Source: Escherichia coli
GTDB taxonomy: Bacteria; Pseudomonadota; Gammaproteobacteria; Enterobacterales; Enterobacteriaceae
DNA: 64,000 bases
NCBI RefSeq assembly: GCF_003334405.1
Contig: NZ_QOWM01000016.1
Reading direction: 5' to 3' (one strand)
The notes under the pieces: generated by a model
What the model was told of the DNA's origin: nothing
Databases searched by the model: none
What the model saw: the letters and a program-made list of their open reading frames with translations, nothing else
In this document: positions 1-64,000 of the stretch, in pieces
Position numbering within the stretch: position 1 is the first letter of the stretch
Layout: every line of letters starts with the position of its first letter
Made by a program: the position numbers and the translations under genes

Positions 1-123
1 GCCGGATAAGGCACTTGTGCCGCATCCGGCAATCAATGCCTGATGCGACGCTGTCGCGTCTTATCAGGCCTACAACTGTTGCCGACCCGTAGGCCGGATA
101 AGGCGCTCGCGCCGCATCCGGCA
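1..123. repeat. REP/BIME cluster (three REP palindromes) at the 3' side of rhaA
   Basis: Three GCCGGATAAGGCG...CGCATCCGGC / GCCTGATGCGACG...TTATCAGGCCTAC type imperfect palindromes, the canonical E. coli REP sequence; spurious ORF 43..321 lies inside. Confidence 0.85.
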
Positions 124-127
124 GTGT

Positions 128-3140
<3,013 letters not shown>

Positions 3141-3977
3141 ATGACCGTATTACATAGTGTGGATTTTTTTCCGTCTGGTAACGCGTCCGTGGCGATAGAA
3201 CCCCGGCTCCCGCAGGCGGATTTTCCTGAACATCATCATGATTTTCATGAAATTGTGATTGTCGAACATGGCACGGGTATTCATGTGTTTAATGGGCAGC
3301 CCTATACCATCACCGGTGGCACGGTCTGTTTCGTACGCGATCATGATCGGCATCTGTATGAACATACCGATAATCTGTGTCTGACCAATGTGCTGTATCG
3401 CTCGCCGGATCGATTTCAGTTTCTCGCCGGGCTGAATCAGTTGCTGCCACAAGAGCTGGATGGGCAGTATCCGTCTCACTGGCGCGTTAACCACAGCGTA
3501 TTGCAGCAGGTGCGACAGCTGGTTGCACAGATGGAACAGCAGGAAGGGGAAAATGATTTACCCTCGACCGCCAGTCGCGAGATCTTGTTTATGCAATTAC
3601 TGCTCTTGCTGTGTAAAAGCAGTTTGCAGGAGAACCTGGAAAACAGCGCATCACGTCTCAACTTGCTTCTGGCCTGGCTGGAGGACCATTTTGCCGATGA
3701 GGTGAATTGGGATGCCGTGGCGGATCAATTTTCTCTTTCACTGCGTACGCTACATCGGCAGCTTAAGCAGCAAACGGGACTGACGCCTCAGCGATACCTG
3801 AACCGCCTGCGACTGATGAAAGCCCGACATCTGCTACGCCACAGCGAGGCCAGCGTTACTGACATCGCCTATCGCTGTGGATTCAGCGACAGTAACCACT
3901 TTTCGACGCTTTTTCGCCGAGAGTTTAACTGGTCACCGCGTGATATTCGCCAGGGACGGGATGGCTTTCTGCAATAA
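3141..3977 (+). CDS. rhaS: AraC-family activator of rhaBAD and rhaT
   Basis: 278-aa [44 protein letters not shown]..., C-terminal AraC HTH; AGGAGG RBS at 3130..3135. Confidence 0.95.
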
Positions 3978-4050
3978 CGCGAATCTTCTCAACGTATTTG
4001 TACGCCATATTGCGAATAATCAACTTCGTTCTCTGGCCGAGGTAGCCACG

Positions 4051-4899
4051 GTGGCGCATCAGTTAAAACTTCTCAAAGATGATTTTTTTGCCAGCGACCA
4101 GCAGGCAGTCGCTGTGGCTGACCGTTATCCGCAAGATGTCTTTGCTGAACATACACATGATTTTTGTGAGCTGGTGATTGTCTGGCGCGGTAATGGCCTG
4201 CATGTACTCAACGATCGCCCTTATCGCATTACCCGTGGCGATCTCTTTTACATTCATGCTGACGATAAACACTCCTACGCTTCCGTTAACGATCTGGTTT
4301 TGCAGAATATTATTTATTGCCCGGAGCGTCTGAAGCTGAATCTTGACTGGCAGGGGGCGATTCCGGGATTTAACGCCAGCGCAGGGCAACCACACTGGCG
4401 CTTAGGTAGCATGGGGATGGCGCAGGCGCGGCAGGTTATCGGTCAGCTTGAGCATGAAAGTAGTCAGCATGTGCCGTTTGCTAACGAAATGGCTGAGTTG
4501 CTGTTCGGGCAGTTGGTGATGTTGCTGAATCGCCATCGTTACACCAGTGATTCGTTGCCGCCAACATCCAGCGAAACGTTGCTGGATAAGCTGATTACCC
4601 GGCTGGCGGCTAGCCTGAAAAGTCCCTTTGCGCTGGATAAATTTTGTGATGAGGCATCGTGCAGTGAGCGCGTTTTGCGTCAGCAATTTCGCCAGCAGAC
4701 TGGAATGACCATCAATCAATATCTGCGACAGGTCAGAGTGTGTCATGCGCAATATCTTCTCCAGCATAGCCGCCTGTTAATCAGTGATATTTCGACCGAA
4801 TGTGGCTTTGAAGATAGTAACTATTTTTCGGTGGTGTTTACCCGGGAAACCGGGATGACGCCCAGCCAGTGGCGTCATCTCAATTCGCAGAAAGATTAA
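4051..4899 (+). CDS. rhaR: AraC-family activator of rhaSR
   Basis: Track ORF 3877..4899 extends upstream into rhaS; the currently accepted 282-aa product starts at GTG 4051 ([13 protein letters not shown]...), an older 312-aa model starts at ATG 3961. AraC-type HTH at the C-terminus. Confidence 0.85.
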
Positions 4900-5930
4900 T
4901 TCGCCATGCCGATGCCGACGATGTTAGCGGCGACAATAATCACCACACAACCGAGGCTCAACACCGTTACCGGACGGCGTCCTGCATTGTTCCACTCTTT
5001 CAGCACCAGCCCGACGATACCGCCGCACAATACATAGAAACTCATATGCAGCATCCAACTGATGTAGTCATACTGCGCCGGAATGCGGGCGTGGCCCCAG
5101 GCATAGAAAAAGAATTGCAGATACCACATCAACCCGCCCAGTGTCGAGAGTAACACATTGTGAATGATCAGCGATTTTGCCAGCGAGAAGTCGGCTTTTA
5201 GCGACAAATCCTTCACTTTTGCCAGACGAATAAAACAGAAACCGAGGTTAATGATCGCGCCGCCGCCCATGATGACAACATAGCTTGGCAGAGCGACATA
5301 CAGTGGATCGACGCCAAGTGCGGCAGCGGCTTCATGCATCGGTTTTGCGGCGTTCATCGCAAAGGACATCCCGGCAGAGAAAATGCCGCACATCACCGCC
5401 AGCACCAGCCCTTTTTTCAGATTGAACTCTTCGGCTTTAATGCCCATCTTGCGCTCTTTCAACTGCCCGGCGCGAGTTACAATCCCTACGCCAATCAGCG
5501 CCACCAGAACGCCGAGCAACGTCATGCGTCCGCCTTCGGTGCTAATCAACACATCGAAATTGCCGTTGATAATTGGCGTCATCAGCGTACCGACAATCAA
5601 CGTAATGCCAATGGCGATGCCAATTCCCATCGACATGCCGAGATAACGCATGGTCAGGCCGTAGTTGATATTACCGATCCCCCACATAGCGCCGAACAGA
5701 AAAACAGGCAGTAGCGTAGAGAGACTAAACGAGCTGTAATACGCCCAGAAATTCGGTAGTAACAGGGCGCTGATGGCCCACGGCAGAATAATCCACGAAA
5801 CAATCCCACCGACTGACCACATGGTTTCCCATGACCATTTTTTTACTTTTTTGAACGGAGCGTAAAAACAGGCTGCACTGGCCGCGCCGATCAAATGCCA
5901 AAATATCCCCATCGTAATCGCGTTACTCAT
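4896..5930 (-). CDS. rhaT: L-rhamnose-proton symporter
   Basis: 344-aa polytopic membrane [37 protein letters not shown]...; stop codon overlaps the rhaR stop. Confidence 0.95.
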
Positions 5931-6121
5931 CTTCTTATCCTCATCATTTTTCGTCGCGTCACATCTCCGACGAGATGAGTGTAAAAATCGTGCTGTCGAT
6001 TAACCTTTCGCCTGTTGCCGCCGTTGTCGATTTACTGGCAATCACGGCATTAAGTGGGTGATTTGCTTCACATCTCGGGCATTTTCCTGCAAAACCATAC
6101 CCTTACGAAAAGTACGGCATT

Positions 6122-6160
6122 GATAATCATTTTCAATATCATTTAATTAACTATAATGAA
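6122..6160 (+). promoter_or_regulatory. sodA promoter with putative Fur box and -10 TATAAT
   Basis: GATAATCATTTTCAATATCATTTAATTAAC resembles the Fur consensus GATAATGATAATCATTATC; TATAAT at 6152..6157, about 60 bp upstream of the sodA ATG. Confidence 0.5.
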
Positions 6161-6214
6161 CCAACTGCTTACGCGGCATTAACAATCGGCCGCCCGACAA
6201 TACTGGAGATGAAT

Positions 6215-6835
6215 ATGAGCTATACCCTGCCATCCCTGCCGTATGCTTACGATGCCCTGGAACCGCACTTCGATAAGCAGACCATGGAAATCCACCACAC
6301 CAAACACCATCAGACCTACGTAAACAACGCCAACGCGGCGCTGGAAAGCCTGCCAGAATTTGCCAACCTGCCGGTTGAAGAGCTGATCACCAAACTGGAC
6401 CAGCTGCCAGCAGACAAGAAAACCGTACTGCGCAACAACGCTGGCGGTCACGCTAACCACAGCCTGTTCTGGAAAGGTCTGAAAAAAGGCACCACCCTGC
6501 AGGGTGACCTGAAAGCGGCTATCGAACGTGACTTCGGCTCCGTTGATAACTTCAAAGCAGAATTTGAAAAAGCGGCAGCTTCCCGCTTTGGTTCCGGCTG
6601 GGCATGGCTGGTGCTGAAAGGCGATAAACTGGCGGTGGTTTCTACTGCTAACCAGGATTCTCCGCTGATGGGTGAAGCTATTTCTGGCGCTTCCGGCTTC
6701 CCGATTATGGGCCTGGATGTGTGGGAACATGCTTACTACCTGAAATTCCAGAACCGCCGTCCGGACTACATTAAAGAGTTCTGGAACGTGGTGAACTGGG
6801 ACGAAGCAGCGGCACGTTTTGCGGCGAAAAAATAA
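6215..6835 (+). CDS. sodA: manganese superoxide dismutase
   Basis: Track ORF 6209..6835 trimmed to [36 protein letters not shown] (206 aa); Mn/Fe-SOD signature residues. Confidence 0.95.
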
Positions 6836-6892
6836 TCATTTGCCGCCTGCTGCAATGAGGCGTATAGGCCGCATATCAGCTTAAAAAATGAA

Positions 6893-6918
6893 CCATCGCC
6901 AACGGCGGTGGTTTTTTT
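6893..6918 (+). terminator. Intrinsic terminator downstream of sodA
   Basis: Hairpin CCATCGCC-AAC-GGCGGTGG followed by TTTTTTT. Confidence 0.7.
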
Positions 6919-7094
6919 GTGATCAATTTCAAAATAAAAACAATGATCCGATAAAAATAAAACAGCGTTTCAATTGATGTGGTTTTGATCACTTTTATTG
7001 ATTAAATGAATGTCTATCTTCGTTTCCATCAACACTGATGCTCCATTGAGGAATTACGCATCAGCCCTTAAAAATATGCCGACAGGTGATGGAA

Positions 7095-8078
7095 ATGCAG
7101 ATAAAACGCTCGATTGAGAAAATCCCGGGGGGGATGATGCTCGTCCCGCTATTCCTTGGCGCACTGTGCCACACCTTCTCGCCGGGGGCGGGGAAATATT
7201 TTGGATCATTCACCAACGGGATGATTACCGGTACGGTGCCCATTCTGGCGGTGTGGTTTTTTTGCATGGGGGCGTCAATAAAATTAAGCGCGACGGGAAC
7301 GGTACTGCGTAAATCCGGTACGCTGGTGGTAACTAAAATTGCCGTCGCGTGGGTGGTTGCGGCAATTGCCTCGCGTATTATTCCGGAACATGGTGTTGAA
7401 GTTGGATTCTTTGCCGGACTTTCAACGCTGGCGCTGGTGGCGGCGATGGATATGACCAATGGCGGACTTTACGCTTCCATCATGCAGCAGTACGGCACAA
7501 AAGAAGAAGCTGGGGCATTTGTGTTGATGTCGTTGGAGTCCGGGCCGCTCATGACGATGATTATTCTGGGCACTGCCGGGATTGCCTCGTTTGAACCGCA
7601 TGTTTTCGTCGGCGCAGTATTACCGTTCCTGGTGGGCTTTGCCCTGGGGAACCTTGACCCTGAATTGCGAGAATTTTTCAGCAAAGCGGTGCAAACGCTG
7701 ATTCCATTCTTTGCCTTCGCGCTGGGCAATACCATTGATTTGACTGTGATTGCCCAGACTGGTTTGCTGGGGATCCTGTTGGGTGTGGCAGTAATTATCG
7801 TGACCGGTATTCCGTTGATTATCGCCGATAAATTGATTGGCGGTGGCGATGGCACTGCCGGAATTGCCGCTTCCAGTTCCGCAGGGGCCGCGGTAGCGAC
7901 ACCTGTGCTGATTGCAGAAATGGTGCCTGCGTTTAAACCGATGGCTCCGGCAGCAACTTCGCTGGTAGCGACGGCGGTCATTGTGACTTCGATTCTGGTG
8001 CCAATTCTTACCTCTATCTGGTCACGTAAAGTCAAAGCCAGAGCAGCGAAAATCGAAATTTTAGGTACGGTGAAATAA
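7095..8078 (+). CDS. kdgT: 2-keto-3-deoxygluconate permease
   Basis: Track ORF 7086..8078 trimmed to [28 protein letters not shown] (327 aa); polytopic membrane protein. Confidence 0.9.
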
Positions 8079-8226
8079 ACCTGCTTCCTTAATCCCCACA
8101 GCCGGATGAACTAACGTTCGTCCGGTTTGCTATTGAGTTCCTGCCTGGATACTTACCGCGAAAACAGCACGCCTGACATAAAATAAATATGGTCTAATGG
8201 GGAAATTTCTCGTGGAGAGGGAACAG

Positions 8227-8901
8227 ATGCGATATCCGGTTGATGTATACACAGGCAAGATTCAGGCTTATCCCGAAGGCAAACCCAGCGCAATTGCTAA
8301 AATCCAGGTTGATGGTGAGTTGATGCTGACGGAGCTGGGGCTGGAAGGTGACGAGCAGGCGGAGAAAAAGGTTCACGGCGGGCCAGACAGAGCGCTGTGT
8401 CATTATCCTCGTGAGCATTATCTCTACTGGGCGCGGGAATTTCCGGAACAGGCGGAGTTGTTTGTTGCGCCTGCGTTTGGTGAAAACCTCTCAACCGACG
8501 GCCTGACGGAAAGTAATGTTTATATGGGCGATATTTTCCGCTGGGGAGAGGCATTAATTCAGGTCAGCCAGCCGCGCTCGCCTTGCTATAAACTCAATTA
8601 CCATTTTGATATCAGCGATATAGCGCAGTTGATGCAAAACACAGGTAAGGTGGGGTGGTTGTATAGCGTGATAGCGCCAGGGAAAGTGTCTGCGGACGCG
8701 CCGCTGGAGTTGGTTTCCCGTGTCAGCGATGTGACCGTGCAGGAGGCTGCCGCCATCGCATGGCATATGCCGTTTGATGACGATCAATATCACCGTTTAC
8801 TCTCCGCTGCCGGGTTATCGAAAAGCTGGACGCGGACGATGCAAAAGCGCCGACTGAGCGGCAAGATCGAAGATTTTTCCCGCCGGTTGTGGGGAAAATA
8901 A
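8227..8901 (+). CDS. yiiM: MOSC-domain protein (6-N-hydroxylaminopurine resistance)
   Basis: Track ORF 8197..8901 trimmed to MRYPVDVYTGKIQAYPEGKPSAIAKIQVDGE (224 aa). Confidence 0.85.
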   Translation: MRYPVDVYTGKIQAYPEGKPSAIAKIQVDGELMLTELGLEGDEQAEKKVHGGPDRALCHYPREHYLYWAREFPEQAELFVAPAFGENLSTDGLTESNVYMGDIFRWGEALIQVSQPRSPCYKLNYHFDISDIAQLMQNTGKVGWLYSVIAPGKVSADAPLELVSRVSDVTVQEAAAIAWHMPFDDDQYHRLLSAAGLSKSWTRTMQKRRLSGKIEDFSRRLWGK

Positions 8902-8911
8902 CCCCCGGAGT

Positions 8912-8992
8912 GTAGGCCTGATAAGACGCTATCAGCGTCGCATCAGGCATCCTGCTCAAATGCCGGATGCGGCGTAAACGCCTTATCCTGCC
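8912..8992. repeat. REP/BIME between convergent yiiM and cpxA
   Basis: GTAGGCCTGATAAGACGCTATCAGCGTCGCATCAGGC and a degenerate GCCGGATGCGGCGTAAACGCCTTATCC palindrome. Confidence 0.8.
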
Positions 8993-9006
8993 TGCAAATG
9001 CGAAGT

Positions 9007-10380
9007 TTAACTCCGCTTATACAGCGGCAACCAAATCACCAGCCGTAAACCGCCCAGCGGGCTGTCTTCTGCCTTCACCCAGCCACGATGCTGCTGAATG
9101 GCGGTTTCAACAATCGCCAGCCCCAAACCTGTACCGCCAGATTCACGATCGCGTGCTTCATCGGTACGATAGAACGGACGGAAAATCTGTTCGCGATCTT
9201 CCGGGCTAACGCCAGGACCATCGTCGTCCACCGTAATGGTGATACCGTCTTTATCTACCGCAAAGCCCACTTCAATCTTCGTATGGGAATAACGCAGAGC
9301 ATTACGAACAATGTTTTCCAGCGCACTTTCCAGGGCGTTCGGATTGCCGTACAGCGGCCACGGCCCAGGCGGGAAGTTAACTGTCAACGACTTGCCCATT
9401 TGCTCGGCTTCGAACGCCGCGTTATCCAGCACTTCACTCCACAACTGGTTGGCTTTGATGGTTTCGCTAACCAGCGCGTTTTTTTGCTGATTACGTGACA
9501 TCACCAACAGATCGTTGATCATGCTGTCCAGACGTTGCGCTTCGGTTTCAATACGCTCCAGTTCCTTGCTTTCACCGCTACGACGGCGCAGTAACGCCGT
9601 ACCCAGTTGCAGACGCGTCAGCGGGGTGCGCAGCTCGTGAGAGATATCAGAAAGCAGACGCTGCTGAGAGGTCATCATGCGCTCCAGCGCGGTGACCATC
9701 TGGTTAAAACTGGCACCTGCGGCAAGGAATTCCTGTGGCCCCGCTTCCAGTTCCGGGTGCTGGCGTAAGTTTCCCTGGGCAACTTCATCGGCAGCGTTTT
9801 TCAGCTTACGCGCCGGTTTTGCCAGACTCCAGGCCAACCACAACAGCAGCGGCGTACTGACCAACATGGTGACAATCAGCAGTAATAGCGGGCGGTCAAA
9901 CAGTAAGTTAATGAAATCGGATTGAGAACTGCTGGCCGGACGAATCAGATAAAGTTGGTAATTATCTTCGCCATCACGCACGGAGAACGGACCGACCAGT
10001 TCCACGCGGCCATACTTTTTCTTCTGCGGATGATCGGCGTTATCGGCCTGACCAATAAAGTTACGAATGATCTGCATTTCGCTGCGTTCAGCGCCGATCA
10101 CGCGGCCTTCGGTGGTCACCAATAACAAACGCTGTCCTGGCGGTGCCCACTTATCAATCGCCCGGAACAGACGCCGCCACCACATTAAATCGTTGGGCGG
10201 ATCGTTCGCCAGCTCCGCTTCGACATGCTGCTCAATCATCAGCCCCTGACGCTGTTCGCTATCCAGAAGCTCGGTCATCTGGCGTGAATCGAGCTTGGGT
10301 AACATCAAAACCAACATCAACACCAGCGCCAGCGTCAGCCAGAAGATGGCGAAGATGCGCGCGGTTAAGCTGCCTATCAT
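9007..10380 (-). CDS. cpxA: envelope-stress sensor histidine kinase
   Basis: 457-aa ORF, MIGSLTARIFAIFWLTLALVLMLVLMLPKLDSRQ...; H-box SDISHELRTPLTRL; 4-bp ATGA overlap with cpxR. Confidence 0.95.
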   Translation of the reverse strand: MIGSLTARIFAIFWLTLALVLMLVLMLPKLDSRQMTELLDSEQRQGLMIEQHVEAELANDPPNDLMWWRRLFRAIDKWAPPGQRLLLVTTEGRVIGAERSEMQIIRNFIGQADNADHPQKKKYGRVELVGPFSVRDGEDNYQLYLIRPASSSQSDFINLLFDRPLLLLIVTMLVSTPLLLWLAWSLAKPARKLKNAADEVAQGNLRQHPELEAGPQEFLAAGASFNQMVTALERMMTSQQRLLSDISHELRTPLTRLQLGTALLRRRSGESKELERIETEAQRLDSMINDLLVMSRNQQKNALVSETIKANQLWSEVLDNAAFEAEQMGKSLTVNFPPGPWPLYGNPNALESALENIVRNALRYSHTKIEVGFAVDKDGITITVDDDGPGVSPEDREQIFRPFYRTDEARDRESGGTGLGLAIVETAIQQHRGWVKAEDSPLGGLRLVIWLPLYKRS

Positions 10381-11075
10381 GAAGCAGAAACCATCAGATA
10401 GCCGCGACCACGCAAGGTTTTAAACCACGGGTGACCATCTTTACGATCCGGCAGTTTACGACGCAGGTTGGAAATGTGCATATCAATAGCGCGGTCGAAA
10501 GGCGTCAGGCGTTTGCCCAACACTTCCTGGCTTAAATGTTCACGGGAAACCACCTGACCCAGATGCTGTGCCAGCAAATAGAGCAGGGTAAACTCAGTAC
10601 CGGTTAACTCCAGCGTTTGCCCGTCGAAGCTGGCTTCCTGACGGCCTGGATTCAGCACTAAGGCATCAACTTCCAGTGTCGGTGAACCGTTGTCGTTGTT
10701 TTGCTGTTGCTCGCTCCAGTGCGAACGGCGCAGGATCGCGCGAATACGTGCCACCAGCTCACGATCATTAAACGGTTTCGGGAGATAGTCATCTGCGCCC
10801 AGCTCAAGGCCGAGAACGCGATCAAGTTCACTGCCGCGCGCCGTCAACATAATGACAGGCGTCTGGTGTGTCTGGCGAAGTGCTTTTAATGTGTCGATAC
10901 CATTTTTCTTCGGCATCATTACGTCAAGCAAAAGTAAATCAATGCTGTCGTCCAGAAGATCAAGCGCCTGTTCCCCATCGTGGGCAACAATCACGTTGAA
11001 GCCTTCCATCTCGAGCAGCTCCTTTAATAGGGAAGTCAGCTCTCGGTCATCATCAACTAACAGGATTTTATTCAT
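10377..11075 (-). CDS. cpxR: envelope-stress response regulator (OmpR family)
   Basis: 232-aa ORF, MNKILLVDDDRELTSLLKELLEMEGFNVIVAHDGEQALDLL... Confidence 0.95.
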   Translation of the reverse strand: MNKILLVDDDRELTSLLKELLEMEGFNVIVAHDGEQALDLLDDSIDLLLLDVMMPKKNGIDTLKALRQTHQTPVIMLTARGSELDRVLGLELGADDYLPKPFNDRELVARIRAILRRSHWSEQQQNNDNGSPTLEVDALVLNPGRQEASFDGQTLELTGTEFTLLYLLAQHLGQVVSREHLSQEVLGKRLTPFDRAIDMHISNLRRKLPDRKDGHPWFKTLRGRGYLMVSAS

Positions 11076-11130
11076 TGTTTAAATACCTCCGAGGCAGAAA
11101 TTACGTCATCAGACGTCGCTAATCCATGAC

Positions 11131-11145
11131 TTTACGTTGTTTTAC
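11131..11145. promoter_or_regulatory. CpxR box (GTAAA-N5-GTAAA, here as TTTAC-GTTGT-TTTAC) in the cpxRA / cpxP divergent region
   Basis: Exact tandem pentamer with 5-bp spacer between divergent cpxR and cpxP; matches the published CpxR-P consensus as recalled. Confidence 0.75.
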
Positions 11146-11224
11146 ACCCCCTGACGCATGTTTGCAGCCTGAATCGTAAACTCTCTATCGTTGAATCGCG
11201 ACAGAAAGATTTTGGGAGCAAATG

Positions 11225-11725
11225 ATGCGCATAGTTACCGCTGCCGTCATGGCCTCAACGCTGGCAGTCAGTTCATTAAGCCACGCTGCTGAAGTCGGTT
11301 CAGGCGATAACTGGCATCCGGGTGAAGAACTTACGCAGCGCAGTACGCAGAGCCATATGTTCGACGGCATAAGTTTAACCGAACATCAGCGTCAGCAGAT
11401 GCGAGATCTTATGCAACAGGCCCGGCACGAACAGCCTCCTGTTAATGTTAGCGAACTGGAGACAATGCATCGCCTTGTCACCGCAGAAAATTTTGATGAA
11501 AACGCTGTGCGCGCACAGGCAGAAAAAATGGCGAATGAGCAAATTGCTCGTCAGGTTGAGATGGCAAAAGTCCGCAACCAAATGTATCGCCTGTTAACGC
11601 CGGAGCAGCAAGCGGTTTTAAACGAGAAACATCAACAACGAATGGAGCAGTTGCGTGACGTGACGCAATGGCAAAAAAGTTCATCGTTGAAGCTATTGAG
11701 TAGTAGCAACTCACGTTCCCAGTAG
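11225..11725 (+). CDS. cpxP: periplasmic Cpx pathway inhibitor/adaptor
   Basis: Track ORF 11222..11725 trimmed to [33 protein letters not shown] (166 aa); signal peptide, two LTxxQ motifs. Confidence 0.93.
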
Positions 11726-11734
11726 TAAACCCTG

Positions 11735-11792
11735 TTTTCCTTGCCATAGACACCATCCCTGTCTTCCCCCACATGCTGTGGGGGTTTTTTTT
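11735..11792 (+). ncRNA. cpxQ: CpxQ-like 3'-UTR-derived sRNA (cpxP 3' UTR plus terminator)
   Basis: About 58 nt from just after the cpxP stop to the terminator CCCCCACA-TGC-TGTGGGGG-TTTTTTTT (11766..11792); matches my recollection of CpxQ; the 5' end is processing-defined and approximate. Confidence 0.5.
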
Positions 11793-11873
11793 ATCCTCAA
11801 TTTGCCTGCTGCTTAATGCATTGCAGATGATTTGCTTCCGTTATACTAGCGTCAGTTGATAGCGGGAGTATTT

Positions 11874-12776
11874 ATGAATCAATCTTATGGACGGCTGGTC
11901 AGTCGGGCGGCGATTGCTGCGACGGCGATGGCTTCGCTGCTATTGCTGATTAAAATTTTTGCATGGTGGTATACCGGGTCGGTGAGTATTCTCGCCGCGC
12001 TGGTGGATTCGCTGGTGGATATCGGCGCGTCGTTGACGAATTTATTGGTGGTGCGATATTCCCTGCAACCTGCCGACGATAATCACTCGTTTGGTCACGG
12101 TAAAGCTGAGTCCCTCGCGGCGCTGGCGCAAAGTATGTTTATCTCCGGTTCGGCACTATTCCTGTTTTTGACGGGTATTCAACATCTGATATCTCCAACA
12201 CCGATGACAGATCCAGGCGTCGGGGTTATCGTGACAATTGTGGCGCTAATTTGTACGATTATCCTTGTCTCGTTTCAGCGTTGGGTGGTGCGGCGGACGC
12301 AAAGCCAGGCGGTGCGGGCTGATATGCTACATTACCAGTCTGATGTTATGATGAACGGCGCAATTCTGCTGGCGCTGGGGTTGTCCTGGTACGGCTGGCA
12401 TCGCGCCGATGCTCTGTTTGCATTGGGAATCGGCATCTATATTTTATATAGCGCGTTACGCATGGGATATGAGGCGGTACAGTCATTACTGGATCGCGCA
12501 TTGCCTGATGAGGAACGGCAAGAAATTATTGATATCGTGACTTCCTGGCCGGGTGTTAGCGGCGCTCACGATCTTCGCACGCGGCAGTCAGGGCCGACCC
12601 GCTTTATTCAGATTCATTTGGAAATGGAAGACTCTCTGCCTTTGGTTCAGGCACATATGGTGGCGGATCAGGTAGAGCAGGCTATTTTACGGCGTTTTCC
12701 GGGATCGGATGTAATTATCCATCAGGACCCCTGTTCCGTCGTACCCAGGGAGGGTAAACGGTCTATGCTTTCATAA
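11874..12776 (+). CDS. fieF: cation-diffusion-facilitator Fe/Zn efflux transporter
   Basis: Track ORF 11856..12776 trimmed to [35 protein letters not shown] (300 aa). Confidence 0.9.
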
Positions 12777-12956
12777 TCAGTATAAAAGAGAGCCAGACCC
12801 GCATTTTGTGTATAAAATACCGCCATTTGGCCTGACCTGAATCAATTCAGCAGGAAGTGATTGTTATACTATTTGCACATTCGTTGGATCACTTCGATGT
12901 GCAAGAAGACTTCCGGCAACAGATTTCATTTTGCATTCCAAAGTTCAGAGGTAGTC

Positions 12957-13919
12957 ATGATTAAGAAAATCGGTGTGTTGACAAGCGGCGGTGATGCGCC
13001 AGGCATGAACGCCGCAATTCGCGGGGTTGTTCGTTCTGCGCTGACAGAAGGTCTGGAAGTAATGGGTATTTATGACGGCTATCTGGGTCTGTATGAAGAC
13101 CGTATGGTACAGCTAGACCGTTACAGCGTGTCTGACATGATCAACCGTGGCGGTACGTTCCTCGGTTCTGCGCGTTTCCCGGAATTCCGCGACGAGAACA
13201 TCCGCGCCGTGGCTATCGAAAACCTGAAAAAACGTGGTATCGACGCGCTGGTGGTTATCGGCGGTGACGGTTCCTACATGGGTGCAATGCGTCTGACCGA
13301 AATGGGCTTCCCGTGCATCGGTCTGCCGGGCACTATCGACAACGACATCAAAGGCACTGACTACACTATCGGTTTCTTCACTGCGCTGAGCACCGTTGTA
13401 GAAGCGATCGACCGTCTGCGTGACACCTCTTCTTCTCACCAGCGTATTTCCGTGGTGGAAGTGATGGGCCGTTATTGTGGAGATCTGACGTTGGCTGCGG
13501 CCATTGCCGGTGGCTGTGAATTCGTTGTGGTTCCGGAAGTTGAATTCAGCCGTGAAGACCTGGTAAACGAAATCAAAGCGGGTATCGCGAAAGGTAAAAA
13601 ACACGCGATCGTGGCGATTACCGAACATATGTGTGATGTTGACGAACTGGCGCATTTCATCGAGAAAGAAACCGGTCGTGAAACCCGCGCAACTGTGCTG
13701 GGCCACATCCAGCGCGGTGGTTCTCCGGTGCCTTACGACCGTATTCTGGCTTCCCGTATGGGCGCTTACGCTATCGATCTGCTGCTGGCAGGTTACGGCG
13801 GTCGTTGTGTAGGTATCCAGAACGAACAGCTGGTTCACCACGACATCATCGACGCTATCGAAAACATGAAGCGTCCGTTCAAAGGTGACTGGCTGGACTG
13901 CGCGAAAAAACTGTATTAA
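12957..13919 (+). CDS. pfkA: 6-phosphofructokinase I
   Basis: Track ORF 12861..13919 trimmed to [29 protein letters not shown] (320 aa); the PFK GGDGS motif is present. Confidence 0.95.
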
Positions 13920-13976
13920 TGATTTCGGAAAAAGGCAGATTCCTTTACCCTGAAACCGATGACAGAAGCAAAAATG

Positions 13977-14074
13977 CCTGATGCGCTTCGCTTATCAGGC
14001 CTACATGAATTCTGCAATTTATTGAATTTGCAAACTTTTGTAGGCCGGATAAGGCGTTCGCGCCGCATCCGGCA
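13977..14074. repeat. REP/BIME between pfkA and sbp
   Basis: GCCTGATGCGCTTCGCTTATCAGGCCTAC and GTAGGCCGGATAAGGCGTTCGCGCCGCATCCGGCA; spurious ORF 13959..14156 lies inside. Confidence 0.85.
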
Positions 14075-14238
14075 TGGACAAAGCGCACTTTGTCAGCAAT
14101 ATGAGGCGGATTTCTTCCGCCTTTTTAATCCCTCAACATATACCCGCAAGTTATAGCCAATCTTTTTTTATTCTTTAATGTTTGGTTAACCTTCTGGCAC
14201 GCTTTGCTCATCACAACACAACATAAGAGAGTCGGGCG

Positions 14239-15228
14239 ATGAACAAGTGGGGCGTAGGGTTAACATTTTTGCTGGCGGCAACCAGCGTTATGGCAAAGGA
14301 TATTCAGCTTCTTAACGTTTCATATGATCCAACGCGCGAATTGTACGAACAGTACAACAAGGCATTCAGCGCCCACTGGAAACAGCAAACTGGTGATAAC
14401 GTGGTGATTCGTCAGTCACACGGTGGCTCAGGTAAACAAGCGACGTCGGTAATCAACGGTATTGAAGCTGATGTTGTCACGCTGGCTCTGGCCTATGACG
14501 TGGACGCAATTGCGGAACGCGGGCGGATTGATAAAGAGTGGATCAAACGTCTGCCGGATAACTCCGCACCGTACACTTCCACCATTGTTTTCCTGGTACG
14601 TAAGGGAAATCCGAAGCAGATCCATGACTGGAACGATCTGATTAAACCGGGTGTTTCGGTGATCACGCCTAATCCGAAAAGCTCTGGTGGCGCGCGCTGG
14701 AACTACCTGGCAGCCTGGGGCTACGCGCTGCATCACAACAACAACGATCAGGCAAAAGCACAGGATTTTGTTCGGGCACTGTATAAAAACGTCGAAGTTC
14801 TGGATTCTGGCGCGCGTGGCTCCACTAACACTTTTGTCGAGCGCGGAATTGGCGATGTACTGATTGCCTGGGAAAACGAAGCTCTGCTGGCAGCGAATGA
14901 ACTGGGGAAAGATAAATTCGAAATCGTCACGCCGAGTGAGTCTATCCTCGCAGAGCCAACCGTGTCGGTGGTCGATAAAGTGGTCGAGAAAAAAGGTACT
15001 AAAGAGGTGGCGGAAGCCTACCTGAAATATCTCTACTCGCCAGAAGGTCAGGAAATTGCCGCGAAAAACTACTACCGTCCGCGCGACGCTGAGGTGGCGA
15101 AAAAGTACGAAAATGCGTTTCCAAAGCTGAAGTTATTCACCATTGATGAAGAGTTCGGCGGCTGGACGAAAGCGCAAAAAGAGCATTTTGCTAACGGCGG
15201 TACGTTCGATCAGATCAGCAAACGCTGA
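14239..15228 (+). CDS. sbp: periplasmic sulfate-binding protein
   Basis: 329-aa [50 protein letters not shown]..., with signal peptide. Confidence 0.93.
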
Positions 15229-15248
15229 TTTCCCCAGGATAATTATCA

Positions 15249-15280
15249 AACCCGGTGGTTTCTCGCGACCGGGTTTTTTA
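15249..15280 (+). terminator. Intrinsic terminator downstream of sbp
   Basis: Hairpin CCCGGT-GGTTTCTCGCGA-CCGGG followed by TTTTTT. Confidence 0.7.
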
Positions 15281-15334
15281 TTTGTCACGATTTTGCGTTA
15301 CCCTTGCATCTCTTTGAGGTACAGGGAAAAAAAG

Positions 15335-16090
15335 ATGAAAAAAGCGGGTCTTCTTTTTTTGGTGATGATAGTTATCGCCGTTGTGGCTGCCGGTATTGGT
15401 TACTGGAAATTAACCGGTGAAGAGTCGGATACATTACGTAAGATTGTCCTTGAGGAATGTTTGCCCAATCAGCAGCAAAATCAAAATCCTTCGCCATGTG
15501 CGGAAGTCAAACCCAATGCCGGATACGTGGTTTTAAAAGATCTTAATGGCCCACTGCAATATCTGTTGATGCCAACGTATCGTATTAACGGTACTGAAAG
15601 TCCTTTGTTGACCGATCCTTCAACGCCGAACTTCTTTTGGTTGGCTTGGCAGGCGCGTGATTTTATGAGCAAAAAATACGGCCAGCCGGTTCCCGATCGC
15701 GCGGTTTCTTTGGCGATCAACTCCCGCACCGGGCGTACGCAAAACCATTTTCATATTCATATCTCTTGTATTCGTCCTGATGTGCGCAAACAGCTGGATA
15801 ACAATCTGGCGAACATCAGCAGCCGCTGGTTGCCACTGCCAGGTGGTTTGCGCGGGCATGAATACCTGGCGCGTCGGGTAACGGAAAGCGAACTGGTACA
15901 ACGCAGCCCATTTATGATGCTGGCAGAAGAAGTACCTGAGGCGCGGGAACATATGGGACGCTACGGGCTGGCGATGGTACGGCAGAGTGATAACTCATTT
16001 GTATTGCTGGCGACACAACGAAATCTACTGACGCTTAACCGTGCTTCAGCCGAGGAAATTCAGGATCATCAGTGTGAGATTTTGCGTTAA
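15335..16090 (+). CDS. cdh: CDP-diacylglycerol pyrophosphatase
   Basis: Track ORF 15143..16090 trimmed to [33 protein letters not shown] (251 aa). Confidence 0.9.
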
Positions 16091-16112
16091 GGCGAAGAGT
16101 TAAGGAAAGTAA

Positions 16113-16135
16113 GTGCCGGATATGAAATCCGGCAC
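16113..16135. terminator. Hairpin between convergent cdh and tpiA
   Basis: Perfect inverted repeat GTGCCGGA-TATGAAA-TCCGGCAC in the 54-bp convergent spacer; no strong T-tract, so terminator function is tentative. Confidence 0.4.
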
Positions 16136-16144
16136 CTGTCAGAC

Positions 16145-16912
16145 TTAAGCCTGTTTAGCCGCTTCTGCAGCTTTAACGATTACTGCGAAGGCGTCAGCTT
16201 TCAGAGAAGCACCACCAACCAGCGCGCCGTCGATATCCGGCTGAGCAAACAGTTCTGCAGCGTTAGACGCGTTTACAGAGCCGCCGTACTGAATGATCAC
16301 TTGTTCAGCGATGTTAGCGTCAACTTTAGCGATGTGGTCACGGATGAATTTGTGAACAGCCTGTGCCTGAGCCGGAGTTGCAGATTTGCCAGTACCGATT
16401 GCCCATACAGGTTCGTAAGCGATAACCGCACCTTCGAATGCCGCAGCACCCTGAGTTTTCAGTACCGCGTCGATCTGACGTGCGCAAACTTCTTCAGTTT
16501 TGCCCGCTTCATTTTCAGCTTCGGTTTCACCGATGCACAGAACCGGAGTCAGGCCCTGCTCTTTCAGCACCGCGAATTTTTTCGCGATCAGTTCGTCAGA
16601 TTCTTTGTGGTAAGTACGACGTTCAGAGTGACCGATGATGATGTACTGTGCGCCGATGTCTTTCAGCATAGCAGCAGAGGTTTCACCGGTGAATGCGCCG
16701 GACAGGTTCAGGTCCACGTTTTGCGCACCCAGCATGATGTGGCTGCCTTCAGCTTCGCGCTTCGCCATATCGATATACATTTCCGGTGGTGCGATTGCAA
16801 CCGCACAGCCAGCAACACCTGCCAGCTCTTTACGCAGGTTAGAAACCAGCTCGTGAACCATGTGGCGGCTGCCGTTCAGTTTCCAGTTACCCATCACTAA
16901 AGGATGTCGCAT
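16145..16912 (-). CDS. tpiA: triosephosphate isomerase
   Basis: 255-aa [46 protein letters not shown]... Confidence 0.96.
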
Positions 16913-17019
16913 TTTAATTCTCCACGCTTATAAGCGAATAAAGGAAGATGGCCGCCCCGCAGGGCAGCAGGTCTGTGAAACAGTATAGAGATTCATCGGC
17001 ACAAAGGCTTTGCTTTTTG

Positions 17020-17619
17020 TCATTTATTCAAACCTTCAAGCGATTCAGATAGCGCCAGCTTAATCGGTTCAACAGCGAAGGTCAGCCCCTTTTCGCCGTT
17101 GTCCGCGACAACATAACGCAGTGCACCTTCTGTCTCGGTGTAATAACGTTTGTTTTTCCCCGCCGTTAGTAGCGACTGCAGTTTTTTCTGGCTTTGTGTT
17201 TTGGTCATTAATGGGGTGAGTGTGCGGATCACCGCTGCCATGTATTCCTGAGCTTTCGCTTTCGCGGCTTTTTGCTCTGGCCCCTGGATGGGTAGCCAGG
17301 TCATTTGAATGCTTTTGATTTTTAAGGTACCGCGCTCCAGCGCTGTAGAAGCATACAAGTTCTCATTAATTTTACTTGCAGCACGAGTGAGATTGGCTTT
17401 GTCGGGACTGCTGTCGATGGCACGAAATTCGTTCAGTGGCAGGCTGGGATTCTGGCTGTTAAAGTCTTCTCGAAACTGGCTGATGGAGAGATCGAAAGTA
17501 GGGGCTCCAGCCAGCAGATAAGGCGCGGTCGTTGCCGTATCTGGTGTTTGTGCATGCGCCGCTGTTGTAACGGTTAATGCAGAACATAAGAGAAAAAACA
17601 GCGTACACCCTGGCTTCAT
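17020..17619 (-). CDS. yiiQ: DUF1454-family secreted protein of unknown function
   Basis: 199-aa ORF with N-terminal signal peptide MKPGCTLFFLLCSALTVTTAAHAQ. Confidence 0.8.
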   Translation of the reverse strand: MKPGCTLFFLLCSALTVTTAAHAQTPDTATTAPYLLAGAPTFDLSISQFREDFNSQNPSLPLNEFRAIDSSPDKANLTRAASKINENLYASTALERGTLKIKSIQMTWLPIQGPEQKAAKAKAQEYMAAVIRTLTPLMTKTQSQKKLQSLLTAGKNKRYYTETEGALRYVVADNGEKGLTFAVEPIKLALSESLEGLNK

Positions 17620-17719
17620 TGACAGTACCTTTTGTTATGACTGGCTCCGATTAAAACGATATCTGTCGCCCTTGTCAAAAGGGTAGAATCCTGGAAAAGA
17701 CAACCATCAAGGAACTTAC

Positions 17720-18160
17720 ATGACCATACAGCAATGGTTATTCTCATTTAAAGGGCGTATTGGACGCCGTGATTTCTGGATTTGGATAGGCCTGTGGTTC
17801 GCAGGCATGCTGGTGCTTTTCTCACTGGCGGGTAAGAATCTACTCGATATTCAGACCGCGGCGTTTTGCCTTGTGTGCTTGCTCTGGCCAACAGCGGCAG
17901 TAACTGTTAAGCGCTTGCATGATCGCGGGCGTTCCGGCGCATGGGCATTTCTGATGATTGTGGCGTGGATGCTGCTGGCGGGTAACTGGGCGATTTTACC
18001 GGGTGTCTGGCAATGGGCGGTGGGGCGTTTTGTCCCGACGTTGATTCTGGTGATGATGCTTATCGATCTTGGTGCGTTTGTTGGCACACAAGGCGAAAAT
18101 AAATATGGTAAAGATACTCAGGATGTGAAGTATAAAGCCGACAATAAATCAAGTAATTAA
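17720..18160 (+). CDS. yiiR: DUF805-family inner membrane protein
   Basis: 146-aa hydrophobic ORF, MTIQQWLFSFKGRIGRRDFWIWIGLWFAGMLVLF... Confidence 0.8.
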   Translation: MTIQQWLFSFKGRIGRRDFWIWIGLWFAGMLVLFSLAGKNLLDIQTAAFCLVCLLWPTAAVTVKRLHDRGRSGAWAFLMIVAWMLLAGNWAILPGVWQWAVGRFVPTLILVMMLIDLGAFVGTQGENKYGKDTQDVKYKADNKSSN

Positions 18161-18371
18161 CCTTTAATATATCTCTTACTGCTATTTTTTTCCGGGATTG
18201 TTATTTCCACGATGCAAATGACAATACCCGGAAAATCCTTCTGAACTCTTCACCTTAAGCAATATCAAAAAAAATGGTAATCCATAAGATCATTACTTGT
18301 TTGTTCTTCCCTTAACGGCGCATTATTCTTAAGTCGTAATCGACAGAGAGGCGAATATACAGAGGTGCCCT

Positions 18372-18671
18372 ATGAAAGATGTCGTAGATAAATGCAGTAC
18401 TAAAGGATGTGCGATTGATATCGGTACGGTGATTGATAACGACAACTGTACCAGTAAGTTTTCGCGCTTTTTTGCCACCCGCGAAGAAGCAGAGTCTTTT
18501 ATGACCAAACTGAAAGAGCTTGCCGCCGCTACATCCTCTGCAGATGAAGGGGCCAGCGTGGCCTATAAGATTAAGGATCTGGAGGGGCAAGTTGAGCTTG
18601 ATGCGGCCTTCACTTTCTCATGCCAGGCCGAGATGATTATTTTTGAGTTATCACTGCGTTCGTTAGCTTGA
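18372..18671 (+). CDS. yiiS: small conserved protein of unknown function (UPF0381/DUF406)
   Basis: 99-aa [37 protein letters not shown]... Confidence 0.8.
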
Positions 18672-18697
18672 TGGAGTTGCTTTAGAAGGAGTTAAAC

Positions 18698-19126
18698 ATG
18701 GCTTATAAACACATTGGCGTGGCAATTTCCGGGAATGAAGAAGATGCCTTACTGGTGAATAAAGCCCTGGAGCTCGCCAGACATAATGACGCTCACCTGA
18801 CGTTAATTCATATTGATGATGGCTTAAGCGAGTTGTATCCGGGTATCTACTTCCCTGCAACAGAAGATATTCTTCAATTGTTGAAGAATAAGTCGGATAA
18901 CAAGCTGTATAAACTGACGAAAAATATTCAATGGCCGAAGACAAAACTGCGTATTGAACGCGGAGAAATGCCGGAAACACTGCTGGAAATTATGCAAAAA
19001 GAGCAGTGCGACCTCCTTGTCTGTGGTCATCATCACTCATTTATCAACCGTTTGATGCCGGCATATCGCGGGATGATCAATAAGATGAGTGCGGATTTGC
19101 TCATCGTGCCGTTTATCGATAAGTAA
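18698..19126 (+). CDS. uspD: universal stress protein D
   Basis: 142-aa [43 protein letters not shown]... Confidence 0.85.
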
Positions 19127-19130
19127 CCGC

Positions 19131-19877
19131 TTACCAGTAATGCTCCGCTGTCATATGGCCCGGTCGGCGACGTAAATGTTTCGTCATCTGCCGGGTCTCT
19201 TTCAGCAACTGTTGTGTATCGCGCACCATCTGTGGATTGCCGCACAGCATCACATGGCTGGTTTCTTTATTCATCGGCAGGCCAATCGTGCTTTCCAGTT
19301 CCCCACTTTCAATTAATGCCGGTATCCGTCCGGTGAGCGACCCCGCTGCCGTTTCCCGACTGACCACCGTCTGAATGCGCAGTTTTCCTTCGTAGCGTTT
19401 TTCCAGTTCCTGCATCAGTGGCAAATAGCTTAAGTCGGCGGCATAACGTGCGGCGTGCACCAGGACCAGATTTTTGAAGCGATCTAAATCTTTACCTAGT
19501 TGCAGAATCGATAAATAAGGGCCAATCGCTGTACCGGTTGCCAGCATCCATAGCGTTTCGCAGTGCGGCACTTCATCGAGCACAAAGAATCCTGCCGCTT
19601 CGCTAACCACCTGCACTTCATCGCCTGGTTTCAGTGCCGCCAGTCGTGGGCTTAATTTGCCATCGGGGACGGTGACCAGGTAAAACTCCAGATCGGGATT
19701 ATCGGGCGAGTTTACATAGGAGTAGGCGCGCTGGACGCGTTCGCCGTCGATTTCAAGGCCAAGCTTGGTAAATTGCCCGGCGGTAAACGGAAGCACGGGG
19801 GCGTGAACGGTGAGACTAAACAGGGCGTCGGTCCAGTTCTGCACTTTAGTGACTTTGCCTGTTACCCAATCAGCCAT
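19131..19877 (-). CDS. fpr: flavodoxin/ferredoxin-NADP+ reductase
   Basis: 248-aa ORF, MADWVTGKVTKVQNWTDALFSLTVHAPVLPFTAGQFTKLGLE... Confidence 0.93.
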   Translation of the reverse strand: MADWVTGKVTKVQNWTDALFSLTVHAPVLPFTAGQFTKLGLEIDGERVQRAYSYVNSPDNPDLEFYLVTVPDGKLSPRLAALKPGDEVQVVSEAAGFFVLDEVPHCETLWMLATGTAIGPYLSILQLGKDLDRFKNLVLVHAARYAADLSYLPLMQELEKRYEGKLRIQTVVSRETAAGSLTGRIPALIESGELESTIGLPMNKETSHVMLCGNPQMVRDTQQLLKETRQMTKHLRRRPGHMTAEHYW

Positions 19878-19921
19878 GTTTTTCTCCTGTTTTGATTGAC
19901 TTGCCTTATCTTCGTTCTCCG

Positions 19922-19950
19922 AACAAAAAAATTCCAGTCCCGAAGGACTG
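19922..19950 (-). terminator. Intrinsic terminator at the end of glpFKX
   Basis: Minus-strand hairpin CCAGTCC-TTCG-GGACTGG followed by a run of U (plus-strand A-tract 19924..19930), 24 bp past the glpX stop. Confidence 0.7.
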
Positions 19951-19973
19951 GAAGGCTCAATCGATCAAATCAA

Positions 19974-20984
19974 TCAGAGGATGTGCACCTGCATTTCCGG
20001 GTCTTTGCGATCCAGATAGTGGATGGACTGAATGCGGCGAATGGTGCGTGACTTGCCGCGGATCAGCAGCGTTTCGGTAGTCGCGATATTGCCTTTGCGG
20101 CTAATGCCTTCCAGCAGATCGCCTTTGGTAATACCGGTGGCAGAGAAGATGACGTTATCGCTGCGCGCCATATCGCCCAGGCGCAATACTTTACCGGCTT
20201 CGATGCCCATCGCTTTGCAGCGTGCCAGCTCCTGCTCGCCAATGCGACGATTCTCTTCGTTGTCGCCTTTGACGTCATGACGCGCCAGCAGACGACCGTT
20301 CATGTCGCCATCTAATGCGCGGATCACCGCCGCAGAAACTACGCCTTCCGGCGCGCCACCAATACCGTACAGCACGTCAACTTCGCTGTCTGGCATACAG
20401 GTGAGAATTGAGGCCGCAACGTCGCCGTCCGGAATAGCAAATACGCGTACGCCGAGTTGCTGCATTTCAGCGATAACGGCATCGTGGCGTGGTTTAGCCA
20501 GAATCGTTACCGTCAGTTCGCTCAACGGTTTGCCGAGCGCCGCCGCTACATTGCGCAGGTTATCCGCCAGCGGCAGGTTCAGATCAATGGTGCCTTTGGC
20601 TCCCGGCCCGACAATCAGCTTCTCCATATACATATCCGGCGCATTGAGGAAGCAGCCTTTATCGCCTACTGCCAGCACCGCCAGCGCGTTAGCCTGGCCC
20701 ATCGCCGTCATGCGCGTGCCTTCAATCGGATCAACAGCAATATCTACCGCGTCGCCGCGACCAGTACCGACTTTTTCACCAATGTAGAGCATCGGTGCTT
20801 CGTCGATTTCACCTTCACCAATGACGATGGTGCCGTCAATGTTGACCTGGTTGAGCATAATACGCATGGCGTTTACCGCCGCGCCGTCCGCGGTGTTTTT
20901 ATCGCCGCGTCCTAACCATTTGTAGCCAGCCAGCGCCGCTGATTCGGTGACGCGGGAAAATTCGATGGCAAGTTCTCGTCTCAT
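19974..20984 (-). CDS. glpX: class II fructose-1,6-bisphosphatase
   Basis: Track ORF 19974..21113 trimmed to MRRELAIEFSRVTESAALAGYKWLGRGDKNTADGAAV (336 aa). Confidence 0.93.
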   Translation of the reverse strand: MRRELAIEFSRVTESAALAGYKWLGRGDKNTADGAAVNAMRIMLNQVNIDGTIVIGEGEIDEAPMLYIGEKVGTGRGDAVDIAVDPIEGTRMTAMGQANALAVLAVGDKGCFLNAPDMYMEKLIVGPGAKGTIDLNLPLADNLRNVAAALGKPLSELTVTILAKPRHDAVIAEMQQLGVRVFAIPDGDVAASILTCMPDSEVDVLYGIGGAPEGVVSAAVIRALDGDMNGRLLARHDVKGDNEENRRIGEQELARCKAMGIEAGKVLRLGDMARSDNVIFSATGITKGDLLEGISRKGNIATTETLLIRGKSRTIRRIQSIHYLDRKDPEMQVHIL

Positions 20985-21118
20985 AGCAAACTCTAAGCAG
21001 TAAGGAATGGCGCGAAGTGTAGCACAGGGGAAGGGAGGGATTATTGATGTGTGCGGGGTTGCCCCCGCACGTTTCGGGACTACCGGATGCGGCATAAACG
21101 CTTCATTCGGCATTTACA

Positions 21119-24165
<3,047 letters not shown>

Positions 24166-24220
24166 TTACGCTTCATCTTCCGCGTAATTTCTTTACTGTG
24201 TAGGCCAACAGGTAACGCAG

Positions 24221-24250
24221 AAAAAAGGCACCTTGCGGTGCCTTTCTTAT
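24221..24250. terminator. Bidirectional intrinsic terminator between convergent zapB and rraA
   Basis: AAAAAA-AGGCACC-TTGC-GGTGCCT-TTCTT; hairpin flanked by an A-tract on one side and a T-rich run on the other. Confidence 0.7.
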
Positions 24251-24735
24251 CATTCAATATCCAGCGGATCTTCTGAAAGAATAATCCCGGTATTGTCGGC
24301 ATAAAGATGGTCGCCGGAGAAGAAGGTGACACCGCCAAAATTGACGCGGACATCGCTTTCGCCAATGCCTTCGCCAGCGGCACCAACCGGAATTGCCGCC
24401 ATCGCCTGGATGCCGATATCCAACTCTTCCAGGTCATCTACCTGACGCACCGCGCCGTAAATGACCAGACCTTCCCATTCATTTTGTACTGCCAGACGCG
24501 CCAGTTCAGCATCGACCAGTGCGCGACGAACAGAACCACCGCCATCGACGACAAGAACACGACCACGGCCATTCTGTTCGAGCAGATCGTACAGCAACCC
24601 GTTGTCCTCGAAACATTTTACCGTGATTATTTGTCCGCCAAACGACGCCCGTCCGCCAAAGTTGGAGAACAGCGGTTCCACGACGTTAACATCTTCTTGA
24701 TAGATGTCACAAAGCTCGGAAGTATCGTATTTCAT
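24250..24735 (-). CDS. rraA: RNase E inhibitor RraA
   Basis: 161-aa [49 protein letters not shown]... Confidence 0.92.
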
Positions 24736-24827
24736 AGGCTTAACATTCAGTTGCTGCGAGAATTTTCAGTATATCGCGCTATGTGGGCTGTTGGCAAAAT
24801 CATCAATTGTTAATTGATATTTGTCAG

Positions 24828-25754
24828 TTATGCTGCCCACTGGCTTAGGAATATCCCTAAAACAAACAGCAGGTTAGTCAGTAACGCTCCCTTGACAGTA
24901 CGTTCCAGCATTGGTCGCATCGCCACCGGGTCCATTTCCCGCATCACATAACGGGCTTGCTTCACCAGTAATGGTGCCGCCAGCAGGAACAGCCAGCCCC
25001 ACAGGCTATGCAGCGAAAAGAGATTAAACAGCGCCAGACACACCAGCGAGCCCATCAGCAGGCAGGCATGATAACGACGCGCGTTCACTTCACCTAAGCG
25101 CACCACCAGCGTGTTTTTGCCATTTTCGCGGTCGCTATTGATATCACGCAGGTTATTAATATTCAGTACTGCCGTTGCCAGCAGGCCGCATGCGGTCGCC
25201 GGAAGGATCAGTGCCGGAATCAATGTATGAGCCTGTAAATACCAGCTCCCCATGACACTCAACCAGCCAAAGAAAACCAGTACGGAAATATCACCCAGAC
25301 CGATATAACCATAAGGACGATTGCCCACGGTGTAGGTGATAGCGGCAATGATCGACAACCCGCCAAGAATCAGGAAACCGACAAAATCGGCCAGCGTATG
25401 GCATGCCACTGCAACCAGTGCCAGCCCGGAGAGACAGATGAGCACGACGGTAATAATGAGCGCCCGTTTCATCTCTTGCTGGGTAATGACCCCTTTTTGC
25501 ATGCCGCGTAGCGGCCCAATGCGGTCAGGTTTATCGCTGCCTTTTACCGCATCGCCGTAATCATTGGCGAGGTTAGAAAGGATCTGTAATAGCCCGGCGG
25601 TAATTAGTGCCAGCAGGGCGACCAGCGGATCGAAGTGACCTTGCCACCATGCCAGCGCTGTCCCGACGATAATTGCAGCAAAGGCGAGGGGGAGGGTTTT
25701 AGGTCGTAAACTTTCCAGCCACGCCTGAGTTCGGCTAATTTGTTGTTCAGTCAT
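24828..25754 (-). CDS. menA: 1,4-dihydroxy-2-naphthoate octaprenyltransferase
   Basis: Track ORF 24828..25766 trimmed to MTEQQISRTQAWLESLRPKTLPLAFAAIIVGTALAWW (308 aa); UbiA-family membrane prenyltransferase. Confidence 0.9.
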   Translation of the reverse strand: MTEQQISRTQAWLESLRPKTLPLAFAAIIVGTALAWWQGHFDPLVALLALITAGLLQILSNLANDYGDAVKGSDKPDRIGPLRGMQKGVITQQEMKRALIITVVLICLSGLALVAVACHTLADFVGFLILGGLSIIAAITYTVGNRPYGYIGLGDISVLVFFGWLSVMGSWYLQAHTLIPALILPATACGLLATAVLNINNLRDINSDRENGKNTLVVRLGEVNARRYHACLLMGSLVCLALFNLFSLHSLWGWLFLLAAPLLVKQARYVMREMDPVAMRPMLERTVKGALLTNLLFVLGIFLSQWAA

Positions 25755-25764
25755 AATACGCGCC

Positions 25765-25790
25765 AATAAAAATGGGGCCTTTCAGCCCCA
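25765..25790 (-). terminator. Intrinsic terminator downstream of hslU
   Basis: Minus-strand hairpin TGGGGC-TGAAAG-GCCCCA followed by UUUUUA (plus-strand A-tract 25767..25772); lies only about 11 to 35 bp upstream of the menA ATG. Confidence 0.65.
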
Positions 25791-25820
25791 TCAAACAATG
25801 ATGAAAATGATTGAACGCGA

Positions 25821-27152
25821 TTATAGGATAAAACGGCTCAGATCTTCATCTGCCACCAACGCATCCAGATGTTTGCTCACATAATCTGCGTCAATAGTGA
25901 TATTTTGACCGCTTAAATCGCTGGCGTCGTAGGAAATCTCTTCCATTAAACGCTCCAGAACAGTGTGTAAACGACGAGCACCGATGTTTTCGGTAGATTC
26001 GTTCACCTGCCATGCCGCTTCCGCGATGCGTTTAATACCGGAGTCGGTAAACTCGATATTTACGCCTTCAGTCGCCATCAGTGCTTTGTACTGCACGGTG
26101 ATAGAGGCATTCGGCTCGGTCAGAATACGCTCGAAGTCGCTGGTGGTCAGCGCCTGCAGTTCAACGCGGATTGGCAGACGACCTTGCAGTTCCGGGATCA
26201 GGTCAGACGGTTTCGCAATCTGGAACGCGCCAGAAGCGATAAACAGAATGTGGTCAGTTTTGACCATCCCGTGTTTGGTGGAAACGGTGCAACCTTCTAC
26301 CAGCGGCAGCAGGTCACGCTGAACGCCTTCACGAGAAACATCCGGACCGGAAGACTCGCCGCGCTTACAGATTTTGTCGATTTCGTCGATAAACACGATC
26401 CCGTGCTGCTCAACAGCGTCGATAGCGTCTTGCTTCAGCTCTTCCGGGTTCACCAGTTTCGCCGCTTCTTCTTCAATCAGCAGCTTCATGGCGTCTTTGA
26501 TTTTCAGCTTACGCGCTTTTTGCTTCTGGCCGCCCAGGTTCTGGAACATGGACTGCAGCTGGCTGGTCATCTCTTCCATGCCCGGAGGAGCCATAATTTC
26601 AACGCCCATCGGTGCTGCGGCAAGATCGATCTCGATTTCTTTGTCATCAAGCTGGCCTTCACGCAGTTTTTTGCGGAATGCTTGACGAGCAGCGGACGGT
26701 TCCTGCTGCTGTTCGGTCTGTCCCCAGTTGTTTTTAGCAGGTGGGATCAGCACGTCGAGAATACGTTCTTCTGCCAGTTCTTCAGCGCGATAACGGTTTT
26801 TCTCGATAGCCTGGACGCGTACCATTTTCACGGCGGCATCGGTCAGATCGCGAATAATAGAATCCACTTCCTTACCGACGTAGCCCACTTCGGTGAATTT
26901 GGTCGCTTCAACTTTGATGAACGGCGCATTCGCCAGCTTAGCCAGACGACGGGCGATTTCAGTTTTACCGACACCGGTCGGGCCGATCATCAGGATATTT
27001 TTCGGGGTCACTTCATGGCGCAGCTCTTCGTTGAGCTGCATGCGACGCCAGCGGTTACGCAGAGCAATCGCCACAGAACGCTTGGCGTTGTCCTGGCCGA
27101 TGATGTGCTTATCCAGTTCGCTGACGATTTCGCGTGGGGTCATTTCAGACAT
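25821..27152 (-). CDS. hslU: ATP-dependent protease ATPase subunit HslU
   Basis: 443-aa [43 protein letters not shown]...; Walker A GPTGVGKT. Confidence 0.96.
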
Positions 27153-27161
27153 GGGAGATCC

Positions 27162-27692
27162 TTACGCTTTGTAGCTTAATTCTTCGATGGTGTGGAAATG
27201 GTTGGTATAGATGCAAATGTCGCCTGCAATATCCAACGCCTTTTCAGCAATTTCACGGGCGCTAAGTTCAGTGTTTTCTAACAGCGCGCGCGCCGCAGCC
27301 TGGGCGTAAGGGCCGCCGGAGCCGATAGCAATAAGATCGTTTTCTGGCTGCACCACGTCACCGTTACCGGTGATGATAAGCGATGCAGTTTCATCCGCGA
27401 CTGCCAGCAGTGCTTCAAGTTTGCGCAGCATGCGATCGGTACGCCAGTCTTTTGCCAGCTCAACGGCGGCTTTGACCAGATGGCCCTGATGCATTTCCAG
27501 TTTACGTTCAAACAGTTCGAACAGCGTAAAAGCATCCGCAGTACCGCCCGCAAAGCCCGCGATGACTTTGTCGTTGTACAGACGGCGGACCTTTTTCACG
27601 TTGCCTTTCATTACGGTATTGCCCAACGTGGCCTGACCATCACCAGCGATGACCACATGGCCGTTACGGCGTACGCTTACTATAGTTGTCAC
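27162..27692 (-). CDS. hslV: ATP-dependent protease subunit HslV
   Basis: 176-aa [42 protein letters not shown]...; N-terminal Thr nucleophile after Met removal. Confidence 0.96.
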
Positions 27693-27751
27693 GAGCTGAC
27701 CCCTTGGTTACGAATACAGAGTACAAACCCCGTACAAAAGTACGGGGCATA

Positions 27752-27786
27752 ATGCAATTATAGATGGGGGGGATTTTGAGGGTTTC
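27752..27786 (-). promoter_or_regulatory. sigma-32 heat-shock promoter of hslVU
   Basis: Minus-strand -10 CCCCATCT (plus 27755..27762) and -35 GTTGAAAC (about 27778..27785) resemble the sigma-32 consensus CTTGAAA / CCCCATnT; a 5'-UTR hairpin CCCCGTAC-TTTT-GTACGGGG follows at 27724..27745. Confidence 0.6.
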
Positions 27787-43192: not shown

Positions 43193-43292
43193 TGCCGGAT
43201 GCGGAGTGAACGCCTTATCCGGCCTACAAAAGCACGCAAATTCAATATATTGCAGAGATTGCGTAGGCCTGATAAGCGTAGCGCATCAGGCA
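43193..43292. repeat. REP/BIME between yijF and gldA
   Basis: GCCGGATGCGGAGTGAACGCCTTATCCGGCCTAC and GTAGGCCTGATAAGCGTAGCGCATCAGGC, followed by hairpin AACTCCCGG-ACAA-GCCGGGAGTT (43303..43328); spurious ORF 43199..43948 starts inside. Confidence 0.85.
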
Positions 43293-43336
43293 ATTTTGCG
43301 TTCAAACTCCCGGACAAGCCGGGAGTTTGGAGTAGG

Positions 43337-44440
43337 TTATTCCCACTCTTGCAGGAAACGCTGACCGTACTGGTCGGCTACCAGCAGAGCGGCGTAAACC
43401 TGATCTGGCGTCGCGCCGCCAGGCATGTTGTGAATGGTTTCACCTTCTGCACATGCCGCTTCTGCCACAATTCGCATTTTCGCCGGGACATCTTCTTTAA
43501 TATCCAGTTGAGCGAGAGTTATTGGCAAACCTACCGCATGGCTAAGGGCAGCTACGGTTTCGATTTCCTCCACCGGCGCATTTTCCAGAACCAGCTGCGT
43601 CAGCGTACCGAATGCCACTTTTTCACCGTGATAATAGTGATGCGCGTCCGGGATAGCGGTCAGGCCGTTATGCACTGCGTGCGCCGCAGCCAGACCACCA
43701 CTTTCAAAACCAACACTGCTCAAATAGGTGTTCGCTTCAATCACGCGCTCCAGCGCCGGAGTCACTACATGCTGTTCGGCAGCAAGCATCGCTTTTTCGC
43801 CTTCTTCCAGCAGGGTGTTGTAGCACAGTTCAGCCAGTGCCAGCGCAGCCTGGGTGCACTTGCCGCCCGCCATGGTGGTCGCGCCGCTACGAGAGCAGGC
43901 ACGCGCTTCAAACCAGGTTGCCAGCGCATCGCCGATACCCGCCGCTAACAGACGTGCAGGTGCGCCAGCGACGATTTTGGTGTCGACAATGACCATATTC
44001 GGGTTATTTGGCAACAGCAGATAGCGGTCAAACTCACCCTCATCGGTGTAGATAACAGACAATGCGCTGCACGGTGCATCGGTAGAGGCGATAGTCGGTG
44101 CGATCGCTACCGGAACACCCATGAAATGTGCCAGTGCTTTGGCAGTATCGAGGGTTTTTCCGCCACCGATACCGAGAATTGCGCCACACTGCGCAGTCTC
44201 CGCGATGCCACGCAGACGGTCGATCTCATTTTGCGAACATTCACCGCCAAACGGCGCAATTTCTACTACCAGTCCAGCATCTTTAAAGCTTTTCTCGACA
44301 GTGGATTGAGCAAAACCTAAAACAAATTTGTCACCCACCACTAACCAGCGTTCTGCCAGCGGCTTCAGGTATTCGCCCAGACGATTAATCACATCAGCGC
44401 CCTGGATGTATTTACCCGGTGATTGAATAATGCGGTCCAT
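43337..44440 (-). CDS. gldA: glycerol dehydrogenase
   Basis: Track ORF 43337..44479 trimmed to [39 protein letters not shown] (367 aa). Confidence 0.93.
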
Positions 44441-44450
44441 AATTGCTCCT

Positions 44451-45113
44451 TTAGAGATGAGTAGTGCCAAATGCGGCATTCCAGTCGTGTTCGAACTTCT
44501 CTATAGCTGACTCTACCGCAGGGGTGTTGAGCATTTGTTGCGCTACATCTAAGGGCAGGGTGATGGATTCACATCCTGCCAGTAAACAGTCCAGCGCCTG
44601 ACGCGGCGTTTTAAAGCTGGCTGCCAGCACCATGCTTTCTGGCGCGTGCATTTCTAACAGCGTTTGCAGCTCCTGAACCGTACGAATGCCGTCTCCGCCC
44701 TGGGCATCTACGCGGTTAACATACGGAGCAACGTATTTTGCCCCTGCCAGTGCGGCTAATAACCCTTGTGCGGCGCTATATACAGCAGTGCCAAGTGTAG
44801 TAATACCCTCTTTTTTCAGTATTTTAATTGCTGCCAGACCTTCGGAAGTCACCGGGATTTTCACCACAATACCCGGAATAGCGTCGCGCAGGCGCTTCGC
44901 TTCTTCCACCATCCCCTGCGCGTCGCGGCTCATGGTCTGAGCAAACAGAATGCCCTCATCACCAATCGCTTTTTGCAGACGCGGCAGCACTTCCCATATG
45001 GACTCCTTGCTGGCAGCGATAATGCTCGGGTTAGTTGTCACCCCGGCAATGGGGAATATGCGTGCCAGACGTTCGACTTCTGCGACGTTAGCGGTGTCCA
45101 GATACAGTTCCAT
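44451..45113 (-). CDS. fsaB: fructose-6-phosphate aldolase 2
   Basis: 220-aa [46 protein letters not shown]...; transaldolase-like fold. Confidence 0.9.
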
Positions 45114-45124
45114 GATGTTTCCTT

Positions 45125-47626
45125 TTACAGTTCCAGTTCATGTTGCAGCAGGCTGGCGATAGCGTCGGCAGAGGCGGCGTTAACCAGCGCGTTACGGAAT
45201 TCTTCGTGCATGATGCGGCGAGCGAGGCGCGAGAAAATGCGCATATGCTGATCGCCCGCAGCGTGTTTGTTCAGGGTTAACATAATGATGAATTGCGCTT
45301 CATCATCGCCCCAGCGCACCGGCGCTTGCAGACGCGCCACGCTGATGGTGGATTGCTCAATGTGTTCTGATTTGCTGTGTGGAATGGCAAAACTAAAGCC
45401 CAGACCGGTAGAGAAAACGGCCTCGCGCGCCCACAAGTCGGCTTCCAGTTTACGCGGATAGCGGCAGCGGCCCGCCAGCAGCAGGTTATCGGTCATGCCT
45501 TTGAGCACTTCTTCTTTGCTGCGCCAGTCGCTTTCCAGTGTGATGCACTCGGCGGTGACCAGCGGTGCGTCTTGTTGGGTCATGCGGAATTGCGCCAGCA
45601 GGTGTTCCACTTCCAGCGAAGTACGGCAGGCCATTGCCTGGTTGAGCAACTTGCGGCACTCACGGCTATCAAGTTGCGCCATCCGAGCTTTCGCCGCCGG
45701 AATTGATGGTGCGCTCATGCTGAGTTCATCCAGCCCTAAGCCGACCAGCAACGGCAGCACGGAACCTTTCGCTCCCAGCTCACCGCACAGACCAATCCAT
45801 TTGCCCTGGCGATGCACCGCTTGCACGGCGTAATCGAGCGCCCGCAAGAATGCCGGATTCAGGCTGTTGTAGTGACGAGTAACCTTAGCGTTATCGCGAT
45901 CCACCGCCAGCAGATACTGCGTCAGGTCATTACTACCAATACTAAAGAAATCAATCTCTTCGCAGCATTGATCGATGATGAACATCACCGACGGCACTTC
46001 CAGCATGATGCCGAGCTGGATTTTCTCATCAAACGGAATGTGTTCGTTACGTAGTTGCTGTTTGGCTTCCGCCAGTTTTTCTTTCACCCATAAGATCTCT
46101 TCCATTGAGGAGATCATCGGGATCATGATTTTCAGGCTGCCGTGAGCGGAGGCGCGGAGGATCGACCGTAGCTGCGTGGTAAACAACGACGCGTACTCTT
46201 CATAAATACGCACGGCGCGATAACCGAGGAACGGGTTTGCCTCTGCGGGAATGTTCAGATAATCAACGGGTTTGTCGCCGCCAATGTCCATAGTGCGCAC
46301 AATAATGCTGCGTCCGTTGGCGGATTCCAGCGCCTGACAAAAAATGTTGTACAACTCGCTTTCGCCCGGTGCGCTGGTGCGATCCATATAGAGCATTTCA
46401 GTGCGGAACAAACCAACGCCTTCCGCACCATTGCCGAATGCGGCCTGCGCTTCCACGGAGTGAGCGATGTTAGCGGCAATTTCAATGCGGATACCGTCAG
46501 CGGTACGGGCTTGTTGGGTCAGCCAGACACGCTGTTGCTCACGCAGGGCGTCCTGTACGCGGGCTTCTTGCTGATAATAACGAGCTACGGCTTCCCCTGG
46601 CTCAACCACAATCGCCCCGGCGTTGCCGTCGATATAAATCGTTTGTTGCTGCCACGGAGTAAGGGCATCAATATCCACACCAACCAGCGTTGGAATGTTG
46701 AACGAACGGGCAAGGATCACCGTATGTGAGGTGGTGCCGCCGCTTTTGAGCAACAATCCTTTGAGGTGATTTTTATCCAGTTCGAGGAACTGGCTGGGGG
46801 TCAGTTCATCAGCCATACAAATGGCGGGCTGCGTCAGTTTGCCCGGTGCCGGGAAGCGTTGCTCACCGTAGATTTGCTGGAGTAACTGGAAGCAGACGTC
46901 GCGTACGTCCAGGGCACGTTCTTGCAGGTAGCTGCTGCTGGAACGGGAAAACTCTTCGCAAAAGTGATTCGCGCTGGCAACAATTGCTTCGGCGCAGCTT
47001 AATCCGGCGCTGACGCCTGCCAGTAAATGTTCGCGCAGGGAAGTATCGCCAGCCAGGGATCGGTGAGCTTCCAGAATCGCGCTGGTAGCACCGTCGCTAT
47101 CCAGCAGACGAAACTCAATGTTTTTCAGTACCAGCGTCAGGCCGTTTTCCAGTGCGGATTGCTCGGCGTCAACGCCTTTGGCTGCGGGAAGATTACCCAG
47201 CGCATTGAGATCTAAAGAAGAGATCGGCGTCAGAATGCCGCCTGCACTACCGCTGCACACGGTGCGGGCGCGGATAATTTGCGGATTCAGATTGGTCAGT
47301 GAAACCGGCAGTGGTTCCAGTTCGTCAGATTTAACTTCCGCCAGCGGCGCATCGCAGTGGGGGAATTCATCGCGCAGCCATTGGCTTAAACGCTGGTGCG
47401 CTTCCTGTTCGTCGGCCCCGGAAATCAGTAACTGGCAGTTATCGCCCGCCAGCGTATCGGTGCCAATCAGCGCAAGGGCGCTTTTGGCGTTGCCCTTGCG
47501 GTCAGTGCGCAGGTTATGCCACTCAATTTGTGATGAAAAAGTATTACACAGCGTTTCAACGTGGCTTGCCGGACGCGCATGTACGCCGTTAGGTAGCTCA
47601 CAAATAAATTCCACAATCAGGGCCAT
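45125..47626 (-). CDS. ptsA: multiphosphoryl transfer protein (fused PTS domains: IIA-like, HPr-like, enzyme I-like)
   Basis: 833-aa [31 protein letters not shown]... (HPr-like N-terminus with the phospho-His context GVHARPA) followed by a PEP-utilising enzyme I-like region. Confidence 0.9.
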
Positions 47627-47934
47627 TGCCTCTCTCCCGGTACGGTTTTCTGTTTACAGGATAAGAGCGCACGGCAACGGCCTGCCATGTGACAAATCTG
47701 CCAAAAGCTGGACAAATGTAATGTAACCGTCAATTTGCGACGCGTCTCACAAGACGCTGTTTTGCGGCATGCTTCCGGTTTATCGCAAGTTATGAGGCGG
47801 ATCGCATTTTTGTACTGATATTACAAAAGTCCAGTAAATGGCCTTTTTATCCACTGTTTGCTCCGCCTGCGATTGCCTATTGTTTCCTCCATCAAAAATA
47901 TGGACATGGGCTTTCGCAAGCCCGGGAGCAGCTT

Positions 47935-49014
47935 ATGAATGAGTTGGTGCAGATCCTGAAAAATACCCGTCAGCATTTAATGACGGGCGTTTCACACATG
48001 ATTCCCTTCGTGGTATCGGGCGGTATTTTGCTGGCGGTTTCCGTCATGTTGTATGGCAAAGGCGCAGTGCCGGATGCCGTAGCCGATCCAAATCTGAAAA
48101 AACTGTTTGATATCGGCGTTGCGGGCTTGACGCTGATGGTGCCTTTCCTCGCAGCGTACATCGGTTATTCCATTGCAGAGCGTTCTGCGCTGGCTCCGTG
48201 CGCTATCGGTGCCTGGGTTGGTAACAGCTTTGGTGCGGGCTTCTTTGGTGCACTGATCGCCGGGATTATCGGCGGCATCGTGGTGCATTACCTGAAGAAA
48301 ATTCCGGTGCATAAAGTTCTGCGCTCGGTGATGCCTATCTTCATTATTCCTATCGTCGGCACACTGATTACCGCAGGCATCATGATGTGGGGCTTGGGCG
48401 AGCCTGTAGGGGCGTTGACCAACAGCCTGACTCAGTGGCTTCAGGGGATGCAGCAGGGCAGCATTGTTATGCTGGCGGTGATCATGGGTCTGATGCTGGC
48501 GTTCGATATGGGCGGTCCGGTTAACAAAGTGGCCTATGCCTTCATGCTGATTTGCGTTGCTCAGGGTGTTTATACCGTGGTGGCCATCGCTGCCGTGGGT
48601 ATTTGTATCCCGCCGCTGGGGATGGGGCTGGCGACGCTGATTGGTCGTAAAAATTTCTCCGCAGAAGAGCGCGAAACCGGCAAAGCGGCACTGGTGATGG
48701 GCTGTGTTGGCGTTACTGAAGGGGCGATTCCTTTCGCCGCTGCCGATCCGCTGCGTGTCATTCCTTCCATCATGGTCGGTTCAGTTTGTGGTGCAGTAAC
48801 TGCGGCGCTGGTCGGTGCGCAGTGCTATGCAGGCTGGGGTGGTCTGATTGTGCTGCCGGTGGTTGAAGGCAAGCTGGGTTATATCGCAGCAGTGGCTGTC
48901 GGAGCAGTGGTGACGGCTGTTTGTGTGAACGTGCTGAAAAGTCTGGCGCGTAAAAATGGGTCTTCGACTGATGAAAAAGAAGACGACCTGGATTTGGATT
49001 TTGAAATTAATTAA
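47935..49014 (+). CDS. frwC: fructose-like PTS permease IIC component
   Basis: 359-aa polytopic membrane ORF, MNELVQILKNTRQHLMTGVSHMIPFVVSGGILLAVSVMLYG... Confidence 0.88.
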   Translation: MNELVQILKNTRQHLMTGVSHMIPFVVSGGILLAVSVMLYGKGAVPDAVADPNLKKLFDIGVAGLTLMVPFLAAYIGYSIAERSALAPCAIGAWVGNSFGAGFFGALIAGIIGGIVVHYLKKIPVHKVLRSVMPIFIIPIVGTLITAGIMMWGLGEPVGALTNSLTQWLQGMQQGSIVMLAVIMGLMLAFDMGGPVNKVAYAFMLICVAQGVYTVVAIAAVGICIPPLGMGLATLIGRKNFSAEERETGKAALVMGCVGVTEGAIPFAAADPLRVIPSIMVGSVCGAVTAALVGAQCYAGWGGLIVLPVVEGKLGYIAAVAVGAVVTAVCVNVLKSLARKNGSSTDEKEDDLDLDFEIN

Positions 49015-49028
49015 TTGAGGAACGAGCC

Positions 49029-49349
49029 ATGACGAAAATTATTGCAGTAACCGCATGTCCTTCAGGTGTTGCCCATACCTATATGGCAGCAGAGGCGCTG
49101 GAAAGTGCCGCGAAAGCGAAAGGCTGGGAAGTGAAAGTAGAAACCCAGGGGTCAATTGGTCTGGAAAATGAACTGACTGCGGAAGATGTGGCGAGCGCTG
49201 ATATGGTGATTCTGACCAAAGATATCGGCATCAAGTTTGAAGAGCGTTTTGCTGGCAAGACCATCGTGCGCGTCAACATCAGCGATGCAGTAAAACGTGC
49301 TGACGCCATTATGAGCAAAATTGAAGCTCACCTGGCGCAAACCGCTTAA
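49029..49349 (+). CDS. frwB: fructose-like PTS IIB component
   Basis: 106-aa ORF, MTKIIAVTACPSGVAHTYMAAEALESAAKAKGWEVKVETQG...; phospho-Cys context TACPSG. Confidence 0.88.
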   Translation: MTKIIAVTACPSGVAHTYMAAEALESAAKAKGWEVKVETQGSIGLENELTAEDVASADMVILTKDIGIKFEERFAGKTIVRVNISDAVKRADAIMSKIEAHLAQTA

Positions 49350-49399
49350 GTTCTTCTCCCGCTCGCAAGGGCGGGTTCGCTTTCCCACAGGAGTTCCTC

Positions 49400-51697
49400 A
49401 TGACGAATCGTATCTCTCGCCTCAAAACTGCACTGTTTGCCAATACCCGTGAAATCTCGCTGGAGCGGGCGCTGCTTTATACCGCCAGCCATCGGCAAAC
49501 CGAAGGCGAACCGGTGATATTGCGCCGGGCGAAAGCAACAGCGTATATCCTTGAACATGTTGAAATTTCGATTCGTGATGAAGAACTGATTGCCGGTAAC
49601 CGCACCGTAAAACCGCGCGCCGGGATTATGTCGCCGGAAATGGACCCTTACTGGCTGCTGAAAGAGCTGGATCAATTCCCGACGCGTCCGCAGGACCGCT
49701 TTGCTATCAGCGAAGAAGATAAACGTATCTACCGTGAAGAGTTGTTCCCGTACTGGGAAAAACGTTCGATGAAAGATTTCATCAACGGGCAGATGACAGA
49801 TGAAGTAAAAGCCGCGACCAACACGCAGATTTTCAGCATCAACCAGACGGATAAAGGCCAGGGGCACATTATTATTGATTACCCACGCCTGTTGAATCAC
49901 GGGCTGGGTGAGCTGGTGGCACAGATGCAGCAACATTGTCAGCAACAGCCGGAGAATCACTTTTATCAGGCCGCGTTGTTACTGCTGGAAGCCTCGCAGA
50001 AACACATTTTGCGTTACGCCGAACTGGCGGAAACGATGGCGGCAAACTGCACAGATGCCCAGCGTCGCGAAGAGCTGCTGACTATTGCAGAGATCTCCCG
50101 CCATAACGCGCAACATAAGCCGCAGACGTTCTGGCAGGCGTGCCAGTTATTCTGGTACATGAACATCATTCTGCAATACGAATCCAACGCCAGTTCGCTA
50201 TCGTTGGGGCGCTTCGACCAGTATATGTTGCCGTTCTATCAGACATCATTAACCCAGGGCGAAGATGCGGCGTTCCTGAAAGAACTGCTCGAATCTTTAT
50301 GGGTGAAATGCAACGACATCGTGCTGTTGCGCTCCACCAGTAGCGCGCGTTATTTCGCCGGTTTCCCGACCGGCTATACCGCACTGCTCGGCGGGTTAAC
50401 CGAGAACGGACGTAGCGCGGTGAACGTGCTTTCGTTCCTTTGCCTTGACGCCTATCAAAGCGTGCAATTACCGCAACCGAACCTCGGCGTGCGCACTAAC
50501 GCCTTGATCGACACGCCGTTCCTGATGAAAACCGCCGAAACCATTCGCTTCGGCACCGGTATTCCGCAAATCTTTAACGATGAAGTGGTGGTGCCAGCGT
50601 TCCTCAACCGTGGCGTTTCGCTGGAAGATGCGCGCGACTATTCCGTAGTGGGCTGTGTGGAATTATCTATTCCCGGCAGAACCTACGGCTTGCATGACAT
50701 CGCGATGTTTAATCTGCTGAAAGTGATGGAAATCTGCCTGCATGAAAATGAAGGCAATGCTGCGCTGACTTATGAAGGTTTACTGGAGCAGATCCGCGCC
50801 AAGATCAGCCACTACATCACCCTGATGGTTGAGGGCAGCAATATTTGTGATATCGGCCATCGCGACTGGGCACCTGTACCGCTGCTCTCATCGTTTATCA
50901 GCGATTGTCTGGAAAAAGGCCGCGATATTACCGATGGCGGCGCGCGTTATAACTTCTCCGGCGTACAGGGGATCGGTATCGCCAACCTGAGCGATTCTCT
51001 CCATGCGTTGAAAGGGATGGTTTTTGAGCAACAGCGTTTAAGTTTTGACGAATTGCTGTCGGTATTAAAAGCCAACTTCGCAACGCCAGAAGGCGAAAAA
51101 GTCCGCGCTCGCTTAATTAACCGCTTCGAGAAATACGGTAACGATATCGACGAGGTGGATAACATCAGCGCCGAACTGTTGCGCCACTACTGCAAAGAAG
51201 TGGAAAAATACCAGAACCCGCGCGGCGGCTACTTCACGCCGGGATCGTATACCGTTTCTGCTCACGTCCCGTTGGGATCGGTGGTTGGCGCGACGCCAGA
51301 CGGTCGTTTTGCCGGAGAACAGCTGGCAGACGGCGGCTTGTCACCCATGCTGGGCCAGGACGCACAAGGGCCAACAGCGGTACTGAAGTCAGTCAGTAAG
51401 CTCGATAACACGCTGCTGTCTAACGGTACGTTGCTGAACGTGAAATTCACTCCGGCGACCCTGGAAGGTGAAGCAGGATTACGCAAACTGGCCGACTTCT
51501 TACGGGCGTTTACCCAGCTTAAGTTACAACATATTCAGTTTAACGTGGTGAACGCCGACACGTTGCGGGAAGCGCAACAGCGCCCACAAGATTATGCCGG
51601 GCTGGTGGTGCGCGTTGCCGGATACAGCGCCTTCTTTGTCGAACTGTCGAAGGAGATCCAGGATGACATCATCCGCCGGACAGCGCATCAGCTGTAA
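49400..51697 (+). CDS. pflD: glycyl-radical enzyme, PFL family (annotated formate acetyltransferase 2)
   Basis: 765-aa ORF; C-terminal glycyl-radical motif RVAGYSA (Gly codon at 51620..51622); active-site loop VGCVE (Cys codon 50654..50656, Glu 50660..50662). Confidence 0.9.
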   Translation: MTNRISRLKTALFANTREISLERALLYTASHRQTEGEPVILRRAKATAYILEHVEISIRDEELIAGNRTVKPRAGIMSPEMDPYWLLKELDQFPTRPQDRFAISEEDKRIYREELFPYWEKRSMKDFINGQMTDEVKAATNTQIFSINQTDKGQGHIIIDYPRLLNHGLGELVAQMQQHCQQQPENHFYQAALLLLEASQKHILRYAELAETMAANCTDAQRREELLTIAEISRHNAQHKPQTFWQACQLFWYMNIILQYESNASSLSLGRFDQYMLPFYQTSLTQGEDAAFLKELLESLWVKCNDIVLLRSTSSARYFAGFPTGYTALLGGLTENGRSAVNVLSFLCLDAYQSVQLPQPNLGVRTNALIDTPFLMKTAETIRFGTGIPQIFNDEVVVPAFLNRGVSLEDARDYSVVGCVELSIPGRTYGLHDIAMFNLLKVMEICLHENEGNAALTYEGLLEQIRAKISHYITLMVEGSNICDIGHRDWAPVPLLSSFISDCLEKGRDITDGGARYNFSGVQGIGIANLSDSLHALKGMVFEQQRLSFDELLSVLKANFATPEGEKVRARLINRFEKYGNDIDEVDNISAELLRHYCKEVEKYQNPRGGYFTPGSYTVSAHVPLGSVVGATPDGRFAGEQLADGGLSPMLGQDAQGPTAVLKSVSKLDNTLLSNGTLLNVKFTPATLEGEAGLRKLADFLRAFTQLKLQHIQFNVVNADTLREAQQRPQDYAGLVVRVAGYSAFFVELSKEIQDDIIRRTAHQL

Positions 51698-52541
51698 CGT
51701 TGTGGAAACGCGCCGCGATGATGTGGCGCGCATTTTCAACATTCAGCGTTATTCACTGAATGACGGCGAGGGCATTCGTACGGTGGTCTTTTTTAAAGGC
51801 TGTCCGCATCTTTGCCCGTGGTGTGCTAATCCGGAGTCGATCTCCGGCAAAATCCAGACGGTACGCAGAGAGGCGAAATGTCTGCACTGTGCGAAATGTT
51901 TGCGTGATGCGGATGAATGCCCCTCCGGGGCGTTTGAACGGATTGGTCGCGATATCAGCCTTGACGCTCTGGAACGGGAAGTGATGAAAGATGACATTTT
52001 CTTTCGCACGTCCGGCGGCGGCGTCACGCTTTCTGGCGGCGAAGTGTTAATGCAGGCGGAGTTTGCTACCCGTTTTTTACAGCGACTGCGGCTGTGGGGT
52101 GTGTCATGCGCCATTGAAACTGCCGGAGACGCACCAGCCAGCAAGCTATTACCGCTGGCGAAATTGTGCGATGAAGTGTTGTTCGATTTAAAAATTATGG
52201 ACGCGACTCAGGCGCGGGATGTGGTGAAGATGAACCTGCCACGCGTGCTGGAGAATCTGCGTTTGCTGGTGAGTGAGGGCGTCAACGTGATCCCGCGTTT
52301 ACCGCTGATCCCTGGTTTCACGCTCAGCCGGGAGAATATGCAGCAGGCGCTGGATGTACTGATCCCGCTGAATATCAGGCAGATCCATCTGTTACCGTTT
52401 CATCAGTACGGCGAACCGAAATACCGCCTGCTGGGGAAAACATGGTCGATGAAAGAGGTGCCTGCGCCGTCGTCAGCTGATGTGGCAACGATGCGCGAAA
52501 TGGCAGAACGGGCCGGACTTCAGGTTACCGTGGGAGGTTAA
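51663..52541 (+). CDS. pflC: glycyl-radical enzyme activating enzyme (radical SAM)
   Basis: Track ORF 51594..52541 trimmed to MTSSAGQRISCNVVETRRDDVARIF (292 aa); radical-SAM cluster motif CPHLCPWC plus a second Cys-rich stretch CLHCAKCLRDADECP; 35-bp overlap with pflD. Confidence 0.88.
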   Translation: MTSSAGQRISCNVVETRRDDVARIFNIQRYSLNDGEGIRTVVFFKGCPHLCPWCANPESISGKIQTVRREAKCLHCAKCLRDADECPSGAFERIGRDISLDALEREVMKDDIFFRTSGGGVTLSGGEVLMQAEFATRFLQRLRLWGVSCAIETAGDAPASKLLPLAKLCDEVLFDLKIMDATQARDVVKMNLPRVLENLRLLVSEGVNVIPRLPLIPGFTLSRENMQQALDVLIPLNIRQIHLLPFHQYGEPKYRLLGKTWSMKEVPAPSSADVATMREMAERAGLQVTVGG

Positions 52542-52542
52542 A

Positions 52543-52884
52543 ATGGCATACCTGGTGGCAGTAACCGCCTGCGTAAGCGGCGTGGCGCATACTTATATGG
52601 CGGCGGAACGGCTGGAAAAGTTGTGCCTGTTAGAGAAGTGGGGAGTCAGCATTGAAACTCAGGGCGCGCTGGGAACGGAGAATCGTTTAGCGGATGAGGA
52701 TATCCGCCGGGCGGATGTTGCTCTGTTGATTACGGATATCGAGCTTGCCGGTGCCGAGCGATTTGAACATTGCCGCTATGTGCAATGCAGCATCTACGCA
52801 TTCCTGCGTGAGCCGCAGCGGGTAATGAGCGCGGTGCGCAAAGTGCTTTCTGCGCCGCAGCAAACCCATCTTATTCTGGAGTAG
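52543..52884 (+). CDS. frwD: fructose-like PTS IIB-type component
   Basis: Track ORF 52480..52884 trimmed to MAYLVAVTACVSGVAHTYMAAERLEKL (113 aa); paralogous to frwB (same TAC.SGVAHTYMAAE motif). Confidence 0.85.
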   Translation: MAYLVAVTACVSGVAHTYMAAERLEKLCLLEKWGVSIETQGALGTENRLADEDIRRADVALLITDIELAGAERFEHCRYVQCSIYAFLREPQRVMSAVRKVLSAPQQTHLILE

Positions 52885-53722
52885 TCGGTTTTTCTGTCAG
52901 TTGGCTGTGGTACTGCCGGCGATATTCCGACGGCGAGCGTTCGGTGTTTTTACGAAACAGACGGCAGAAGTAGTTGCTGTCGACAAAGCCGCAGGCGTGC
53001 GCCACTTCTTTTACCTTCAGGTCATAGCCTTTCAATAACGTCTTAGCGTGCTCCAGTCGCGTGTGATTCAGGTATTCGTTAAAACCAATGGCCCCCGTTT
53101 TTTGAAACAGGTGCGAGAGGTAATTTGGCGAAATATAAAACGCCTGTGCAACAGATTCGCGGGTAAGCGCGGAGGCATAGCGTTCGTCGATATAATCGCG
53201 AATAGCTTCAAATAGTGCCTGGCTGCGTGAGGCGGTCTGGATTTGGCTGCCAAGCAAATCGCGGCAGTGGCTAAGCAGGCTGGCGACGATAAGCCTTGCC
53301 GTTTGCTGCTCCTGCGGCTGCATTTGCATTTCATTGAGCGTTTGTAGCAGAAAAGAACCTATGCGTGGGCCGCGTCGGGCGACGTGTTGCTTCGCCAGAT
53401 TTTGATATTGTTTGCCATCCCATTGCACGACGCTGAAGCCGAGTTGCTGTTTGCCAAACAGCACGCTAAAGGTAGTAGCGGGGGCTTGCCATTGTGGAAA
53501 ATTCCAGCCACCAGCAGGAACGTACAGCACATCGCCGGGAACTAACGTTGCTCCAGCGCCGGTATCAACAAACTCACCTTCCAGCACAATTTCCAGCCGT
53601 GGAAAATCGACCTGATACGCAAGATCGGGCACCGGGCCGTTACTGCTGGCAAAGTAAATCTGGCGCAGGGACAGCGGGCCGTTGATCAGGCGGGAGAGCA
53701 GATAGCTGACGTCGTGATACAT
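52871..53722 (-). CDS. yijO: AraC-family transcriptional regulator
   Basis: 283-aa ORF; C-terminal AraC-type HTH (…NEYLNHTRLEHAKTLLKGYDLKVKEVAHACGFVDSNYFCRLFRKNTERSPSEYRRQ). Confidence 0.85.
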   Translation of the reverse strand: MYHDVSYLLSRLINGPLSLRQIYFASSNGPVPDLAYQVDFPRLEIVLEGEFVDTGAGATLVPGDVLYVPAGGWNFPQWQAPATTFSVLFGKQQLGFSVVQWDGKQYQNLAKQHVARRGPRIGSFLLQTLNEMQMQPQEQQTARLIVASLLSHCRDLLGSQIQTASRSQALFEAIRDYIDERYASALTRESVAQAFYISPNYLSHLFQKTGAIGFNEYLNHTRLEHAKTLLKGYDLKVKEVAHACGFVDSNYFCRLFRKNTERSPSEYRRQYHSQLTEKPTTPE

Positions 53723-53769
53723 GTTATTCCCTTAGGTATGTAGACGGGAAAACAGTAACTGGCATTATT

Positions 53770-53798
53770 AAAAAAGGCCACCTGAAAAGTGTGGCCTG
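53770..53798 (-). terminator. Intrinsic terminator downstream of eptC
   Basis: Minus-strand hairpin GGCCAC-ACTTTTCAG-GTGGCC followed by TTTTTT. Confidence 0.7.
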
Positions 53799-53833
53799 AG
53801 GGGAGTTCGATGTAAACATTGCGGCAGTTGTAT

Positions 53834-53917
53834 TGCCGGATGTGGCGTAAACGCCTTATCCAGCCTACCGCCGCGATCTGTAGGCCGGATAAGACGCGTC
53901 AAGCGTCGCATCCGGCA
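53834..53917. repeat. REP/BIME between eptC and yijO
   Basis: TGCCGGATGTGGCGTAAACGCCTTATCCAGCCTAC and GTAGGCCGGATAAGACGCGTCAAGCGTCGCATCCGGCA; spurious ORFs 53768..53962 and 53819..54025 lie inside. Confidence 0.85.
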
Positions 53918-53936
53918 AATAGCGCCTGGCTGATAA

Positions 53937-55670
53937 TTACTGATTACCCACCTGATCGCCATAGGGCAGTGTGTCGTAATCGATCAGTGCGTTTTTCTTA
54001 TACGGGTTACCAATCCAGCGGGTAGTTTCTTTGAACTGCGGATTCACCACTGAACGGGTTGGATCGTAACCGTCGTAAGATAAGCCCGCCAAATCTGACC
54101 AGGTGTGGATCAGTTCCGCCAGGCTGTATTTACGATCAACATCCTGCGAGAAATCACGGGGATGAGTCGCTTGCCATTTTTCTGACGTCCACAGCAGGAA
54201 CGGAATGGTGTACATATGACGCGTCGGGTTGTCCTCATTACGCCCCTGAGTTTTGTGCGGCGGCGTGTCGTAAACCTCTTCACCGTGGTCAGAGAAATAA
54301 ACCAGGAAACCGTTCGGGTTTGCTGCTTTAAAGTCTTTAATCAGGCTGGCAACCACATGATCGTTATACAGGTTAGCGTTGTCATAATCGTTATATGACT
54401 CCAGCTCTTCCGCGTTTAATCCCGGCGGAACATGATCGGTATTGCCATCAAACTTGCCCTGATTTTCCGGGTAGCGGTATTTGTATTTGATATGCGTACC
54501 CAGCAGATGAACAATGATCAGTTTCTTCGGCGCAGGGTCATTCAGCACTTCCTGGAACGGCTTCAGCACGTTGGTGTCGTATTCACGCGCACTCTGCGTA
54601 CGTTGCTGGTTCATGTAGTACTGCTTGTCGGTCTGGCGCGAAAATACCGTCAGCATGGTATTGCGGGCGGTCATCGTCTGCTGGTTGGTGATCCAGAAGG
54701 TTTTATAACCCGCCTGTTTCATCATGTTCATCAGCGACGGCTGCGTCAGATACAGATCCGGGTTCTTTTCATTGGCAAAGGTCAGCGCCTGTTGCAGGAT
54801 TTCAATGGTGTACGGACGAGACGTAACTACGTTATTAAACACGGTCAGATTCGGATCGGTTTTATGCAGCGCATCCAGCTCCGGCGTGGTTTCACGCGGA
54901 TAACCGTACAGACTCATGCGTCCGCGCTGGGTCGACTCGCCAATCACCAGCACTAAAGTGCGCGGTTCGTTACCCGATTCATCTTTGAAATTAGCCAGTG
55001 GCGGCAAGGCATTATTTTCATTCAGTAACTTTGTTAGCGAGTTTAGTTGCTGACGATACTGATAATAGCCGGTCAGGAATTGCCACGGTGCGGCAGGCTC
55101 CATACGCGAGGCCAGGTTATCCAACGTTTTCTCAAACGGCTTGTTTTTGATAAACGTATTCATGGCGATCGGATGCAGAATCAAGCCATAAAGCAGGGCA
55201 AAAGAGACAACATAACGCCACGGCTTTGGAATATAGACCGGGCGCAGGCGTGTCCACAGCAGAACTGCCACCGCCGTATAGGCCAGCGCGATAAGCACAA
55301 TTTTCAGGCTGAAATACTGGCTTAAATACTCGCTGGCTTCGTTGGTGTTGGTTTCGAACATCACAAACAGAACGCTCTGCGAGAACTCCTGACCGTAGAT
55401 GACGTAGTAGCACAGCGCCGCCAGAGAGGCCGCCCATAGCACCACGCCGATTACTGCGGCAATAATTTTAATCCGCTTCGGAAAGAGGAATACCGGGATC
55501 AACCACAGCGAACTGAATAACAGCGAGTCGCGAATGCCGTTAGTGCCACTATAACCACTGATGTAAATAATGGCCTGTAGCAGAGTAGAGAAAAACCAAA
55601 AGTAGAGCAGTGCCCAACCCAGGGCTTTCCAGCTAAAAAGAGGTTTAGCCTGGACTTCTGTGGAATGCAT
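53937..55670 (-). CDS. eptC: phosphoethanolamine transferase (LPS core modification)
   Basis: 577-aa ORF, MHSTEVQAKPLFSWKALGWALLYFWFFSTLLQAIIYISGYSG...; N-terminal TM segments plus sulfatase-like domain. Confidence 0.88.
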   Translation of the reverse strand: MHSTEVQAKPLFSWKALGWALLYFWFFSTLLQAIIYISGYSGTNGIRDSLLFSSLWLIPVFLFPKRIKIIAAVIGVVLWAASLAALCYYVIYGQEFSQSVLFVMFETNTNEASEYLSQYFSLKIVLIALAYTAVAVLLWTRLRPVYIPKPWRYVVSFALLYGLILHPIAMNTFIKNKPFEKTLDNLASRMEPAAPWQFLTGYYQYRQQLNSLTKLLNENNALPPLANFKDESGNEPRTLVLVIGESTQRGRMSLYGYPRETTPELDALHKTDPNLTVFNNVVTSRPYTIEILQQALTFANEKNPDLYLTQPSLMNMMKQAGYKTFWITNQQTMTARNTMLTVFSRQTDKQYYMNQQRTQSAREYDTNVLKPFQEVLNDPAPKKLIIVHLLGTHIKYKYRYPENQGKFDGNTDHVPPGLNAEELESYNDYDNANLYNDHVVASLIKDFKAANPNGFLVYFSDHGEEVYDTPPHKTQGRNEDNPTRHMYTIPFLLWTSEKWQATHPRDFSQDVDRKYSLAELIHTWSDLAGLSYDGYDPTRSVVNPQFKETTRWIGNPYKKNALIDYDTLPYGDQVGNQ

Positions 55671-55805
55671 AGTAAGAACCTGTCTTGAAAAAATATCGCC
55701 GAATGTAACGACAATTCCTTAAGGATATCTGAAGGTATATTCAGAATTTGAATAAAATGCAGACAGAAATATATTGAAAACGAGGGTGTTAGAACAGAAG
55801 TATTT

Positions 55806-55836
55806 CAGAAAACCCTCGCGCAAAAGCACGAGGGTT
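55806..55836 (-). terminator. Intrinsic terminator downstream of ppc
   Basis: Minus-strand hairpin CCCTCG-TGCTTTTGCG-CGAGGG followed by TTTTCT, 16 bp past the ppc stop. Confidence 0.7.
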
Positions 55837-55851
55837 TGCAGAAGAGGAAGA

Positions 55852-58503
55852 TTAGCCGGTATTACGCATACCTGCCGCAATCCCGGCAATAGTGACCATT
55901 AACGCTTGTTCGACGCGAGGATCCGGTTCCTGGCCTTCTTTTTCTGCCTGGCGGGAGCGGTGCAGCAACTCGGCCTGCAATACGTTCAGCGGGTCGGTGT
56001 AAATATTCCGTAGCTGAATAGACTCTGCAATCCACGGCAGATCGGCCATCAGATGGGAATCGTTGGCAATCGCCAGCACCACTTTGATGTCTTCTTCTTG
56101 CAGGTTGCGTAACTCTTTACCTAACGGCCACAGTGCTTTGTCTACCAGGCGTTGGTCATAGTATTCCGCCAGCCACAGGTCTGCTTTGGCGAAGACCATC
56201 TCCAGCATGCCGAGACGCGTCGAGAAGAATGGCCAATCGCGGCACATAGCCTCCAGCTCGCTCTGTTTGCCGTCTTCGACCACTTTTTGCAGCGCCGTAC
56301 CTGCACCCAGCCAGGCGGGGAGCATCAGACGGTTTTGCGTCCAGGCGAAGATCCACGGAATGGCGCGTAGTGACTCGACGCCGCCGGTTGGGCGACGTTT
56401 CGCCGGACGTGAACCCAACGGCAGTTTGCCCAGTTCTTGTTCCGGCGTAGCGGAGCGGAAGTAAGGCACAAAATCTTTGTTTTCACGTACGTAGCCGCGG
56501 TAGACATCGCAGGAGATGACTGACAGTTCATCCATAATGCGACGCCAGCTCTCTTTCGGCTCCGGCGGTGGCAGCAGGTTGGCTTCCAGAATCGCCCCGG
56601 TATAAAGCGACAGGCTGCTGACGGTGATTTCTGGCAGACCATATTTAAAGCGGATCATCTCGCCCTGTTCGGTTACGCGCAGGCCGCCTTTCAGGCTTCC
56701 TGGCGGTTGTGACAGCAGCGCCGCATGAGCAGGTGCGCCGCCGCGACCAATGGAACCGCCGCGACCGTGGAACAACGTCAGCTCAATACCCGCTTTTTCG
56801 CAGGTTTTGATTAATGCATCCTGTGCCTGATATTGCGCCCAGGAAGCTGCCATCACTCCCGCATCTTTTGCTGAGTCGGAATAGCCAATCATCACCATCT
56901 GTTTGCCCTGAATCAGGCCACGATACCAGTCAATATTGAGCAGCTGGGTCATGACATCGTTGGCGTTGTTCAGATCATCGAGGGTTTCAAACAGCGGAGC
57001 AACCGGCATCGCAAACCCGATACCCGCTTCTTTCAGCAGCAGGTGGACAGCCAGTACGTCGGACGGCGTTTTCGCCATCGAGATCACGTAGGCGGCAATG
57101 GAGCCTTGCGGTGCTTCGGCAATCACCTGGCAGGTATCGAGCACTTCGCGCGTTTCGGCGCTTGGTTGCCAGTTGCGCGGCAGAAGCGGACGTTTGGAGT
57201 TCAGTTCGCGGATCAGGAACGCCTGTTTGTCGGCCTCTGACCAGCTTTCGTAGTCGCCGATACCGAGGTAGCGGGTCAGCTCGCCCAGCGCTTCGGTATG
57301 ACGCGTGCTCTCCTGACGGATATCAATACGGACCAGCGGTACGCCGAAACATTTCACGCGGCGCAGGGTGTCGAGCAGATCGCCGTTGGCGATAATACCC
57401 ATGCCACACGCCTGAAGTGACTGGTAGCAAGCGTAGAGCGGTTCCCACAGTTCTTCGTTTTGTGTCAGCAGGCCTTCTGGTTTTGGCAGTTCTTCGCCTT
57501 TCAGGCGCGCTTCCAGCCATGCCTGTGTCGCCATCAGGCGAGAACGCAGGTTTTTCATCAGATAGCGATACGGTTCTGCGGCACCTTCTTCGCCAACCAG
57601 CGCCAGCAGTTCAGGGGTCGCTTCAACCATCGACAGTTCAGAAACCAGCACCTGAATATCTTTCAGGAACAAATCGGTGGCTTTCCAGCGGCTGAGTAGC
57701 AGGACGTGGCGGGTGATATCGGCAGTGACGTTCGGGTTGCCGTCGCGGTCGCCGCCCATCCACGAAGTAAAACGGACCGGAACAAATTCGACGGGCAGTT
57801 TGTAGCCGAGGTTCTCTTCCAGTTGTTCGTTCAGTTCGCGCAGGTAATTTGGTACGCCTTGCCACAGGCTGTTTTCCACTACGGCAAAGCCCCATTTGGC
57901 TTCATCTACCGGGCTTGGACGCAGCTTACGGATTTCATCGGTATGCCATGACTGGGCGATCAACTGGCGCAGGCGACGCATCAGCTGGTTGTGTTCGTAG
58001 TCAGCGATATCTTTGTTATCGAGCTGTTTTAAACAGGCGTTCACTTCCACCATTTTGTGGATCAGTGTACGACGGGTAATTTCGGTTGGGTGAGCCGTGA
58101 GGACCAGTTCCAGCGACAGCGATTCCACTGCTTTTTTGATGGTGTCTTCGCTCAGTTCCGGCTGGTTTTTCAGTTTACGCAGGGTGCGGGCGATCACTTC
58201 CGGGTTGCTGGCAGCTTCGCCTTTCGGCGAAATGCTGTGGTATTGCTCGGCGGTGTTGGCCAGGTTCAGGAACTGACTAAACGCACGCGCAACGGGCAGC
58301 AGCTCGTCGTTCGACAAATTTTGTAAGGTGGTGAGCAACTCCTGGCGGTTAGCATCATTGCCAGCGCGTGAAGATTTCGACAACTTACGGATAGTTTCTA
58401 CGCGTTCAAGAATGTGTTCTCCCAACGCATCCTTGATGGTTTCTCCCAGCACTTTGCCGAGCATACTGACATTACTACGCAATGCGGAATATTGTTCGTT
58501 CAT
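55852..58503 (-). CDS. ppc: phosphoenolpyruvate carboxylase
   Basis: 883-aa [44 protein letters not shown]..., ending in the conserved C-terminal ...MRNTG. Confidence 0.96.
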
Positions 58504-58751
58504 ATTACCCCAGACACCCCATCTTATCGTTTGATAGCCCTGTATCCTTCACGTCGCATTGGCGCGAATATGCTCGGGCTTTGCTTTTCGTCGTCTTTTA
58601 TAAAGCCACGTAAAAGCGGTGACGTCAAATGCTGCGAAATCGCTTCAGCAAACGAATAAATAGCAGGAATTTACGTCATTAAATTCACGACGCTTTAAAT
58701 AAGCGTAACTTATGGAAATGTTAAAAAATCGCCCCAAGTAACACCAAAGGT

Positions 58752-59100
58752 GTAGGTCGGATAAGATGCGCAAGTATCGCATCCGACATTATTGCGGCAC
58801 TGGAGTTTGGCAACAGTGCCGGATGCGGCGCGAGCGCCTTATCCGGCCTACAGTTGGGCATCGTTTGAGTCACTGTAGGTCGGATAAGATGCGCAAGTAT
58901 CGCATCCGACATTATTGCGGCACTGGAGTTTGGCAACAGTGCCGGATGCGGCGCGAGCGCCTTATCCGGCCTACAGTTGGGCATCGTTTGAGTCACTGTA
59001 GGTCGGATAAGATGCGCAAGTATCGCATCCGACATTATTGCGGCACTGGAGTTTGGCAACAGCGCCGGATGCGGCGCGAGCGCCTTATCCGGCCTACGTT
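58752..59100. repeat. Three-copy tandem BIME (123-bp unit, each with two REP palindromes plus a linker hairpin) between ppc promoter region and argE 3' end
   Basis: Unit starts at 58752, 58875 and 58998 (period exactly 123 bp); copies identical except one substitution in copy 3 (C at 59063 versus T) and truncation of the last linker; produces the artefactual ORFs 58721..59113 and 58766..59104. Confidence 0.9.
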
Positions 59101-60252
59101 TTAATGCCAGCAAAAATGGTGAATTACCTGGGTTATCAGTTCGCGGGTGGGCTTGATAAACCGTGTTTCCAGATATTCATCAGGTTGATGAGCCTGATTA
59201 ATTGAGCCAGGCCCCAACACCAGCGTCGGGCATAACGTTTGAATAAACGGCGCTTCGGTACAGTAGTTCACCACTTCGGTTTTTGCTCCGAGCAATTTCT
59301 CAACCACTTCAACCAGTTGATGATTCGGTGGGCATTCATAGCCAGGGATCGGCGGATGCAGCTCGTCGACCGTCAGACGACCCGGCCAGCGTTCGCTCAC
59401 CGGAGCCAATGCATCGTTGAGCAAACCATTAAGTTCATTGAGTGTCATGCCAGGCAGCGGACGAATATCCATATGCAACTCACAGCAAGCGCAAATACGG
59501 TTAGAAGCGTCGCCACCGTGAATATGCCCGAGGTTGAGCGTAGGGTATGGCACGGTAAACGCTTCGTAGTGATAACGTTCTTTCAGGTTATCGCGCAATT
59601 GCAAAATATGCCCGATGGCGTCGTGCATTAGTTCGATAGCGTTAACTCCGCGTGCTGGATCGCTGGAGTGCCCCGACTGGCCCTGAATACGGATGGCGTT
59701 AGAGATATGACCTTTATGTGCGCGTACCGGTTGTAGTGACGTCGGTTCGCCAATGATGGCGCAATCCGGGCGCAGGGCGGTAGTTTCGGCAAAATAACGC
59801 GCTCCGGCCATACTGGTTTCTTCATCAGCAGTCGCCAGAATGTAGAGCGGTTTTTTCAGTTTCGTGACGTCGACATCGCGTAGCGCATCAAGGATAAACG
59901 CAAAAAAGCCTTTCATGTCGGCGGTGCCTAAGCCGTAAAGCTTGCCGTCATGCTCCGTCAGTGTAAACGGATCGCGCGTCCAGCGACCGTCATCAAATGG
60001 CACCGTATCGGTATGCCCCGCCAGCAACAAGCCGCCAGCCCCCTGTCCGATACTTGCCAGCATATTGAATTTGTTGCGAGTTCCTGGAACAGGCTGCACT
60101 TCCACATTGAAGCCCAAATCTTTAAACCAGTCCGCCAGCAGAGTGATTAAATCTGCATTGCTTTGATCGAGTGCCTCTTCCGTGGCGCTTATTGAAGGTG
60201 TGGCAATCAGAGCGCGGTAAATCTCGATAAATGGCGGTAATTTGTTTTTCAT
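59101..60252 (-). CDS. argE: acetylornithine deacetylase
   Basis: Track ORF 59101..60291 trimmed to [35 protein letters not shown] (383 aa); M20 peptidase family. Confidence 0.93.
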
Positions 60253-60278
60253 TGTTGACACACCTCTGGTCATGATAG

Positions 60279-60318
60279 TATCAATATTCATGCAGTATTT
60301 ATGAATAAAAATACACTA
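60279..60318. promoter_or_regulatory. Tandem ARG boxes (ArgR operator) in the divergent argE / argCBH control region
   Basis: ATCAATATTCATGCAGTA and TTTATGAATAAAAATACA resemble the ARG box consensus TnTGAATwwwwATTCAnw; region between divergent argE and argC. Confidence 0.7.
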
Positions 60319-60405
60319 ACGTTGAGCGTAATAAAACCCACCAGCCGTAAGGTGAATGTTTTACGTTTAACCTGGCAACCAGACATAAGAAGGTGAATAG
60401 CCCCG

Positions 60406-61410
60406 ATGTTGAATACGCTGATTGTGGGTGCCAGCGGCTACGCTGGCGCAGAGCTAGTGACCTATGTAAATCGCCATCCGCATATGAACATAACCGCTTT
60501 GACTGTTTCAGCGCAAAGCAATGATGCGGGAAAGTTAATCTCCGATTTGCATCCGCAGCTAAAAGGCATCGTTGATCTGCCGTTGCAGCCGATGTCGGAT
60601 ATCAGCGAGTTTAGCCCAGGGGTGGACGTAGTGTTTCTCGCCACCGCCCATGAAGTTAGCCACGATTTAGCGCCGCAGTTTCTTGAAGCGGGCTGCGTGG
60701 TGTTCGACCTTTCCGGCGCGTTTCGTGTTAACGACGCCACCTTCTATGAAAAATATTACGGCTTTACCCATCAATACCCGGAACTGTTGGAACAGGCAGC
60801 CTACGGTCTGGCGGAGTGGTGCGGTAATAAATTAAAAGAAGCGAATTTGATTGCGGTGCCGGGCTGTTATCCGACGGCGGCACAGCTGGCGCTGAAACCG
60901 TTGATTGATGCCGATCTTCTTGACCTCAATCAGTGGCCGGTGATCAACGCCACCAGCGGCGTGAGCGGTGCAGGGCGTAAAGCGGCCATTTCAAACAGCT
61001 TTTGTGAAGTTAGCCTGCAACCGTATGGCGTCTTTACTCATCGCCATCAACCAGAGATCGCCACACACCTCGGTGCTGACGTTATCTTCACCCCACATCT
61101 GGGCAATTTCCCGCGCGGCATTCTCGAAACCATTACCTGCCGCCTGAAATCGGGTGTGACCCAGGCGCAAGTCGCGCAAGTGTTACAGCAGGCGTATGCC
61201 CATAAACCGCTGGTGCGGCTGTATGACAAAGGCGTTCCGGCGCTGAAAAATGTCGTTGGGCTGCCATTTTGCGATATCGGGTTTGCCGTTCAGGGCGAGC
61301 ATCTGATTATTGTGGCGACCGAAGACAACTTACTGAAAGGCGCGGCGGCACAAGCGGTACAGTGCGCCAATATTCGTTTCGGCTATGCGGAAACGCAGTC
61401 TCTTATTTAA
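60406..61410 (+). CDS. argC: N-acetyl-gamma-glutamyl-phosphate reductase
   Basis: 334-aa [45 protein letters not shown]... Confidence 0.95.
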
Positions 61411-61417
61411 GGGTGCA

Positions 61418-62194
61418 ATGATGAATCCATTAATTATCAAACTGGGCGGCGTACTGCTGGATAGTGAAGAGGCGCTGGAACGTCTGTTTAGCGCACTGGT
61501 GAATTATCGTGAGTCACATCAGCGTCCGCTGGTGATTGTGCACGGCGGCGGTTGCGTGGTGGATGAGCTGATGAAAGGGCTGAATCTGCCGGTGAAAAAG
61601 AAAAACGGCCTGCGGGTGACGCCTGCTGATCAGATAGACATTATCACCGGAGCACTGGCGGGAACGGCAAATAAAACCCTGTTGGCATGGGCGAAGAAAC
61701 ATCAGATTGCGGCCGTAGGTTTGTTTCTCGGTGACGGCGACAGCGTCAAAGTGACCCAGCTTGATGAAGAGTTAGGTCATGTTGGACTGGCGCAGCCAGG
61801 TTCGCCTAAGCTTATCAACTCCTTGCTGGAGAACGGTTATCTGCCGGTGGTCAGCTCCATTGGCGTAACAGACGAAGGGCAACTGATGAACGTCAATGCC
61901 GACCAGGCGGCAACGGCGCTGGCGGCAACGCTGGGCGCGGATCTGATTTTGCTCTCCGACGTCAGCGGCATTCTCGACGGCAAAGGGCAACGCATTGCCG
62001 AAATGACCGCCGCGAAAGCAGAACAACTGATTGAGCAGGGCATTATTACTGACGGCATGATAGTGAAAGTGAACGCGGCGCTGGATGCGGCCCGCACGCT
62101 GGGCCGTCCGGTAGATATCGCCTCCTGGCGTCATGCGGAGCAGCTTCCGGCACTGTTTAACGGTATGCCGATGGGTACGCGGATTTTAGCTTAA
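61418..62194 (+). CDS. argB: acetylglutamate kinase
   Basis: Track ORF 61385..62194 trimmed to [34 protein letters not shown] (258 aa). Confidence 0.93.
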
Positions 62195-62254
62195 GTTTTG
62201 TTGGCCGGAGGCGCAGCTTTCCGGCATTGAATTTCAAAATAAGGAAACAGAGTT

Positions 62255-63628
62255 ATGGCACTTTGGGGCGGGCGTTTTACCCAGGCAGCAGATCAACGGT
62301 TCAAACAATTCAACGACTCACTGCGCTTTGATTACCGTCTGGCGGAGCAGGATATTGTTGGCTCTGTGGCCTGGTCCAAAGCCCTGGTCACGGTAGGCGT
62401 GTTAACCGCAGAAGAGCAGGCGCAACTGGAAGAGGCGCTGAACGTGTTGCTGGAAGATGTTCGCGCCAGGCCACAACAAATCCTTGAAAGCGACGCCGAA
62501 GATATCCATAGCTGGGTGGAAGGCAAACTGATCGACAAAGTGGGCCAGTTAGGCAAAAAGCTGCATACCGGGCGTAGCCGTAATGATCAGGTAGCGACTG
62601 ACCTGAAACTGTGGTGCAAAGATACCGTTAGCGAGTTACTGACGGCTAACCGGCAGCTGCAATCGGCGCTGGTGGAAACCGCACAAAACAATCAGGACGC
62701 GGTAATGCCAGGTTACACTCACCTGCAACGCGCCCAGCCGGTGACGTTCGCGCACTGGTGCCTGGCCTATGTTGAGATGCTGGCGCGTGATGAAAGCCGT
62801 TTGCAGGATGCGCTTAAGCGTCTGGATGTCAGCCCGCTAGGCTGTGGCGCGCTGGCGGGAACGGCCTATGAAATCGACCGTGAACAGTTAGCAGGCTGGC
62901 TGGGCTTTGCTTCGGCGACCCGTAACAGTCTCGACAGCGTTTCTGACCGTGACCATGTGTTGGAACTGCTTTCTGCTGCCGCTATCGGCATGGTGCATCT
63001 GTCGCGTTTTGCTGAAGATCTGATTTTCTTTAACACCGGCGAAGCGGGGTTTGTGGAGCTTTCTGACCGCGTGACTTCCGGTTCATCATTAATGCCGCAG
63101 AAGAAAAACCCGGATGCGCTGGAGCTGATTCGCGGTAAATGCGGCCGGGTGCAGGGGGCGTTAACCGGCATGATGATGACGCTGAAAGGTTTGCCGCTGG
63201 CTTACAACAAAGATATGCAGGAAGACAAAGAAGGTCTGTTCGACGCGCTCGATACCTGGCTGGACTGCCTGCATATGGCGGCGCTGGTGCTGGACGGCAT
63301 TCAGGTGAAACGTCCACGTTGCCAGGAAGCGGCTCAGCAGGGTTACGCCAACGCCACCGAACTGGCGGATTATCTGGTGGCGAAAGGCGTACCGTTCCGC
63401 GAGGCGCACCATATTGTTGGTGAAGCGGTGGTGGAAGCCATTCGTCAGGGCAAACCGCTGGAAGATCTGCCGCTCAGTGAGTTGCAGAAATTCAGTCAGG
63501 TGATTGACGAAGATGTCTATCCGATTCTGTCGCTGCAATCGTGCCTCGACAAGCGTGCGGCAAAAGGCGGCGTCTCACCGCAGCAGGTGGCGCAGGCGAT
63601 TGCTTTTGCGCAGGCTCGGTTAGGGTAA
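62255..63628 (+). CDS. argH: argininosuccinate lyase
   Basis: 457-aa [47 protein letters not shown]... Confidence 0.95.
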
Positions 63629-63651
63629 GAACATTTATATGTATAAATTTG

Positions 63652-63679
63652 AGCCTGGCTTATCGCCGGGCTTTTTTAT
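63652..63679 (+). terminator. Intrinsic terminator downstream of argH
   Basis: Hairpin AGCCTGGC-TTATC-GCCGGGCT (one G-U pair) followed by TTTTTTA. Confidence 0.65.
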
Positions 63680-63683
63680 GGCA

Positions 63684-63799
63684 AAAAAAAGCGGATCCTG
63701 GAGATCCGCAAAAGTTCACGTTGGCTTTAGTTATTCGAGTTGAGAAACTCTCGAAACGGGCAGTGACTTCAAGGGTTAAAAGAGGTGCCGCTCCGTTTC
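63684..63799 (-). ncRNA. oxyS: OxyS oxidative-stress small RNA
   Basis: The minus strand reads GAAACGGAGCGGCACCTCTTTTAACCCTTGAAGTCACTGCCCGTTTCGAGAGTTTCTCAACTCGAATAACTAAAGCCAACGTGAACTTTTGCGGATCTCCAGGATCCGCTTTTTTTT, matching the OxyS sequence as I recall it, including the terminal hairpin GCGGATCTCCAGGATCCGC plus U-tract; divergent from oxyR. The 3' end is approximate. Confidence 0.85.
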
Positions 63800-63894
63800 T
63801 GTGAGCAATTATCAGTCAGAATGCTTGATAGGGATAATCGTTCATTGCTATTCTACCTATCGCCATGAACTATCGTGGCGATGGAGGATGGATA
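63800..63894. promoter_or_regulatory. Divergent oxyS / oxyR promoter region (OxyR autoregulatory site expected)
   Basis: 95-bp region between the oxyS 5' end and the oxyR ATG; known architecture of this locus. Individual OxyR tetrads not delimited. Confidence 0.5.
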
Positions 63895-64000
63895 ATGAAT
63901 ATTCGTGATCTTGAGTACCTGGTGGCATTGGCTGAACACCGCCATTTTCGGCGTGCGGCAGATTCCTGCCACGTTAGCCAGCCGACGCTTAGCGGGCAAA
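63895..64000 (+). CDS. oxyR: LysR-family oxidative-stress regulator OxyR (5' partial; continues beyond the window)
   Basis: ATG at 63895 opens [35 protein letters not shown], the OxyR N-terminal HTH; not in the ORF track because no stop falls inside the window. Confidence 0.85.

Follow-up and report, generated by a model that had tools for sequence, protein, structure and literature searches.

Organisation and conservation of the rhaR-rhaT junction

The convergent rhaR and rhaT genes of Escherichia coli end in an ordinary 4-nt tail-to-tail overlap of the commonest convergent class (YTAR), which is trivial as a coincidence of bases yet conserved rather than a one-off. In the 64-kb window, i.e. 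the whole stretch of DNA analysed, the TTAA tetramer common to both stops lies at positions 4896-4899 (both strands) within ...cagaaagaTTAAttcgcc..., as read directly from the sequence; the junction stretch may also be given as ...CAGAAAGATTAATTCGCC..., with TTAA at the same positions. The original prediction had placed the rhaR stop codon TAA at 4897-4899 and the rhaT stop codon TAA on the complement of 4896-4898. Both positions agree with the sequence and the RefSeq annotation, the former also with the ORF list and the latter with a - strand ORF at 4896-5930. Two bases (4897-4898) are common to both stop codons, and the coding sequences overlap by 4 nt. The tight convergent arrangement of the stops was thus correctly described, but "zero intergenic distance" was slightly imprecise, the true spacing being -4.

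The rhaR gene (4051-4899, + strand), second in the rhaSR operon, encodes an AraC-family L-rhamnose-responsive activator, and rhaT (4896-5930, - strand) encodes the L-rhamnose/H+ symporter. These identities and the convergent orientation, which had been proposed from the sequence, were confirmed by RefSeq annotation and NCBIfam matches. The rhaS gene occupies 3141-3977 on the + strand (RefSeq), and by the logic of the operon (PMC9429829) the rhaSR transcript passes through rhaR towards rhaT. The sodA gene is annotated in RefSeq at 6215-6835 (+ strand).

The modal overlap in prokaryotes is 4 bp, and the four-base sequences of convergent stop-stop overlaps, CTAA, TTAA, CTAG and TTAG, were named by Lillo & Krakauer 2007 (PMC2174442), who put the number of convergent overlaps in E. 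coli at 58 and found a predicted Rho-independent terminator in only 20% of the genes involved. The rhaR-rhaT pair has the features of a 4-nt convergent stop-stop overlap, namely tail-to-tail coding sequences, a YTAR tetramer and genuine gene ends. As in the class of Lillo & Krakauer, both strands read an in-frame stop within TTAA, the other three tetramers are used at the same site in relatives, and, as for most genes of the class, no intrinsic terminator is predicted. Nothing essential is different, and rhaR-rhaT is notable only for the shared regulon and co-induction of its members. The overlap is already known, being annotated in every RefSeq E. coli genome, belonging to a described class and appearing as a catalogued transcript pair.

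Of 5426 complete E. coli genomes, 5401 gave megablast matches to a 40-nt query centred on TTAA. Within a 40-mer, any exact megablast word of 28 nt includes query positions 13-28; TTAA occupies positions 19-22 and is thus necessarily part of the exact seed, so that all 5401 genomes carry the tetramer unaltered, i.e. at least 5401/5426. The window is chromosomal E. coli DNA. Several RefSeq genomes match its 3.2-kb stretch 3000-6200 at 100% identity, and this stretch was found in 5425 of the 5426 complete genomes; over its full 64 kb, the window has only 14 differences from strain 300709.

Both stops were also located in one locus per species from 80 Enterobacteriaceae species. The spacing of rhaR and rhaT is -8 in two species, -4 in 20 (Escherichia, Citrobacter, Salmonella, Atlantibacter, Trabulsiella and Intestinirhabdus) and 0, with abutting stops, in 29 (Enterobacter, Kosakonia, Lelliottia, Pseudocitrobacter and others). 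It is +4 to +10 in a further 12 species (Klebsiella, Raoultella and Kluyvera) and +26 to +117 in nine; three species carry insertions of 1.1-2.1 kb between the genes, and five have a locus without a convergent rhaR. Overlapping stops (-8 or -4) therefore occur in 22/80 species and a gap of 10 nt or less in 63/80, indicating that the tight tail-to-tail layout is old and family-wide. Persistence of the spacing at 10 nt or less in these 63 species could mean that the tight arrangement is selected rather than neutral. Among the 20 species with a spacing of -4, all four possible tetramers (TTAA, CTAA, TTAG and CTAG) are in use.

The two gene ends behave differently. The length of rhaT is 344 codons in 75/75 species compared and the position of its stop is invariant, whereas beyond the conserved W-R-H/Q the tail of RhaR differs between species in both sequence and length. 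In E. coli, the tail that reaches into rhaT is LNSQKD after WRH, and it is poorly conserved.

Foreign genes lie between rhaT and rhaR in three species, and the junction therefore tolerates insertions. In Enterobacter quasihormaechei (L038:4036-5181), the insert lies exactly between the two genes and comprises a YafO-family toxin gene and, upstream of it, a 190-aa ORF. Klebsiella spallanzanii (L035:4036-6175) has a 701-aa ORF at this site, and Buttiauxella sp. A111 (L078:3174-4820) has two ORFs (307 and 161 aa), all three of them with no NCBIfam match.

Transcription termination around the junction

A consensus scan for intrinsic-terminator-like sites (a hairpin followed by a T-run) revealed none near 4896-4899 on either strand. 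The strongest hairpin on either strand within the 4200-5700 span scanned is a stem-loop predicted on the rhaT-sense RNA at 4847-4886 (- strand; + strand form 4852-4881), with an energy of -19.9 kcal/mol. It spans 9-49 nt past the rhaT stop, and its core GAUGACGCC-N8-GGCGUCAUC at 4880-4855 starts 16 nt past the stop. The stem-loop is encoded by the RhaR codons M-T-P-S-Q-W-R-H, the stem being formed by ATG-ACG-CC (M-T-P) and GG-CGT-CAT (W-R-H). It is followed by CCCGGGUAAA, which includes no U-tract, and hence it does not qualify as an intrinsic terminator. A second small stem-loop, CCCGG-UUUC-CCGGG at 4841-4854 (- strand), adjoins the first one on its 3' side in the rhaT-sense RNA and is followed by UAAACACC, again with no U-tract. 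With a negative scan and no U/A tracts at the 4847-4886 hairpin, an intrinsic or bidirectional terminator at the junction was rejected. A known RNA family at the junction was likewise rejected, as Rfam, searched at permissive E-values, yielded no more than two chance hits, both below threshold and away from the junction.

In the SEnd-seq work of Ju et al. 2019, convergent genes reportedly share bidirectional intrinsic terminators. The hairpin in rhaR is similar in that its stem is palindromic and forms on both strands between convergent units. Unlike those terminators, it has no U/A tracts on either side and is not intergenic, and on the rhaSR mRNA it is located upstream of the stop, where translating ribosomes would melt the stem.

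Candidate Rho loading regions were found on both strands. The rhaSR read-through RNA has a rut-like, C-rich and G-poor stretch (C 33-40%, G 15-22%) at 4926-5081 (+ strand), beginning ~27 nt past the rhaR stop. The rhaT read-through RNA, which is antisense to rhaR, has a C>G stretch at 4350-4557 (- strand), ~340-550 nt past the rhaT stop. The C>G bias at 4926-5081 and 4350-4557 is a general property of DNA antisense to coding sequence and so only weak evidence of a specific rut site. A stem-loop of the protective kind was found past the rhaT stop only, the best hairpin in the rhaSR read-through RNA having an energy of -7.1 kcal/mol within 120 nt and -12.3 kcal/mol within 800 nt past the rhaR stop.

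As reported by Dar & Sorek 2018 (PMC6061677), the steady-state 3' ends of Rho-dependent E. coli transcripts are precise and located just downstream of stable stem-loops without U-runs, and rut sites lie downstream of such stem-loops. The rhaT-sense RNA resembles the ends described there, with a predicted stem-loop lacking a U-run past the stop and C>G stretches downstream. It differs in that this stem-loop falls within coding sequence belonging to the opposite gene and in that the nearest - strand C>G stretch is ~340 nt away rather than immediately downstream; moreover, no comparable hairpin follows the stop in the rhaSR transcript. No nucleotide-resolution 3'-end or Rho-dependence data for rhaSR or rhaT were found in the sources consulted; rhaS, rhaR and rhaT are absent from the E. 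coli Term-seq supplements of PMC7815308, and the supplements of PMC10349824 have no rha entries either. The absence of rha genes from the Term-seq supplements is presumably due to silence of the regulon without rhamnose.

Proposed explanation of the overlap

As a whole, the junction is very probably best explained by an ordinary overlap arising from a drifting RhaR tail, with overlap of the transcripts, Rho termination and trimming, and no dedicated role. This explanation builds on the geometry, the conservation and the absence of intrinsic terminators observed above, and takes transcript overlap and co-induction by rhamnose from published work (PMC12288877, PMC9429829, PMC11434101). The position of the rhaT stop is evolutionarily fixed, and the short unconserved C-terminal tail of RhaR drifts in length; in the clade of Escherichia, Citrobacter and Salmonella, the tail happens to end on the TA that it has in common with rhaT. 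As there is neither intergenic space nor a hairpin-plus-U terminator, each RNA polymerase must pass its own stop into the antisense strand of the neighbour, and therefore the transcripts overlap.

After release of the ribosome, the untranslated antisense RNA would be terminated by Rho inside the opposite gene, and 3' exonucleases would trim the rhaT mRNA back to the stem-loop 4886-4847 inside rhaR. Rho-dependent termination is inferred from the lack of a nearby intrinsic terminator, and termination with trimming is suggested by the match of a stem-loop without a U-tract and downstream C>G stretches to the anatomy described by Dar & Sorek (PMC6061677).

The overlap is of little importance, and the rhaT 3' hairpin embedded in rhaR is a mildly interesting extra. 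For engineering of the rha locus or deletion of rhaT or rhaR, it should be noted that an edit of TTAA alters both stops and that editing the last ~50 nt of rhaR alters the region just downstream of rhaT.

Conservation and possible role of the hairpin inside rhaR

The 4847-4886 stem-loop may be a 3'-end protector of the rhaT mRNA, and the chance that the embedded hairpin has a real function is roughly even or less. If it stabilises the rhaT mRNA, it would represent a 3' UTR element that is constrained by, and constrains, the coding sequence of the convergent gene, and would make a modest addition to knowledge of Rho-dependent 3' ends.

A competing reading is that the stem-loop has no RNA function and is a by-product of the RhaR motif M-T-P-x-Q-W-R-H, with the rhaT 3' ends being diffuse; its probability is somewhat short of one half. 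The codons ACG-CC and GG-CGT are mutually reverse complementary, and the palindrome is thus partly forced by the peptide motif, in keeping with a stem made entirely of codons for conserved residues. Energies speak for the same reading. The best hairpins in the region have a median energy of -15.5 kcal/mol, as compared with -7 to -14.7 kcal/mol in control 100-nt windows from the same loci, and folding of the whole region gave z-scores of -1.3 and -1.4. A hairpin exceptional by energy alone was therefore rejected, the values being modestly better than in controls with z ~ -1.4.

The pattern of codon use is less easily reconciled with a by-product. Thr270 is encoded by ACG in 71/75 species and His276 by CAT in 44/44, yet at the third position of the adjoining Pro codon, at the edge of the loop, all four bases occur across species. 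In post hoc tests that ignore phylogeny, synonymous diversity in rhaR is at its lowest across codons 253-276, a level reached by only 2 of 203 windows, and no such dip is present at the rhaT 3' end in the same species comparison. By the same post hoc kind of test, 11 species with CGC at Arg275 or an equivalent change retain a G.U pair on the rhaT-sense RNA, where the rhaR-sense RNA has an A.C mismatch; the opposite asymmetry, with pairing kept only on the rhaR-sense RNA, was seen in none. The conservation of synonymous sites and the strand asymmetry are suggestive, hinting at selection on the RNA structure of the rhaT strand. On the other hand, terminal pairs that G.U pairing would tolerate on the rhaT strand (His CAC and Thr ACA) are never seen, which fits codon inertia and hence a by-product.

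A further point against a by-product comes from Klebsiella, Raoultella and Kluyvera, in which the M-T-P/W-R-H stem is weakened (CGG, Gln) but another hairpin is present. In these genera (L050, L051, L052, L055, L056 and L058), a perfect 10-bp hairpin GCGGCAACGC-GACU-GCGUUGCCGC is located 8-14 nt past the rhaT stop, in the region ~8-33 nt beyond it (e.g. L050:4044-4067). It is encoded by the RhaR tail W-R-Q-R-S-R-V-A-A and stands in for the weakened stem, an apparent case of hairpin turnover. The RhaS paralogue was uninformative as a control, since it lacks a T-P-x-x-W-R motif (C-terminus NWSPRDIRQ) and the motif search matched an unrelated site.

These data leave dual use of the rhaR 3' end, as the RhaR C-terminus and as a selected opposite-strand 3'-terminal protective stem-loop of the rhaT mRNA, as a tentative and rather unlikely proposal. 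Were it correct, a functional rhaT 3' UTR would be situated entirely inside the coding region of the convergent neighbour, and the same need would be met by the M-T-P/W-R-H codons in Escherichia, Citrobacter, Salmonella and Enterobacter, and by the 10-bp stem in the RhaR tail in Klebsiella, Raoultella and Kluyvera.

Transcript overlap and co-induction of rhaSR and rhaT

The claim that the rhaR and rhaT transcripts necessarily overlap holds as a matter of logic and is further supported by an RNA-seq listing (PMC12288877). Since the stop codon is necessarily part of each mRNA, at least 4 nt are transcribed on both strands, and because there is no intrinsic-terminator-like site near the junction, the overlap realistically exceeds 4 nt. 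In Table 1 of the ExcludonFinder study of 2025 (PMC12288877), rhaR-rhaT is among 165 convergent pairs of E. coli MG1655 with overlapping transcripts, the criterion for listing being an RNA-seq-defined overlap in 50% or more of 58 MG1655 transcriptomes. Directly after it in the list come uspD-fpr and frwD-yijO, the other two tightest convergent pairs of the window.

Both transcription units respond to the same sugar. RhaR activates rhaSR and RhaS activates rhaT, in both cases with L-rhamnose and CRP (PMC9429829), and rhaBAD, rhaRS and rhaT were found by RNA-seq to rise together on rhamnose (PMC11434101). The pair resembles excludons (PMC12288877) in being listed there by name and in having the short intergenic distance typical of the class; however, the concept implies mutually exclusive expression, whereas rhaSR and rhaT share L-rhamnose as the activating signal.

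A functional excludon-like module, in which collision of RNA polymerases and/or cleavage of the sense-antisense RNA duplex by RNase III tunes the rhamnose regulon, is accordingly an improbable reading, albeit one with several points in its favour. RhaS-activated transcription of rhaT could, for example, exert negative feedback by damping rhaSR, or the effect could run the other way. Besides inclusion of rhaR-rhaT in the E. coli 'excludome' (PMC12288877), such a module would fit simultaneous induction of rhaSR and rhaT by rhamnose (PMC9429829, PMC11434101), upon which the polymerases would meet, the near-zero spacing kept in 63/80 species and the lack of a terminator shielding either gene. However, excludon partners are mutually exclusive, and rhaSR and rhaT are co-induced and both needed on rhamnose. 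The entry in PMC12288877 is a coverage-threshold call from transcriptomes for which no induction by rhamnose is stated, and no functional test accompanies it. Spacers of 26-117 nt in 9/80 species and insertions of 1.1-2.1 kb in 3/80 indicate that tightness is dispensable, and negative feedback on rhaSR is already documented in the form of RhaS binding at PrhaSR (PMC9429829). No interference experiment on rhaSR and rhaT was found in the literature, and the published data show co-induction instead.

The overlap itself is probably without a dedicated regulatory role, and such a role for rhaR-rhaT is improbable. Convergent co-induced transcription could only in principle act as an additional built-in brake on the rhamnose regulon.

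Gene ends and other overlaps in the window

Neither gene ends earlier than annotated, as both proteins match NCBIfam equivalog models end to end. RhaR aligned with NF010027 over positions 1-282 of 282 (568.8 bits, cutoff 384) and RhaT with NF010021 over 1-344 of 344 (763.9 bits, cutoff 509). The ORF list and translations showed no earlier in-frame stop in rhaR or rhaT, and homology fixes the reading frames up to 17 nt (RhaR, W-R-H) and 0 nt (RhaT, ...GMAN) before the stops. An annotation artefact, with one gene ending earlier and hence no overlap, could appeal to the variation of the last six RhaR residues between clades but is effectively refuted by the ORFs, the frames fixed by homology, the full-length equivalog matches and the invariant length of RhaT, and its probability is negligible. 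Early termination of either gene, the finding that would have spoken against the original prediction, was therefore looked for and not seen.

At its other end, the rhaR frame is open further upstream to a GTG at 3877 (340 aa; 3877-4899, + strand), overlapping the end of rhaS. In RefSeq, rhaR begins with the GTG at 4051; alignment of the RhaR equivalog model over 1-282 from this start favours the shorter form.

The 64-kb window includes eight convergent pairs, two of which overlap and a third of which is separated by 4 nt. Their spacings are -14 (frwD/yijO), -4 (rhaR/rhaT), +4 (uspD/fpr), +26, +54, +60, +84 and +105. The overlap of frwD with yijO, which also encodes an AraC-family regulator, comprises 14 nt at 52871-52884, and the 4 nt between the convergent uspD and fpr genes are at 19127-19130. 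Co-directional overlaps of the ordinary operon type occur in rhaB/rhaA (4 nt, 1384-1387) and cpxR/cpxA (4 nt, 10377-10380). Longer co-directional overlaps were observed in pflD/pflC (35 nt, 51663-51697) and between argE and an upstream gene for a hypothetical protein (13 nt, 59101-59113).

Follow-up and report, generated by a model that had tools for sequence, protein, structure and literature searches.

Control of the rhaT gene of Escherichia coli by RhaS and CRP has been textbook knowledge since 1996. Its publication goes back to Via et al. 1996, whose finding that both proteins activate rhaT is relayed in PMC9429829 and PMC5566544, and rhamnose was seen to induce the gene in RNA-seq (PMC11434101). 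RhaS binds to inverted 17-bp half-sites, which lie 16 bp apart at rhaBAD and have been named rhaI5 and rhaI6 at rhaT (PMC11983282). A single CRP site is listed for the rhaT-sodA gene pair (PMC3105977). We are highly confident that positions 6003-6072 of the DNA analyzed here are this known rhamnose- and cAMP-controlled activator region of rhaT, read on the minus strand; its geometry and conservation were observed in the present analysis, and the action of RhaS and CRP is taken from the literature. Since the rhaT promoter is already in use as an expression tool, it is of little matter for discovery, and what we offer are small clarifications, in that real motifs are sorted from chance ones and the inverted look of the half-sites is explained.

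The window, that is, the whole stretch of 64,000 nucleotides (64 kb) that was analyzed, is the E. coli rha locus, with rhaA, rhaB, rhaS, rhaR, rhaT, sodA and kdgT in K-12 order according to the list of open reading frames and the RefSeq annotation. Of 5426 complete E. coli genomes, 5425 contain a match to the 501-base stretch 5800-6300, where the annotation shows the spacer separating rhaT (minus strand) from sodA (plus strand). The divergent promoter region measures 284 bp (5931-6214) and contains all three motifs flagged in a preliminary description of this DNA, the 16-mer CCTTTCGCCTGTTGCC (6004-6019), the CRP-type site TGGGTGATTTGCTTCACA (6055-6072) and the decamer CATTTTCCTG; each string named in that description is present at its position. 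The features of the region are collected in Table 1. Further along the window, a CRP-like site with one mismatch, TGTGATCAATTTCAAA, lies between sodA and kdgT (6918-6933), upstream of kdgT. In the laboratory strain E. coli Origami2-DE3 (locus L089) the match to the spacer begins only at about 6022, and yjdM and crfC replace rhaT upstream of sodA. The breakpoint of this chromosomal rearrangement (about 6021/6022) falls between the RhaS half-sites, so that rhaT is cut off from the distal half-site and the CRP site.

Table 1. Features of the rhaT-sodA region in window coordinates; exact boundaries of rhaI5 and rhaI6 were set by alignment
Feature	Position	Strand	Basis or remark
rhaT coding sequence, L-rhamnose/proton symporter	4896..5930	minus	list of open reading frames and RefSeq annotation
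5'-terminal stem-loop of the rhaT leader (E. coli: GUCG...CGAC)	5953..5971	minus	per-species folds
Inferred start of rhaT transcription (G as the seventh base past the -10 hexamer)	5971	minus	-10 spacing
rhaT -10 hexamer TACACT	5978..5983	minus	TAnnCT invariant in 80 loci; primers in the PMC9429829 supplement
Promoter-proximal RhaS half-site rhaI6, GGCAACAGGCGAAAGGT	6003..6019	minus	about -48 to -32, overlaps the -35 region; contains the 16-mer 6004-6019
Inter-half-site spacer, 17 bp, variable sequence	6020..6036		conservation alignment
Distal RhaS half-site rhaI5, TTAATGCCGTGATTGCC	6037..6053	minus	about -82 to -66; alignment to rhaI1
CRP site core GGTGATTTGCTTCACA (rhaT orientation TGTGAAGCAAATCACC)	6057..6072		centre 6064.5, -93.5 from the inferred rhaT start
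Decamer CATTTTCCTG, regarded as a coincidental repeat	6080..6089	plus	-109 to -118 from the rhaT start, -84 to -75 relative to the inferred start of sodA
sodA promoter TTTTCA-16-TATAAT	6130-6157	plus	promoter scan
sodA coding sequence, divergent neighbour of rhaT	6215..6835	plus	RefSeq annotation

A RhaT scan with one genome per species gave 80 Enterobacteriaceae loci, and the 330 bp upstream of rhaT were aligned for 79 of them together with the window, 80 sequences in all. Bases with little or no variation were TGTGA in the CRP site, TTGCCA at the end of the distal half-site, GGCA and AAGGT at the two ends of the proximal one and TAnnCT in the -10 hexamer. The composite arrangement CRP-N3-half-site-N17-half-site-N19-(-10) was found in 78 of the 80 loci, the two exceptions having CGTGA in place of TGTGA. 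Mean information amounted to 1.71 bits for the -10 hexamer, 1.27 bits for rhaI6, 1.07 bits for rhaI5, 1.05 bits for the CRP site and 0.43 bits for the spacer between the half-sites; the decamer, with 0.29 bits, had the lowest value in the rhaT-sodA spacer. About 19 of the 80 loci have no sodA promoter upstream of rhaT (those without one are L011, L013, L027, L034, L045, L053, L061, L065-L069, L071, L073, L075, L078, L080 and L081), and there the CRP and RhaS sites are still in register. Since the composite is kept where the sodA promoter is absent, the CRP and RhaS elements belong to rhaT. Seven more genomes of E. coli and one of another Escherichia species were compared. Their substitutions fell in the spacer between the half-sites, the N6 of the CRP site, the surroundings of the decamer, the leader and the -35/-10 spacer, and none was seen in the half-sites or in the CRP pentamers. 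The E. coli polymorphisms at 6024 and 6027 likewise lie in the inter-half-site spacer, with none in the half-sites. One locus in the collection, titled Chryseobacterium sp. 18061 (L072), is almost the same in its rhaT-sodA region as Citrobacter sp. 18056 (L062), which belongs to the same project, and the label or assembly of L072 is probably contaminated.

The CRP call of the preliminary description was right. The core agrees with TGTGA-N6-TCACA at 9 of 10 positions; the window has five sites with no more than one mismatch to this consensus, the core itself and the CRP site of rhaBAD among them. Across the 80 loci TGTGA is invariant or nearly so and TCAC is nearly invariant; the gap between the CRP site and rhaI5 is 3 bp in 78 of 80 loci, and the CRP centre lies 81 bp from the rhaT -10 in 77 of 78. 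On the sodA side, the CRP site most often lies 93 bp from the -10 of that gene, and the extremes are 82 and 174 bp.

The 16-mer, which the same description had likened to a motif of the rhaBAD promoter, proved to be part of a true RhaS half-site. It shares 12 of 16 bases with that motif, CTTTCCCTGGTTGCC (reverse complement at 2942-2956), in an ungapped comparison by eye, and in rhaI6 the bases GGCA and AAGG are invariant in all 80 loci, with the following T nearly so. Chance does not account for the 16-mer and the CRP site, whose key bases are invariant across the 80 loci and whose register to the -10 hexamer is fixed. The distal half-site, which had been overlooked, shows TTGCCA invariant or nearly so in the same loci and agrees with rhaI1, read in the same orientation, at 11 of 17 bases, as counted from the -10-anchored alignment; the spacer between the two half-sites is 17 bp in 77 of 78 loci. 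But for the length of the spacer, the arrangement is that of rhaBAD, with inverted 17-bp half-sites, here 17 bp apart (inner motifs TTGCC/GGCAA), and the proximal one ending at about -32, and the RhaS region at rhaT spans -32 to -82 when the start is taken as G5971. A half-site matrix was built from 45 orthologous rhaBAD half-sites, E. coli excluded (consensus AYCTTY-N6-YTGMCA). Because orthologous sites are not independent, this matrix is over-fitted and its ranks are supporting evidence only, among them those of rhaI6 (ACCTTTCGCCTGTTGCC), which fits the consensus well (score 6.7, rank 17 of 127,966 windows), of rhaI5 (score -7.4, rank 877 of 127,966), in which only the inner part TTGCCA fits and the outer part diverges (TTAAT, not AYCTT), and of the rhaT composite site, which ranked 7 in the window.

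The orientation of the motifs, presented earlier as inverted relative to rhaBAD and hence puzzling, holds no anomaly, as RhaS sites are inverted repeats whose proximal half mirrors the distal one. rhaI6 occupies the position of rhaI2 and points toward the promoter, and its sequence is closer to rhaI1 (GGCAA...AAAG) than to rhaI2 (GTCAG...GAAGG). A good match to rhaI1 therefore appeared in the opposite orientation, which is the expected arrangement.

The alignment of the rhaT, rhaBAD and rhaSR promoters that had been proposed as a check was carried out anchored on the -10 hexamer. Read in the promoter direction, rhaT has the layout TGTGAAGCAAATCACC, CAC, TTAATGCCGTGATTGCC, 17 bp, GGCAACAGGCGAAAGGT, 19 bp, TACACT; rhaBAD has TGTGAACATCATCACG, TTC, ATCTTTCCCTGGTTGCC (rhaI1), 16 bp, GTCAGTAACGAGAAGGT (rhaI2), 19 bp, TAGACT; and rhaSR has ATCTTGAAAAATCGACG, 17 bp, CGTCGAAAATTTAAGGT, 19 bp, TACTAT. 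In all three, AAGGT stands exactly 19 bp upstream of the -10 (6003-6007 in rhaT, 2909-2913 in rhaBAD and 3080-3084 in rhaSR). The arithmetic used for rhaT puts the CRP centre at -92.5 in rhaBAD and at -111.5 in rhaSR. These values agree with what we take to be the figures from Egan laboratory work, which supports the positional method. The spacer between rhaI1 and rhaI2 (2926-2941) is 16 bp long in E. coli, in neighbouring Escherichia species and in Salmonella arizonae, and has one more base in most other aligned genera (rhaBAD, loci L003-L074). Judged by these alignments, RhaS evidently can tolerate both 16- and 17-bp spacing of its half-sites.

We infer from the -10 spacing that rhaT transcription starts at or near G5971, about 7 nt after TACACT. 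Primers listed in the supplement of PMC9429829 are in keeping with this: MM13/MM14, described as inserting directly downstream of the -10, insert after TACACT, so that the -10 of Via et al. falls at 5978-5983, and MM15/MM16, described as inserting downstream of the start site, insert after CATCTCGTCG, which puts the published start within 5977-5968. The hairpin of the leader begins at most 3 nt from the inferred start in 83% of 64 distinct orthologous leaders, and its stem varies by genus (GTCGG/CCGAC, GTTGG/CCAAC, GTCAGATGA/TCATCGAC and GCCGG/CCGGC). Taken by itself, the E. coli hairpin is weak (-4.3 kcal/mol, z = -1.2). The structure could be a transcript-protecting hairpin at the 5' end of the mRNA. 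Separately, CTCATC (5974-5979, minus strand), which adjoins the -10, is complementary to GATGAG (5938-5943, minus strand), which overlaps the rhaT ribosome-binding site, and a few species show double changes (CTCGT/ACGAG and CTCAAC/GTTGAG). An outer leader pairing CTCAT/AUGAG that would occlude the ribosome-binding site was considered and rejected: the 5' arm lies ahead of the inferred start and overlaps the -10, and double changes are seen in only two of the five pairs. The CTCATC arm would be part of the rhaT RNA only if transcription began earlier than the inferred start.

On this layout, a dimer of L-rhamnose-bound RhaS would bind the inverted repeat formed by rhaI5 (6037-6053) and rhaI6 (6003-6019), 17 bp apart. 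As at rhaBAD, RhaS on rhaI6, the AAGGT end of which lies at about -32 and overlaps the -35, would be expected to contact region 4 of sigma-70. cAMP-CRP bound 3 bp upstream of rhaI5, with its centre at about -93.5, would co-activate through the alpha C-terminal domain, and such co-activation would therefore make rhaT subject to catabolite repression. The RNA would begin at or close to G5971, some 7 nt past TACACT (5978-5983). For rhaT, both the protein contacts and the exact start site are here drawn by analogy with rhaBAD.

The decamer was a different matter. It had been put forward first and with the most emphasis as a motif of the rha regulon, and we judge it to be a coincidental word with presumably no part in the RhaS/CRP system: it is unconserved, lies upstream of the CRP site and falls outside the -32 to -82 region of RhaS. 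A real regulon element, serving as an extra RhaS or RhaR contact common to rhaBAD, rhaSR and rhaT, seems exceedingly improbable. The window holds only two exact copies, 6080-6089 (plus strand) and 2925-2934 (minus strand), both in spacers of the rha regulon and against 0.24 expected window-wide; compared spacer with spacer, however, a shared word of at least 10 bases arises between the rhaT-sodA (284 bp) and rhaB-rhaS (287 bp) spacers in 16.6% of dinucleotide-preserving shuffles, and of 637 natural 284-bp stretches taken from this DNA, 97 share such a word with the rhaB-rhaS spacer. With sharing this common (about 15-17%), the match is not beyond chance. A 9-mer variant, CATTTCCTG, does stand in the rhaSR promoter at 3011-3019, as the preliminary description had it, but it overlaps by 2 nt the flank of a TGTGA-N6-CCGCA site (2997-3012) that is conserved across genera and is taken to be the rhaSR CRP site. 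The word occupies a different position, orientation and context in each of the three promoters, at about -57 to -48 and toward the promoter in rhaBAD, at -109 to -118 and away from it in rhaT, and at about -105 to -97 in rhaSR. At rhaBAD it consists of the last nine bases of the inter-half-site spacer, a segment that varies in length and sequence among genera, and the first base of rhaI2. In a mutational scan of rhaBAD, the informative positions clustered in the half-sites plus one further base each (PMC11983282), so that the decamer reaches into informative positions by its last two bases at most and otherwise falls between the half-sites. Scored as a RhaS half-site, the decamer bore no resemblance to the consensus, with a best matrix score of -11.6 (rank 2244), and it showed neither a location within -32 to -82 nor conservation among orthologues. 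All eight aligned E. coli genomes have it intact, which speaks for it, and yet it reads CATTTCCCTG in the closest Escherichia other than E. coli and is the least conserved segment of the spacer in the 80 loci.

The decamer might instead be a recent addition specific to E. coli, such as a contact for the alpha C-terminal domain or a weak auxiliary site bound by RhaS or by a different member of the AraC family. Such a role is conceivable because lack of conservation in other genera is compatible with a lineage-specific function, and if true the site, sitting between the shared CRP site and the sodA promoter, could link signals of rhamnose or of stress to rhaT or to sodA, and this in E. coli only; we give it hardly any credence. 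The sodA side of the spacer is densely regulated, and several global regulators act there. Given this established knowledge of sodA, the position of the decamer at -84 to -75 relative to the inferred start of sodA and its invariance in the sampled E. coli genomes, it could be the site of a global regulator of the divergent sodA promoter in E. coli, unrelated to rhamnose. We consider this very unlikely. The sodA promoter and the block upstream of it (6100-6165; alignment columns 137-232) are strongly conserved across genera (1.26 bits), but the block ends near 6100, and 6073-6099 is poorly conserved (0.29-0.66 bits). Just upstream of the block many genera have TAAGGTTATAAC...GTTAT, and E. coli has GTAAGGGTATGGTTTTGCAGG instead. 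The best matches to the marbox AYNGCACNNWNNRYYAAAYN in the spacer, with three mismatches each, are 5987-6006 and 6114-6133, the latter overlapping the sodA -35; none of these best matches overlaps the decamer, and the one that could serve sodA lies away from it. Searches of the literature for footprint positions at sodA and for the sodA marbox yielded no site at the decamer.

The register of RhaS at rhaT called for similar weighing. PMC9429829, citing Via et al., states that the RhaS site of rhaT is shifted so that it ends 1 bp upstream of the -35 without overlapping it, and argues from this supposed 5-bp shift that RhaS faces a different side of the helix at rhaT. In our own alignment the site overlaps the -35 region, at odds with that statement. 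Binding in a register different from that at rhaBAD, off the -35 and activating through another face or contact, is favored by the Via et al. annotation as drawn in PMC9429829 and by the half-site spacing, 17 bp at rhaT against 16 bp at E. coli rhaBAD. The extra base is no peculiarity of rhaT, however, as rhaBAD of most other aligned genera also has it relative to E. coli, and the 19 bp between AAGGT and the -10 are the same in rhaT, rhaBAD and rhaSR and are kept in 78 of the 80 rhaT loci. We therefore regard a different register as very improbable. Since the distance from AAGGT to the -10 is constant across the rha promoters, the apparent shift probably is an artefact of which hexamer was chosen as the -35 and not one of geometry. 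The evidence that the register of RhaS relative to the -10 is the same at rhaT as at rhaBAD and rhaSR bears on the mechanistic argument of that engineering paper (PMC9429829).

Among the described systems, rhaBAD has a promoter much like that of rhaT. In each of the two promoters the 17-bp half-sites are inverted, AAGGT stands 19 bp from the -10, 3 bp separate the distal half-site from the CRP core upstream of it, and TTTTTA leads into the -10. They differ in the half-site spacer, 16 bp in rhaBAD and 17 bp in rhaT, which places CRP at -92.5 and -93.5, respectively; in the outer part of the distal half-site (ATCTT in rhaBAD, TTAAT in rhaT); and in the proximal half-site, where rhaBAD has GTCAG and rhaT the rhaI1-like GGCAA. 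rhaSR resembles rhaT in having inverted half-sites 17 bp apart and AAGGT 19 bp from the -10, whereas its half-sites are those of RhaR, its inner motif is TCGAC and not TTGCC, and its CRP site lies 21 bp instead of 3 bp from the distal half-site. The rhaT promoter of Via et al. 1996, as far as it is relayed in the later papers, is the same locus with the same -10 and the same RhaS and CRP elements, and differs only in how the RhaS site is annotated relative to the -35. At araBAD, as at rhaT, an activator of the AraC family overlaps the -35 and CRP lies directly upstream; AraC, however, uses direct repeats 4 bp apart together with looping, whereas the RhaS promoters have inverted repeats 16-17 bp apart and no loop (PMC11983282).

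Follow-up and report, generated by a model that had tools for sequence, protein, structure and literature searches.

CpxQ was discovered in Salmonella as an Hfq-bound 3' fragment of the cpxP mRNA; an RNase E cut near the stop codon frees the RNA, with Hfq making cleavage more precise and shielding the released RNA (review, PMC9438474). The described targets, all repressed by CpxQ, are nhaB, skp, agp, ydjN, fimA, and cfa (PMC9438474). On Northern blots of E. coli RNA, longer cpxP-derived transcripts are processed to the 58-nt CpxQ (PMC6755755), and in rne-3071 at the non-permissive temperature the processed CpxQ falls while its precursors rise (bioRxiv 10.1101/341578). In E. coli, CpxQ reduces Skp and has a protective effect on the inner membrane; it has also been reported to lower CpxP levels (PMC4817254). 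The pairing with cfa involves C11 of CpxQ and G-135 of cfa, with the C11G mutant losing cfa repression and the compensatory cfa G135C change restoring it partly (PMC6755755). The pairing with nhaB in E. coli lies ~300 nt into the coding sequence and includes a G312:U7 wobble, the site found in the translation-initiation region of Salmonella nhaB being reported as not conserved in E. coli (PMC10250213). An Hfq CLIP peak on the cpxP 3' UTR has been described in Yersinia pestis (PMC6635623).

Several other small RNAs (sRNAs), namely SroC, SdhX, NarS, and processed MicL, resemble CpxQ in that they are freed from an mRNA 3' end near the stop codon by RNase E processing, share the terminator of the parental gene, bind Hfq, and act in trans (PMC9438474; 10.1101/341578); they differ from it in their parental genes and have unrelated sequences and targets. 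A further related RNA is Hrs1 of Erwinia amylovora (Rfam family RF02628), which is encoded co-directionally between cpxP and fieF, depends on Hfq, and ends at a Rho-independent terminator (PMC4070566). As defined, Hrs1 is 74 nt long and starts upstream of the CpxQ 5' end, and its source paper calls it Erwinia-specific (PMC4070566). No paper linking the names Hrs1 and CpxQ was found in the literature searched.

Position and identity of the element

The DNA analysed here (the window) is a 64-kb stretch from E. coli, in which cpxP is flanked by the divergent cpxRA genes upstream and by fieF downstream, the latter starting 81 nt past the element under study and on the same strand (Table 1). The sequence from 11700 to 11830 is 100% identical to that of E. 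coli K-12 MG1655, whose curated RefSeq annotation carries an ncRNA gene cpxQ (b4716, 'small regulatory RNA CpxQ') at NC_000913.3 4106330–4106387; these coordinates correspond exactly to positions 11735–11792 of the window. The annotated 5' end (UUUUCC) begins 9 nt past the cpxP stop codon, so that the element lies within the cpxP 3' UTR, on the cpxP strand, and ends at the cpxP terminator. Since both the coordinates and the sequence are exactly those of RefSeq cpxQ, the element is almost certainly CpxQ itself, the Hfq-dependent sRNA derived from the cpxP 3' UTR. In comparison with the CpxQ described in Salmonella enterica and E. coli (Chao & Vogel 2016; Grabowicz et al. 2016), the locus, strand, length, seed, and terminator are shared, the targets would be the same, and 57 of the 58 nucleotides are identical to the Salmonella RNA, the only difference being the loop base at 11776 (C here, A in Salmonella and most E. 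coli).

A preliminary description of this DNA, made from the letters alone, had matched the region to CpxQ and had proposed alignment with the published sequence as a check; that alignment, at 100% identity to MG1655 cpxQ, bears the match out. It had also placed roughly 58 nt between the cpxP stop codon and the terminator. The length of 58 nt is correct for the element as a whole; the terminator is included in it, however, and the distance from the stop codon to the stem is only 40 nt.

Table 1. Features of the cpxP–cpxQ–fieF region (window coordinates, unless a locus is named) and the basis of their assignment.
Feature	Positions	Strand	Basis or remarks
cpxA	9007–10380	-	
cpxR	10377–11075	-	
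cpxP, coding sequence of the parental mRNA	11225–11725	+	ORF list; RefSeq annotation of the identical MG1655; Pfam LTXXQ on homologues
AGUA/GUAG-rich tract	11699–11729	+	AGTAGTAGCAAC at 11699–11710, AGTAGTAAA at 11721–11729; just upstream of the processing site
cpxP stop codon TAG	11723–11725	+	second in-frame stop, TAA, at 11726–11728
Processing site	11734–11735	+	between CCCUG and UUUUCC; 5' end from RefSeq cpxQ, RNase E dependence from the literature
Mature CpxQ sRNA, 58 nt	11735–11792	+	identical to cpxQ b4716
Invariant 5' part with the target-pairing seed (UUUUCCUUGCCAUAGACACCAUCCCUGUCUU)	11735–11765	+	31 of 31 columns invariant in 81 species
SL1, predicted small hairpin	11748–11764	+	AGACA/UGUCU, 7-nt loop; in the MFE and centroid folds
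Rho-independent terminator hairpin	11766–11784	+	8 bp, loop UGC at 11774–11776; terminator scan and covariation
U8 tail, 3' end of the transcript	11785–11792	+	sequence; expected Hfq proximal-face binding site
fieF	from 11874	+	
AGUA/GUAG tract in other loci	L082 1418–1500; L093 1726–1784; L094 634–692; spacers of L095 and L096		

Terminator and predicted fold

The 3' half of the element is a GC-rich hairpin followed by exactly eight T, in agreement with the strong terminator, C-rich stem, and 8 T of the preliminary description. The stem is formed by CCCCCACA (11766–11773) and TGTGGGGG (11777–11784) around the loop TGC, its 3' arm also being given as UGUGGGGG in the pairing over 11766–11784; the terminator scan counts 8 pairs, 6 of which are G–C, with a loop of 3 nt. 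This hairpin and its U tail correspond to the module expected for Hfq binding, and a tail of 7–9 U is kept in all homologues. The terminator-like pattern by itself is within chance, with 3 occurrences in 1.2 kb against 1.2 ± 1.2 expected.

The 58-nt RNA has a predicted folding energy of −17.4 kcal/mol (z = −2.8; 1 of 200 shuffled sequences was as stable) and folds into a weak 5-bp hairpin and the terminator. A stable fold is likewise predicted for the minus strand (−19.2 kcal/mol, z = −3.2), so that folding has no power to tell the strands apart. All five pairs of the small 5' hairpin (SL1) are invariant in the Enterobacteriaceae alignment and hence give no covariation support, and in the most diverged homologue (L096) a G-to-A change disrupts one of them; for these two reasons SL1 is kept as a prediction only. 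In the predicted fold of the 3' end of the precursor (both MFE and centroid), GGCAA within cpxP (11670–11674) pairs with UUGCC of the CpxQ seed (11741–11745). This pairing may have arisen by chance, or it could mask the seed before processing.

Conservation in Enterobacteriaceae

To the window sequence we aligned the cpxP loci of 80 species-level Enterobacteriaceae genomes, whose CpxP proteins are 71–100% identical, giving 81 species in total. The 5' part of CpxQ is invariant throughout its length (Table 1), whereas the cpxP coding sequence has 165 invariant columns out of 498, with no invariant run longer than 5 nt, and only 14 of the 166 third codon positions are invariant. None of the 58 nt past the U tail is an invariant column. 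Conservation reaches 75% at the third codon positions of cpxP and 51% in the downstream spacer. Compared with the window, CpxQ has a median nucleotide identity of 98%, the coding sequence one of 80%, and the spacer to fieF one of 50%. The 3' UTR, with its invariant 5' seed, is thus more conserved than the coding sequence that precedes it; within cpxP itself, conservation is lowest over the final 75 nt.

The terminator stem varies in a different manner, by compensatory changes that yield the arms CCCCCACA/UGUGGGGG, CCCCCUCA/UGAGGGGG, CCCCUCC/GGAGGGG, and CCCCGCC/GGCGGGG. In the stem columns, 96% of the cells are paired and 15 are double-change cells; none of 500 shuffles gave as many. As judged from the alignment, the 31-nt conservation combined with the compensatory changes of the stem is far beyond chance.

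Within E. coli, the seed core is present as a single copy in 5424 of the 5426 complete genomes, which are all the genomes that have it, and is 100% identical in 5419. Paralogous copies of CpxQ in E. coli are ruled out by this strict single-copy occurrence. Megablast searches returned additional places in E. coli genomes, 165 with a 75-nt query (11726–11800) and 837 with an 801-nt query (11100–11900); because the seed core is strictly single-copy, these stem from elsewhere in the queries, such as the terminator or its 3' flank.

The loop base at 11776 (nucleotide 42 of CpxQ) is C in the window, the minority allele in E. coli. With the 75-nt query, 894 of 5425 E. coli genomes were identical to the window and 4522 others differed at one base. 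A is found at this position in E. coli H6, in Salmonella, and in at least 90% of the 81 aligned species. No consequence is expected from this change of a terminator-loop base.

In the otherwise poorly conserved spacer between cpxP and fieF, a hexamer TATACT is located at 11842–11847, ~27 nt upstream of the fieF start, and recurs as CGCTATACT in the spacer of many genera. It is probably the −10 element of fieF.

Distant loci

A more distant set was assembled from CpxP representatives 36–62% identical (representatives at 50% identity) and the contigs encoding them, and a Proteus mirabilis chromosome found in the plasmid collection was added. The core UUUCCUUGCCAUAGACACCAUCCCUGUCUU, with a hairpin and a U tail downstream of it, was found after cpxP in all cpxRA–cpxP loci with a CpxP of at least ~42% identity. 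Depending on the locus, 7 to 81 nt lie between the stop codon and the core, and the gene that comes next also changes: it is fieF, pfkA (L096), a convergent gene (Proteus), or unrelated genes (L094). In Proteus, the terminator has an unrelated sequence (GCCCCUCU/AGAGGGGC), whereas the upstream core is identical. Because the element persists despite these changes in spacing and in downstream gene, it travels with cpxP and not with the neighbouring gene.

A covariance model (R1), trained solely on the Enterobacteriaceae alignment with the window sequence included, gave one match in the 64-kb window, at 11735–11792 on the plus strand (89.9 bits, for a sequence contained in the training set). The same model recovered every one of the distant copies, with homologues after cpxP in 8 distant loci outside the training set, Proteus among them, at scores of 45.6–91.2 bits; it found no match after the cpxP of 36% CpxP identity. 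With the distant terminators, which were out of register under MAFFT, aligned to the model instead, compensatory changes are seen in 4 of the 8 stem pairs among the distant loci. Selection acts on the single-stranded 5' part as sequence and on the hairpin as structure, a pattern expected of an sRNA that works by base pairing and carries an Hfq/terminator module, rather than of a mere terminator.

Copies of CpxQ on plasmids or other mobile elements were also considered and rejected, as the matches in PLSDB are pieces of chromosome labelled as plasmids, with sodA–cpxAR–cpxP–fieF–pfkA synteny. Such mislabelled records include NZ_CP039131.1 (L083), NZ_LN868945.1 (L099), and NZ_OL790812.1 (L082), which are chromosome fragments or whole chromosomes. 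One PLSDB record, designated 'Pseudomonas sp. A2', is a 51-kb linear sequence with the enterobacterial synteny sodA–cpxAR–cpxP–fieF–pfkA–hslUV.

Processing site and the upstream AGUA/GUAG tract

The annotated 5' end of CpxQ has U at positions +1 to +4 of the cleavage site, as preferred by RNase E. The consensus for RNase E has a purine at −2; this position is a U here, which counts against the site. A simple scan limited to sigma-70-like promoters found no promoter-like site on the plus strand between 10900 and 11735. This result and the low conservation of the last 75 nt of cpxP fit processing of the cpxP mRNA rather than separate transcription.

Just upstream of the processing site, the window has a tract rich in AGUA and GUAG (Table 1), and similar tracts were found in other loci. 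In the 60 nt upstream of CpxQ at 16 loci, AGTA, GTAG, and TAGT are enriched 21-fold, 20-fold, and 15-fold, respectively, over the flanks. The tract encodes the CpxP tail in E. coli; in Proteus and other distant loci it is a non-coding spacer that does not align with that of E. coli. A test for tandem ARN triplets in the tract was marginal. Conceivably, though with a low probability in our estimation, the tract is a conserved biogenesis element, for example an (ARN)n-like site for the distal face of Hfq that positions the RNase E cut; possible alternatives are a set of stops covering every reading frame, a mere side effect of Ser and stop codons, or the relic of a Ser-rich tail.

Pairing with targets

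Nucleotides 4–11 of CpxQ are complementary to GGCAAGG located ~135 nt upstream of the cfa start codon, and the duplex energy is reached by only 1 of 500 shuffled seeds. In nhaB, the segment from +296 to +314 pairs with nucleotides 4–18 of CpxQ, including the U7:G wobble, at −17 kcal/mol; other windows of nhaB score about equally. For skp and the 5' region of cpxP, the predicted duplexes with CpxQ were no better than those with shuffled seeds. Because the nhaB site is not unique in energy and the skp and cpxP 5' duplexes do not exceed the shuffled controls, the pairing evidence obtained here is consistent with the published targets and is not independent proof of them.

Rfam matches and annotation

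At the gathering threshold, Rfam release 15 gives no match at the CpxQ site, and it contains no CpxQ family. The best sub-threshold match is to RF02628 (Hrs1), spanning 11720–11792 on the minus strand with 41.4 bits, below the gathering score of 56.4. Two distant loci do pass the threshold of this family (L090 1711–1784, 74.7 bits; L091 1705–1778, 64.6 bits), again on the strand opposite to cpxP. In the RF02628 consensus a run of seven A comes first, along with a GC stem, as in a terminator read backwards, and its reverse complement carries the CpxQ core CCUUGCCA...AUCCCUGUCU. Since the matches lie opposite to cpxP while the source paper describes co-orientation with cpxP and a terminator, Hrs1 is, going by its consensus, evidently the Erwinia homologue of CpxQ, with its model stored as the reverse complement. 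The absence of a match at the CpxQ site is accordingly due to the absence of a correctly oriented family. Among the E. coli records inspected, a cpxQ feature is present only in the curated MG1655 record, and none of the PGAP-annotated records listed has one, an omission that is probably due to the same lack of a correctly oriented Rfam family.

Elsewhere in the 64-kb window, the Rfam matches at the gathering threshold are the OxyS sRNA, the ClpQY (hslVU) promoter element, the L31 ribosomal-protein leader, and the REP-derived naRNA4 and ES036, all of them known (63690–63799, minus strand; 27690–27747, minus; 32359–32411, plus; 8915–8992, minus; 1–70, plus; 13997–14038, minus; and 33391–33432, plus).

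Alternative explanations

The hairpin with its U8 tail is a textbook terminator, and termination is needed in any case between cpxP and fieF on the same strand; the region could accordingly be a bare intrinsic terminator of cpxP, with the RNA upstream of the hairpin being functionless. Against this reading, which we regard as very improbable, the 31 nt preceding the stem are dispensable for termination and yet invariant in 81 species, while the stem itself varies freely by compensatory change. In Proteus, moreover, an entirely different terminator follows an identical core, and published seed mutants lose regulation (PMC6755755). The proximity of fieF, beginning 81 nt downstream on the same strand, also allows the element to be viewed as a cis-acting leader or attenuator governing read-through into fieF. 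This is similarly improbable, as the element stays with cpxP where the downstream gene is another one (pfkA in L096, a convergent gene in Proteus, and unrelated genes in L094), and the spacer to fieF is only ~50% conserved.

The remaining alternatives concern the origin and the strand of the RNA. Some 3'-UTR sRNAs are transcribed from a promoter of their own within the upstream gene, as stated in the introduction of 10.1101/341578, and CpxQ could be of this MicL type instead of a processing product, all the more as our scan covered sigma-70-like promoters only. It is nevertheless highly unlikely: no promoter-like site was seen on the plus strand over 10900–11735, the last 75 nt of cpxP are its least conserved part, where a conserved promoter would not be expected, the 58-nt form arises by processing of longer plasmid-borne transcripts (PMC6755755), and the CpxQ product drops in rne-3071 (10.1101/341578). 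A functional RNA on the minus strand is suggested by the orientation of the best Rfam match (41.4 bits, E = 1e-6) and by the stable fold of that strand described above. However, the hairpin folds equally on either strand, and on the minus strand it is preceded by a run of A, so that it makes no terminator there; the source paper of Hrs1 describes the cpxP/fieF orientation and a Rho-independent terminator (PMC4070566), and the curated annotation and all the experiments refer to the plus strand. A minus-strand RNA is thus improbable in the extreme, and the plus-strand, processed CpxQ remains our reading of the element.

Proposed mechanism and significance

The identity, position, strand, terminator, conservation, stem covariation, and complementarity to cfa and nhaB described above come from the present analysis, and the RNase E cleavage, Hfq binding, and target regulation are based on the literature. 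In the proposed sequence of events, CpxR-P would switch on the cpxP promoter, and the cpxP transcript would stop at the intrinsic terminator (hairpin 11766–11784 and U8). RNase E, whose involvement is known from the literature, would then cleave ~9 nt past the stop codon, between CCCUG and UUUUCC, releasing a stable RNA of 58 nt that carries a 5' monophosphate. Hfq would hold this RNA through the terminator hairpin and the U tail, as also reported in the literature, leaving the invariant single-stranded 5' portion to pair with mRNAs such as nhaB, skp, and cfa, which would be repressed, again according to the literature, by a translation block or by promotion of RNase E decay. One transcript would in this way give rise to the periplasmic CpxP protein and to an RNA that regulates the envelope stress response from the cytoplasm. 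The dual function that the preliminary description attributed to the cpxP mRNA agrees with the published production of CpxP protein and CpxQ sRNA from one transcript (PMC4817254; PMC9438474).

CpxQ is already known and is annotated at these exact coordinates, and its assignment here adds nothing to the biology. It forms the non-coding side of the Cpx envelope stress response and is the standard example of an sRNA cut from an mRNA 3' end. Its correct recognition matters for annotation; automatic pipelines miss it in the E. coli records inspected.

Follow-up and report, generated by a model that had tools for sequence, protein, structure and literature searches.

Between tpiA and fpr, the stretch of DNA analyzed here (the window, 64 kb in length) carries four open reading frames whose identical counterparts in RefSeq are named yiiQ, yiiR, yiiS, and uspD, with a base-for-base match. 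yiiQ lies on the minus strand (17020–17619, 199 aa), and yiiR (17720–18160, 146 aa), yiiS (18372–18671, 99 aa), and uspD (18698–19126, 142 aa) lie on the plus strand. Pfam assigns YiiQ to DUF1454 (PF07305, E = 5.5e-92, model positions 2–189 of 189), YiiR to DUF805 (PF05656, E = 9.5e-19, model positions 1–111 of 111), YiiS to DUF406 (E = 1.3e-28), and UspD to Usp (E = 1.3e-20), and the NCBIfam equivalog models of YiiS and UspD both score above their curated cut-offs. The original prediction thus had the limits, families, and names of the four genes exactly, and its placement of them between tpiA and fpr is borne out by the RefSeq annotation; it had mentioned neither the opposite strand of yiiQ nor the 26-bp spacing of yiiS and uspD. 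The region matches E. coli chromosomes at 100% identity and is found at a coverage of at least 80% in every complete E. coli genome (5426/5426). It had also been said that none of these genes has an assigned biochemical function, and full-text literature searches indeed yield none for any of the four, but the accompanying label of functional dark matter goes too far for two of them, given the solved structure of YiiS (2K3I) and the knockout phenotypes of UspD. A defense-system or phage origin is ruled out by zero PADLOC matches for all four proteins and by PHROGs matches that are only weak or generic. An Rfam scan of positions 16000–20500 (E ≤ 1) left the intergenic regions without a match, its sole match being a chance miRNA inside tpiA.

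The N-terminus of YiiQ, MKPGCTLFFLLCSALTVTTAAHA followed by Q, fits the description of the protein as secreted. By its sequence features, the predicted signal peptide comprises residues 1–23, in which K2 is followed by a hydrophobic core and, immediately before Q, by AHA as the AxA cleavage motif, and every YiiQ homolog in our alignment has a hydrophobic N-terminal stretch. DUF1454 is a small family, of which 1.84 billion clustered proteins include just 111 representatives, and the AFDB relatives of YiiQ, among the matches listed, are all in Enterobacterales families; judged by these sequences, the family is confined to that order. Structure prediction and a structural-homology search had been proposed as checks and, when run, gave a confident model (AlphaFold2, alpha/beta, pLDDT 88.1) and no solved relative. 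A PDB sequence search with YiiQ returned nothing under E = 0.3, and DUF1454 members made up all of the best 50 matches listed by Foldseek against AFDB50. YiiQ is confidently modeled, yet as modeled it is without resemblance to any solved structure. With such a fold, no solved relative, and a distribution within one bacterial order, it is a possible, if modest, target for structural or envelope biology.

Synteny was followed by tblastn in 80 Enterobacteriaceae loci from more than 20 genera, which were gathered with an alignment of eight sequences. yiiQ is directly upstream of tpiA in 80/80 of these loci. Distant DUF1454 relatives, at 33–38% identity, have TIM immediately downstream, fpr or dcrB upstream, and no DUF805 neighbor; on the two contigs of such relatives that show flanks, tpiA, on the same strand as the yiiQ homolog, is the one neighbor kept by both. 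Because the tpiA −10 element and leader start right after the yiiQ stop codon, the linkage of the two genes is most simply explained as regulatory entanglement. A conserved hairpin in the tpiA leader may act as the terminator of yiiQ, as an attenuator of tpiA, or as both.

On its other side, yiiQ has a near-consensus sigma-70 promoter of its own, read from the sequence at 17650–17678 on the minus strand. The −35 hexamer TTGACA (17678–17673) is separated by a 17-nt spacer from the −10 hexamer TTTAAT (17655–17650); both hexamers are invariant across 15 genera, and the −35 overlaps a plus-strand TTGTCA facing yiiR. A sigma-70 consensus scan gave 3 sites where 3.5 would be expected, none of them plausibly placed; it accepted only −10 elements with A as the second base and hence passed over TTTAAT. 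YiiR has four hydrophobic segments by Kyte–Doolittle hydropathy, a multi-pass architecture that agrees with its earlier description as a membrane protein, and a PDB sequence search with it found nothing under E = 0.3. Two basic motifs are conserved among 79 distinct orthologs, an N-terminal FSFKGRIGRRDFW and a KRLHDRGRSG in the loop that joins segments 2 and 3, and by the positive-inside rule both would face the cytoplasm. The gene is located between yiiQ and fpr throughout the Enterobacteriaceae.

It could be supposed that yiiQ and yiiR are a functional pair, that is, a periplasmic protein and its inner-membrane partner sharing a divergent control region. The two genes are adjacent and divergent in 80/80 Enterobacteriaceae loci, and their putative −35 hexamers overlap inside one invariant CTTGTCAAAA block. 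We consider such a pairing unlikely, since the distant DUF1454 relatives have fpr or dcrB where a DUF805 gene would be expected, prediction puts the conserved motifs of YiiR on the cytoplasmic and not the periplasmic side, and the breadth of the DUF805 family contrasts with the limitation of DUF1454 to Enterobacterales.

YiiS scores 197.4 bits, against a cut-off of 130, with its NCBIfam equivalog model (DUF406; PF04175, TIGR00743, PRK09981) and matches PDB 2K3I, the NMR structure of Shigella YiiS, over all 99 residues (E = 3.4e-59, 98/99 identical). The protein consists of a Cys-bearing N-terminal arm (C8, C13, and C26) and a beta-alpha-beta-beta-alpha domain carrying C84 and E87. Residues V5, D6, K7, C8, K11, G12, C13, D16, G18, N23, C26, and F82 to E87 are invariant in our alignment. 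Between yiiS and its paralog (described below), codons 1–28 have 12 synonymous and 5 non-synonymous differences, and the rest have 20 and 33. Structure prediction, which had also been proposed for YiiS, agrees with the existing NMR fold: the AlphaFold2 model has the secondary structure of the NMR topology, a three-stranded sheet and two helices. The arm is disordered in both the NMR structure and the model (residues 1–23, pLDDT <50), and a pre-formed site made by its packing is therefore unsupported.

The authors of the NMR work proposed that YiiS is a small enzyme or ligand-binder with a fold related to pterin-4a-carbinolamine dehydratase (DCoH), which would act independently of UspD. YiiS superposes on DCoH at 2.8 Å over 70 residues, and the conserved surface around an invariant Glu maps to the PCD ligand site (PMC2860719); this Glu (E87 here) and C84 are invariant in our alignment, and DUF406 genes have no Usp partner in Klebsiella and Kluyvera. 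However, the hypothesis leaves out the N-terminal arm, although no part of YiiS is better conserved, the PCD substrate-binding residues are unconserved at an identity of 11–12%, and the fold is a very common one (PMC2860719), so that this explanation seems to us quite improbable. With the pterin-binding and catalytic residues reported as unconserved (PMC2860719), YiiS is not filed here as a member of the DCoH family.

UspD scores 329.2 bits against a cut-off of 203 with its own equivalog model (NCBIfam PRK09982), with weaker matches to the UspA and UspC models, and aligns end to end with PDB 1JMV, H. influenzae UspA (E = 7e-22). A regular-expression search of UspD for the ATP motif G-2x-G-9x-G-(S/T) gave no match, and the protein is therefore filed as class I (UspA-type). 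Reviews know UspD by phenotypes alone, namely oxidative stress and intracellular iron control, and uspD mutants are sensitive to paraquat and streptonigrin. UspD-type sequences are almost confined to Escherichia, which holds nearly all of the close ones among 63 matches at E ≤ 1e-10. Since neither YiiS nor UspD has a signal peptide or membrane segment, both are cytoplasmic and not envelope proteins. The view of the four as envelope or stress genes accordingly fails for these two products as far as the envelope is concerned, although envelope stress does induce both genes.

The two genes are on the same strand, and their 26-bp gap contains the AAGGAG ribosome-binding site of uspD (18686–18691, plus strand) and no terminator-like site. 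On the basis of the short gap, the ribosome-binding site, the lack of such a site, and published co-induction, yiiS-uspD is one bicistronic transcription unit, and uspD is consequently not a separately promoted intergenic gene. The claim that each of the four genes has its own intergenic promoter can be kept for yiiQ, yiiR, and yiiS insofar as each has an upstream intergenic region, but not for uspD, which shares a unit with yiiS; an additional uspD promoter may lie inside yiiS. YdeO, a regulator of acid resistance, binds here and induces yiiS and uspD equally (log10 ratios of 0.72 and 0.70), with yiiR unaffected (PMC4222967). Both genes are also members of the sigma-E regulon and are induced by sigma-E overexpression (PMC2731931); yiiS expression is up in an rseA mutant and is lowered by a degS deletion in a prc mutant (PMC6941253).

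We predict a sigma-E-type promoter at 18243–18269 on the plus strand, GAACTC-N16-TCAAA, which precedes the yiiS ATG by 103 bp. The consensus, by Rhodius et al. 2006, is said to be GGAACTT-N16-TCAAA. Our motif is the sole match to its pattern in the 64-kb window, and it is weak by itself because 0.45 matches are expected by chance. We infer the position of this promoter, and the yiiS-uspD transcription start sites, from sequence together with the literature. The 40-nt stretch containing the motif (18236–18275) is at least 99% identical in 4845/5426 E. coli genomes. Since the −35 GAACT is missing in E. albertii and in one divergent E. coli, sigma-E control may be recent or limited to certain strains. 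For YdeO, a search with the canonical box (an ATTTCA inverted repeat with a 3–22 nt spacer and at most 2 mismatches) gave no match in the inverted orientation; the only box-like pair of the intergenic region, TGAACT-N14-ATATCA (18242–18267), is everted and overlaps the sigma-E promoter.

A near-perfect 48-nt palindrome (18188–18235) lies between yiiR and the yiiS promoter, close to both. As RNA, it folds into a hairpin at −22.8 kcal/mol (z = −5.0), it has no U-tract on either strand, and one compensatory change, ATTGT/ACAAT to ATCGT/ACGAT, is found in E. albertii and the divergent E. coli. Its center, ATTTCC..GCAAAT, was considered as a YdeO site and rejected, the spacing being outside the published 9–21 nt. 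Likewise, a conserved RNA structure in the yiiS leader was rejected on a consensus energy of only −2.2 kcal/mol and a single-sequence z of +0.23. At the other end of the unit, uspD and the convergent fpr end with their stop codons 4 bp apart, and yiiS-uspD transcripts would run into fpr; uspD-fpr is a listed convergent excludon (PMC12288877).

The order tpiA-yiiQ-yiiR-fpr-glpX is kept in the 80 Enterobacteriaceae loci wherever the contig reaches, and yiiS-uspD is found between yiiR and fpr in Escherichia only. The yiiR and fpr stop codons are 0–10 bp apart in most genera, 45–130 bp apart, with REP-like sequence, in Citrobacter and Salmonella, and 959–976 bp apart in Escherichia. From tblastn over the 80 loci, the junction sequences, and composition, yiiS-uspD can be assigned to an AT-rich segment of 970 bp, 18161–19130. 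Its GC content is 0.429, versus 0.494 for yiiR, 0.535 for fpr, 0.494–0.568 for the neighboring genes, and 0.527 for the whole window; neither the list of open reading frames nor the RefSeq annotation has an integrase or transposase within it, and its flanks are free of mobility genes. Distribution and composition suggest that yiiS-uspD was acquired by Escherichia.

Taking architecture, regulation, and layering together, we propose, with a probability of about 70%, that the interval is a mosaic in which three transcription units, independent of one another, differ in evolutionary age. The first would be yiiQ, with its own invariant sigma-70 promoter, kept with tpiA. The second would be yiiR, a four-segment inner-membrane protein gene between yiiQ and fpr. 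The third would be yiiS-uspD, an AT-rich insertion in an ancestor of Escherichia, placed exactly between the ends of yiiR and fpr, which otherwise abut.

Against this layering, yiiS-uspD might have been ancestral at the site and lost from all other Enterobacteriaceae. The DUF406 genes of Klebsiella and Kluyvera do have a homologous upstream leader, which makes the gene old in the family. The loss scenario is nevertheless very doubtful: it needs many independent and precise losses, each leaving the yiiR and fpr stops 0–10 bp apart, the GC content of the insert is below that of its flanks, the DUF406 genes of other genera are at unrelated loci, and UspD-type proteins are almost confined to Escherichia. 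The earlier view of four independently promoted envelope or stress genes forming a meaningful cluster, for which it can be said that all are small and poorly characterized, that there is an intergenic region upstream of yiiQ, of yiiR, and of yiiS, that YiiQ is exported and YiiR membrane-bound, and that yiiS-uspD responds to envelope stress, is hardly tenable when 26 bp leaves uspD no room for an intergenic promoter, YdeO induces yiiS and uspD and not yiiR, YiiS and UspD have no export signal, the four occur jointly only in Escherichia, and distant YiiQ relatives lack a yiiR neighbor.

Within this mosaic of three units, yiiS-uspD has a counterpart elsewhere. A paralogous pair, with a DUF406 protein 62% identical to YiiS and a Usp 57% identical to UspD encoded 29 bp apart, directly follows asrABC on a rare, mobile island; the genes to either side of the pair vary between contigs, being island-type or IS66. 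Because this similarly spaced pair resides on a mobile island, the DUF406 and UspD-type genes can be regarded as a portable two-gene module. DUF406 genes are also found solo, as in Klebsiella and Kluyvera, and on one contig beside a small AraC/MarA-like gene. A rule that DUF406 precedes every UspD-type gene is ruled out by one UspD-like gene (65% identical) with no DUF406 upstream.

We suggest, with low confidence, that YiiS works with UspD in cytoplasmic defense against oxidative and iron stress, in which the disordered Cys arm and C84/E87 would serve as a metal, redox, or partner-binding element. A more specific version, to which we give rather little credence, is that the mobile module uses the arm (C8, C13, and C26, with C84 and E87) to bind a metal, be it iron or another, or a redox signal and, via UspD, limits free iron or protects Fe-S enzymes. 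If true, it would account for the uspD mutant phenotype (iron and superoxide), as well as for the placement of the module by fpr in Escherichia and by the Fe-S/siroheme sulfite reductase genes asrABC on the island. Against the metal or redox idea, the NMR work on YiiS reported no metal, the Vibrio homologs retain only C8 and C13, and UspA, too, has the CGHH stretch of UspD.

Gene identities, families, the solved structure of YiiS, and the control of yiiS-uspD by sigma-E and YdeO could already be found in published work or routine annotation. What is new is a clearer picture of the locus and a few small evolutionary details, with little significance beyond housekeeping. In practice, the four genes are unsuited to deletion or co-expression work as a single unit; the testable unit is yiiS-uspD. 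Proteins of the UspA class have gone for decades without a biochemical handle, and a conserved Cys-bearing partner offers a concrete approach to the iron and oxidative phenotype of UspD.

How do these proteins compare with better-known systems? The structural neighbors of YiiQ are DUF2066 and other uncharacterized exported alpha/beta proteins. YiiR is in one Pfam family with YhaH and YhaI, which we take to be DUF805 paralogs of E. coli, and resembles them in its small, multi-pass build; we know of no function for either, so that the comparison gives no mechanism. yiiS-uspD shares promoter pattern and induction with the sigma-E regulon, but the core of that regulon serves envelope biogenesis, whereas the products here are cytoplasmic. 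Among DUF406 structures, the Vibrio members 2KHD (VC_A0919) and 2JZ5 (VPA0419) have C8 and C13 while lacking C26 and C84, whereas the enterobacterial subgroup has four invariant Cys. UspD is without the ATP motif, like the class I members UspA and UspC of E. coli and 1JMV. It differs from other UspA-type proteins in a third His (CGHHH), in being usually preceded by a DUF406 gene, and in its iron-control phenotype.

The window is Escherichia coli chromosome: its interval 16000-20500 is 100% identical to several complete genomes, and each of the 5426 complete E. coli genomes searched has it at a coverage of at least 80%. The limits of the four genes that the original prediction recognised there match the open reading frames exactly, and RefSeq and Pfam agree on what they are: yiiQ (17020-17619, minus strand, 199 aa; DUF1454, E=5.5e-92), yiiR (17720-18160, plus, 146 aa; DUF805, E=9.5e-19), yiiS (18372-18671, plus, 99 aa; DUF406, E=1.3e-28) and uspD (18698-19126, plus, 142 aa; Usp, E=1.3e-20). 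RefSeq places tpiA on one side of the four and fpr on the other, and YiiS and UspD both clear the cut-offs of NCBIfam equivalog models by wide margins. The genes and their annotation are already known, as had been said, and caution about function was justified, since a literature search found no biochemical function for YiiQ, YiiR, YiiS or UspD. The prediction had left out that yiiQ lies on the opposite strand and that the yiiS-uspD gap is only 26 bp. Its picture of four independently promoted genes is not supported, as yiiS and uspD are one operon with a 26-bp gap and shared induction; nor is that of a meaningful cluster, given that yiiS and uspD occur at this site only in Escherichia loci. 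What can be added is small: an Escherichia-specific yiiS-uspD insertion, a DUF406-Usp pair recurring beside asrABC, an invariant Cys arm in YiiS and a yiiQ-tpiA linkage.

An AAGGAG ribosome-binding site stands six bases before the uspD ATG in the gap between yiiS and uspD, and a sequence scan of that gap found no terminator-like site. The operon reading is backed by published YdeO and sigma-E data. 'yiiS-yiiT/uspD' is a direct YdeO target by ChIP-chip, EMSA, transcriptome, RT-qPCR and lacZ fusions, and YdeO induces yiiS and uspD equally, with log10 ratios of 0.72 and 0.70, leaving yiiR unaffected (PMC4222967). Several independent studies list both genes in the sigma-E regulon (PMC2731931); yiiS serves as a sigma-E reporter, being expressed more highly in an rseA mutant than in the wild type and less upon degS deletion in a prc mutant (PMC6941253). 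A putative sigma-E promoter, GAACTC-N16-TCAAA, lies at 18243-18269 on the plus strand, 103 bp upstream of the yiiS ATG. It is the single match to this pattern in the 64-kb window and, since 0.45 would be expected by chance, the motif alone is weak evidence. The 40 nt containing it (18236-18275) have at least 99% identity in 4845 of 5426 E. coli genomes; the GAACT of the -35 is missing in E. albertii and one divergent E. coli, both of which keep the -10 and the leader. The intergenic region has a single YdeO-box-like hexamer pair, TGAACT-N14-ATATCA, and it overlaps this sigma-E-type promoter. At the other end of the operon, 4 bp separate the convergent stop codons of uspD and fpr (19126-19131), with no terminator-like site found between them by sequence scan, and a 2025 RNA-seq survey describes uspD-fpr as a convergent excludon (PMC12288877).

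With an alignment of YiiQ relatives, 80 loci were retrieved from Enterobacteriaceae, one genome per species. By tblastn, the order tpiA, yiiQ, yiiR, fpr, glpX is found in every locus with a contig long enough, and yiiS and uspD are found at the locus only in Escherichia. Between the stop codons of yiiR and fpr lie 0-10 bp in Raoultella, Enterobacter, Klebsiella, Kosakonia, Cedecea, Kluyvera, Buttiauxella, Pluralibacter and Yokenella; the two are separated by 45-130 bp of REP-like sequence (GCCGGATAAGGCG...) in Citrobacter (loci L005 and L010) and Salmonella (L013 and L015), and by 959-976 bp in Escherichia. The Escherichia-specific segment, 18161-19130, has a GC content of 0.429, whereas yiiR has 0.494, fpr 0.535 and the window as a whole 0.527. 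The simplest reading is that yiiS-uspD was gained in an ancestor of Escherichia; as the insert is not marked by any mobility gene, this gain is argued from distribution and composition only. With yiiS-uspD in Escherichia, REP-like sequence in Salmonella and Citrobacter, and abutting stop codons in most genera, the convergent yiiR-fpr junction therefore accepts insertions repeatedly.

Between yiiR and the yiiS promoter lies a near-perfect palindrome of 48 nt (18188-18235), with an RNA fold of -22.8 kcal/mol (z=-5.0) and one compensatory change, shared by E. albertii and a divergent E. coli. It is preceded by a T-run and followed by an A-run, and is therefore not a canonical terminator on either strand. 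In some otherwise identical E. coli strains, IS1 occupies the AT-rich yiiR-yiiS spacer (E. coli HCP8S3_I1, L096 2456-3153), at or beside the palindrome and upstream of the sigma-E promoter.

Few UspD-type proteins occur outside Escherichia: a search gave 63 matches at E<=1e-10, and the close ones are nearly all from that genus. The next group (55-57% identity) is encoded in a small number of E. coli and Salmonella assemblies, and in three independent contigs a 99-aa DUF406 gene lies 29 bp upstream of the UspD-like gene. This pair, whose DUF406 protein is 62% identical to YiiS, is directly 3' of asrABC (anaerobic sulfite reductase) on a rare mobile island of E. coli and Salmonella (L088 2232-5423; L095 4105-7754; L098 665-4423), an arrangement present in 3-4 of 5426 complete E. 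coli genomes. The pair is bordered by island-type genes (YagK/YfjJ, Hha, AlpA) in one contig and by IS66 in others; toxin-antitoxin genes or IS66 are near some copies. In L095, the DUF406 reading frame between asrC and the Usp gene has no listed feature.

The pairing of DUF406 with Usp is not obligatory. The gene stands solo in Klebsiella, between curA and yncD/yncE, and in Kluyvera, after an SBP_bac_5 gene, and no DUF406 gene precedes the UspD-like gene (65% identical) in one Salmonella contig. In a further contig, a short one (L097 480-1154), a 119-aa AraC/MarA/SoxS-like HTH gene lies 19 bp downstream of a DUF406 gene whose product is 55% identical to YiiS, another stress-linked pairing. A conserved upstream block of about 100 bp, CAAAAAAATGGTAATCCATAA...ATTA.TGGTTTG, is common to yiiS of E. 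coli and the solo DUF406 genes in Klebsiella and Kluyvera, which sit at unrelated loci (window 18264-18371; L084 4908-5000; L086 3909-4000). By this shared block, the DUF406 gene travels with its leader. No conserved RNA structure was found in that leader, so the block is probably a shared promoter or operator.

On the other side of the locus, a 100-bp spacer separates the divergent genes yiiQ and yiiR. The yiiQ promoter is a near-consensus sigma-70 sequence on the minus strand (-35 TTGACA, 17678-17673; 17-nt spacer; -10 TTTAAT, 17655-17650), and both hexamers are invariant across 15 genera. The promoter scanner overlooked it because its model demands A at position 2 of the -10. The candidate promoter of yiiR is less clear-cut, with TAGAAT or TAAACT as the -10 and a TTGTCA overlapping the yiiQ -35. 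The YiiQ family has few members (111 representatives in a set of 1.84 billion clustered proteins), and AFDB models put it in all the Enterobacterales families listed, from Erwinia and Yersinia to Proteus and Budvicia. In two distant relatives (33-38% identity) on contigs with flanks, the next gene downstream, on the same strand, encodes triose-phosphate isomerase; neither has a DUF805 neighbour, the upstream gene being fpr in one and dcrB in the other. Therefore, yiiQ-tpiA is an old linkage and yiiR a later neighbour. In a relative of 33% identity (L093 227-2424), the fpr-like gene and the start of the DUF1454 gene share 17 nt, and the isomerase gene follows 62 nt after the latter; with all three on one strand, the arrangement resembles an operon.

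The yiiQ-tpiA linkage is explained in a mundane way by the spacer, which holds within about 110 bp an invariant TATACT -10 of tpiA (16987-16982, minus strand), an invariant upstream block overlapping the yiiQ stop codon, and a conserved hairpin. In agreement, a paper on plasmid stabilisation puts the predicted tpiA promoter in a fragment whose start falls within yiiQ, 150 bp ahead of the tpiA ATG (PMC4006690). The hairpin (16951-16968, minus strand), 7 bp, GC-rich and followed by a U-rich stretch, stands a short way past the yiiQ stop, between this -10 and the start codon of tpiA. It is retained across 15 genera, with standard pairs in 104 of 105 pair cells and compensatory changes at three positions, and could be a yiiQ terminator, a tpiA leader attenuator, or both.

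As to the proteins, UspD and H. influenzae UspA (1JMV, E=7e-22) align over their full lengths, and a motif test found no ATP motif in UspD, which is therefore a class I USP. Reviews connect uspD with superoxide defence and control of intracellular iron, and report no biochemical activity. YiiR has four hydrophobic segments and two conserved basic motifs, an N-terminal FSFKGRIGRRDFW and a KRLHDRGRSG loop, which by the positive-inside rule should both face the cytoplasm.

YiiS matches PDB 2K3I over all 99 residues, 98 of them identical. The NMR structure has two helices, a three-stranded sheet and a disordered stretch of 28 N-terminal residues, and its authors described a common fold with a tentative DCoH-like ligand site around an invariant Glu (PMC2860719). 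AlphaFold2 gives residues 1-23 a pLDDT below 50. In an alignment of 17 enterobacterial members, this "disordered" arm is the most conserved part of the protein, with V5, D6, K7, C8, K11, G12, C13, D16, G18, N23 and C26 invariant, as is F82-S-C84-Q-A-E87. Between yiiS and its asr-linked paralogue, codons 1-28 have 12 synonymous and 5 non-synonymous differences, versus 20 and 33 in the rest; the few non-synonymous changes in the arm show that it is the protein that is under constraint. An arm that is conserved and disordered and carries Cys residues suggests that YiiS may have a role in metal, redox or partner binding. Compared with YiiS, Vibrio VC_A0919, which is without C26 or C84, keeps C8 and C13.

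Follow-up and report, generated by a model that had tools for sequence, protein, structure and literature searches.

The convergent uspD-fpr junction of Escherichia coli: overlapping transcripts with 3' ends inside the partner's coding sequence

The uspD-fpr locus

The genes uspD and fpr of Escherichia coli are opposite-strand neighbours that lie tail to tail, as is seen both in the sequence and in the RefSeq annotation, and fpr is a gene that we take to be SoxRS-regulated. Both are located within a 64,000-nucleotide stretch of DNA, referred to here as the window, which is collinear with the E. coli K-12 chromosome of strain MG1655 (NC_000913.3), such that a window position equals the NC_000913.3 position minus 4,094,595. 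In both ER1709 and MG1655, these same two open reading frames carry the names uspD and fpr in RefSeq, which gives a gene order in which yiiR, yiiS and uspD occupy one strand and fpr, glpX, glpK and glpF the opposite strand. The junction consists of the following features:

18698..19126, plus strand: uspD, universal stress protein D, 142 aa, with its stop TAA at 19124-19126 (ORF list, RefSeq)
19127..19130, no strand assigned: spacer CCGC between both stop codons (sequence)
19131..19877, minus strand: fpr, flavodoxin/ferredoxin-NADP+ reductase, 248 aa (ORF list, RefSeq)

The initial annotation of this DNA had placed 4 bp, CCGC, between the two stop codons, and the sequence and the list of open reading frames bear this out: the stretch across the junction reads GAT AAG TAA CCGC TTA CCA GTA ATG, in which the fpr stop, TAA, is the complement of 19131-19133 (TTA on the plus strand) and closes a protein that ends in ...AEHYW. 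That one of the stops might be mis-annotated, a circumstance under which the initial annotation would have withdrawn its reading, or that the genes are not truly so close, is vanishingly improbable. Both frames are intact, the RefSeq annotation is concordant, and both proteins have full-length relatives that share their C-termini. Fpr is 248 aa long and ends in ...AEHYW* in all 11 sequences compared, which represent 8 genera, and UspD aligns over its full length of 142 residues both in E. albertii and in a relative whose UspD is 85% identical; because the C-terminus of Fpr is invariant and UspD is matched at full length in relatives, both stops look genuine. A 1251-bp query over the locus had a match in each of 5426 complete E. 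coli genomes, and a 71-bp query centred on the junction, counted when one piece spanned 80% or more of its length with an identity of 95% or higher, had a single-piece match in the same number (5426/5426), the junction layout being identical throughout. Nothing in favour of mis-annotation was found among the open reading frames, the homologues, RefSeq or the complete E. coli genomes, and the evidence just listed leads us to exclude it. On the fpr strand, the spacer is GCGG in two E. coli sequences and in the relative with the 85% identical UspD, and GCAG in E. albertii.

On the other side of fpr, glpX is followed by a strong canonical terminator (window 19932-19953, minus strand; a 9-bp stem and then a run of seven T), which is situated 55 bp ahead of the start codon of fpr and has a Term-seq 3' end at MG1655 position 4114522. 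With this terminator ahead of it, fpr needs a promoter of its own, within the 96-bp gap that separates it from glpX. An Rfam scan of the whole window found no RNA family at the uspD-fpr junction. Elsewhere in the window there were matches to OxyS, the ClpQY (hslVU) promoter element, the L31 leader upstream of rpmE, two naRNA4 and two ES036 (positions 63690-63799, 27690-27747, 32359-32411, 8915-8992, 1-70, 13997-14038 and 33391-33432), all of them expected features of this K-12 region.

Nine convergent gene pairs were counted from the MG1655 annotation of the 64-kb window, and the distances between their ends are as follows:

frwD/yijO: -14 bp (overlap)
rhaR/rhaT: -4 bp (overlap)
uspD/fpr: +4 bp
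yijE/yijF: 26 bp
cdh/tpiA: 54 bp
argH/oxyS: 54 bp
rpmE/yiiX: 60 bp
zapB/rraA: 84 bp
yiiM/cpxA: 105 bp

The gap is 4 bp or less in three of the nine pairs (frwD/yijO, rhaR/rhaT and uspD/fpr). The uspD/fpr gap is not unusual, and a third of these pairs have no space for an intergenic terminator. The coding overlap of rhaR/rhaT is window 4896-4899 (4 bp) and that of frwD/yijO is 52871-52884 (14 bp).

Transcript ends and termination signals

The initial annotation had proposed that the two transcripts extend into each other's coding regions, with 3'-end mapping as the check. Published Term-seq data (Adams et al. 2021, eLife, PMC7815308, supplementary file 1) support the proposal: a 3' end of class "antisense uspD" maps to 4113600 on the minus strand (window 19005) and one of class "antisense fpr" to 4113796 on the plus strand (window 19201), each inside the partner gene. 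The minus-strand end was called in all three growth conditions, with a score of about 50,000 in two entries, which is of the same order as that of the glpX terminator end (PMC7815308). The plus-strand end was called in one condition of the three with a score of 1,132 (PMC7815308), the condition presumably being LB at OD 2.0, going by its place in the supplementary file. Within that condition the end scores are 50,738 for the fpr strand and 1,132 for the uspD strand (PMC7815308), so that the 3'-end signals of the two transcripts are about 45-fold apart. The ends delimit three features:

19005..19130, minus strand: fpr 3' UTR, 126 nt (Term-seq end, PMC7815308)
19127..19201, plus strand: uspD 3' UTR, 75 nt (Term-seq end, PMC7815308)
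19005..19201, no strand assigned: doubly transcribed stretch, 197 bp (derived from both Term-seq ends)

Since this last stretch lies between the two mapped 3' ends, it is covered by transcripts of both strands. Of the fpr 3' UTR, 122 nt run antisense to uspD (codons 103-142 with the stop), and the last 71 nt of the uspD 3' UTR do so to fpr (codons 226-248 with the stop). The overlap is further supported by the presence of the pair in the RNA-seq-based ExcludonFinder set (PMC12288877) and by the capture of an RNase III-type duplex within it (PMC7373196). We take the ends at 19005 and 19201 to be those of full-length fpr and uspD mRNAs, although Term-seq records ends rather than whole molecules, and the end at 19005 may partly be that of a shorter antisense or processed RNA.

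The statement of the initial annotation that there is no room for terminators holds for the space between the stops and fails beyond it, as termination signals do exist inside the coding sequence of the partner:

19157..19197, plus strand: imperfect G+C-rich hairpin GGCCCGGUCGGCGACG-UAAAUGUUU-CGUCAUCUGCCGGGUC, within fpr codons 227-241
19198..19203, plus strand: short interrupted U-rich tail UCUUUC, with the Term-seq end 19201 inside it (sequence)
19205 (4113800), plus strand: Rho termination region peak (PMC7815308, suppl. 2)
19001..19038, minus strand: A/U- and G.U-rich hairpin GAGUGAUGAUGACC...GGUCGCACUGCUC, inside uspD (folding)
18996..19000, minus strand: U5 tract directly after the 19001-19038 hairpin (sequence)
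18981 (4113576), minus strand: Rho termination region peak, with bicyclomycin-sensitive read-through (PMC7815308, suppl. 2)

The hairpin at 19157-19197 folds on the plus strand with -22 kcal/mol (z = -3.9; 1 in 200 shuffled sequences did as well), and the same DNA on the fpr strand has a weaker fold of -15.7 kcal/mol. The uspD-strand 3' end at 19201 lies 4 nt past the stem. As features of an intrinsic terminator, the uspD side thus offers a stable hairpin with an end 4 nt later, but the tail is merely UCUUUC and the end is Rho-sensitive as well; the element looks like a weak intrinsic terminator or a stop for exonucleases after Rho termination. On the fpr strand, the end at 19005 falls in the 3' arm of the 19001-19038 hairpin, flush with the end of an alternative stem, and an RNA ending there folds with its 3' end flush to the stem, as is expected after exonuclease trimming. 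Together with the U5 tract, this hairpin is a possible weak intrinsic terminator for fpr. E. coli and E. albertii both have the hairpin, which is weaker in the relative with the 85% identical UspD. They share the U5 tract as well, which is interrupted in another E. coli strain and missing from that relative.

We infer that the hairpins cause the 3' ends. A consensus terminator scan of 18200-20200 found no canonical terminator past either stop; its matches were the glpX terminator and two weak sites with no relation to the Term-seq ends. That it picked up neither hairpin, and that the U-tracts are poor, speaks against the hairpins as terminators, although such a scan is uninformative for hairpins as imperfect as these.

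Rho acts on both strands, as judged from the published scores for read-through raised by bicyclomycin (PMC7815308). The peak at 4113576 on the minus strand has a Rho score of 3.65 (p = 3.2e-18) and lies 24 nt from the end at 19005, and the peak at 4113800 on the plus strand has a score of 2.82 (p = 1.2e-5) and lies 4 nt from the end at 19201 (PMC7815308). Because the fpr end is flush with a stem and its Rho score is strong, Rho termination slightly downstream followed by trimming would account for it. The C/G ratio of the read-through RNAs is just modestly above 1 on both strands, and base composition was set aside as an indicator of rut sites, being indecisive at such values.

The RNA duplex

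A sense/antisense duplex forms in the cell at a low level and is cleaved by RNase III. Table S3 of Huang et al. 2020 (mBio, PMC7373196), which lists p19-captured products with a predicted RNase III cleavage signature, has an entry labelled fpr whose perfectly paired strands are UCAUAUGGCCCGGUCGGCGACG (502 reads) and UCGCCGACCGGGCCAUAUGACA (120 reads):

19149..19172, no strand assigned: 22-bp RNA duplex with 2-nt 3' overhangs (p19 capture in vivo, PMC7373196, Table S3)

The duplex lies inside the overlap of the uspD and fpr transcripts. Its abundance is 5.9 and 1.4 RPM, among 1,200-2,000 such duplexes per dataset (PMC7373196). The same study reports that 3' (convergent) overlaps have, on average, a 37.9-fold lower density of p19-captured dsRNA than 5' (divergent) ones, and that protein level bears no clear relation to cleavage by RNase III (PMC7373196). 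In the one entry found for Fpr in the proteomics of an rnc (RNase III) mutant, the protein stands at 0.65-fold, a modest drop, with adjusted p values of 0.04-0.14 in three replicates (PMC7373196); this is not a clear null result, and repression of fpr by RNase III would predict a change in the other direction.

Neighbours of fpr in other genera

The fpr locus was retrieved from seven sources outside Escherichia by way of Fpr homologues and exact-protein look-ups: Salmonella, a multispecies Enterobacteriaceae protein, Klebsiella michiganensis, K. aerogenes, Kosakonia, Pseudescherichia and Trabulsiella. Each of the seven has yiiR (a DUF805 gene), and not uspD, as the convergent neighbour of fpr, and tblastn detected neither yiiS nor uspD at 2.5 kb or less from fpr in these loci. 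The fpr and yiiR stops are directly adjacent, with 0 bp between them (TGA or TAA, then TCA), in six of the seven sources. The positions are as follows:

3245-3250 of loci L009-L014: adjacent fpr/yiiR stop codons (sequence)
3248-3353 of locus L008: Salmonella fpr-yiiR spacer, 106 bp (sequence)

The Salmonella spacer is REP-like by eye (...CGCCTTATCCGACCTCCGTAGG...) and also has a CCCGG/CCGGG stem. It gave no Rfam match at E <= 0.1, and we do not assign it to the REP elements on its appearance.

The arrangement of yiiS-uspD with a 4-bp gap to fpr was found in E. coli, in E. albertii and in the relative with the 85% identical UspD, and a UspD search of genome contigs had two Escherichia loci among the matches listed. 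Because fpr abuts yiiR outside Escherichia, the yiiS-uspD segment (about 970 bp, window 18161-19130) looks like an insertion in the Escherichia lineage. The tight junction at the 3' end of fpr would thus predate uspD at this place, which argues against a tightness that evolved to couple uspD and fpr.

The C-terminus of YiiR varies by genus (DVKYR*, DVRWKAES* and DVKFKAEP*, with DVKYKADNKSSN* in E. coli; window 18130-18160 compared with L008-L014), and the end of yiiR has undergone repeated remodelling at this junction. We considered the CCGC spacer as a relic of the last codon of yiiR, which reads TAC CGC TGA in several genera, and dropped this reading because YiiR ends differently in Salmonella and Klebsiella, which are closer relatives. 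A Salmonella assembly (locus L004, 2501-2901) has an incomplete UspD-like gene (65% identical) in other surroundings, with an Asp/Glu racemase gene upstream, no yiiS, and the contig ending inside the UspD-like gene. One E. coli-like contig (L007, from GCA_015356505.1) was left out of the comparisons as it looks low-quality: there are small indels in fpr and its neighbours, e.g., a CG missing in the hairpin arm, and several genes are fragmented.

What is new here, and a modest addition, is that fpr keeps a tail-to-tail junction of 0-4 bp with different partners in different genera.

Conservation of the hairpin within fpr

The hairpin embedded in fpr is kept in the 11 sequences from 8 genera, with 89% of cells paired. 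Codons 226-239 (window 19161-19202), which take in most of the hairpin before the mapped uspD end, have the lowest synonymous diversity of the 235 fourteen-codon windows of fpr in these 11 sequences, at 0.333 against a mean of 0.444, with a small margin over the next windows. Covariation across the 11 sequences amounted to one double change, which was not above shuffles (222/500). In the stem arms, two rare Arg codons, CGG229 and CGA238, have largely been kept across these sequences. They were rejected as a sign of selection on the stem, since a CGG at R174, outside the stem, is as conserved as CGA238 (8/11 each).

It is possible, though we hold it with considerable doubt, that the hairpin (codons 227-241) is a selected dual-use element, which would encode part of Fpr and also serve the opposite strand as a terminator or 3'-end stabiliser. 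Such an element may serve any gene that converges on fpr, i.e., yiiR in most Enterobacteriaceae and uspD in Escherichia. If true, it would explain how fpr tolerates a junction of 0-4 bp across the family and how a yiiS-uspD segment that brought no terminator along could be accommodated. The evidence from synonymous diversity, pairing and rare codons is suggestive only; without significant covariation, coding constraint alone could explain the conservation.

Interpretation

Published data show where the 3' ends lie, that read-through is sensitive to bicyclomycin and that a duplex is captured, and the arrangement that they describe is probably a passive, compact tail-to-tail junction, in which each gene has its 3'-end signals within the coding sequence of its partner and the effect on expression is small and one-sided. 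The uspD transcript would run 75 nt beyond its stop and end at 19201, after the hairpin embedded in fpr and its short U-rich tail, and the fpr transcript would run 126 nt beyond its stop and end at 19005, at the base of a weak stem-loop in uspD, most likely through Rho-dependent termination slightly downstream and subsequent 3' trimming. Rho would restrict further read-through on both strands, leaving two RNAs that are complementary over about 197 nt, part of which would form a duplex in the cell and be cut by RNase III. Any effect on expression would come mainly from the far more abundant fpr RNA acting on uspD and not the reverse. As to origin, yiiS-uspD was probably inserted into an older, gapless fpr-yiiR junction, and the arrangement is probably not an evolved switch. 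Two points weigh on this reading: the uspD-strand end is weak, and the small size of the effect is deduced, whereas the authors of ExcludonFinder treat the pair as a functional excludon (PMC12288877).

The latter view deserves to be weighed closely. In a true excludon, induction of fpr (e.g., by SoxS upon superoxide) would send polymerases and antisense RNA into uspD, lowering uspD by transcriptional interference and RNase III, with the reverse in stationary phase, so that expression of the two genes would be mutually exclusive in a physiologically meaningful manner. The pair is among the 165 convergent excludons of MG1655 given by ExcludonFinder (Sanmartin et al., NAR 2025, PMC12288877), whose core set is defined by detection in at least 50% of 58 MG1655 transcriptomes, and it is named there as an example in which both genes are tied to oxidative stress and regarded as functionally linked. 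The transcript overlap (PMC7815308) and the RNase III-type duplex (PMC7373196) are documented, and excludon pairs as a class are near-exclusive in single-cell data (PMC12288877). Set against this, a full-text literature search found no paper beyond PMC12288877 that treats the uspD-fpr pair and no experiment specific to it; the captured duplex is scarce, RNase III has no clear link to protein levels and convergent overlaps are the ones poor in dsRNA (PMC7373196). The pairing of uspD with fpr is moreover confined to Escherichia among the genera sampled, and since yiiR abuts fpr equally tightly elsewhere, the tightness is independent of uspD. We therefore consider a switch of this kind unlikely. 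A very unlikely account is that of bidirectional termination driven by collision (Ju 2019; Wang 2022), in which one hairpin element pauses both polymerases and the 3' ends on the two strands are set by head-on collisions, with neither Rho nor a canonical terminator defining them. Such termination has been described for hundreds of E. coli genes (10.1101/2022.10.23.513370), uspD and fpr are convergent and lack canonical terminators, and the 19157-19197 element folds on both strands with the energies given above. The mapped ends are, however, 197 bp apart, each by a different structure instead of flanking one hairpin, and a minus-strand stop at the hairpin within fpr would truncate fpr ahead of its stop codon. 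Both ends are bicyclomycin-sensitive, whereas the class is described as Rho-independent (10.1101/2022.10.23.513370), and with 3'-end signals that differ about 45-fold, collisions should be rare for polymerases that transcribe fpr.

If the junction is the passive one that we favour, it matters little beyond book-keeping, as a documented example of 3'-end signals that lie in the coding sequence of a neighbour, of read-through capped by Rho and of little dsRNA. Were the overlap to tune uspD upon induction of fpr, it would link two oxidative-stress functions, and the changing partners of fpr could be of use in asking whether selection acts on terminators that lie within coding sequence.

Comparison with known systems

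The excludon concept is said to come from work on Listeria by Sesto et al. 2013. At uspD-fpr, the features of a convergent excludon are present to the following extent: the genes are opposite-strand neighbours, the transcript of at least one extends over that of the other (Term-seq, ExcludonFinder), and an RNase III-processed duplex occurs at low abundance (p19 capture). Like the convergent excludons of ExcludonFinder (PMC12288877), the pair has a 3' overlap and a short intergenic distance; it differs in that the overlap covers coding sequence on both sides, with essentially no intergenic DNA. The functional hallmark of an excludon is mutually exclusive expression, and the likeness of uspD-fpr to the class lies in the overlap and the duplex. 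The transcript overlap as such is already published and is ordinary for E. coli. The closest parallels in the window are rhaR/rhaT and frwD/yijO, which likewise have no intergenic space for terminators and are likewise in the ExcludonFinder list; their coding sequences overlap, whereas those of uspD and fpr are 4 bp short of meeting.

With overlapping bidirectional terminators (Ju et al. 2019; Wang et al. 2022) the pair shares its convergent orientation, the lack of canonical terminators and a hairpin near the junction. The hairpin at uspD-fpr is inside coding sequence, as opposed to between genes (Ju 2019), and in place of one hairpin with close, Rho-independent ends there are two structures whose ends are widely spaced and both Rho-sensitive.

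The pair also resembles antisense read-through that is limited by Rho, which was reportedly described by Peters et al. 2012. Among the Rho sites of Adams et al. 2021, antisense sites are the largest class, at 51.5% (PMC7815308). As in that class (PMC7815308), untranslated antisense RNA continues past the stops of uspD and fpr and meets bicyclomycin-sensitive regions; we see no notable difference, and the pair fits the class.

Follow-up and report, generated by a model that had tools for sequence, protein, structure and literature searches.

In Escherichia coli, the start codon of menA lies directly behind the transcription terminator of the operon upstream, hslVU, which raises the question of where the transcripts that express menA come from. 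We addressed this question in a window of 64,000 nucleotides (the whole stretch of DNA that was analyzed), which is part of the E. coli chromosome and colinear with MG1655 (window coordinate = NC_000913.3 coordinate − 4094595). The coordinates of hslU, menA, and the hairpin between them are all on the minus strand, as are those of the other features unless stated otherwise. According to the list of open reading frames and RefSeq (b3931), hslU occupies 25821..27152, with 443 codons followed by TAA at 25823..25821. The menA coding sequence occupies 24828..25754 (308 codons), and its ATG (25754..25752) is the start given by RefSeq for b3930; an alternative TTG start at 25766 was discarded as not conserved because Enterobacter and other genera have in-frame stops. 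The 401 nt that span the hslU–menA site have a match of at least 95% identity in 5426 of 5426 complete E. coli genomes.

For comparison, one genome per species was scanned, which gave 80 Enterobacteriaceae loci with a MenA identity of 81–99%. These reduce to 59 distinct sequences, composed of the end of hslU, the spacer, and the start of menA (alignment A1), in which the hslU–menA spacer is 65–70 nt long. A homolog search with the MenA protein returned only relatives of at least 82% identity and zero outgroups; outgroups were obtained by a degenerate DNA pattern scan of metagenomes for HslU C-termini whose last leucine codon is not NTA.

The hslVU terminator ends just before the menA start codon

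The sequence-only reading of this DNA had placed a hairpin and U-tract about 12 nt before the menA ATG, and its coordinates are borne out by the sequence. The hairpin, GAUGGGGCU-GAAA-GGCCCCAUU, was located by sequence, consensus scan, and folding at 25771..25792, with a core (25773..25790) in which UGGGGC pairs with GCCCCA. On the minus strand the stem is followed by UUUUU (25772..25768), A25767, and UU, which together form the U-tract UUUUUAUU (25765..25772). Twelve nucleotides lie between A25767 and the ATG, so that position 25767 is 13 nt upstream of the start. The consensus scan calls the hairpin terminator-like on the basis of 9 pairs, 5 of them G–C, and the 4-nt GAAA loop, and the hairpin folded alone has an energy of approximately −14.7 kcal/mol; the U tail is short, at 5 U. 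Among Enterobacteriaceae we found 27 sequence variants of the hairpin, every one of which folds (−11.9 to −17.8 kcal/mol). Two stem pairs covary within the family, one between GC and CG and the other between CG and UA or UG. In an alignment that consists of excised 22-nt hairpins only and hence favors structure, 99.4% of the stem cells are paired versus 91.6% in shuffles, and none of 500 shuffles reaches 99.4%. The U-tract and the adjoining AUUGG are conserved across Enterobacteriaceae in alignment A1, and the 8–15 nt before the menA ATG are A/U-rich and vary freely; the part of this spacer at 25755..25764 in E. coli lacks a Shine-Dalgarno (SD) sequence and differs in sequence and length between genera.

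Published maps of RNA 3' ends agree with this assignment. The Term-seq data of Adams et al. (2021; PMC7815308) contain a 3' end at 4120362(−), which corresponds to position 25767 of the window and thus lies within the U-tract, 13 nt upstream of the menA start. The mean read count at this end is 28609, and its intrinsic terminator score is 9.51, where a score of at least 3 is taken as predictive. The Rho score of 1.17 is not significant for a region of Rho termination, and coverage in 800-nt windows around the site is 667 upstream versus 89 downstream without bicyclomycin and 681 versus 106 with it (PMC7815308); by both the published Rho score and the coverage with bicyclomycin, termination at this site is independent of Rho. 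Term-seq had been proposed in the sequence-only reading as a check of the terminator, and the outcome is an intrinsic 3' end at 25767, a position that long-read data give as well (see below). Hairpin and U-tract together constitute the intrinsic, Rho-independent terminator of hslVU, a heat-shock operon. Having a GC-rich hairpin, RNA that ends in the U-tract, and downstream extension of a few per cent, it shows no essential difference from canonical intrinsic terminators with partial read-through (PMC6131387), its sole oddity being an end 13 nt before the next start codon. Terminators less than 15 nt from the next start codon are rare in the Term-seq table, and this one is not unique: other 3' ends lie close before tcdA (−13), wecB (−13), purR (−11), rplU (−8), and yifK (−6) (PMC7815308).

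Transcripts that reach menA

In the SMRT-Cappable-seq study of Yan et al. (2018; PMC6131387), 4120362 is the termination site of transcripts that start at 4122348 (hslVp), and this end is paired with the hslU terminator of RegulonDB. Of 143 reads that start at hslVp in one condition, 67 stop at the site, 9 stop no more than 50 bp from it, and 2 run at least 50 bp beyond; the second condition has 76 such reads, of which 49, 5, and 3, respectively, fall into these classes (PMC6131387). Read-through thus amounts to approximately 3–5% of full-length hslVp reads, a range set by only 2–3 long reads per condition. The hslVU–menA–rraA locus serves as an illustrated example in the same study, where the transcription units are hslV–hslU, menA–rraA, rraA, and a read-through unit, hslV–hslU–menA–rraA, and where menA is assigned to two transcriptional contexts in one condition. 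The terminator stops most hslVU transcripts at 25767, and a few per cent continue through menA into rraA; the first route to menA considered by the sequence-only reading, read-through of the hslVU terminator, is therefore documented in the SMRT-Cappable-seq data.

It has to be asked whether read-through is sufficient. If so, menA would be promoterless and fed by leaking transcripts of hslVU or of other upstream genes, and the conserved TATAAT and codons at the end of hslU, described below, would be retained for the context of the stop codon or as an RNA element of the mRNA 3' end. The documented read-through reads speak for this explanation, as does a Term-seq coverage past the terminator that is 13% of the coverage upstream. 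This percentage exceeds the 3–5% read-through of hslVp reads, a gap that is compatible with an additional source of menA transcripts and that differences in RNA stability could also cause. However, SMRT-Cappable-seq selects 5'-triphosphate ends, and the menA–rraA unit is distinct from the read-through unit. It would also be physiologically odd for an enzyme of respiratory quinone synthesis to depend solely on a heat-shock promoter. Together with the comparative evidence presented below, these points lead us to consider read-through as the only source of menA transcripts unlikely.

A separate promoter cannot fit between the terminator and the menA start, as had been deduced from the sequence, since the gap of 12 nt is too short for σ70. 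We also considered a promoter inside the terminator, with a −35 box TTGATG at 25794..25789 and a −10-like TTTTAT or TTTATT in the U-tract, that would produce a nearly leaderless menA mRNA. The very short leader would suit a start without an SD sequence, both hexamers fall in conserved columns, and TTGATG-17-TTTTAT attains a score of 5.98 with a position weight matrix (PWM) for σ70. This score is far below the 9.21 of the candidate discussed in the next section, and the conservation of the two hexamers is already accounted for by the base of the hairpin and the U-tract. We rejected this promoter on its poor −10 box, given that neither candidate has the nearly obligatory A at position 2, and regard its existence as very unlikely.

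A candidate promoter at the hslU stop codon

The stop codon of hslU is embedded in a perfect TATAAT (25820..25825), formed by the Leu443 codon CTA, TAA, and the following T, which we propose as the −10 box of a menA promoter on the basis of its sequence and conservation. TATAAT is invariant in the 59 distinct Enterobacteriaceae sequences (59/59), all of which have CTA or TTA as the last leucine codon of hslU and none the common CTG. A PWM scan places a candidate −35 box, ATGAAG (25844..25849), upstream of an 18-nt spacer; this hexamer is invariant in 52 of 52 loci and weak, matching TTGACA at 3 of 6 positions, and a TGn extension of the −10 box is absent. With a score of 9.21, ATGAAG-18-TATAAT is nevertheless the top candidate in the 660 nt upstream of menA and ranks among the top 0.02% of window positions. 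TATAAT is followed by a GC-rich discriminator, CGCG, and the predicted transcription start is the A at 25812 (column A72 of alignment A1), which is invariant with variable columns on both sides, lies 8 nt past the −10 box, and is preceded by a pyrimidine.

The last ten codons of hslU (434–443; 25824..25853), which extend from approximately −41 to −12 relative to the predicted start and would contain the −35 box and spacer, are frozen at synonymous sites. Their codon entropy is 0.235 compared with a mean of 0.78 for hslU, and the only lower values are found at the hslV–hslU junction, in its first few codons. Synonymous departures from the majority codon number 19 of 510 (3.7%) in this block versus 4867 of 20181 (24.1%) in the rest of hslU (Fisher p = 3e-36, a value inflated by the phylogenetic relatedness of the sequences). 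Because TATAAT is invariant, the synonymous sites upstream of it are frozen, and a separate menA–rraA unit has been detected, a menA promoter that reaches into hslU is strongly suggested; this is the second of the routes considered by the sequence-only reading, which had proposed a promoter inside hslU. The weakness of the −35 box is a point for the alternative in which menA has no promoter. Freezing of the whole spacer exceeds the needs of a simple promoter and hints at a further constraint, for instance a regulator site or an RNA helix.

Other candidate signals were set aside. The second-best σ70 candidate, CTGACC-17-TATTCT (26150/26127), has a −10 box that varies freely. Inspection of the frozen block by eye revealed no fitting motif for σE, σ28, σ32, or σ54, and the FliA site that the literature describes within hslU is irrelevant here, being located on the plus strand at 26366..26393, in antisense orientation and approximately 540 nt away. 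A genomic SELEX screen for constitutive σ70 promoters lists the rraA promoter at this locus and not a menA promoter (PMC3946193). We found no match to a menA start coordinate in Cappable-seq supplements. Transcripts that originate at a promoter in this position, upstream of the terminator, must themselves pass the hairpin, a point that is absent from the sequence-only reading.

Atlantibacter and outgroup loci

In Atlantibacter, an insertion of approximately 100 nt follows the hslU stop codon and splits it from the remainder of the module, which makes this genus a natural control for the constraint on the stop codon. Its hslU terminates with CTG TAA, and non-majority codons occupy 6 of the last 10 positions, against a rate of 28% over the whole gene in that genome; genera that are as diverged overall show only 0–2 departures in these ten codons. 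On the menA side of the insertion, Atlantibacter retains TATAATCGCG adjoining the leader; TTATAATCGCGC, leader, hairpin, and U-tract are all intact there. This pattern implies that the constraint acts on a DNA or RNA element that goes with the menA leader and not on the decoding of hslU. It also argues against the explanation by read-through alone, according to which TATAAT is kept for its stop-codon context, because in Atlantibacter the stop loses TATAAT, the end of hslU relaxes, and the TATAAT on the menA side is retained.

Outside the family we found 10 loci with menA downstream of hslU (MenA identity 48–74%). All ten have a hairpin and T-run 36–66 nt after hslU, and the menA start is located a further 50–266 nt downstream, leaving room for a promoter in the spacer between terminator and menA; one of the ten contains a consensus-like TTGATC-19-TATAAT there (locus L116). 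Compared with this outgroup layout, the arrangement of Enterobacteriaceae, in which the proposed promoter precedes the terminator and the terminator runs up to the start codon, looks derived and compacted.

The conserved leader and RNA structure

Between the predicted start and the hairpin lies a conserved block of leader or 3' UTR, CAUUUUCAUCA (25799..25809), identified in alignment A1. When the RNA from 25812 to 25725 is folded, the first 20 nt of the predicted menA leader, including this block, are unpaired and the start region is weakly structured, which in this model is compatible with initiation independent of an SD sequence. Judged from the alignment, CAUUUUCAUCA and the −35/−10 spacer are more conserved than a plain promoter requires, and the extra conservation may reflect a regulator site, a structure of the mRNA end, or a function of a short RNA.

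In a fold of the hslVU 3' end, GAUGAAGAU (25850..25842) pairs with AUUUUCAUC (25808..25800) over 9 bp. This pairing joins the frozen block to the conserved leader block, as would be expected if the conserved sites served the 3' end of the hslVU mRNA and menA were supplied by read-through only. The two arms can pair in 98.7% of the cells; the 5' arm is invariant, variants of the 3' arm mostly break pairs, and there is no covariation. A second long-range helix, between the hslU stop region (UAUAAUCGCG.UCAAU) and the menA start (AUUGGCGCG.UAUUAUG), appears in the minimum-free-energy fold of E. coli around the terminator (−25.1 kcal/mol, z = −3.05). In read-through RNA, such a helix could couple translation of the two genes by exposing the AUG only when a ribosome terminates at the hslU stop. 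Yet its 3' arm lies in the variable spacer, its paired cells amount to 68.2% versus 68.4% in shuffles, and its covariation score is below the shuffle mean. We rejected it as a conserved element, as it lacks covariation and is no better than shuffles, and consider translational coupling by this helix extremely improbable.

A leader peptide of the form NTG-CAT-TTT-CAT-CAC-TGT-TGA can be read in many genera, but its start, frame, and stop are not conserved and it is absent in E. coli. A search of the locus against Rfam 15 produced only chance-level, unrelated matches (E of at least 0.62), far below gathering thresholds.

A model for menA expression and its relation to known systems

We favor, with moderate confidence, an explanation that combines the hslVU terminator, read-through, a menA promoter at the hslU stop codon, and a second role of the terminator as an attenuator of menA. 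The gene is probably fed by the small leak of the terminator plus the conserved promoter. Based on conservation and the menA–rraA unit, the promoter would consist of the −10 box TATAAT (25825..25820) and a weak −35 box and spacer within the last ten codons of hslU. Transcription from approximately 25812 would yield a 58-nt menA leader in which the terminator occupies +21..+46 (hairpin +21..+42, 3' end +46), a geometry that depends on the predicted start. The terminator may thus act as a constitutive attenuator of promoter-derived transcripts too, so that most initiation events would release a 46-nt RNA and a minority would produce full-length menA mRNA. Such a layout would hold MenA at a low level and shield it largely from heat-shock induction. 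Translation would begin in an ordinary manner at an A/U-rich, weakly structured start without an SD sequence, and rraA would additionally be transcribed from a promoter of its own. Both the terminator and the read-through have been published before; the reading of the stop-codon TATAAT as a promoter and of the terminator as an attenuator presents a new instance of a known arrangement and is well supported but unproven.

The closest described system is frd–ampC of E. coli, where the promoter of ampC is located within frdD and the terminator of frd doubles as the attenuator for ampC (PMC6045580 and PMC11838884, citing Grundstrom and Jaurin 1982 and Jaurin et al. 1981). In both systems the final gene of the upstream operon holds, at its end, the promoter of the downstream gene, as predicted here for menA. 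The intrinsic terminator of the upstream operon falls early in the downstream leader, at +17..+37 for ampC (PMC11838884) and at a predicted +21..+46 for menA, and expression of the downstream gene is low. Given this near-identical geometry, we provisionally assign menA to the same arrangement by analogy. The two systems differ in that the promoter and start of menA are predicted, the −10 box of menA coincides with the stop codon itself, the upstream operon hslVU is heat-shock inducible, and ampC is known to have growth-rate control and attenuator-up mutations.

In a more elaborate reading, TATAAT, the leader with CAUUUUCAUCA, and the terminator would form a dedicated regulatory device across Enterobacteriaceae. 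A strong promoter would give rise to an abundant 46-nt RNA that itself regulates in trans, or a factor acting on CAUUUUCAUCA would tune read-through into menA; such a factor would recognize the conserved leader together with the frozen upstream block. This reading overlaps with the one that we favor and adds regulation to it. Its appeal lies in a block that is near-invariant though noncoding and that folding predicts to be unpaired, immediately before a hairpin with a U tail, the usual architecture of small RNAs. The GC-rich CGCG discriminator after the −10 box and the strong Term-seq 3'-end signal (a mean of 28609 reads) would also fit, the latter being fully accounted for, however, by the ends of hslVU mRNA. 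The analogous ampC attenuator mediates growth-rate control. Against these features stand a U tail of only 5 U, the absence of an Rfam family match, and the fold of 25812..25725, which does not predict an alternative antiterminator structure. We found no report, in the literature examined, of a 46-nt RNA produced from a promoter approximately 20 nt before a terminator of approximately 95% efficiency.

Small RNAs of the DapZ and MicL type derive from 3' UTRs and have their own promoter inside the upstream gene. The menA leader resembles them in that a candidate promoter is located where a coding sequence ends, the short transcript would extend to the terminator of the mRNA, and a conserved segment predicted to be single-stranded precedes the hairpin; it differs in that the 46-nt RNA is hypothetical and lacks a match in Rfam. 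We judge a dedicated regulatory device improbable; if real, it would make the synthesis of menaquinone responsive to growth rate or stress.

The favored combination of leak, promoter, and attenuation would explain how menA, whose product carries out an essential step in making menaquinone, can be expressed at a low level right after an operon that heat induces strongly and yet not follow that induction, and would provide a second, deeply conserved example of the frd–ampC layout. The hslU stop would be under dual constraint, with the overlapping promoter imposing the rare CTA or TTA in place of CTG, a situation for which Atlantibacter offers the control. Deleting or tagging the 3' end of hslU is likely to disturb menA expression.

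Translation start of menA and transcription of rraA

That menA has no clear SD sequence, another observation of the sequence-only reading, is confirmed by the energies of pairing with the anti-SD sequence: the best duplex in the 20 nt before the ATG has −2.3 kcal/mol. By the same measure, hslU (−5.9), hslV (−7.1), and cytR (−8.4 kcal/mol) have stronger duplexes, and rraA (−0.6) and ftsN (−0.5 kcal/mol) weaker ones. The median over the 59 orthologous menA leaders is −1.5 kcal/mol, too weak for an SD sequence; only leaders of the Klebsiella/Raoultella type have AGGA before menA and reach −4.3 kcal/mol.

The proposal that menA–rraA must depend on read-through, on a promoter in hslU, or on unusual initiation therefore holds in part. 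Its first two routes stand for menA. Unusual initiation is not needed, as starts without an SD sequence are common and include 2 of 6 neighboring genes. Dependence of rraA on these routes does not hold either, since rraA has a promoter of its own in the menA–rraA spacer, TTGCCA-18-TATACT (24797..24768), found by consensus scan; the same hexamers, TTGCCA and TATACT, are listed for rraA in PMC3946193, and the promoter is described as PrraA in PMC11288022.

Conservation and Predicted Pairings around the hslU Stop Codon

Of the 5426 complete Escherichia coli genomes, 5409 match the 99-nt core at 25752..25850 (minus strand) with an identity of 99% or more, whereas only 3518 of the 5426 reach this identity over the surrounding 401 nt; within E. 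coli too, the core is more uniform than its flanks. This core contains GAUGAAGAU (25842..25850, the hslU codons Asp-Glu-Asp), which on the minus strand is complementary to a conserved block of the spacer, AUUUUCAUC (25800..25808), over nine pairs, including one G-U pair. The stop codon of hslU and the TATAAT of the candidate menA promoter would both fall within the loop of the predicted helix. Across the 59 distinct sequences of the hslU–menA loci from Enterobacteriaceae, the two segments are pairable in 98.7% of cells, and covariation was not found for this helix in the same 59 sequences. As DNA, the two segments form an inverted repeat on either side of the candidate promoter. A second predicted helix is long range, joining the hslU stop region (25810..25825) to the menA start region (25752..25767; minus strand); it is specific to E. 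coli and E. albertii and is not conserved elsewhere. Only transcripts that carry the hslU end would have their menA AUG blocked by this helix.

Between the TATAAT and the predicted menA start lies a GC-rich discriminator (25813..25819, minus strand), which reads CGCG in the majority of genera, with CCGG or CCCG present in others. Similar discriminators are seen at promoters under stringent control, an analogy that hints that menA may be controlled by growth rate or ppGpp.

Insertions and a Mini-ORF in the Intergenic Region

In four loci, each from a different genus, the loop of the terminator hairpin holds a repeat inserted exactly there (L040, ~2850-2975; L051, ~2795-2985; L053, ~2850-2975; L074, ~2850-2975; locus coordinates). 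Two of these loci are of the Superficieibacter/Klebsiella type and two of the Kluyvera/Enterobacter type. The repeat is ~125-190 nt long, includes ...GAATCCCCAGGAGC..ACATAAGTA.GTGACTGGGGTGAG..., and is ERIC/IRU-like, judging by the ERIC consensus. All four loci retain the GGGGCUA/UAGCCCC stem around the repeat, along with the U-tract, and the terminator has therefore been turned into a very long hairpin. In Atlantibacter, an insertion of ~100 nt separates the hslU stop codon from the TATAAT module (L079:2829-2925, L080:2830-2925). It contains an inverted repeat, AGAGGTG.C...G.CACCTCT, lacking a U-tract, and TAAT ends both of its junctions, which may represent a target-site duplication.

Many genera (loci L008-L016, L033, L061, and others) have a mini-ORF, NTG-CAT-TTT-CAT-CAC-TGT-TGA (M-H-F-H-H-C), located ~15-35 nt past the hslU stop codon and terminating at the foot of the hairpin. 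It is missing in E. coli because of a 1-nt difference, and in Raoultella and Kosakonia its frame and stop codon differ. The mini-ORF is probably not functional.

Similar Layouts and Other Elements

Further E. coli 3' ends that fall no more than 13 nt short of the next start codon appear in a published Term-seq table (PMC7815308), at tcdA, wecB, purR, rplU, and yifK (MG1655 coordinates 2945855(-), 3970120(+), 1737833(+), 3333459(-), and 3980881(+), respectively, all outside the window). The tcdA 3' end scores 12.2 as an intrinsic terminator (PMC7815308), and tcdA is a possible further case of the compact layout seen at hslU–menA.

The published intragenic FliA (sigma28) ChIP-seq motif "within hslU" maps to 26366..26393 (plus strand), antisense to hslU and ~540 nt away from the hslU–menA terminator site; according to its authors, it is conserved even among genera without fliA. 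On the plus strand 3' of zapB, a strong terminator-like hairpin, AAAGGCACC-TTGC-GGTGCCTTT (24224..24245), lies a few nucleotides from the stop codon of the convergent rraA (24250) and may terminate transcription in both directions, serving zapB and rraA alike.

Follow-up and report, generated by a model that had tools for sequence, protein, structure and literature searches.

Glycyl-radical enzymes of E. coli have been connected with the breakdown of anhydro-sugars in a pathway called 'radical-mediated glycolysis'. As related in a 2025 review (PMC12441222), YbiW cleaves 1,5-anhydroglucitol-6-phosphate and PflD cleaves 1,5-anhydromannitol-6-phosphate (AM-6-P), both yielding 1-deoxyfructose-6-phosphate (Ma et al., J Am Chem Soc 2024;146:26187). 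In the same account the route starts with PTS phosphorylation, depends on a glycyl radical and allows growth of E. coli, and the transporter for 1,5-anhydro-D-mannitol (AM) is given merely as 'a PTS'. Here we analyzed a 64,000-nucleotide stretch of E. coli DNA (the window) that contains pflD and its neighbors, which very probably encode a complete anaerobic catabolic route for AM, one branch of radical-mediated glycolysis. Going by that published summary, the function of the locus has been known since 2024; the locus is therefore real but no longer open, regulation excepted. An earlier sequence-only reading had proposed that the genes serve the anaerobic use of a carbohydrate imported by a PTS, at a known rather than a new locus, and it was right on both points. 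Its view that the carbohydrate had yet to be identified has been overtaken, a substrate being reported in Ma et al. (2024) as summarized in the review. The modestly new part is the prediction that YijO regulates the pathway, and only that.

The locus consists of nine intact genes (Table 1), with the content, orientation and positions implied by the sequence-only reading. Its text named fsaB and gldA, and both are present; the range that it gave, 45125-53722, omits them, as they occupy 43337-45113 on the minus strand. The minus-strand genes are closely spaced (gldA-fsaB 10 bp, fsaB-ptsA 11 bp), and a divergent spacer of 308 bp, whose limits (47627..47934) had been given exactly, separates ptsA from frwC. 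Gaps between the plus-strand genes are 14 bp (frwC-frwB), 50 bp (frwB-pflD), -35 bp (pflD-pflC, an overlap) and 1 bp (pflC-frwD), and the 3' ends of frwD and yijO overlap tail-to-tail by 14 bp, so that it was correct to describe these genes as tightly packed and yijO as converging on frwD. The frwD-yijO pair has been catalogued as a convergent excludon (PMC12288877), and the tail-to-tail arrangement is found in 57 of 64 loci, also where the pair has been relocated. Positions 43337-53722 are 100% identical to E. coli 300709, and every complete E. coli genome (5,426/5,426) has a match to the locus, with a coverage of at least 80% in 5,391, which argues that the pattern is not due to chance. The ptsA/frwC-frwB-pflD-pflC synteny is kept in about 70 of 80 species, as far as Vibrio, Gilliamella and Pasteurellaceae; in most genera, Gilliamella, Necropsobacter and Vibrio among them, the cluster also has an fsa gene in linkage with pflD.

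Table 1. Genes and sequence elements of the AM locus (positions in the window)
Feature	Position	Strand	Basis and remarks
gldA	43337-44440	-	intact ORF; NCBIfam and RefSeq
fsaB	44451-45113	-	intact ORF; NCBIfam
ptsA	45125-47626	-	intact ORF; Pfam domains
Candidate -10 hexamer, ptsA promoter, TATCCT	47658..47663	-	predicted; moderately conserved, 23 genera
O-pts, 40-bp operator facing ptsA, ATTACATTTGTCCAGCTTTTGGCAGATTTGTCACATGGCA	47683..47722	-	footprint A1, conserved block; proposed YijO site
CRP-type site 1, ptsA side, TGCGACGCGTCTCACA	47736..47751	.	1 mismatch to TGTGA-N6-TCACA
CRP-type site 2, frwC side, TATGAGGCGGATCGCA	47791..47806	.	conserved in footprint
O-frw, 40-bp operator facing frwC, ATTACAAAAGTCCAGTAAATGGCCTTTTTATCCACTGTTT	47820..47859	+	most conserved block of the spacer; proposed YijO site
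Candidate -10 hexamer, frwC promoter, TATTGT	47878..47883	+	predicted
frwC	47935-49014	+	intact ORF; NCBIfam
frwB	49029-49349	+	intact ORF; NCBIfam
GC-rich hairpin, then weak T tract, CCCGCTCGCAAGGGCGGG	49358..49375	+	terminator scan, frwB-pflD spacer
pflD	49400-51697	+	intact ORF; PDB identity, motifs, NCBIfam
pflC	51663-52541	+	intact ORF; Cys motifs, NCBIfam
frwD	52543-52884	+	intact ORF; NCBIfam
yijO	52871-53722	-	intact ORF; HTH_18

PflD is identical over 765/765 residues to the protein of PDB entry 8YJO ('Probable dehydratase PflD'); the YbiW entries 8YJN and 8ID7 are also named 'probable dehydratase'. It carries Gly741 in an RVAGY motif and Cys419 and Glu421 in a GCVE loop, which has the single Cys of glycyl-radical eliminases and lacks the Cys-Cys pair of pyruvate formate-lyase (PFL). 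PflD scores 1356 bits against the PFL2/glycerol-dehydratase subfamily model TIGR01774 (cutoff 678) and fails the genuine PFL model TIGR01255, with 122 bits for a cutoff of 994. It is an eliminase (dehydratase)-type glycyl-radical enzyme, reported as a ring-opening lyase of AM-6-P in the review's summary (PMC12441222). PflC, whose overlapping start is also kept in other genera, is the radical-SAM activase of PflD, with a CX3CX2C motif at 47-54, additional cysteines (Cys73/76/79/86) and scores of 627 bits to NF007483 and 262 bits to TIGR02494 (cutoff 174).

The transport proteins are PTS components. PtsA contains PTS-HPr (7-84), PEP-utilisers_N (123-237), mobile (266-337), PEP-binding (363-653) and PTS_EIIA_2 (690-829) domains in Pfam, with phospho-site motifs GVH16ARPA, GGTTSH301 and AIPH750. 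The protein thus fuses HPr, Enzyme I and an EIIA of the Fru/Mtl type, as had been read from the sequence, and constitutes a self-contained PEP-to-IIB phosphorelay. FrwC is a fructose-family PTS EIIC permease (NF007787, 720 bits, cutoff 426; TIGR01427, 300 bits, cutoff 158). The two IIB proteins, rightly recognized earlier as duplicated, are paralogues with 42-43% identity: FrwB is a fructose-type EIIB (NF007783, 210 bits, cutoff 135) whose active-site Cys10, in a VTAC10PSGV motif, is kept in 75/75 orthologues, and FrwD, the second EIIB (NF007747, 224 bits, cutoff 153), keeps its Cys10 in 66/66. The hairpin between frwB and pflD has a 7-bp stem conserved in 15 Enterobacteriaceae, one pair showing a compensatory change; distant genera have unrelated hairpins at the same place, and the single-sequence z-score is only -0.75. 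It may possibly act as a leaky terminator or as an mRNA-stabilising structure.

Two more enzymes, proposed to act after PflD in the pathway, are encoded on the opposite strand. FsaB is a fructose-6-phosphate aldolase 2 (TIGR00875, 354.6 bits, cutoff 246), and such aldolases (FSA) accept hydroxyacetone as donor (PMC7767278). By family assignment GldA is an NAD-dependent glycerol / L-1,2-propanediol dehydrogenase (NF047954, 749.7 bits, cutoff 700), in agreement with the RefSeq annotation. In the pathway that we propose, PtsA would relay phosphate from PEP to FrwB and/or FrwD, and FrwC would import AM as AM-6-P, a role suggested for this PTS by its co-location. PflC would turn PflD into its Gly741 radical form, and the C-O cleavage reported for PflD in the summary of the 2024 work would then open the anhydro ring to give 1-deoxyfructose-6-phosphate. 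A retro-aldol reaction of FsaB would release glyceraldehyde-3-phosphate, which would enter glycolysis, and hydroxyacetone; as a proposed last step GldA may reduce hydroxyacetone to 1,2-propanediol, which would re-oxidize NADH. FsaB and GldA fit these steps, an assignment that draws partly on what the abstract of Ma et al. reportedly states, and also on the donors known to be accepted by FSA and on the name that NCBIfam gives to GldA.

A footprint of the ptsA/frwC spacer, obtained by aligning 23 genera, contains four conserved blocks. Two of the elements within the spacer, O-pts and O-frw, are shown by a reciprocal PWM test to be inverted copies of one motif: with a PWM built from O-frw only, O-pts is the best non-self match in the 64-kb window, and the same is true in the opposite direction. 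O-frw has PWM scores of 55-64, the 99.99th percentile of the background being about -2 to -7, and the motif gives the top matches in held-out distant genera. Each operator contains a TCCAGT...TCCACT direct repeat, 20 bp apart, and TGTC/TCCA-like units phased at roughly 10-11 bp. The geometry is the same on both sides, with a CRP-type site centered 21.5 bp upstream of the operator (site 1 for O-pts, site 2 for O-frw) and a -10-like hexamer 19 bp beyond O-pts and 18 bp beyond O-frw. At the candidate frwC -10, CCTATTGT is nearly invariant across the 23 genera, and both half-sites of CRP-type site 1 are kept across them. A CRP ChIP-seq peak at ptsA/frwC in ETEC H10407 lists a site, TGCGATCCGCCTCATA, that is the reverse complement of CRP-type site 2 (PMC4287617). 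A sigma-70 scan of the spacer gave no consensus promoter, as is to be expected if the promoters depend on an activator, but this lends them no positive support.

Several observations point to YijO as this activator. YijO belongs to the AraC family, with an HTH_18 domain at 192-270; for its N-terminal ~165 residues there was no match in Pfam. In 75 of 80 species an orthologue (49-98% identity, with at least 60% of the length aligned) lies next to pflD, the other five being truncated contigs, and the operator accompanies pflD together with yijO in the same 75, from Escherichia to Vibrio, genera without the PTS included. In the PTS-less loci of Kluyvera and Edwardsiella piscicida, where a yijO-like gene is present, a single operator copy precedes pflD. 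This co-occurrence suggests that YijO is likely a pathway-specific activator, and supports, without proving, the control of the divergent ptsA/frwC region by yijO raised in the sequence-only reading. YijO would bind the predicted sites O-pts and O-frw, each extending to the -35 of the promoter that it faces. As the operators are mirrored and each has a CRP site upstream, substrate and cAMP-CRP would jointly activate the ptsA and frwC operons at the same time, much as at araBAD.

The existing gene names point to another function, in which PflD is a pyruvate/2-ketoacid formate-lyase, PflC its activase and FrwBCD a cryptic fructose-like PTS, forming a spare mixed-acid fermentation module that would handle a fructose-like sugar. 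The RefSeq product and the NCBIfam equivalog NF007437 are both named 'formate C-acetyltransferase', the Frw proteins match fructose-family models, and an older suggestion, as quoted in PMC6643234, placed PtsA in anaerobic fructose catabolism. However, the GCVE loop without adjacent Cys-Cys, the TIGR01255 score, the solved relatives, of which the nearest are dehydratases/eliminases and 8YJO was itself deposited as 'probable dehydratase', and the AM-6-P substrate reported in PMC12441222 largely refute a formate-lyase; the RefSeq name is outdated and we regard such a module as extremely improbable. It is also quite unlikely that ptsA-fsaB-gldA is separate from frwCB-pflDC-frwD and serves mainly dihydroxyacetone (DHA)/glycerol fermentation, with GldA making DHA, FsaB condensing it with glyceraldehyde-3-phosphate, and the divergent neighborhood a historical accident. 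The genes fsaB and gldA do contribute to DHA use, as deletion of either slows growth on DHA and overexpression restores optimal growth (PMC6643234); linkage of gldA to the cluster is confined to an Escherichia/Citrobacter/Enterobacter-like clade, and ybiW has an aldolase gene of its own, fsaA, without a linked dehydrogenase. Yet the mirror-image operators with matching geometry are common to both operons, which argues for co-regulation, and fsa genes stay with pflD even after rearrangement. The ptsA gene, which in the same DHA study has no role in DHA use, is found divergent to frwC in about 70 species. DHA does not induce fsaB or gldA (PMC6643234), and fsa is expressed at very low levels from the chromosome, its physiological role having been termed enigmatic (PMC7767278).

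Within the AM pathway, the identity of the regulator deserves a separate discussion, as the 40-bp operators might be bound by PhoB or an unlinked factor, YijO controlling something else or being inactive. A PhoB ChIP-chip peak has been assigned a Pho box, ATGTGACAAATCTGCCAA, that falls inside O-pts, and Pho boxes also show 10-11-bp phased units like those of the operator, but binding was not accompanied by an expression change in that study. Our literature search found no paper on a YijO regulon, and E. coli yijO has no copy of the operator in front of it; in Vibrio, Klebsiella spallanzanii and Kluyvera, nonetheless, weaker extra copies directly precede the yijO-like gene. Wherever a locus has enough DNA, the operator and a yijO orthologue are found together, PTS-less loci included, and no other regulator gene is conserved in pflD loci. 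A site of 40 bp that borders the -35 and holds a direct repeat with a 20-bp spacing is moreover the footprint expected of an AraC-family dimer, by analogy with araI1-I2. We therefore find a regulator other than YijO rather doubtful.

Compared with the AM branch of radical-mediated glycolysis as summarized from Ma et al. (2024; 8YJO), this is the same locus encoding the same protein, with no difference in coding content. The ybiY-ybiW/fsaA locus of E. coli is the paralogous 1,5-anhydroglucitol-6-phosphate branch, with its own glycyl-radical enzyme, activase and aldolase (YbiW-PflD 37.5%, YbiY-PflC 36% and FsaA-FsaB 70% identity). YbiW and PflD share the GC(V/I)E and RVAGY motifs and, in the review's account (PMC12441222), the same product, 1-deoxyfructose-6-phosphate, the substrate of YbiW being the C2 epimer of that of PflD. 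Unlike the pflD locus, which has all of these, the ybiW locus has no linked PTS, gldA or AraC-family regulator, and a search there for the 40-bp operator found it absent.

After PflD itself, the best solved relatives are glycyl-radical 1,2-eliminases (E 1e-195 to 1e-124), namely B12-independent glycerol dehydratase (1R8W), propanediol dehydratase (5I2A), CutC choline TMA-lyase and hydroxyproline dehydratase. They share with PflD a single catalytic Cys, a Glu two residues on and the RVxG glycine loop near the C terminus, and they too have a neighboring radical-SAM activase that carries additional Cys clusters. In PflD, by contrast, the leaving group is, as the review relates (PMC12441222), the ether oxygen within the ring of a phosphorylated anhydro-sugar; the ring is thereby opened, and neither water nor an amine is lost. 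PflB and TdcE belong to the common glycyl-radical fold family and have a similar C-terminal glycine loop, but the match to 1H16 is weak (E 6e-33), and PflD lacks the Cys-Cys pair, falls far under the PFL cutoff and has other chemistry.

The PTS resembles that for fructose (FruB and FruA IIB'BC) in its fructose-family IIC, IIB and EIIA_2 and in the fusion of an HPr-like domain to IIA. It differs in that PtsA bears its own Enzyme I, which would make the relay independent of PtsI or HPr, and in that FrwB/FrwD and FrwC are separate IIB and IIC polypeptides; moreover, the active-site Cys is retained in FrwD, the second IIB, whereas IIB' of FruA is not known to have one. In araBAD, an AraC dimer occupies tandem half-sites (araI1-I2) overlapping the -35, with CRP upstream. 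The predicted control of the AM locus is alike in its AraC-family regulator, YijO, whose binding is a prediction, and in an operator with an internal direct repeat, 18-19 bp before a -10-like hexamer and with a CRP site upstream. Unlike araBAD, it comprises two mirrored modules that serve divergent operons from one 308-bp spacer, with yijO placed away from it, at the end of the locus and tail-to-tail with the operon's last gene.

The locus is real, but the system it encodes is already known, its function having been worked out in 2024. According to a 2025 review (PMC12441222), which relays the radical-mediated glycolysis paper of Ma et al. (J Am Chem Soc 2024, doi 10.1021/jacs.4c07718), two pathways start with phosphorylation by a PTS, and the E. 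coli enzymes YbiW and PflD then cleave the 6-phosphates of two polyols, respectively, to 1-deoxyfructose-6-phosphate. There the substrate of PflD is the 6-phosphate of 1,5-anhydro-D-mannitol (AM), its cleavage is glycyl-radical dependent, and the pathways enable polyol growth of E. coli and other gut bacteria. The sequence-only reading had proposed an anaerobic route for a PTS sugar, which agrees with the pathway as the review presents it; its statement that the carbohydrate taken up has yet to be identified is out of date, AM-6-phosphate having been assigned to PflD in 2024 according to the same text. Our literature searches on anhydroglycolysis, on anhydromannitol with glycyl radical and on deoxyfructose-phosphate turned up this review alone. 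Because the pathway is already published, the locus finding as submitted adds nothing new; any novelty here would lie only in the predicted control by YijO and CRP and in the conservation of the frwD-yijO junction.

Independent support for the published function comes from the PDB entries 'Probable dehydratase PflD' (8YJO) and 'Probable dehydratase YbiW' (8YJN, 8ID7); PflD of the window is identical to chain 8YJO_A at 765 of 765 residues. FsaA and FsaB reportedly go on to split 1-deoxyfructose-6-phosphate into glyceraldehyde-3-phosphate and hydroxyacetone, which GldA is said to reduce to 1,2-propanediol. These steps agree with the use of hydroxyacetone as aldol donor by FSA, whose physiological role was 'enigmatic' as of 2020 (PMC7767278), with the NCBIfam model for GldA (NF047954), which is named 'bifunctional L-1,2-propanediol dehydrogenase/glycerol dehydrogenase', and with the anaerobic expression of fsaB and gldA in one operon with ptsA (PMC6643234). 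Only from co-location and synteny do we infer that AM would be the substrate of the FrwBCD/PtsA PTS; the review speaks of 'a PTS'. Long-standing 'orphan' genes of E. coli (pflD, pflC, frwBCD, ptsA and fsaB, together with the physiological role of gldA) can be placed together in one pathway, which handles anhydro-sugars that arise in the gut as starch and glycogen are degraded. The practical value of the present analysis is one of correction, as annotation or older literature misleads readers into judging the locus open.

The gene layout (see table) comes out alike in the ORF list, in the RefSeq annotation of an identical chromosome and in a megablast search of complete E. coli genomes; the gaps are 10, 11, 308 (the divergent spacer), 14, 50, -35, 1 and -14 bp in order from gldA to yijO. 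Since the three concur, the gene-by-gene description in the sequence-only reading is accurate, including the limits of the spacer; its genes are named correctly, but the span it gave starts at 45125 and so omits fsaB and gldA, which its own text names. The 8.6-kb stretch from ptsA to yijO is core E. coli DNA: it is matched in all 5,426 complete genomes by megablast, with at least 80% covered in 5,391, and several chromosomes are 100% identical across it. On the identical chromosome (L001), RefSeq also annotates, between ppc and argE, a hypothetical protein of 130 aa that overlaps the end of argE (19597-19989, approximately 58721-59113 of the window).

Positions of the genes, candidate control elements and repeats in the window
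Feature	Position	Strand or direction	Remark
gldA	43337-44440	-	intact ORF
fsaB	44451-45113	-	intact ORF
ptsA	45125-47626	-	intact ORF
divergent spacer	47627-47934		between ptsA and frwC
-10-like hexamer, ptsA side	47658-47663	-	TATCCT; conserved
O-pts	47683-47722	reads towards ptsA	conserved 40-bp block, candidate operator
PhoB-assigned site	47687-47704		ATGTGACAAATCTGCCAA, inside O-pts
CRP-type site 1	47736-47751		conserved block
CRP-type site 2	47791-47806		conserved block; reverse complement TGCGATCCGCCTCATA
O-frw	47820-47859	reads towards frwC	conserved 40-bp block, candidate operator
-10-like hexamer, frwC side	47878-47883	+	TATTGT; conserved
frwC	47935-49014	+	intact ORF
frwB	49029-49349	+	intact ORF
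hairpin	49358-49375		in the frwB-pflD gap
pflD	49400-51697	+	intact ORF
pflC	51663-52541	+	intact ORF
frwD	52543-52884	+	intact ORF
frwD/yijO 3' overlap	52871-52884		14 bp
yijO	52871-53722	-	intact ORF
inverted repeats	53833-53918		yijO-eptC spacer

Every enzyme and PTS product exceeds the curated NCBIfam cutoff of its expected family (GldA, fructose-6-phosphate aldolase, Enzyme-I-family PtsA, IIC, IIBs, glycyl-radical enzyme and activase). PflD scores 1356 bits on the PFL2/glycerol-dehydratase subfamily model TIGR01774 (cutoff 678.2). Its glycine-radical loop, RVAGY at 738-742, places the radical glycine at Gly741, and its C-terminus is also matched by the spare-glycyl models of GrcA. The catalytic loop VVGC419VE421 holds a single Cys with a Glu two residues downstream, rather than a Cys-Cys pair, and this GCxE motif is the mark of eliminases such as glycerol dehydratase and CutC. 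A role as pyruvate or ketoacid formate-lyase was rejected as the Cys loop lacks a CC pair, and the formate C-acetyltransferase model TIGR01255 reaches only 121.9 bits against a cutoff of 994.2, with the C-terminal part alone matched. The radical loop, the single-Cys motif and the failed formate-lyase model together thus identify PflD, by its predicted catalytic residues, as an eliminase-type radical enzyme, and its RefSeq name 'formate C-acetyltransferase' is outdated. The RefSeq/PGAP names of NZ_CP025903.1 trail the literature: this PflD name is one case, ptsA appears there as 'ptsP', and PflC is called '[formate-C-acetyltransferase]-activating enzyme'. The MG1655 annotation still has YbiW as 'putative pyruvate formate lyase'.

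The radical-SAM activase PflC, whose gene shares its first 35 nt with the end of pflD, scores 262 bits on TIGR02494 (cutoff 174) and carries the CX3CX2C motif at C47-X3-C51-X2-C54 plus a second four-Cys cluster (Cys73/76/79/86). FsaB, 70% identical to FsaA, reaches 354.6 bits on the fructose-6-phosphate aldolase model TIGR00875 (cutoff 245.95), and GldA 749.7 bits on the glycerol/1,2-propanediol dehydrogenase model NF047954 (cutoff 700). On the transport side, FrwC is a Fru-family IIC permease (300 bits on TIGR01427, cutoff 157.6). FrwB and FrwD are Fru-type IIB paralogues, 42-43% identical, and each keeps its active-site Cys10 motif, VTAC10PSGV in all 75 FrwB orthologues and V/I-T/S-A/G-C10-V/I-SGV in 66/66 for FrwD. 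PtsA combines HPr (7-84), three Enzyme I domains (123-653) and EIIA_2 (690-829) by Pfam, and its phospho-His motifs GVH16ARPA, GGTTSH301TVILAR and FAIPH750 predict a complete relay of HPr, EI and IIA histidines.

The spacer between ptsA and frwC has a near-constant length across Enterobacteriaceae (301-316 bp), and a 23-genus alignment resolves it into four sharply conserved blocks, the remainder having diverged. Two are CRP-type sites; the other two, O-pts and O-frw, are the 40-bp candidate operators that we propose as YijO sites. Position-specific conservation indicates that the latter are inverted copies of one predicted motif. A search of the 64-kb window, both strands included, with a weight matrix built from O-frw only gives O-pts as the best non-self match (9.6, next -1.0), and the reverse test with O-pts only gives 19.3 against 2.8 for the next. 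Within E. coli the plain identity of the two, 23/40, does not stand out from that of background 40-mers (22/40); the kinship of the operators is visible only through position-specific conservation. Operator scans covered the window and 1.7 Mb of loci. The combined matrix recovered the mirrored pair as the two top matches in Vibrio, Gilliamella, Necropsobacter and Zophobihabitans, all excluded from training. In Vibrio, Klebsiella spallanzanii and Kluyvera it also picked up weaker copies immediately 5' of the yijO-like gene. It found no operator copy at the ybiW locus; nor was a copy indicative of autoregulation found upstream of E. coli yijO, where the best half-site scored 2.5. The yijO-eptC spacer holds nested inverted repeats with a REP/BIME-like look (GCCGGATGTGGCG...CGCCTTATCCAGCCTAC / GTAGGCCGGATAAGACG...CGTCGCATCCGGC) and no operator copy.

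The spacer has mirror symmetry: on either side, the CRP centre is 21.5 bp from the operator, and the operator ends 18 or 19 bp before a candidate -10-like hexamer (CCTATTGT / TATCCT). Transcription is predicted to start near 47890 (+) and 47651 (-). The operator carries a direct repeat, TCCAGT...TCCACT, with a spacing of 20 bp. At araBAD, a direct-repeat site reaches the -35 position with CRP just upstream. YijO is proposed as an activator on the strength of this likeness, a 40-bp direct-repeat site at the -35 position with CRP upstream. The protein has an AraC-type double helix-turn-helix (HTH_18 at 192-270, E 4.5e-21; HTH_AraC at 233-269), and its residues 168-270 are matched by the solved DNA-binding domains of AraC, SoxS and XylR. 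Residues 1-165 match no Pfam family and give only a faint cupin-like hint (JmjC_2 58-89, E 0.024); the N-terminal domain has been described as divergent (PMC9308461).

On these features YijO is a predicted activator of the pathway, a reading to which we give somewhat better than even chances. The fuller proposal, that YijO responds to the substrate and activates the AM pathway by binding both O-pts and O-frw, falls just on the favourable side of even. Each operator would abut the -35 region of ptsA or frwC, with its CRP site immediately upstream, and the 308-bp spacer would act as a symmetric double araBAD-like switch. CRP-type site 2 is half FNR-like and half CRP-like, and could possibly be an FNR site; its designation as a CRP site follows the CRP ChIP-seq peak at ptsA/frwC in ETEC (PMC4287617), to which TGCGATCCGCCTCATA was assigned. 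The divergent spacer holds no match to the FNR box TTGAT-N4-ATCAA with up to two mismatches. A caveat to the YijO proposal is that a PhoB ChIP-chip peak has been assigned to ATGTGACAAATCTGCCAA, within O-pts, in a study that saw no expression change (PMC3465305). The 10-11-bp phased units of the operator resemble Pho-box periodicity. A sigma-70 consensus scan returned no promoter in the divergent spacer; such an absence is expected for activator-dependent promoters yet gives no support, and with 4 sites in the region against 8.6 in shuffles, fewer than in shuffled sequence, the scan is uninformative. The prediction of YijO/CRP control is directly testable and of modest general significance; if true, it would give a function to one of the remaining uncharacterised transcription factors of E. 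coli. On yijO, the literature yielded no regulon study, only a survey of uncharacterised transcription factors and an excludon list. We found no account of YijO/operator control or of feedback at the junction, both of which the 2024 JACS paper might cover.

A PflD scan with one genome per species gave 80 loci, from Escherichia, Citrobacter, Enterobacter, Klebsiella, Yersinia, Hafnia, Rahnella, Serratia, Edwardsiella, Gilliamella, Zophobihabitans, Necropsobacter and Vibrio, which were then searched with the window proteins by tblastn. The core ptsA | frwC-frwB-pflD-pflC is retained in about 70 of the 80. An fsa gene is usually linked, lying downstream of pflC rather than adjoining ptsA in Gilliamella and Vibrio, and gldA linkage is limited to an Escherichia/Citrobacter/Enterobacter-like clade. 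Of the 80 loci, 75 have an orthologue of yijO (identity 49-98%, covering at least 60% of its length), which remains with the cluster despite rearranged gene order; the other five are contigs ending just beyond the operon, and the 75 include a frameshifted copy. In that copy, from Enterobacter cloacae DSM 26481 (L015 13482-14331), the frameshift splits yijO into 152- and 129-aa ORFs while the other cluster genes are intact, being either a pseudogene or a sequencing error. A PTS-less variant occurs in Kluyvera and relatives (L032, L033, L041, L050) and in Edwardsiella piscicida (L077), around 9800-15000 of these loci: pflD-pflC stand with a yijO-like gene (51-57% identity), with no frwCBD, ptsA, fsa or gldA nearby, and substrate uptake and phosphorylation would have to be provided by genes elsewhere. 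In the Kluyvera and E. piscicida loci the combined matrix finds one strong operator copy, placed 110-125 bp upstream of pflD. In Vibrio galatheae (L079 13148-14005), an RmlD/SDR-like reductase gene (156 bits on TIGR01214, below cutoff) sits between pflC and a 40%-identical fsa gene, with a similar layout in L078, L080 and L081; this reductase may take the place of GldA, or its substrate may be an anhydro-sugar precursor.

The frwD-yijO junction is itself conserved. The two genes are tail-to-tail, overlapping or at most 60 bp apart, in 57/64 loci having both, and the pair moves together in Necropsobacter, Zophobihabitans and Vibrio. In E. coli it appears in a list of convergent 'excludon' pairs drawn from RNA-seq coverage (PMC12288877). 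Such conservation of gene order suggests either that the second IIB and the regulator are functionally linked or that there is antisense feedback. Under the latter, read-through from the induced operon into yijO could damp yijO and close a feedback loop; alternatively, FrwD could signal transport status to YijO.

The gaps between frwC and frwD favour a single transcription unit from the one to the other. On the other hand, the 50-bp frwB-pflD gap holds a GC-rich hairpin, CCCGCTCGCAAGGGCGGG followed by TTCGCTTTCC, with a 7-bp stem and a weak T tract. The stem is kept in Enterobacteriaceae, and a 15-sequence subset gives the 7-bp stem with one covarying (compensatory) pair. RNAalifold on all 23 frwB-pflD spacers returned no consensus because these spacers do not align, the folding energy of the single sequence is not unusual for its composition (z = -0.75), and Rfam has no family match within 42000-56000. 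The corresponding gap in Klebsiella, Hafnia, Citrobacter, Gilliamella and Vibrio contains non-homologous stable hairpins or REP-like elements; Rahnella has none. The hairpin could attenuate transcription within the operon or stabilise the mRNA, and may set the transporter-to-enzyme transcript ratio.

Finally, E. coli carries a paralogous locus, ybiY-ybiW | fsaA, which differs in being without PTS, dehydrogenase and regulator. YbiW is 37.5% identical to PflD, and the counterpart of the PflD Cys loop in YbiW is IGC444IE446 (counted from the 'YAAIGCIETAVG' context, match at 440).

What the first reader, a model, noticed from the sequence alone, without database searches (positions are those of the whole stretch)
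49400..51697. PflD has a GCVE active-site loop and an RVAGY glycyl-radical motif, so it may not be a formate acetyltransferase
Seen in sequence: PflD ends with RVAGYSA (glycyl-radical signature, Gly around residue 741) and its catalytic loop reads VVGCVELS (Cys around residue 419, Glu two residues later). From memory, pyruvate formate-lyase has two adjacent cysteines at this position, whereas a single Cys with a nearby Glu is the pattern I associate with glycyl-radical dehydratases and lyases. The usual annotation of pflD as 'formate acetyltransferase 2' may therefore be homology-transferred and wrong; the true substrate is unknown to me.
Basis: partly seen in the sequence, partly recalled or inferred. 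Interest (0 to 1): 0.55.

Follow-up and report, generated by a model that had tools for sequence, protein, structure and literature searches.

The report
Mislabelled glycyl-radical sugar-phosphate lyase PflD

Summary
The ORF at 49400-51697 (+) encodes the 765-aa E. coli K-12 PflD, with VVGCVELS at 416-423 (Cys419, Glu421) and RVAGYSA at 738-744 (Gly741). It has no Cys-Cys pair. Alignment puts Gly418-Cys419-Val-Glu421 on Gly432-Cys433-Val-Glu435 of B12-independent glycerol dehydratase and on Cys418-Cys419-Val-Ser421 of PflB. Both pyruvate-binding arginines of PflB are replaced (His156, Met436). The curated model for true pyruvate formate-lyase scores 122 bits against a cutoff of 994, while the PFL2/glycerol-dehydratase model scores 1356 against 678. 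The protein is 100% identical to PDB 8yjo ('Probable dehydratase PflD'). Ma et al. (JACS 2024), as summarised in PMC12441222, showed that PflD cleaves 1,5-anhydromannitol-6-phosphate to 1-deoxyfructose-6-phosphate, and that its paralogue YbiW does the same with 1,5-anhydroglucitol-6-phosphate. The surrounding genes fit this function: a fructose-type PTS, the activase PflC, the aldolase FsaB and the dehydrogenase GldA. What remains useful is that RefSeq and NCBIfam NF007437 still carry the outdated name.

The parts
49400..51697 (+). pflD: 765-aa glycyl-radical enzyme of the PFL2/glycerol-dehydratase (eliminase) class; published function 1,5-anhydromannitol-6-phosphate C-O lyase
   Evidence: ORF. 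100% identical to PDB 8yjo and to K-12 b3951. Pfam PF02901 at residues 1-626 and PF01228 at 645-747. TIGR01774 scores 1356 bits against a cutoff of 678. Function from PMC12441222 citing Ma et al. 2024.
50645..50668 (+). Cys loop VVGCVELS (residues 416-423). [quoted passage not shown]
   Evidence: Aligns to glycerol dehydratase G432-C433-V-E435 and PflB C418-C419-V-S421.
49865..49867 (+). His156 codon. It is equivalent to glycerol dehydratase His164 and occupies the column of the PflB pyruvate-binding Arg176.
   Evidence: The column is His in 105 of 129 cluster representatives.
51611..51631 (+). Gly loop RVAGYSA (residues 738-744). Gly741 (51620-51622) is the glycyl-radical site.
   Evidence: Aligns to PflB Gly734 and glycerol dehydratase Gly763.
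51663..52541 (+). pflC: radical-SAM activase of PflD (292 aa). It has CX3CX2C at residues 47-54 and one extra CX2CX2CX6C motif. Its start overlaps the pflD stop by 35 nt.
   Evidence: NF007483 and TIGR02494 match. The nearest solved structure is PFL-AE 3c8f.
47935..49014 (+). frwC: fructose-type PTS EIIC permease. Its role as the importer of the anhydro-polyol is inferred.
   Evidence: NF007787, TIGR01427. The PTS phosphorylation step is stated in PMC12441222.
49029..49349 (+). frwB: PTS EIIB
52543..52884 (+). frwD: second PTS EIIB, starting 1 nt after the pflC stop
45125..47626 (-). ptsA: multidomain HPr-EI-EIIA(Fru) phosphoryl-transfer protein, transcribed divergently from frwC
   Evidence: Pfam domains are listed for the Edwardsiella orthologue.
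44451..45113 (-). fsaB: fructose-6-phosphate aldolase 2. Inferred to cleave 1-deoxyfructose-6-P into glyceraldehyde-3-P and hydroxyacetone.
   Evidence: The paralogue fsaA sits next to ybiW-ybiY. The role comes from my memory of Ma et al. 2024 plus gene context.
43337..44440 (-). gldA: L-1,2-propanediol/glycerol dehydrogenase. Inferred to reduce hydroxyacetone to 1,2-propanediol.
   Evidence: NF047954. The role comes from memory and inference.
52871..53722 (-). yijO: AraC-family regulator, convergent with frwD and overlapping it by 14 nt. Candidate regulator of the cassette (inferred).
   Evidence: It travels with the cassette in Edwardsiella tarda.
47736..47751 (.). CRP-like palindrome TGCGACGCGTCTCACA in the ptsA/frwC divergent intergenic region
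   Evidence: This is a consensus match only; function was not tested.

Best explanation
PflD is a glycyl-radical enzyme of the eliminase (PFL2/glycerol-dehydratase) class. It is not a pyruvate formate-lyase. Its published reaction is ring-opening C-O cleavage of 1,5-anhydro-D-mannitol-6-phosphate to 1-deoxy-D-fructose-6-phosphate. The proposed mechanism runs as follows. PflC, a radical-SAM activase with a [4Fe-4S] cluster, abstracts a hydrogen from Gly741. The glycyl radical then generates a thiyl radical on Cys419. The thiyl radical abstracts H from C2 of the substrate. Glu421, tuned by His156, takes the proton of the C2 hydroxyl, giving a ketyl radical. The ketyl radical expels the ring oxygen O5 from the neighbouring C1 by beta-scission. 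The resulting C1 radical takes H back from Cys419, producing the C1 methyl ketone. In the cell, the Frw PTS (FrwC, FrwB, FrwD with PtsA) imports and 6-phosphorylates the anhydro-polyol. FsaB splits the product into glyceraldehyde-3-P and hydroxyacetone, and GldA reduces hydroxyacetone to 1,2-propanediol. Status of the steps: the catalytic residues, family membership and gene context are shown here. The substrate, the product and the PTS step come from the literature at second hand. The individual radical steps and the FsaB and GldA roles are inferred by analogy with glycerol dehydratase, from my memory of the primary paper and from gene context.
For: The protein is 100% identical to PDB 8yjo 'Probable dehydratase PflD'. 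PMC12441222, citing Ma et al. JACS 2024, states that YbiW and PflD cleave 1,5-AG6P and 1,5-AM6P respectively to 1-deoxyfructose-6-P, after PTS phosphorylation and by way of a glycyl radical. The closest solved enzymes of known function are eliminases: glycerol dehydratase at E = 3.7e-195 and diol dehydratase at 4.6e-179, against PflB at 5.6e-33. The CXE loop and His156 align with glycerol dehydratase C433/E435/H164. CXE is the documented eliminase signature, in which the Glu hydrogen-bonds a substrate hydroxyl. TIGR01774 is passed and TIGR01255 is failed. The gene sits inside a PTS operon with its own activase, next to fsaB and gldA. The paralogue ybiW likewise sits beside an activase (ybiY) and the paralogous aldolase fsaA. 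The fsa-ptsA | frwCB-pflDC-frwD | yijO cassette occurs intact in different flanks in Edwardsiella tarda. PflD does not bind the formate channel FocA, whereas PflB and TdcE do.
Against: The primary paper (JACS 2024, 146:26187) is not in the held library. The substrate assignment therefore rests on a citing review and on the PDB entry name, and the downstream FsaB and GldA steps rest on my memory of its abstract. No activity could be tested here. RefSeq, PGAP and NCBIfam still call the protein formate C-acetyltransferase, but that is a name and not data. No FNR-like site (up to 2 mismatches) was found in the ptsA/frwC intergenic region, although an anaerobic enzyme might be expected to have one; this is weak negative evidence. 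How much 1,5-anhydromannitol occurs in the gut is unknown to me.
Confidence: 0.9

Rival explanations
1. PflD is a genuine pyruvate formate-lyase isoenzyme ('formate acetyltransferase 2'), converting pyruvate and CoA to acetyl-CoA and formate, as the RefSeq name says.
For: It carries the name in K-12 RefSeq and PGAP and in the NCBIfam NF007437 equivalog. It shares the PFL-like fold and the Gly-radical domain.
Against: There is no Cys-Cys pair, because the PflB Cys418 position is Gly418. PflB Arg176 and Arg435 are replaced by His156 and Met436; their pyruvate-binding role is recalled from the PFL crystal-structure literature and was not checked here. Identity to PflB is only 24%. TIGR01255 scores 121.9 bits against a cutoff of 994. 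PflD shows no FocA interaction. A different reaction has been published.
Confidence: 0.01
2. PflD is a small-diol dehydratase, acting on glycerol or 1,2-propanediol like Clostridium butyricum DhaB1 or the Roseburia diol dehydratase.
For: It is 42% identical to glycerol dehydratase over the full length. It shares CXE, His156 (= H164), Ser266 (= S282), Asp433 (= D447) and Tyr617 (= Y640). gldA, a glycerol/propanediol dehydrogenase, lies nearby.
Against: The gene is embedded in a sugar PTS operon next to a sugar-phosphate aldolase. There is no microcompartment and no 1,3-propanediol or propionaldehyde dehydrogenase gene. Glycerol dehydratase His281 and Tyr339 are Ser265 and Gly325 in PflD, which suggests a larger pocket. 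The published substrate is a hexitol phosphate.
Confidence: 0.02
3. PflD is an eliminase-type ring-opening lyase, but its main physiological substrate is a different PTS-delivered anhydro- or deoxy-sugar phosphate, with 1,5-anhydromannitol-6-P serving only as a surrogate.
For: The operon has two EIIB proteins (FrwB, FrwD) and a fructose-type EIIC of untested specificity. A 43%-identical relative with the same VVGCVELS-type loop sits beside a sugar ABC transporter rather than a PTS, so this branch handles more than one kind of substrate.
Against: The review reports specific activity on AM6P and growth on the anhydro-polyols. According to my memory of the primary abstract, structure 8yjo is a substrate complex, which I could not verify here.
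Confidence: 0.07

Closest known systems
[quoted passage not shown]
   Same: The sequence is 100% identical and the locus is the same.
   Different: Nothing differs. The window is the K-12-type gene.
E. coli YbiW (PflF), 1,5-anhydroglucitol-6-phosphate C-O lyase (PDB 8yjn, 8id7)
   Same: It is 39% identical and has the G-C-x-E loop, the His156 equivalent and RVAGYSAFF. It has an adjacent activase and an adjacent Fsa aldolase, and it gives the same product, 1-deoxyfructose-6-P.
   Different: It acts on the C2 epimer of the substrate. The pocket columns differ between PflD and YbiW: S265/H282, F319/S338, G325/Y344, D433/G456 and Y617/S662. No PTS genes lie at the ybiW locus.
B12-independent glycerol dehydratase DhaB1, Clostridium butyricum (PDB 1r8w/1r9d)
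   Same: It is 42% identical over the full length, with E = 3.7e-195. It shares G-C-V-E, the His, the Asp after the loop and RVAGYSA. The proposed chemistry is the same: a ketyl radical followed by direct beta-elimination.
   Different: Its leaving group is a free hydroxyl, so water is lost and an aldehyde forms. In PflD the leaving group is the ring ether oxygen, so the reaction is an isomerisation to a methyl ketone. The substrate is a C3 polyol rather than a hexitol phosphate, and the gene context differs.
Pyruvate formate-lyase PflB / TdcE (EC 2.3.1.54)
   Same: It shares the ten-stranded barrel fold family (PF02901), the Gly-radical domain, the radical-relay Cys419 and activation by a radical-SAM enzyme.
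   Different: It is 24-25% identical. PFL has Cys418-Cys419 and Arg176/Arg435, performs C-C cleavage with an acyl-enzyme intermediate and CoA, and is coupled to FocA. PflD has none of these.

Membership tests
Glycyl radical enzyme superfamily | C-terminal glycyl-radical domain with an RVxG[YFW] motif | tested here: met
   RVAGY lies at 738-742. PF01228 matches residues 645-747 with E = 1.2e-30. Gly741 aligns with PflB Gly734 and glycerol dehydratase Gly763.
Glycyl radical enzyme superfamily | Conserved Cys-loop cysteine for thiyl-radical formation | tested here: met
   Cys419 is invariant in alignment A1 and is Cys in 128 of 129 cluster representatives.
Glycyl radical enzyme superfamily | Dedicated radical-SAM activase encoded nearby | tested here: met
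   pflC overlaps the pflD stop by 35 nt, has CX3CX2C at residues 47-54 and matches TIGR02494.
Pyruvate formate-lyase (formate C-acetyltransferase, EC 2.3.1.54) | Adjacent catalytic cysteines (PflB Cys418-Cys419) | tested here: not met
   PflD has Gly418-Cys419 and no CC dipeptide anywhere. The roles of C418 and C419 are described in PMC10591478.
Pyruvate formate-lyase (formate C-acetyltransferase, EC 2.3.1.54) | Pyruvate-binding arginines (PflB Arg176, Arg435; their role is recalled from the PFL crystal-structure literature) | tested here: not met
   The aligned residues in PflD are His156 and Met436.
Pyruvate formate-lyase (formate C-acetyltransferase, EC 2.3.1.54) | Score above the curated cutoff of equivalog model TIGR01255 | tested here: not met
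   The score is 121.9 bits against a cutoff of 994.2, and only the C-terminal residues 575-764 match.
Pyruvate formate-lyase (formate C-acetyltransferase, EC 2.3.1.54) | Catalytic conversion of pyruvate and CoA to acetyl-CoA and formate | not testable with these tools
   No report of such activity turned up in the papers read. PMC5600444 lists the function as unresolved in 2016 and shows no FocA binding.
GRE eliminase class (PFL2/glycerol dehydratase family, TIGR01774) | CXE motif in the Cys loop | tested here: met
   C419-V420-E421 aligns on glycerol dehydratase C433-V-E435 and diol dehydratase C438-V-E440. The motif is defined in PMC7077986 and PMC8473560.
GRE eliminase class (PFL2/glycerol dehydratase family, TIGR01774) | Score above the curated cutoff of TIGR01774 | tested here: met
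   The score is 1356 bits against a cutoff of 678.2, over the full length.
GRE eliminase class (PFL2/glycerol dehydratase family, TIGR01774) | His partner of the CXE glutamate (glycerol dehydratase His164, HypD His160) | tested here: met
   His156 aligns with glycerol dehydratase His164. The column is His in 105 of 129 representatives.
Anhydro-hexitol-6-phosphate C-O lyases (PflD/YbiW type, Ma et al. 2024) | Sequence identity with the characterised enzyme | tested here: met
   The protein is 100% identical to PDB 8yjo and to K-12 b3951.
Anhydro-hexitol-6-phosphate C-O lyases (PflD/YbiW type, Ma et al. 2024) | Genomic linkage to a route that delivers sugar phosphate and to an Fsa-type aldolase | tested here: met
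   frwCBD, ptsA and fsaB flank pflDC. The same cassette is present in Edwardsiella, and fsaA lies next to ybiW.
Anhydro-hexitol-6-phosphate C-O lyases (PflD/YbiW type, Ma et al. 2024) | Conversion of 1,5-anhydromannitol-6-P to 1-deoxyfructose-6-P | not testable with these tools
   This is reported in the literature and was read only through the citing review PMC12441222.

The most novel reading that the evidence does not exclude
The PflD/Frw cassette may have a physiological substrate other than, or in addition to, 1,5-anhydromannitol. Candidates are another diet- or host-derived anhydro- or deoxy-hexitol taken up by the FrwC/FrwB/FrwD PTS. The two EIIB proteins and the AraC-type regulator YijO could then define an uncharacterised specificity and induction logic. 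My evidence does not exclude this, because the specificity of the transporter and the regulator was not tested and I could not read the primary kinetic data.
Probability: 0.08. Interest if true: 0.4.

Novelty: already known. Interest (0 to 1): 0.12.

Why it matters
The biology is already published. PflD and YbiW give E. coli and many gut bacteria an anaerobic, radical-based route for using 1,5-anhydro-hexitols as carbon sources. That route also provides a physiological role for the puzzling Fsa aldolases and for GldA. The practical point from this check concerns annotation. The name 'formate C-acetyltransferase' is still propagated by an NCBIfam 'equivalog' model (NF007437, release of June 2026). 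It appears in every E. coli RefSeq row listed (the gene matches in 5,418 of 5,426 genomes) and on nearly all of the named homologues among the 120 closest (89% identity or more), so metabolic reconstructions that count this gene as a formate source are wrong. A simple rule separates the two classes: G-C-x-E with His in the PflB Arg176 column marks the eliminase class, and C-C-V-S with Arg marks true PFL.

Tried and rejected
- **Primary paper:** I tried to read Ma et al. 2024 by DOI, but it is not held. I used the citing review and reference lists instead.
- **Older literature:** a search for the A. fulgidus PFL2 'dehydratase' proposal found nothing in the held library.
- **Close homologues:** The search for homologous proteins returned only Enterobacterales orthologues at 89% identity or more, which were useless for tracing diversity. 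The representative search supplied the diversity.
- **Distant relatives:** gene contexts of P0122 and P0126 were on short contigs and uninformative. P0124 showed an ABC-transporter context instead of a PTS.
- **Regulatory sites:** I looked for FNR and CRP sites in the divergent promoter region. Only a CRP-like site was found, and the sigma-70 consensus scan found no promoter-like site in that intergenic region.
- **RNA families:** the Rfam scan found no RNA family in or near pflD.
- **Antisense ORF:** I considered the 204-aa antisense ORF at 49346-49960 and rejected it as a mechanical ORF inside a highly conserved gene.
- **Structure prediction:** I ran no structure prediction or fold search, because the exact protein already has a solved structure.
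- **Phosphate-binding residues:** basic residues shared by PflD and YbiW but absent from glycerol dehydratase (K88, R109, R516, R569, R571, K696) are only candidates. Without coordinates I could not tell which of them line the pocket.
Full report
**1. Observation**

The window is E. coli chromosome. The ORF at 49400-51697 (+) encodes 765 aa. It is 100% identical in protein sequence to K-12 MG1655 b3951/PflD. It is 97-100% identical in DNA to the gene in the listed E. coli genomes, and 5,418 of 5,426 complete genomes have a match.

- VVGCVELS lies at residues 416-423, with Cys419 and Glu421.
- RVAGYSA lies at residues 738-744, with Gly741.
- The ten cysteines include no adjacent pair.

**2. The loops are the homologous catalytic loops**

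PDB sequence search gave the following:

| PDB entry | Molecule name | Result |
|---|---|---|
| 8yjo | 'Probable dehydratase PflD' | 100% identity |
| 8id0 | formate C-acetyltransferase | 1058 bits |
| 1r8w | B12-independent glycerol dehydratase | E = 3.7e-195 |
| 5i2a | diol dehydratase | E = 4.6e-179 |
| several | CutC, HypD, IslA | E = 1e-117 to 1e-147 |
| 1h16 | PflB | E = 5.6e-33 |

The HMMER alignments have no gaps through the Cys loop. PflD 'dysvvgCvElsipg' lies over glycerol dehydratase 'DYGIIGCVEPQKPG' (Cys433, Glu435) and over diol dehydratase 'NYNIIGCVEPQVPG' (Cys438, Glu440).

A MAFFT alignment of PflD, YbiW, PflB, TdcE and glycerol dehydratase gave these correspondences, using literature numbering for PflB (positions):

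| PflD | Glycerol dehydratase | PflB |
|---|---|---|
| Gly418 | Gly432 | Cys418 |
| Cys419 | Cys433 | Cys419 |
| Glu421 | Glu435 | Ser421 |
| Gly741 | Gly763 | Gly734 |
| His156 | His164 | Arg176 |
| Met436 | Phe450 | Arg435 |

The pyruvate-binding role of PflB Arg176 and Arg435 is recalled from the PFL structural literature.

Among 129 full-length representatives of the nearest 50%-identity clusters, the columns read as follows:

- Cys in 128 of 129
- Gly before the Cys in 122 of 129
- Glu at +2 in 108 of 129
- the radical Gly in 119 of 129
- no representative with a Cys-Cys pair at positions 418-419

The CXE motif is described in the literature as the conserved signature of glycyl-radical eliminases, with the Glu hydrogen-bonding a substrate hydroxyl (PMC7077986; PMC8473560). 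The separate roles of PFL Cys418 and Cys419 are described in PMC10591478.

**3. Family tests**

| Model | Kind | Score (bits) | Cutoff (bits) | Result |
|---|---|---|---|---|
| TIGR01774 | PFL2/glycerol-dehydratase subfamily | 1356 | 678 | passed |
| TIGR01255 | true PFL equivalog | 121.9 | 994 | failed; C-terminal domain only |
| NF007437 | equivalog, named 'formate C-acetyltransferase' | 1724.8 | 1109 | top hit |

NF007437 is the source of the PGAP name seen in every genome row and on nearly all of the named homologues. K-12 RefSeq says 'putative formate acetyltransferase 2', whereas the PDB entry says 'Probable dehydratase PflD'. Pfam gives PF02901 plus PF01228. PflD therefore meets the definition of a GRE and of the eliminase class, and it fails every sequence-testable defining feature of pyruvate formate-lyase.

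**4. What it does**

The literature already answers this. PMC12441222 summarises Ma et al., J. Am. Chem. Soc. [quoted passage not shown] According to that summary:

- 1,5-anhydroglucitol and 1,5-anhydromannitol are phosphorylated by a PTS.
- YbiW cleaves 1,5-AG6P and PflD cleaves 1,5-AM6P.
- Both give 1-deoxyfructose-6-phosphate, in a glycyl-radical-dependent, oxygen-sensitive reaction.
- The pathway supports growth of E. coli and other gut bacteria.

I could not open the primary paper. From memory of its abstract, FsaA/FsaB cleave the product to glyceraldehyde-3-P and hydroxyacetone, GldA reduces the latter to 1,2-propanediol, and the crystal structures are substrate complexes.

Before 2024 the function was listed as unresolved. 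PflD was also shown not to bind the formate channel FocA, unlike PflB and TdcE (PMC5600444).

**5. Context in the window supports the published function independently**

The gene order is as follows:

- gldA (43337-44440, -)
- fsaB (44451-45113, -)
- ptsA (45125-47626, -)
- a 308-bp divergent intergenic region
- frwC (47935-49014, +)
- frwB (49029-49349, +)
- pflD (49400-51697, +)
- pflC (51663-52541, +)
- frwD (52543-52884, +)
- yijO (52871-53722, -), an AraC-type regulator convergent with frwD

pflC overlaps the pflD stop by 35 nt, and frwD starts 1 nt after the pflC stop. PflC carries the radical-SAM CX3CX2C motif.

The paralogous GRE YbiW also lies next to its activase YbiY and the paralogous aldolase FsaA. 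Two GRE-activase pairs each sitting beside an Fsa aldolase is what the 1-deoxyfructose-6-P model predicts. In Edwardsiella tarda the block fsa-ptsA | frwC-frwB-pflD-pflC-frwD | yijO is intact in unrelated flanks and without gldA, so it behaves as a cassette.

**6. Mechanism (inferred by analogy with glycerol dehydratase-type direct elimination)**

1. PflC generates Gly741•.
2. The glycyl radical generates Cys419-S•.
3. The thiyl radical abstracts H from C2 of the substrate.
4. Glu421, with His156, deprotonates the C2-OH, giving a ketyl radical.
5. Beta-scission breaks the C1-O5 ring bond.
6. Cys419-SH returns H to C1, giving CH3-CO- (1-deoxyfructose-6-P).

The two C2 epimers give the same product. 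This explains why E. coli keeps two paralogues, whose pocket columns differ (PflD/YbiW): S265/H282, F319/S338, G325/Y344, D433/G456 and Y617/S662. Overall the reaction is an isomerisation through ether cleavage, so 'dehydratase' is only approximately right.

**7. Verdict**

The function was published in 2024 and the structure is deposited. What remains of interest is the persistent wrong name in RefSeq and NCBIfam, so I score interest low. The most novel reading not excluded is a different or broader physiological substrate for the Frw/PflD cassette. I give that a probability of about 0.08.

Noticed in passing
window 47627-47934 (ptsA/frwC divergent intergenic region): There is a near-consensus CRP-like palindrome, TGCGACGCGTCTCACA, at 47736-47751, and a perfect inverted repeat, TTTTGTA-N7-TACAAAA, at 47808-47828. 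No FNR-like site (up to 2 mismatches) is present, even though the operon encodes an oxygen-sensitive enzyme.
   Followed up: partly
window 51663-52541 (pflC): Besides the radical-SAM CX3CX2C (residues 47-54), PflC has only one extra Cys motif, C73-X2-C76-X2-C79-X6-C86. From memory, activases with two auxiliary clusters have about eight extra cysteines, so PflC may hold a single auxiliary cluster.
   Followed up: no
NCBIfam NF007437 / NF007483, applied to window 49400-52541: Two curated 'equivalog' models (release of June 2026) still name PflD 'formate C-acetyltransferase' and PflC '[formate-C-acetyltransferase]-activating enzyme'. The name appears in every listed E. coli RefSeq row and on nearly all of the named homologues among the 120 closest.
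   Followed up: yes
P0001 (ENA metagenome protein, 908 aa): This is a PflD variant with an internal tandem duplication of about residues 261-403. It was seen on one contig and is either an assembly artefact or a rare allele.
   Followed up: partly
NZ_AP038814.1 (E. coli TB354), hit H12: Only the last 32% of pflD is present, annotated beside a 'PEP-utilizing enzyme' fragment. This suggests a deletion running from within ptsA to within pflD in this strain.
   Followed up: no
L008 9001-14895 (metagenome contig NODE_2954, ERZ16299706): A 43%-identical relative with a PflD-like VVGCVELS loop sits in a cluster with a second GRE, two activases, an AraC regulator, a 623-aa protein with no Pfam hit and a sugar ABC transporter instead of a PTS. 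It may be an eliminase acting on a non-phosphorylated sugar.
   Followed up: no
L006 (Edwardsiella tarda ATCC 23685, GG739633.1) 4033-13389: The whole fsa-ptsA | frwCB-pflDC-frwD | yijO block, with PflD 91% identical, lies between unrelated genes (uvrC/pgsA side and ato genes) and lacks gldA. This is consistent with horizontal movement of the cassette.
   Followed up: partly
window 63690-63799 (-), 27690-27747 (-), 32359-32411 (+), 8915-8992 (-), 13997-14038 (-), 33391-33432 (+): Known RNA elements were found elsewhere in the window: OxyS sRNA, the ClpQY (hslVU) promoter element, the L31 leader, and naRNA4 and ES036 repeats. None lies near pflD.
   Followed up: no
window 49346-49960 (-): A 204-aa antisense ORF overlaps the 5' part of pflD. 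It has no support and is treated as a mechanical ORF.
   Followed up: no
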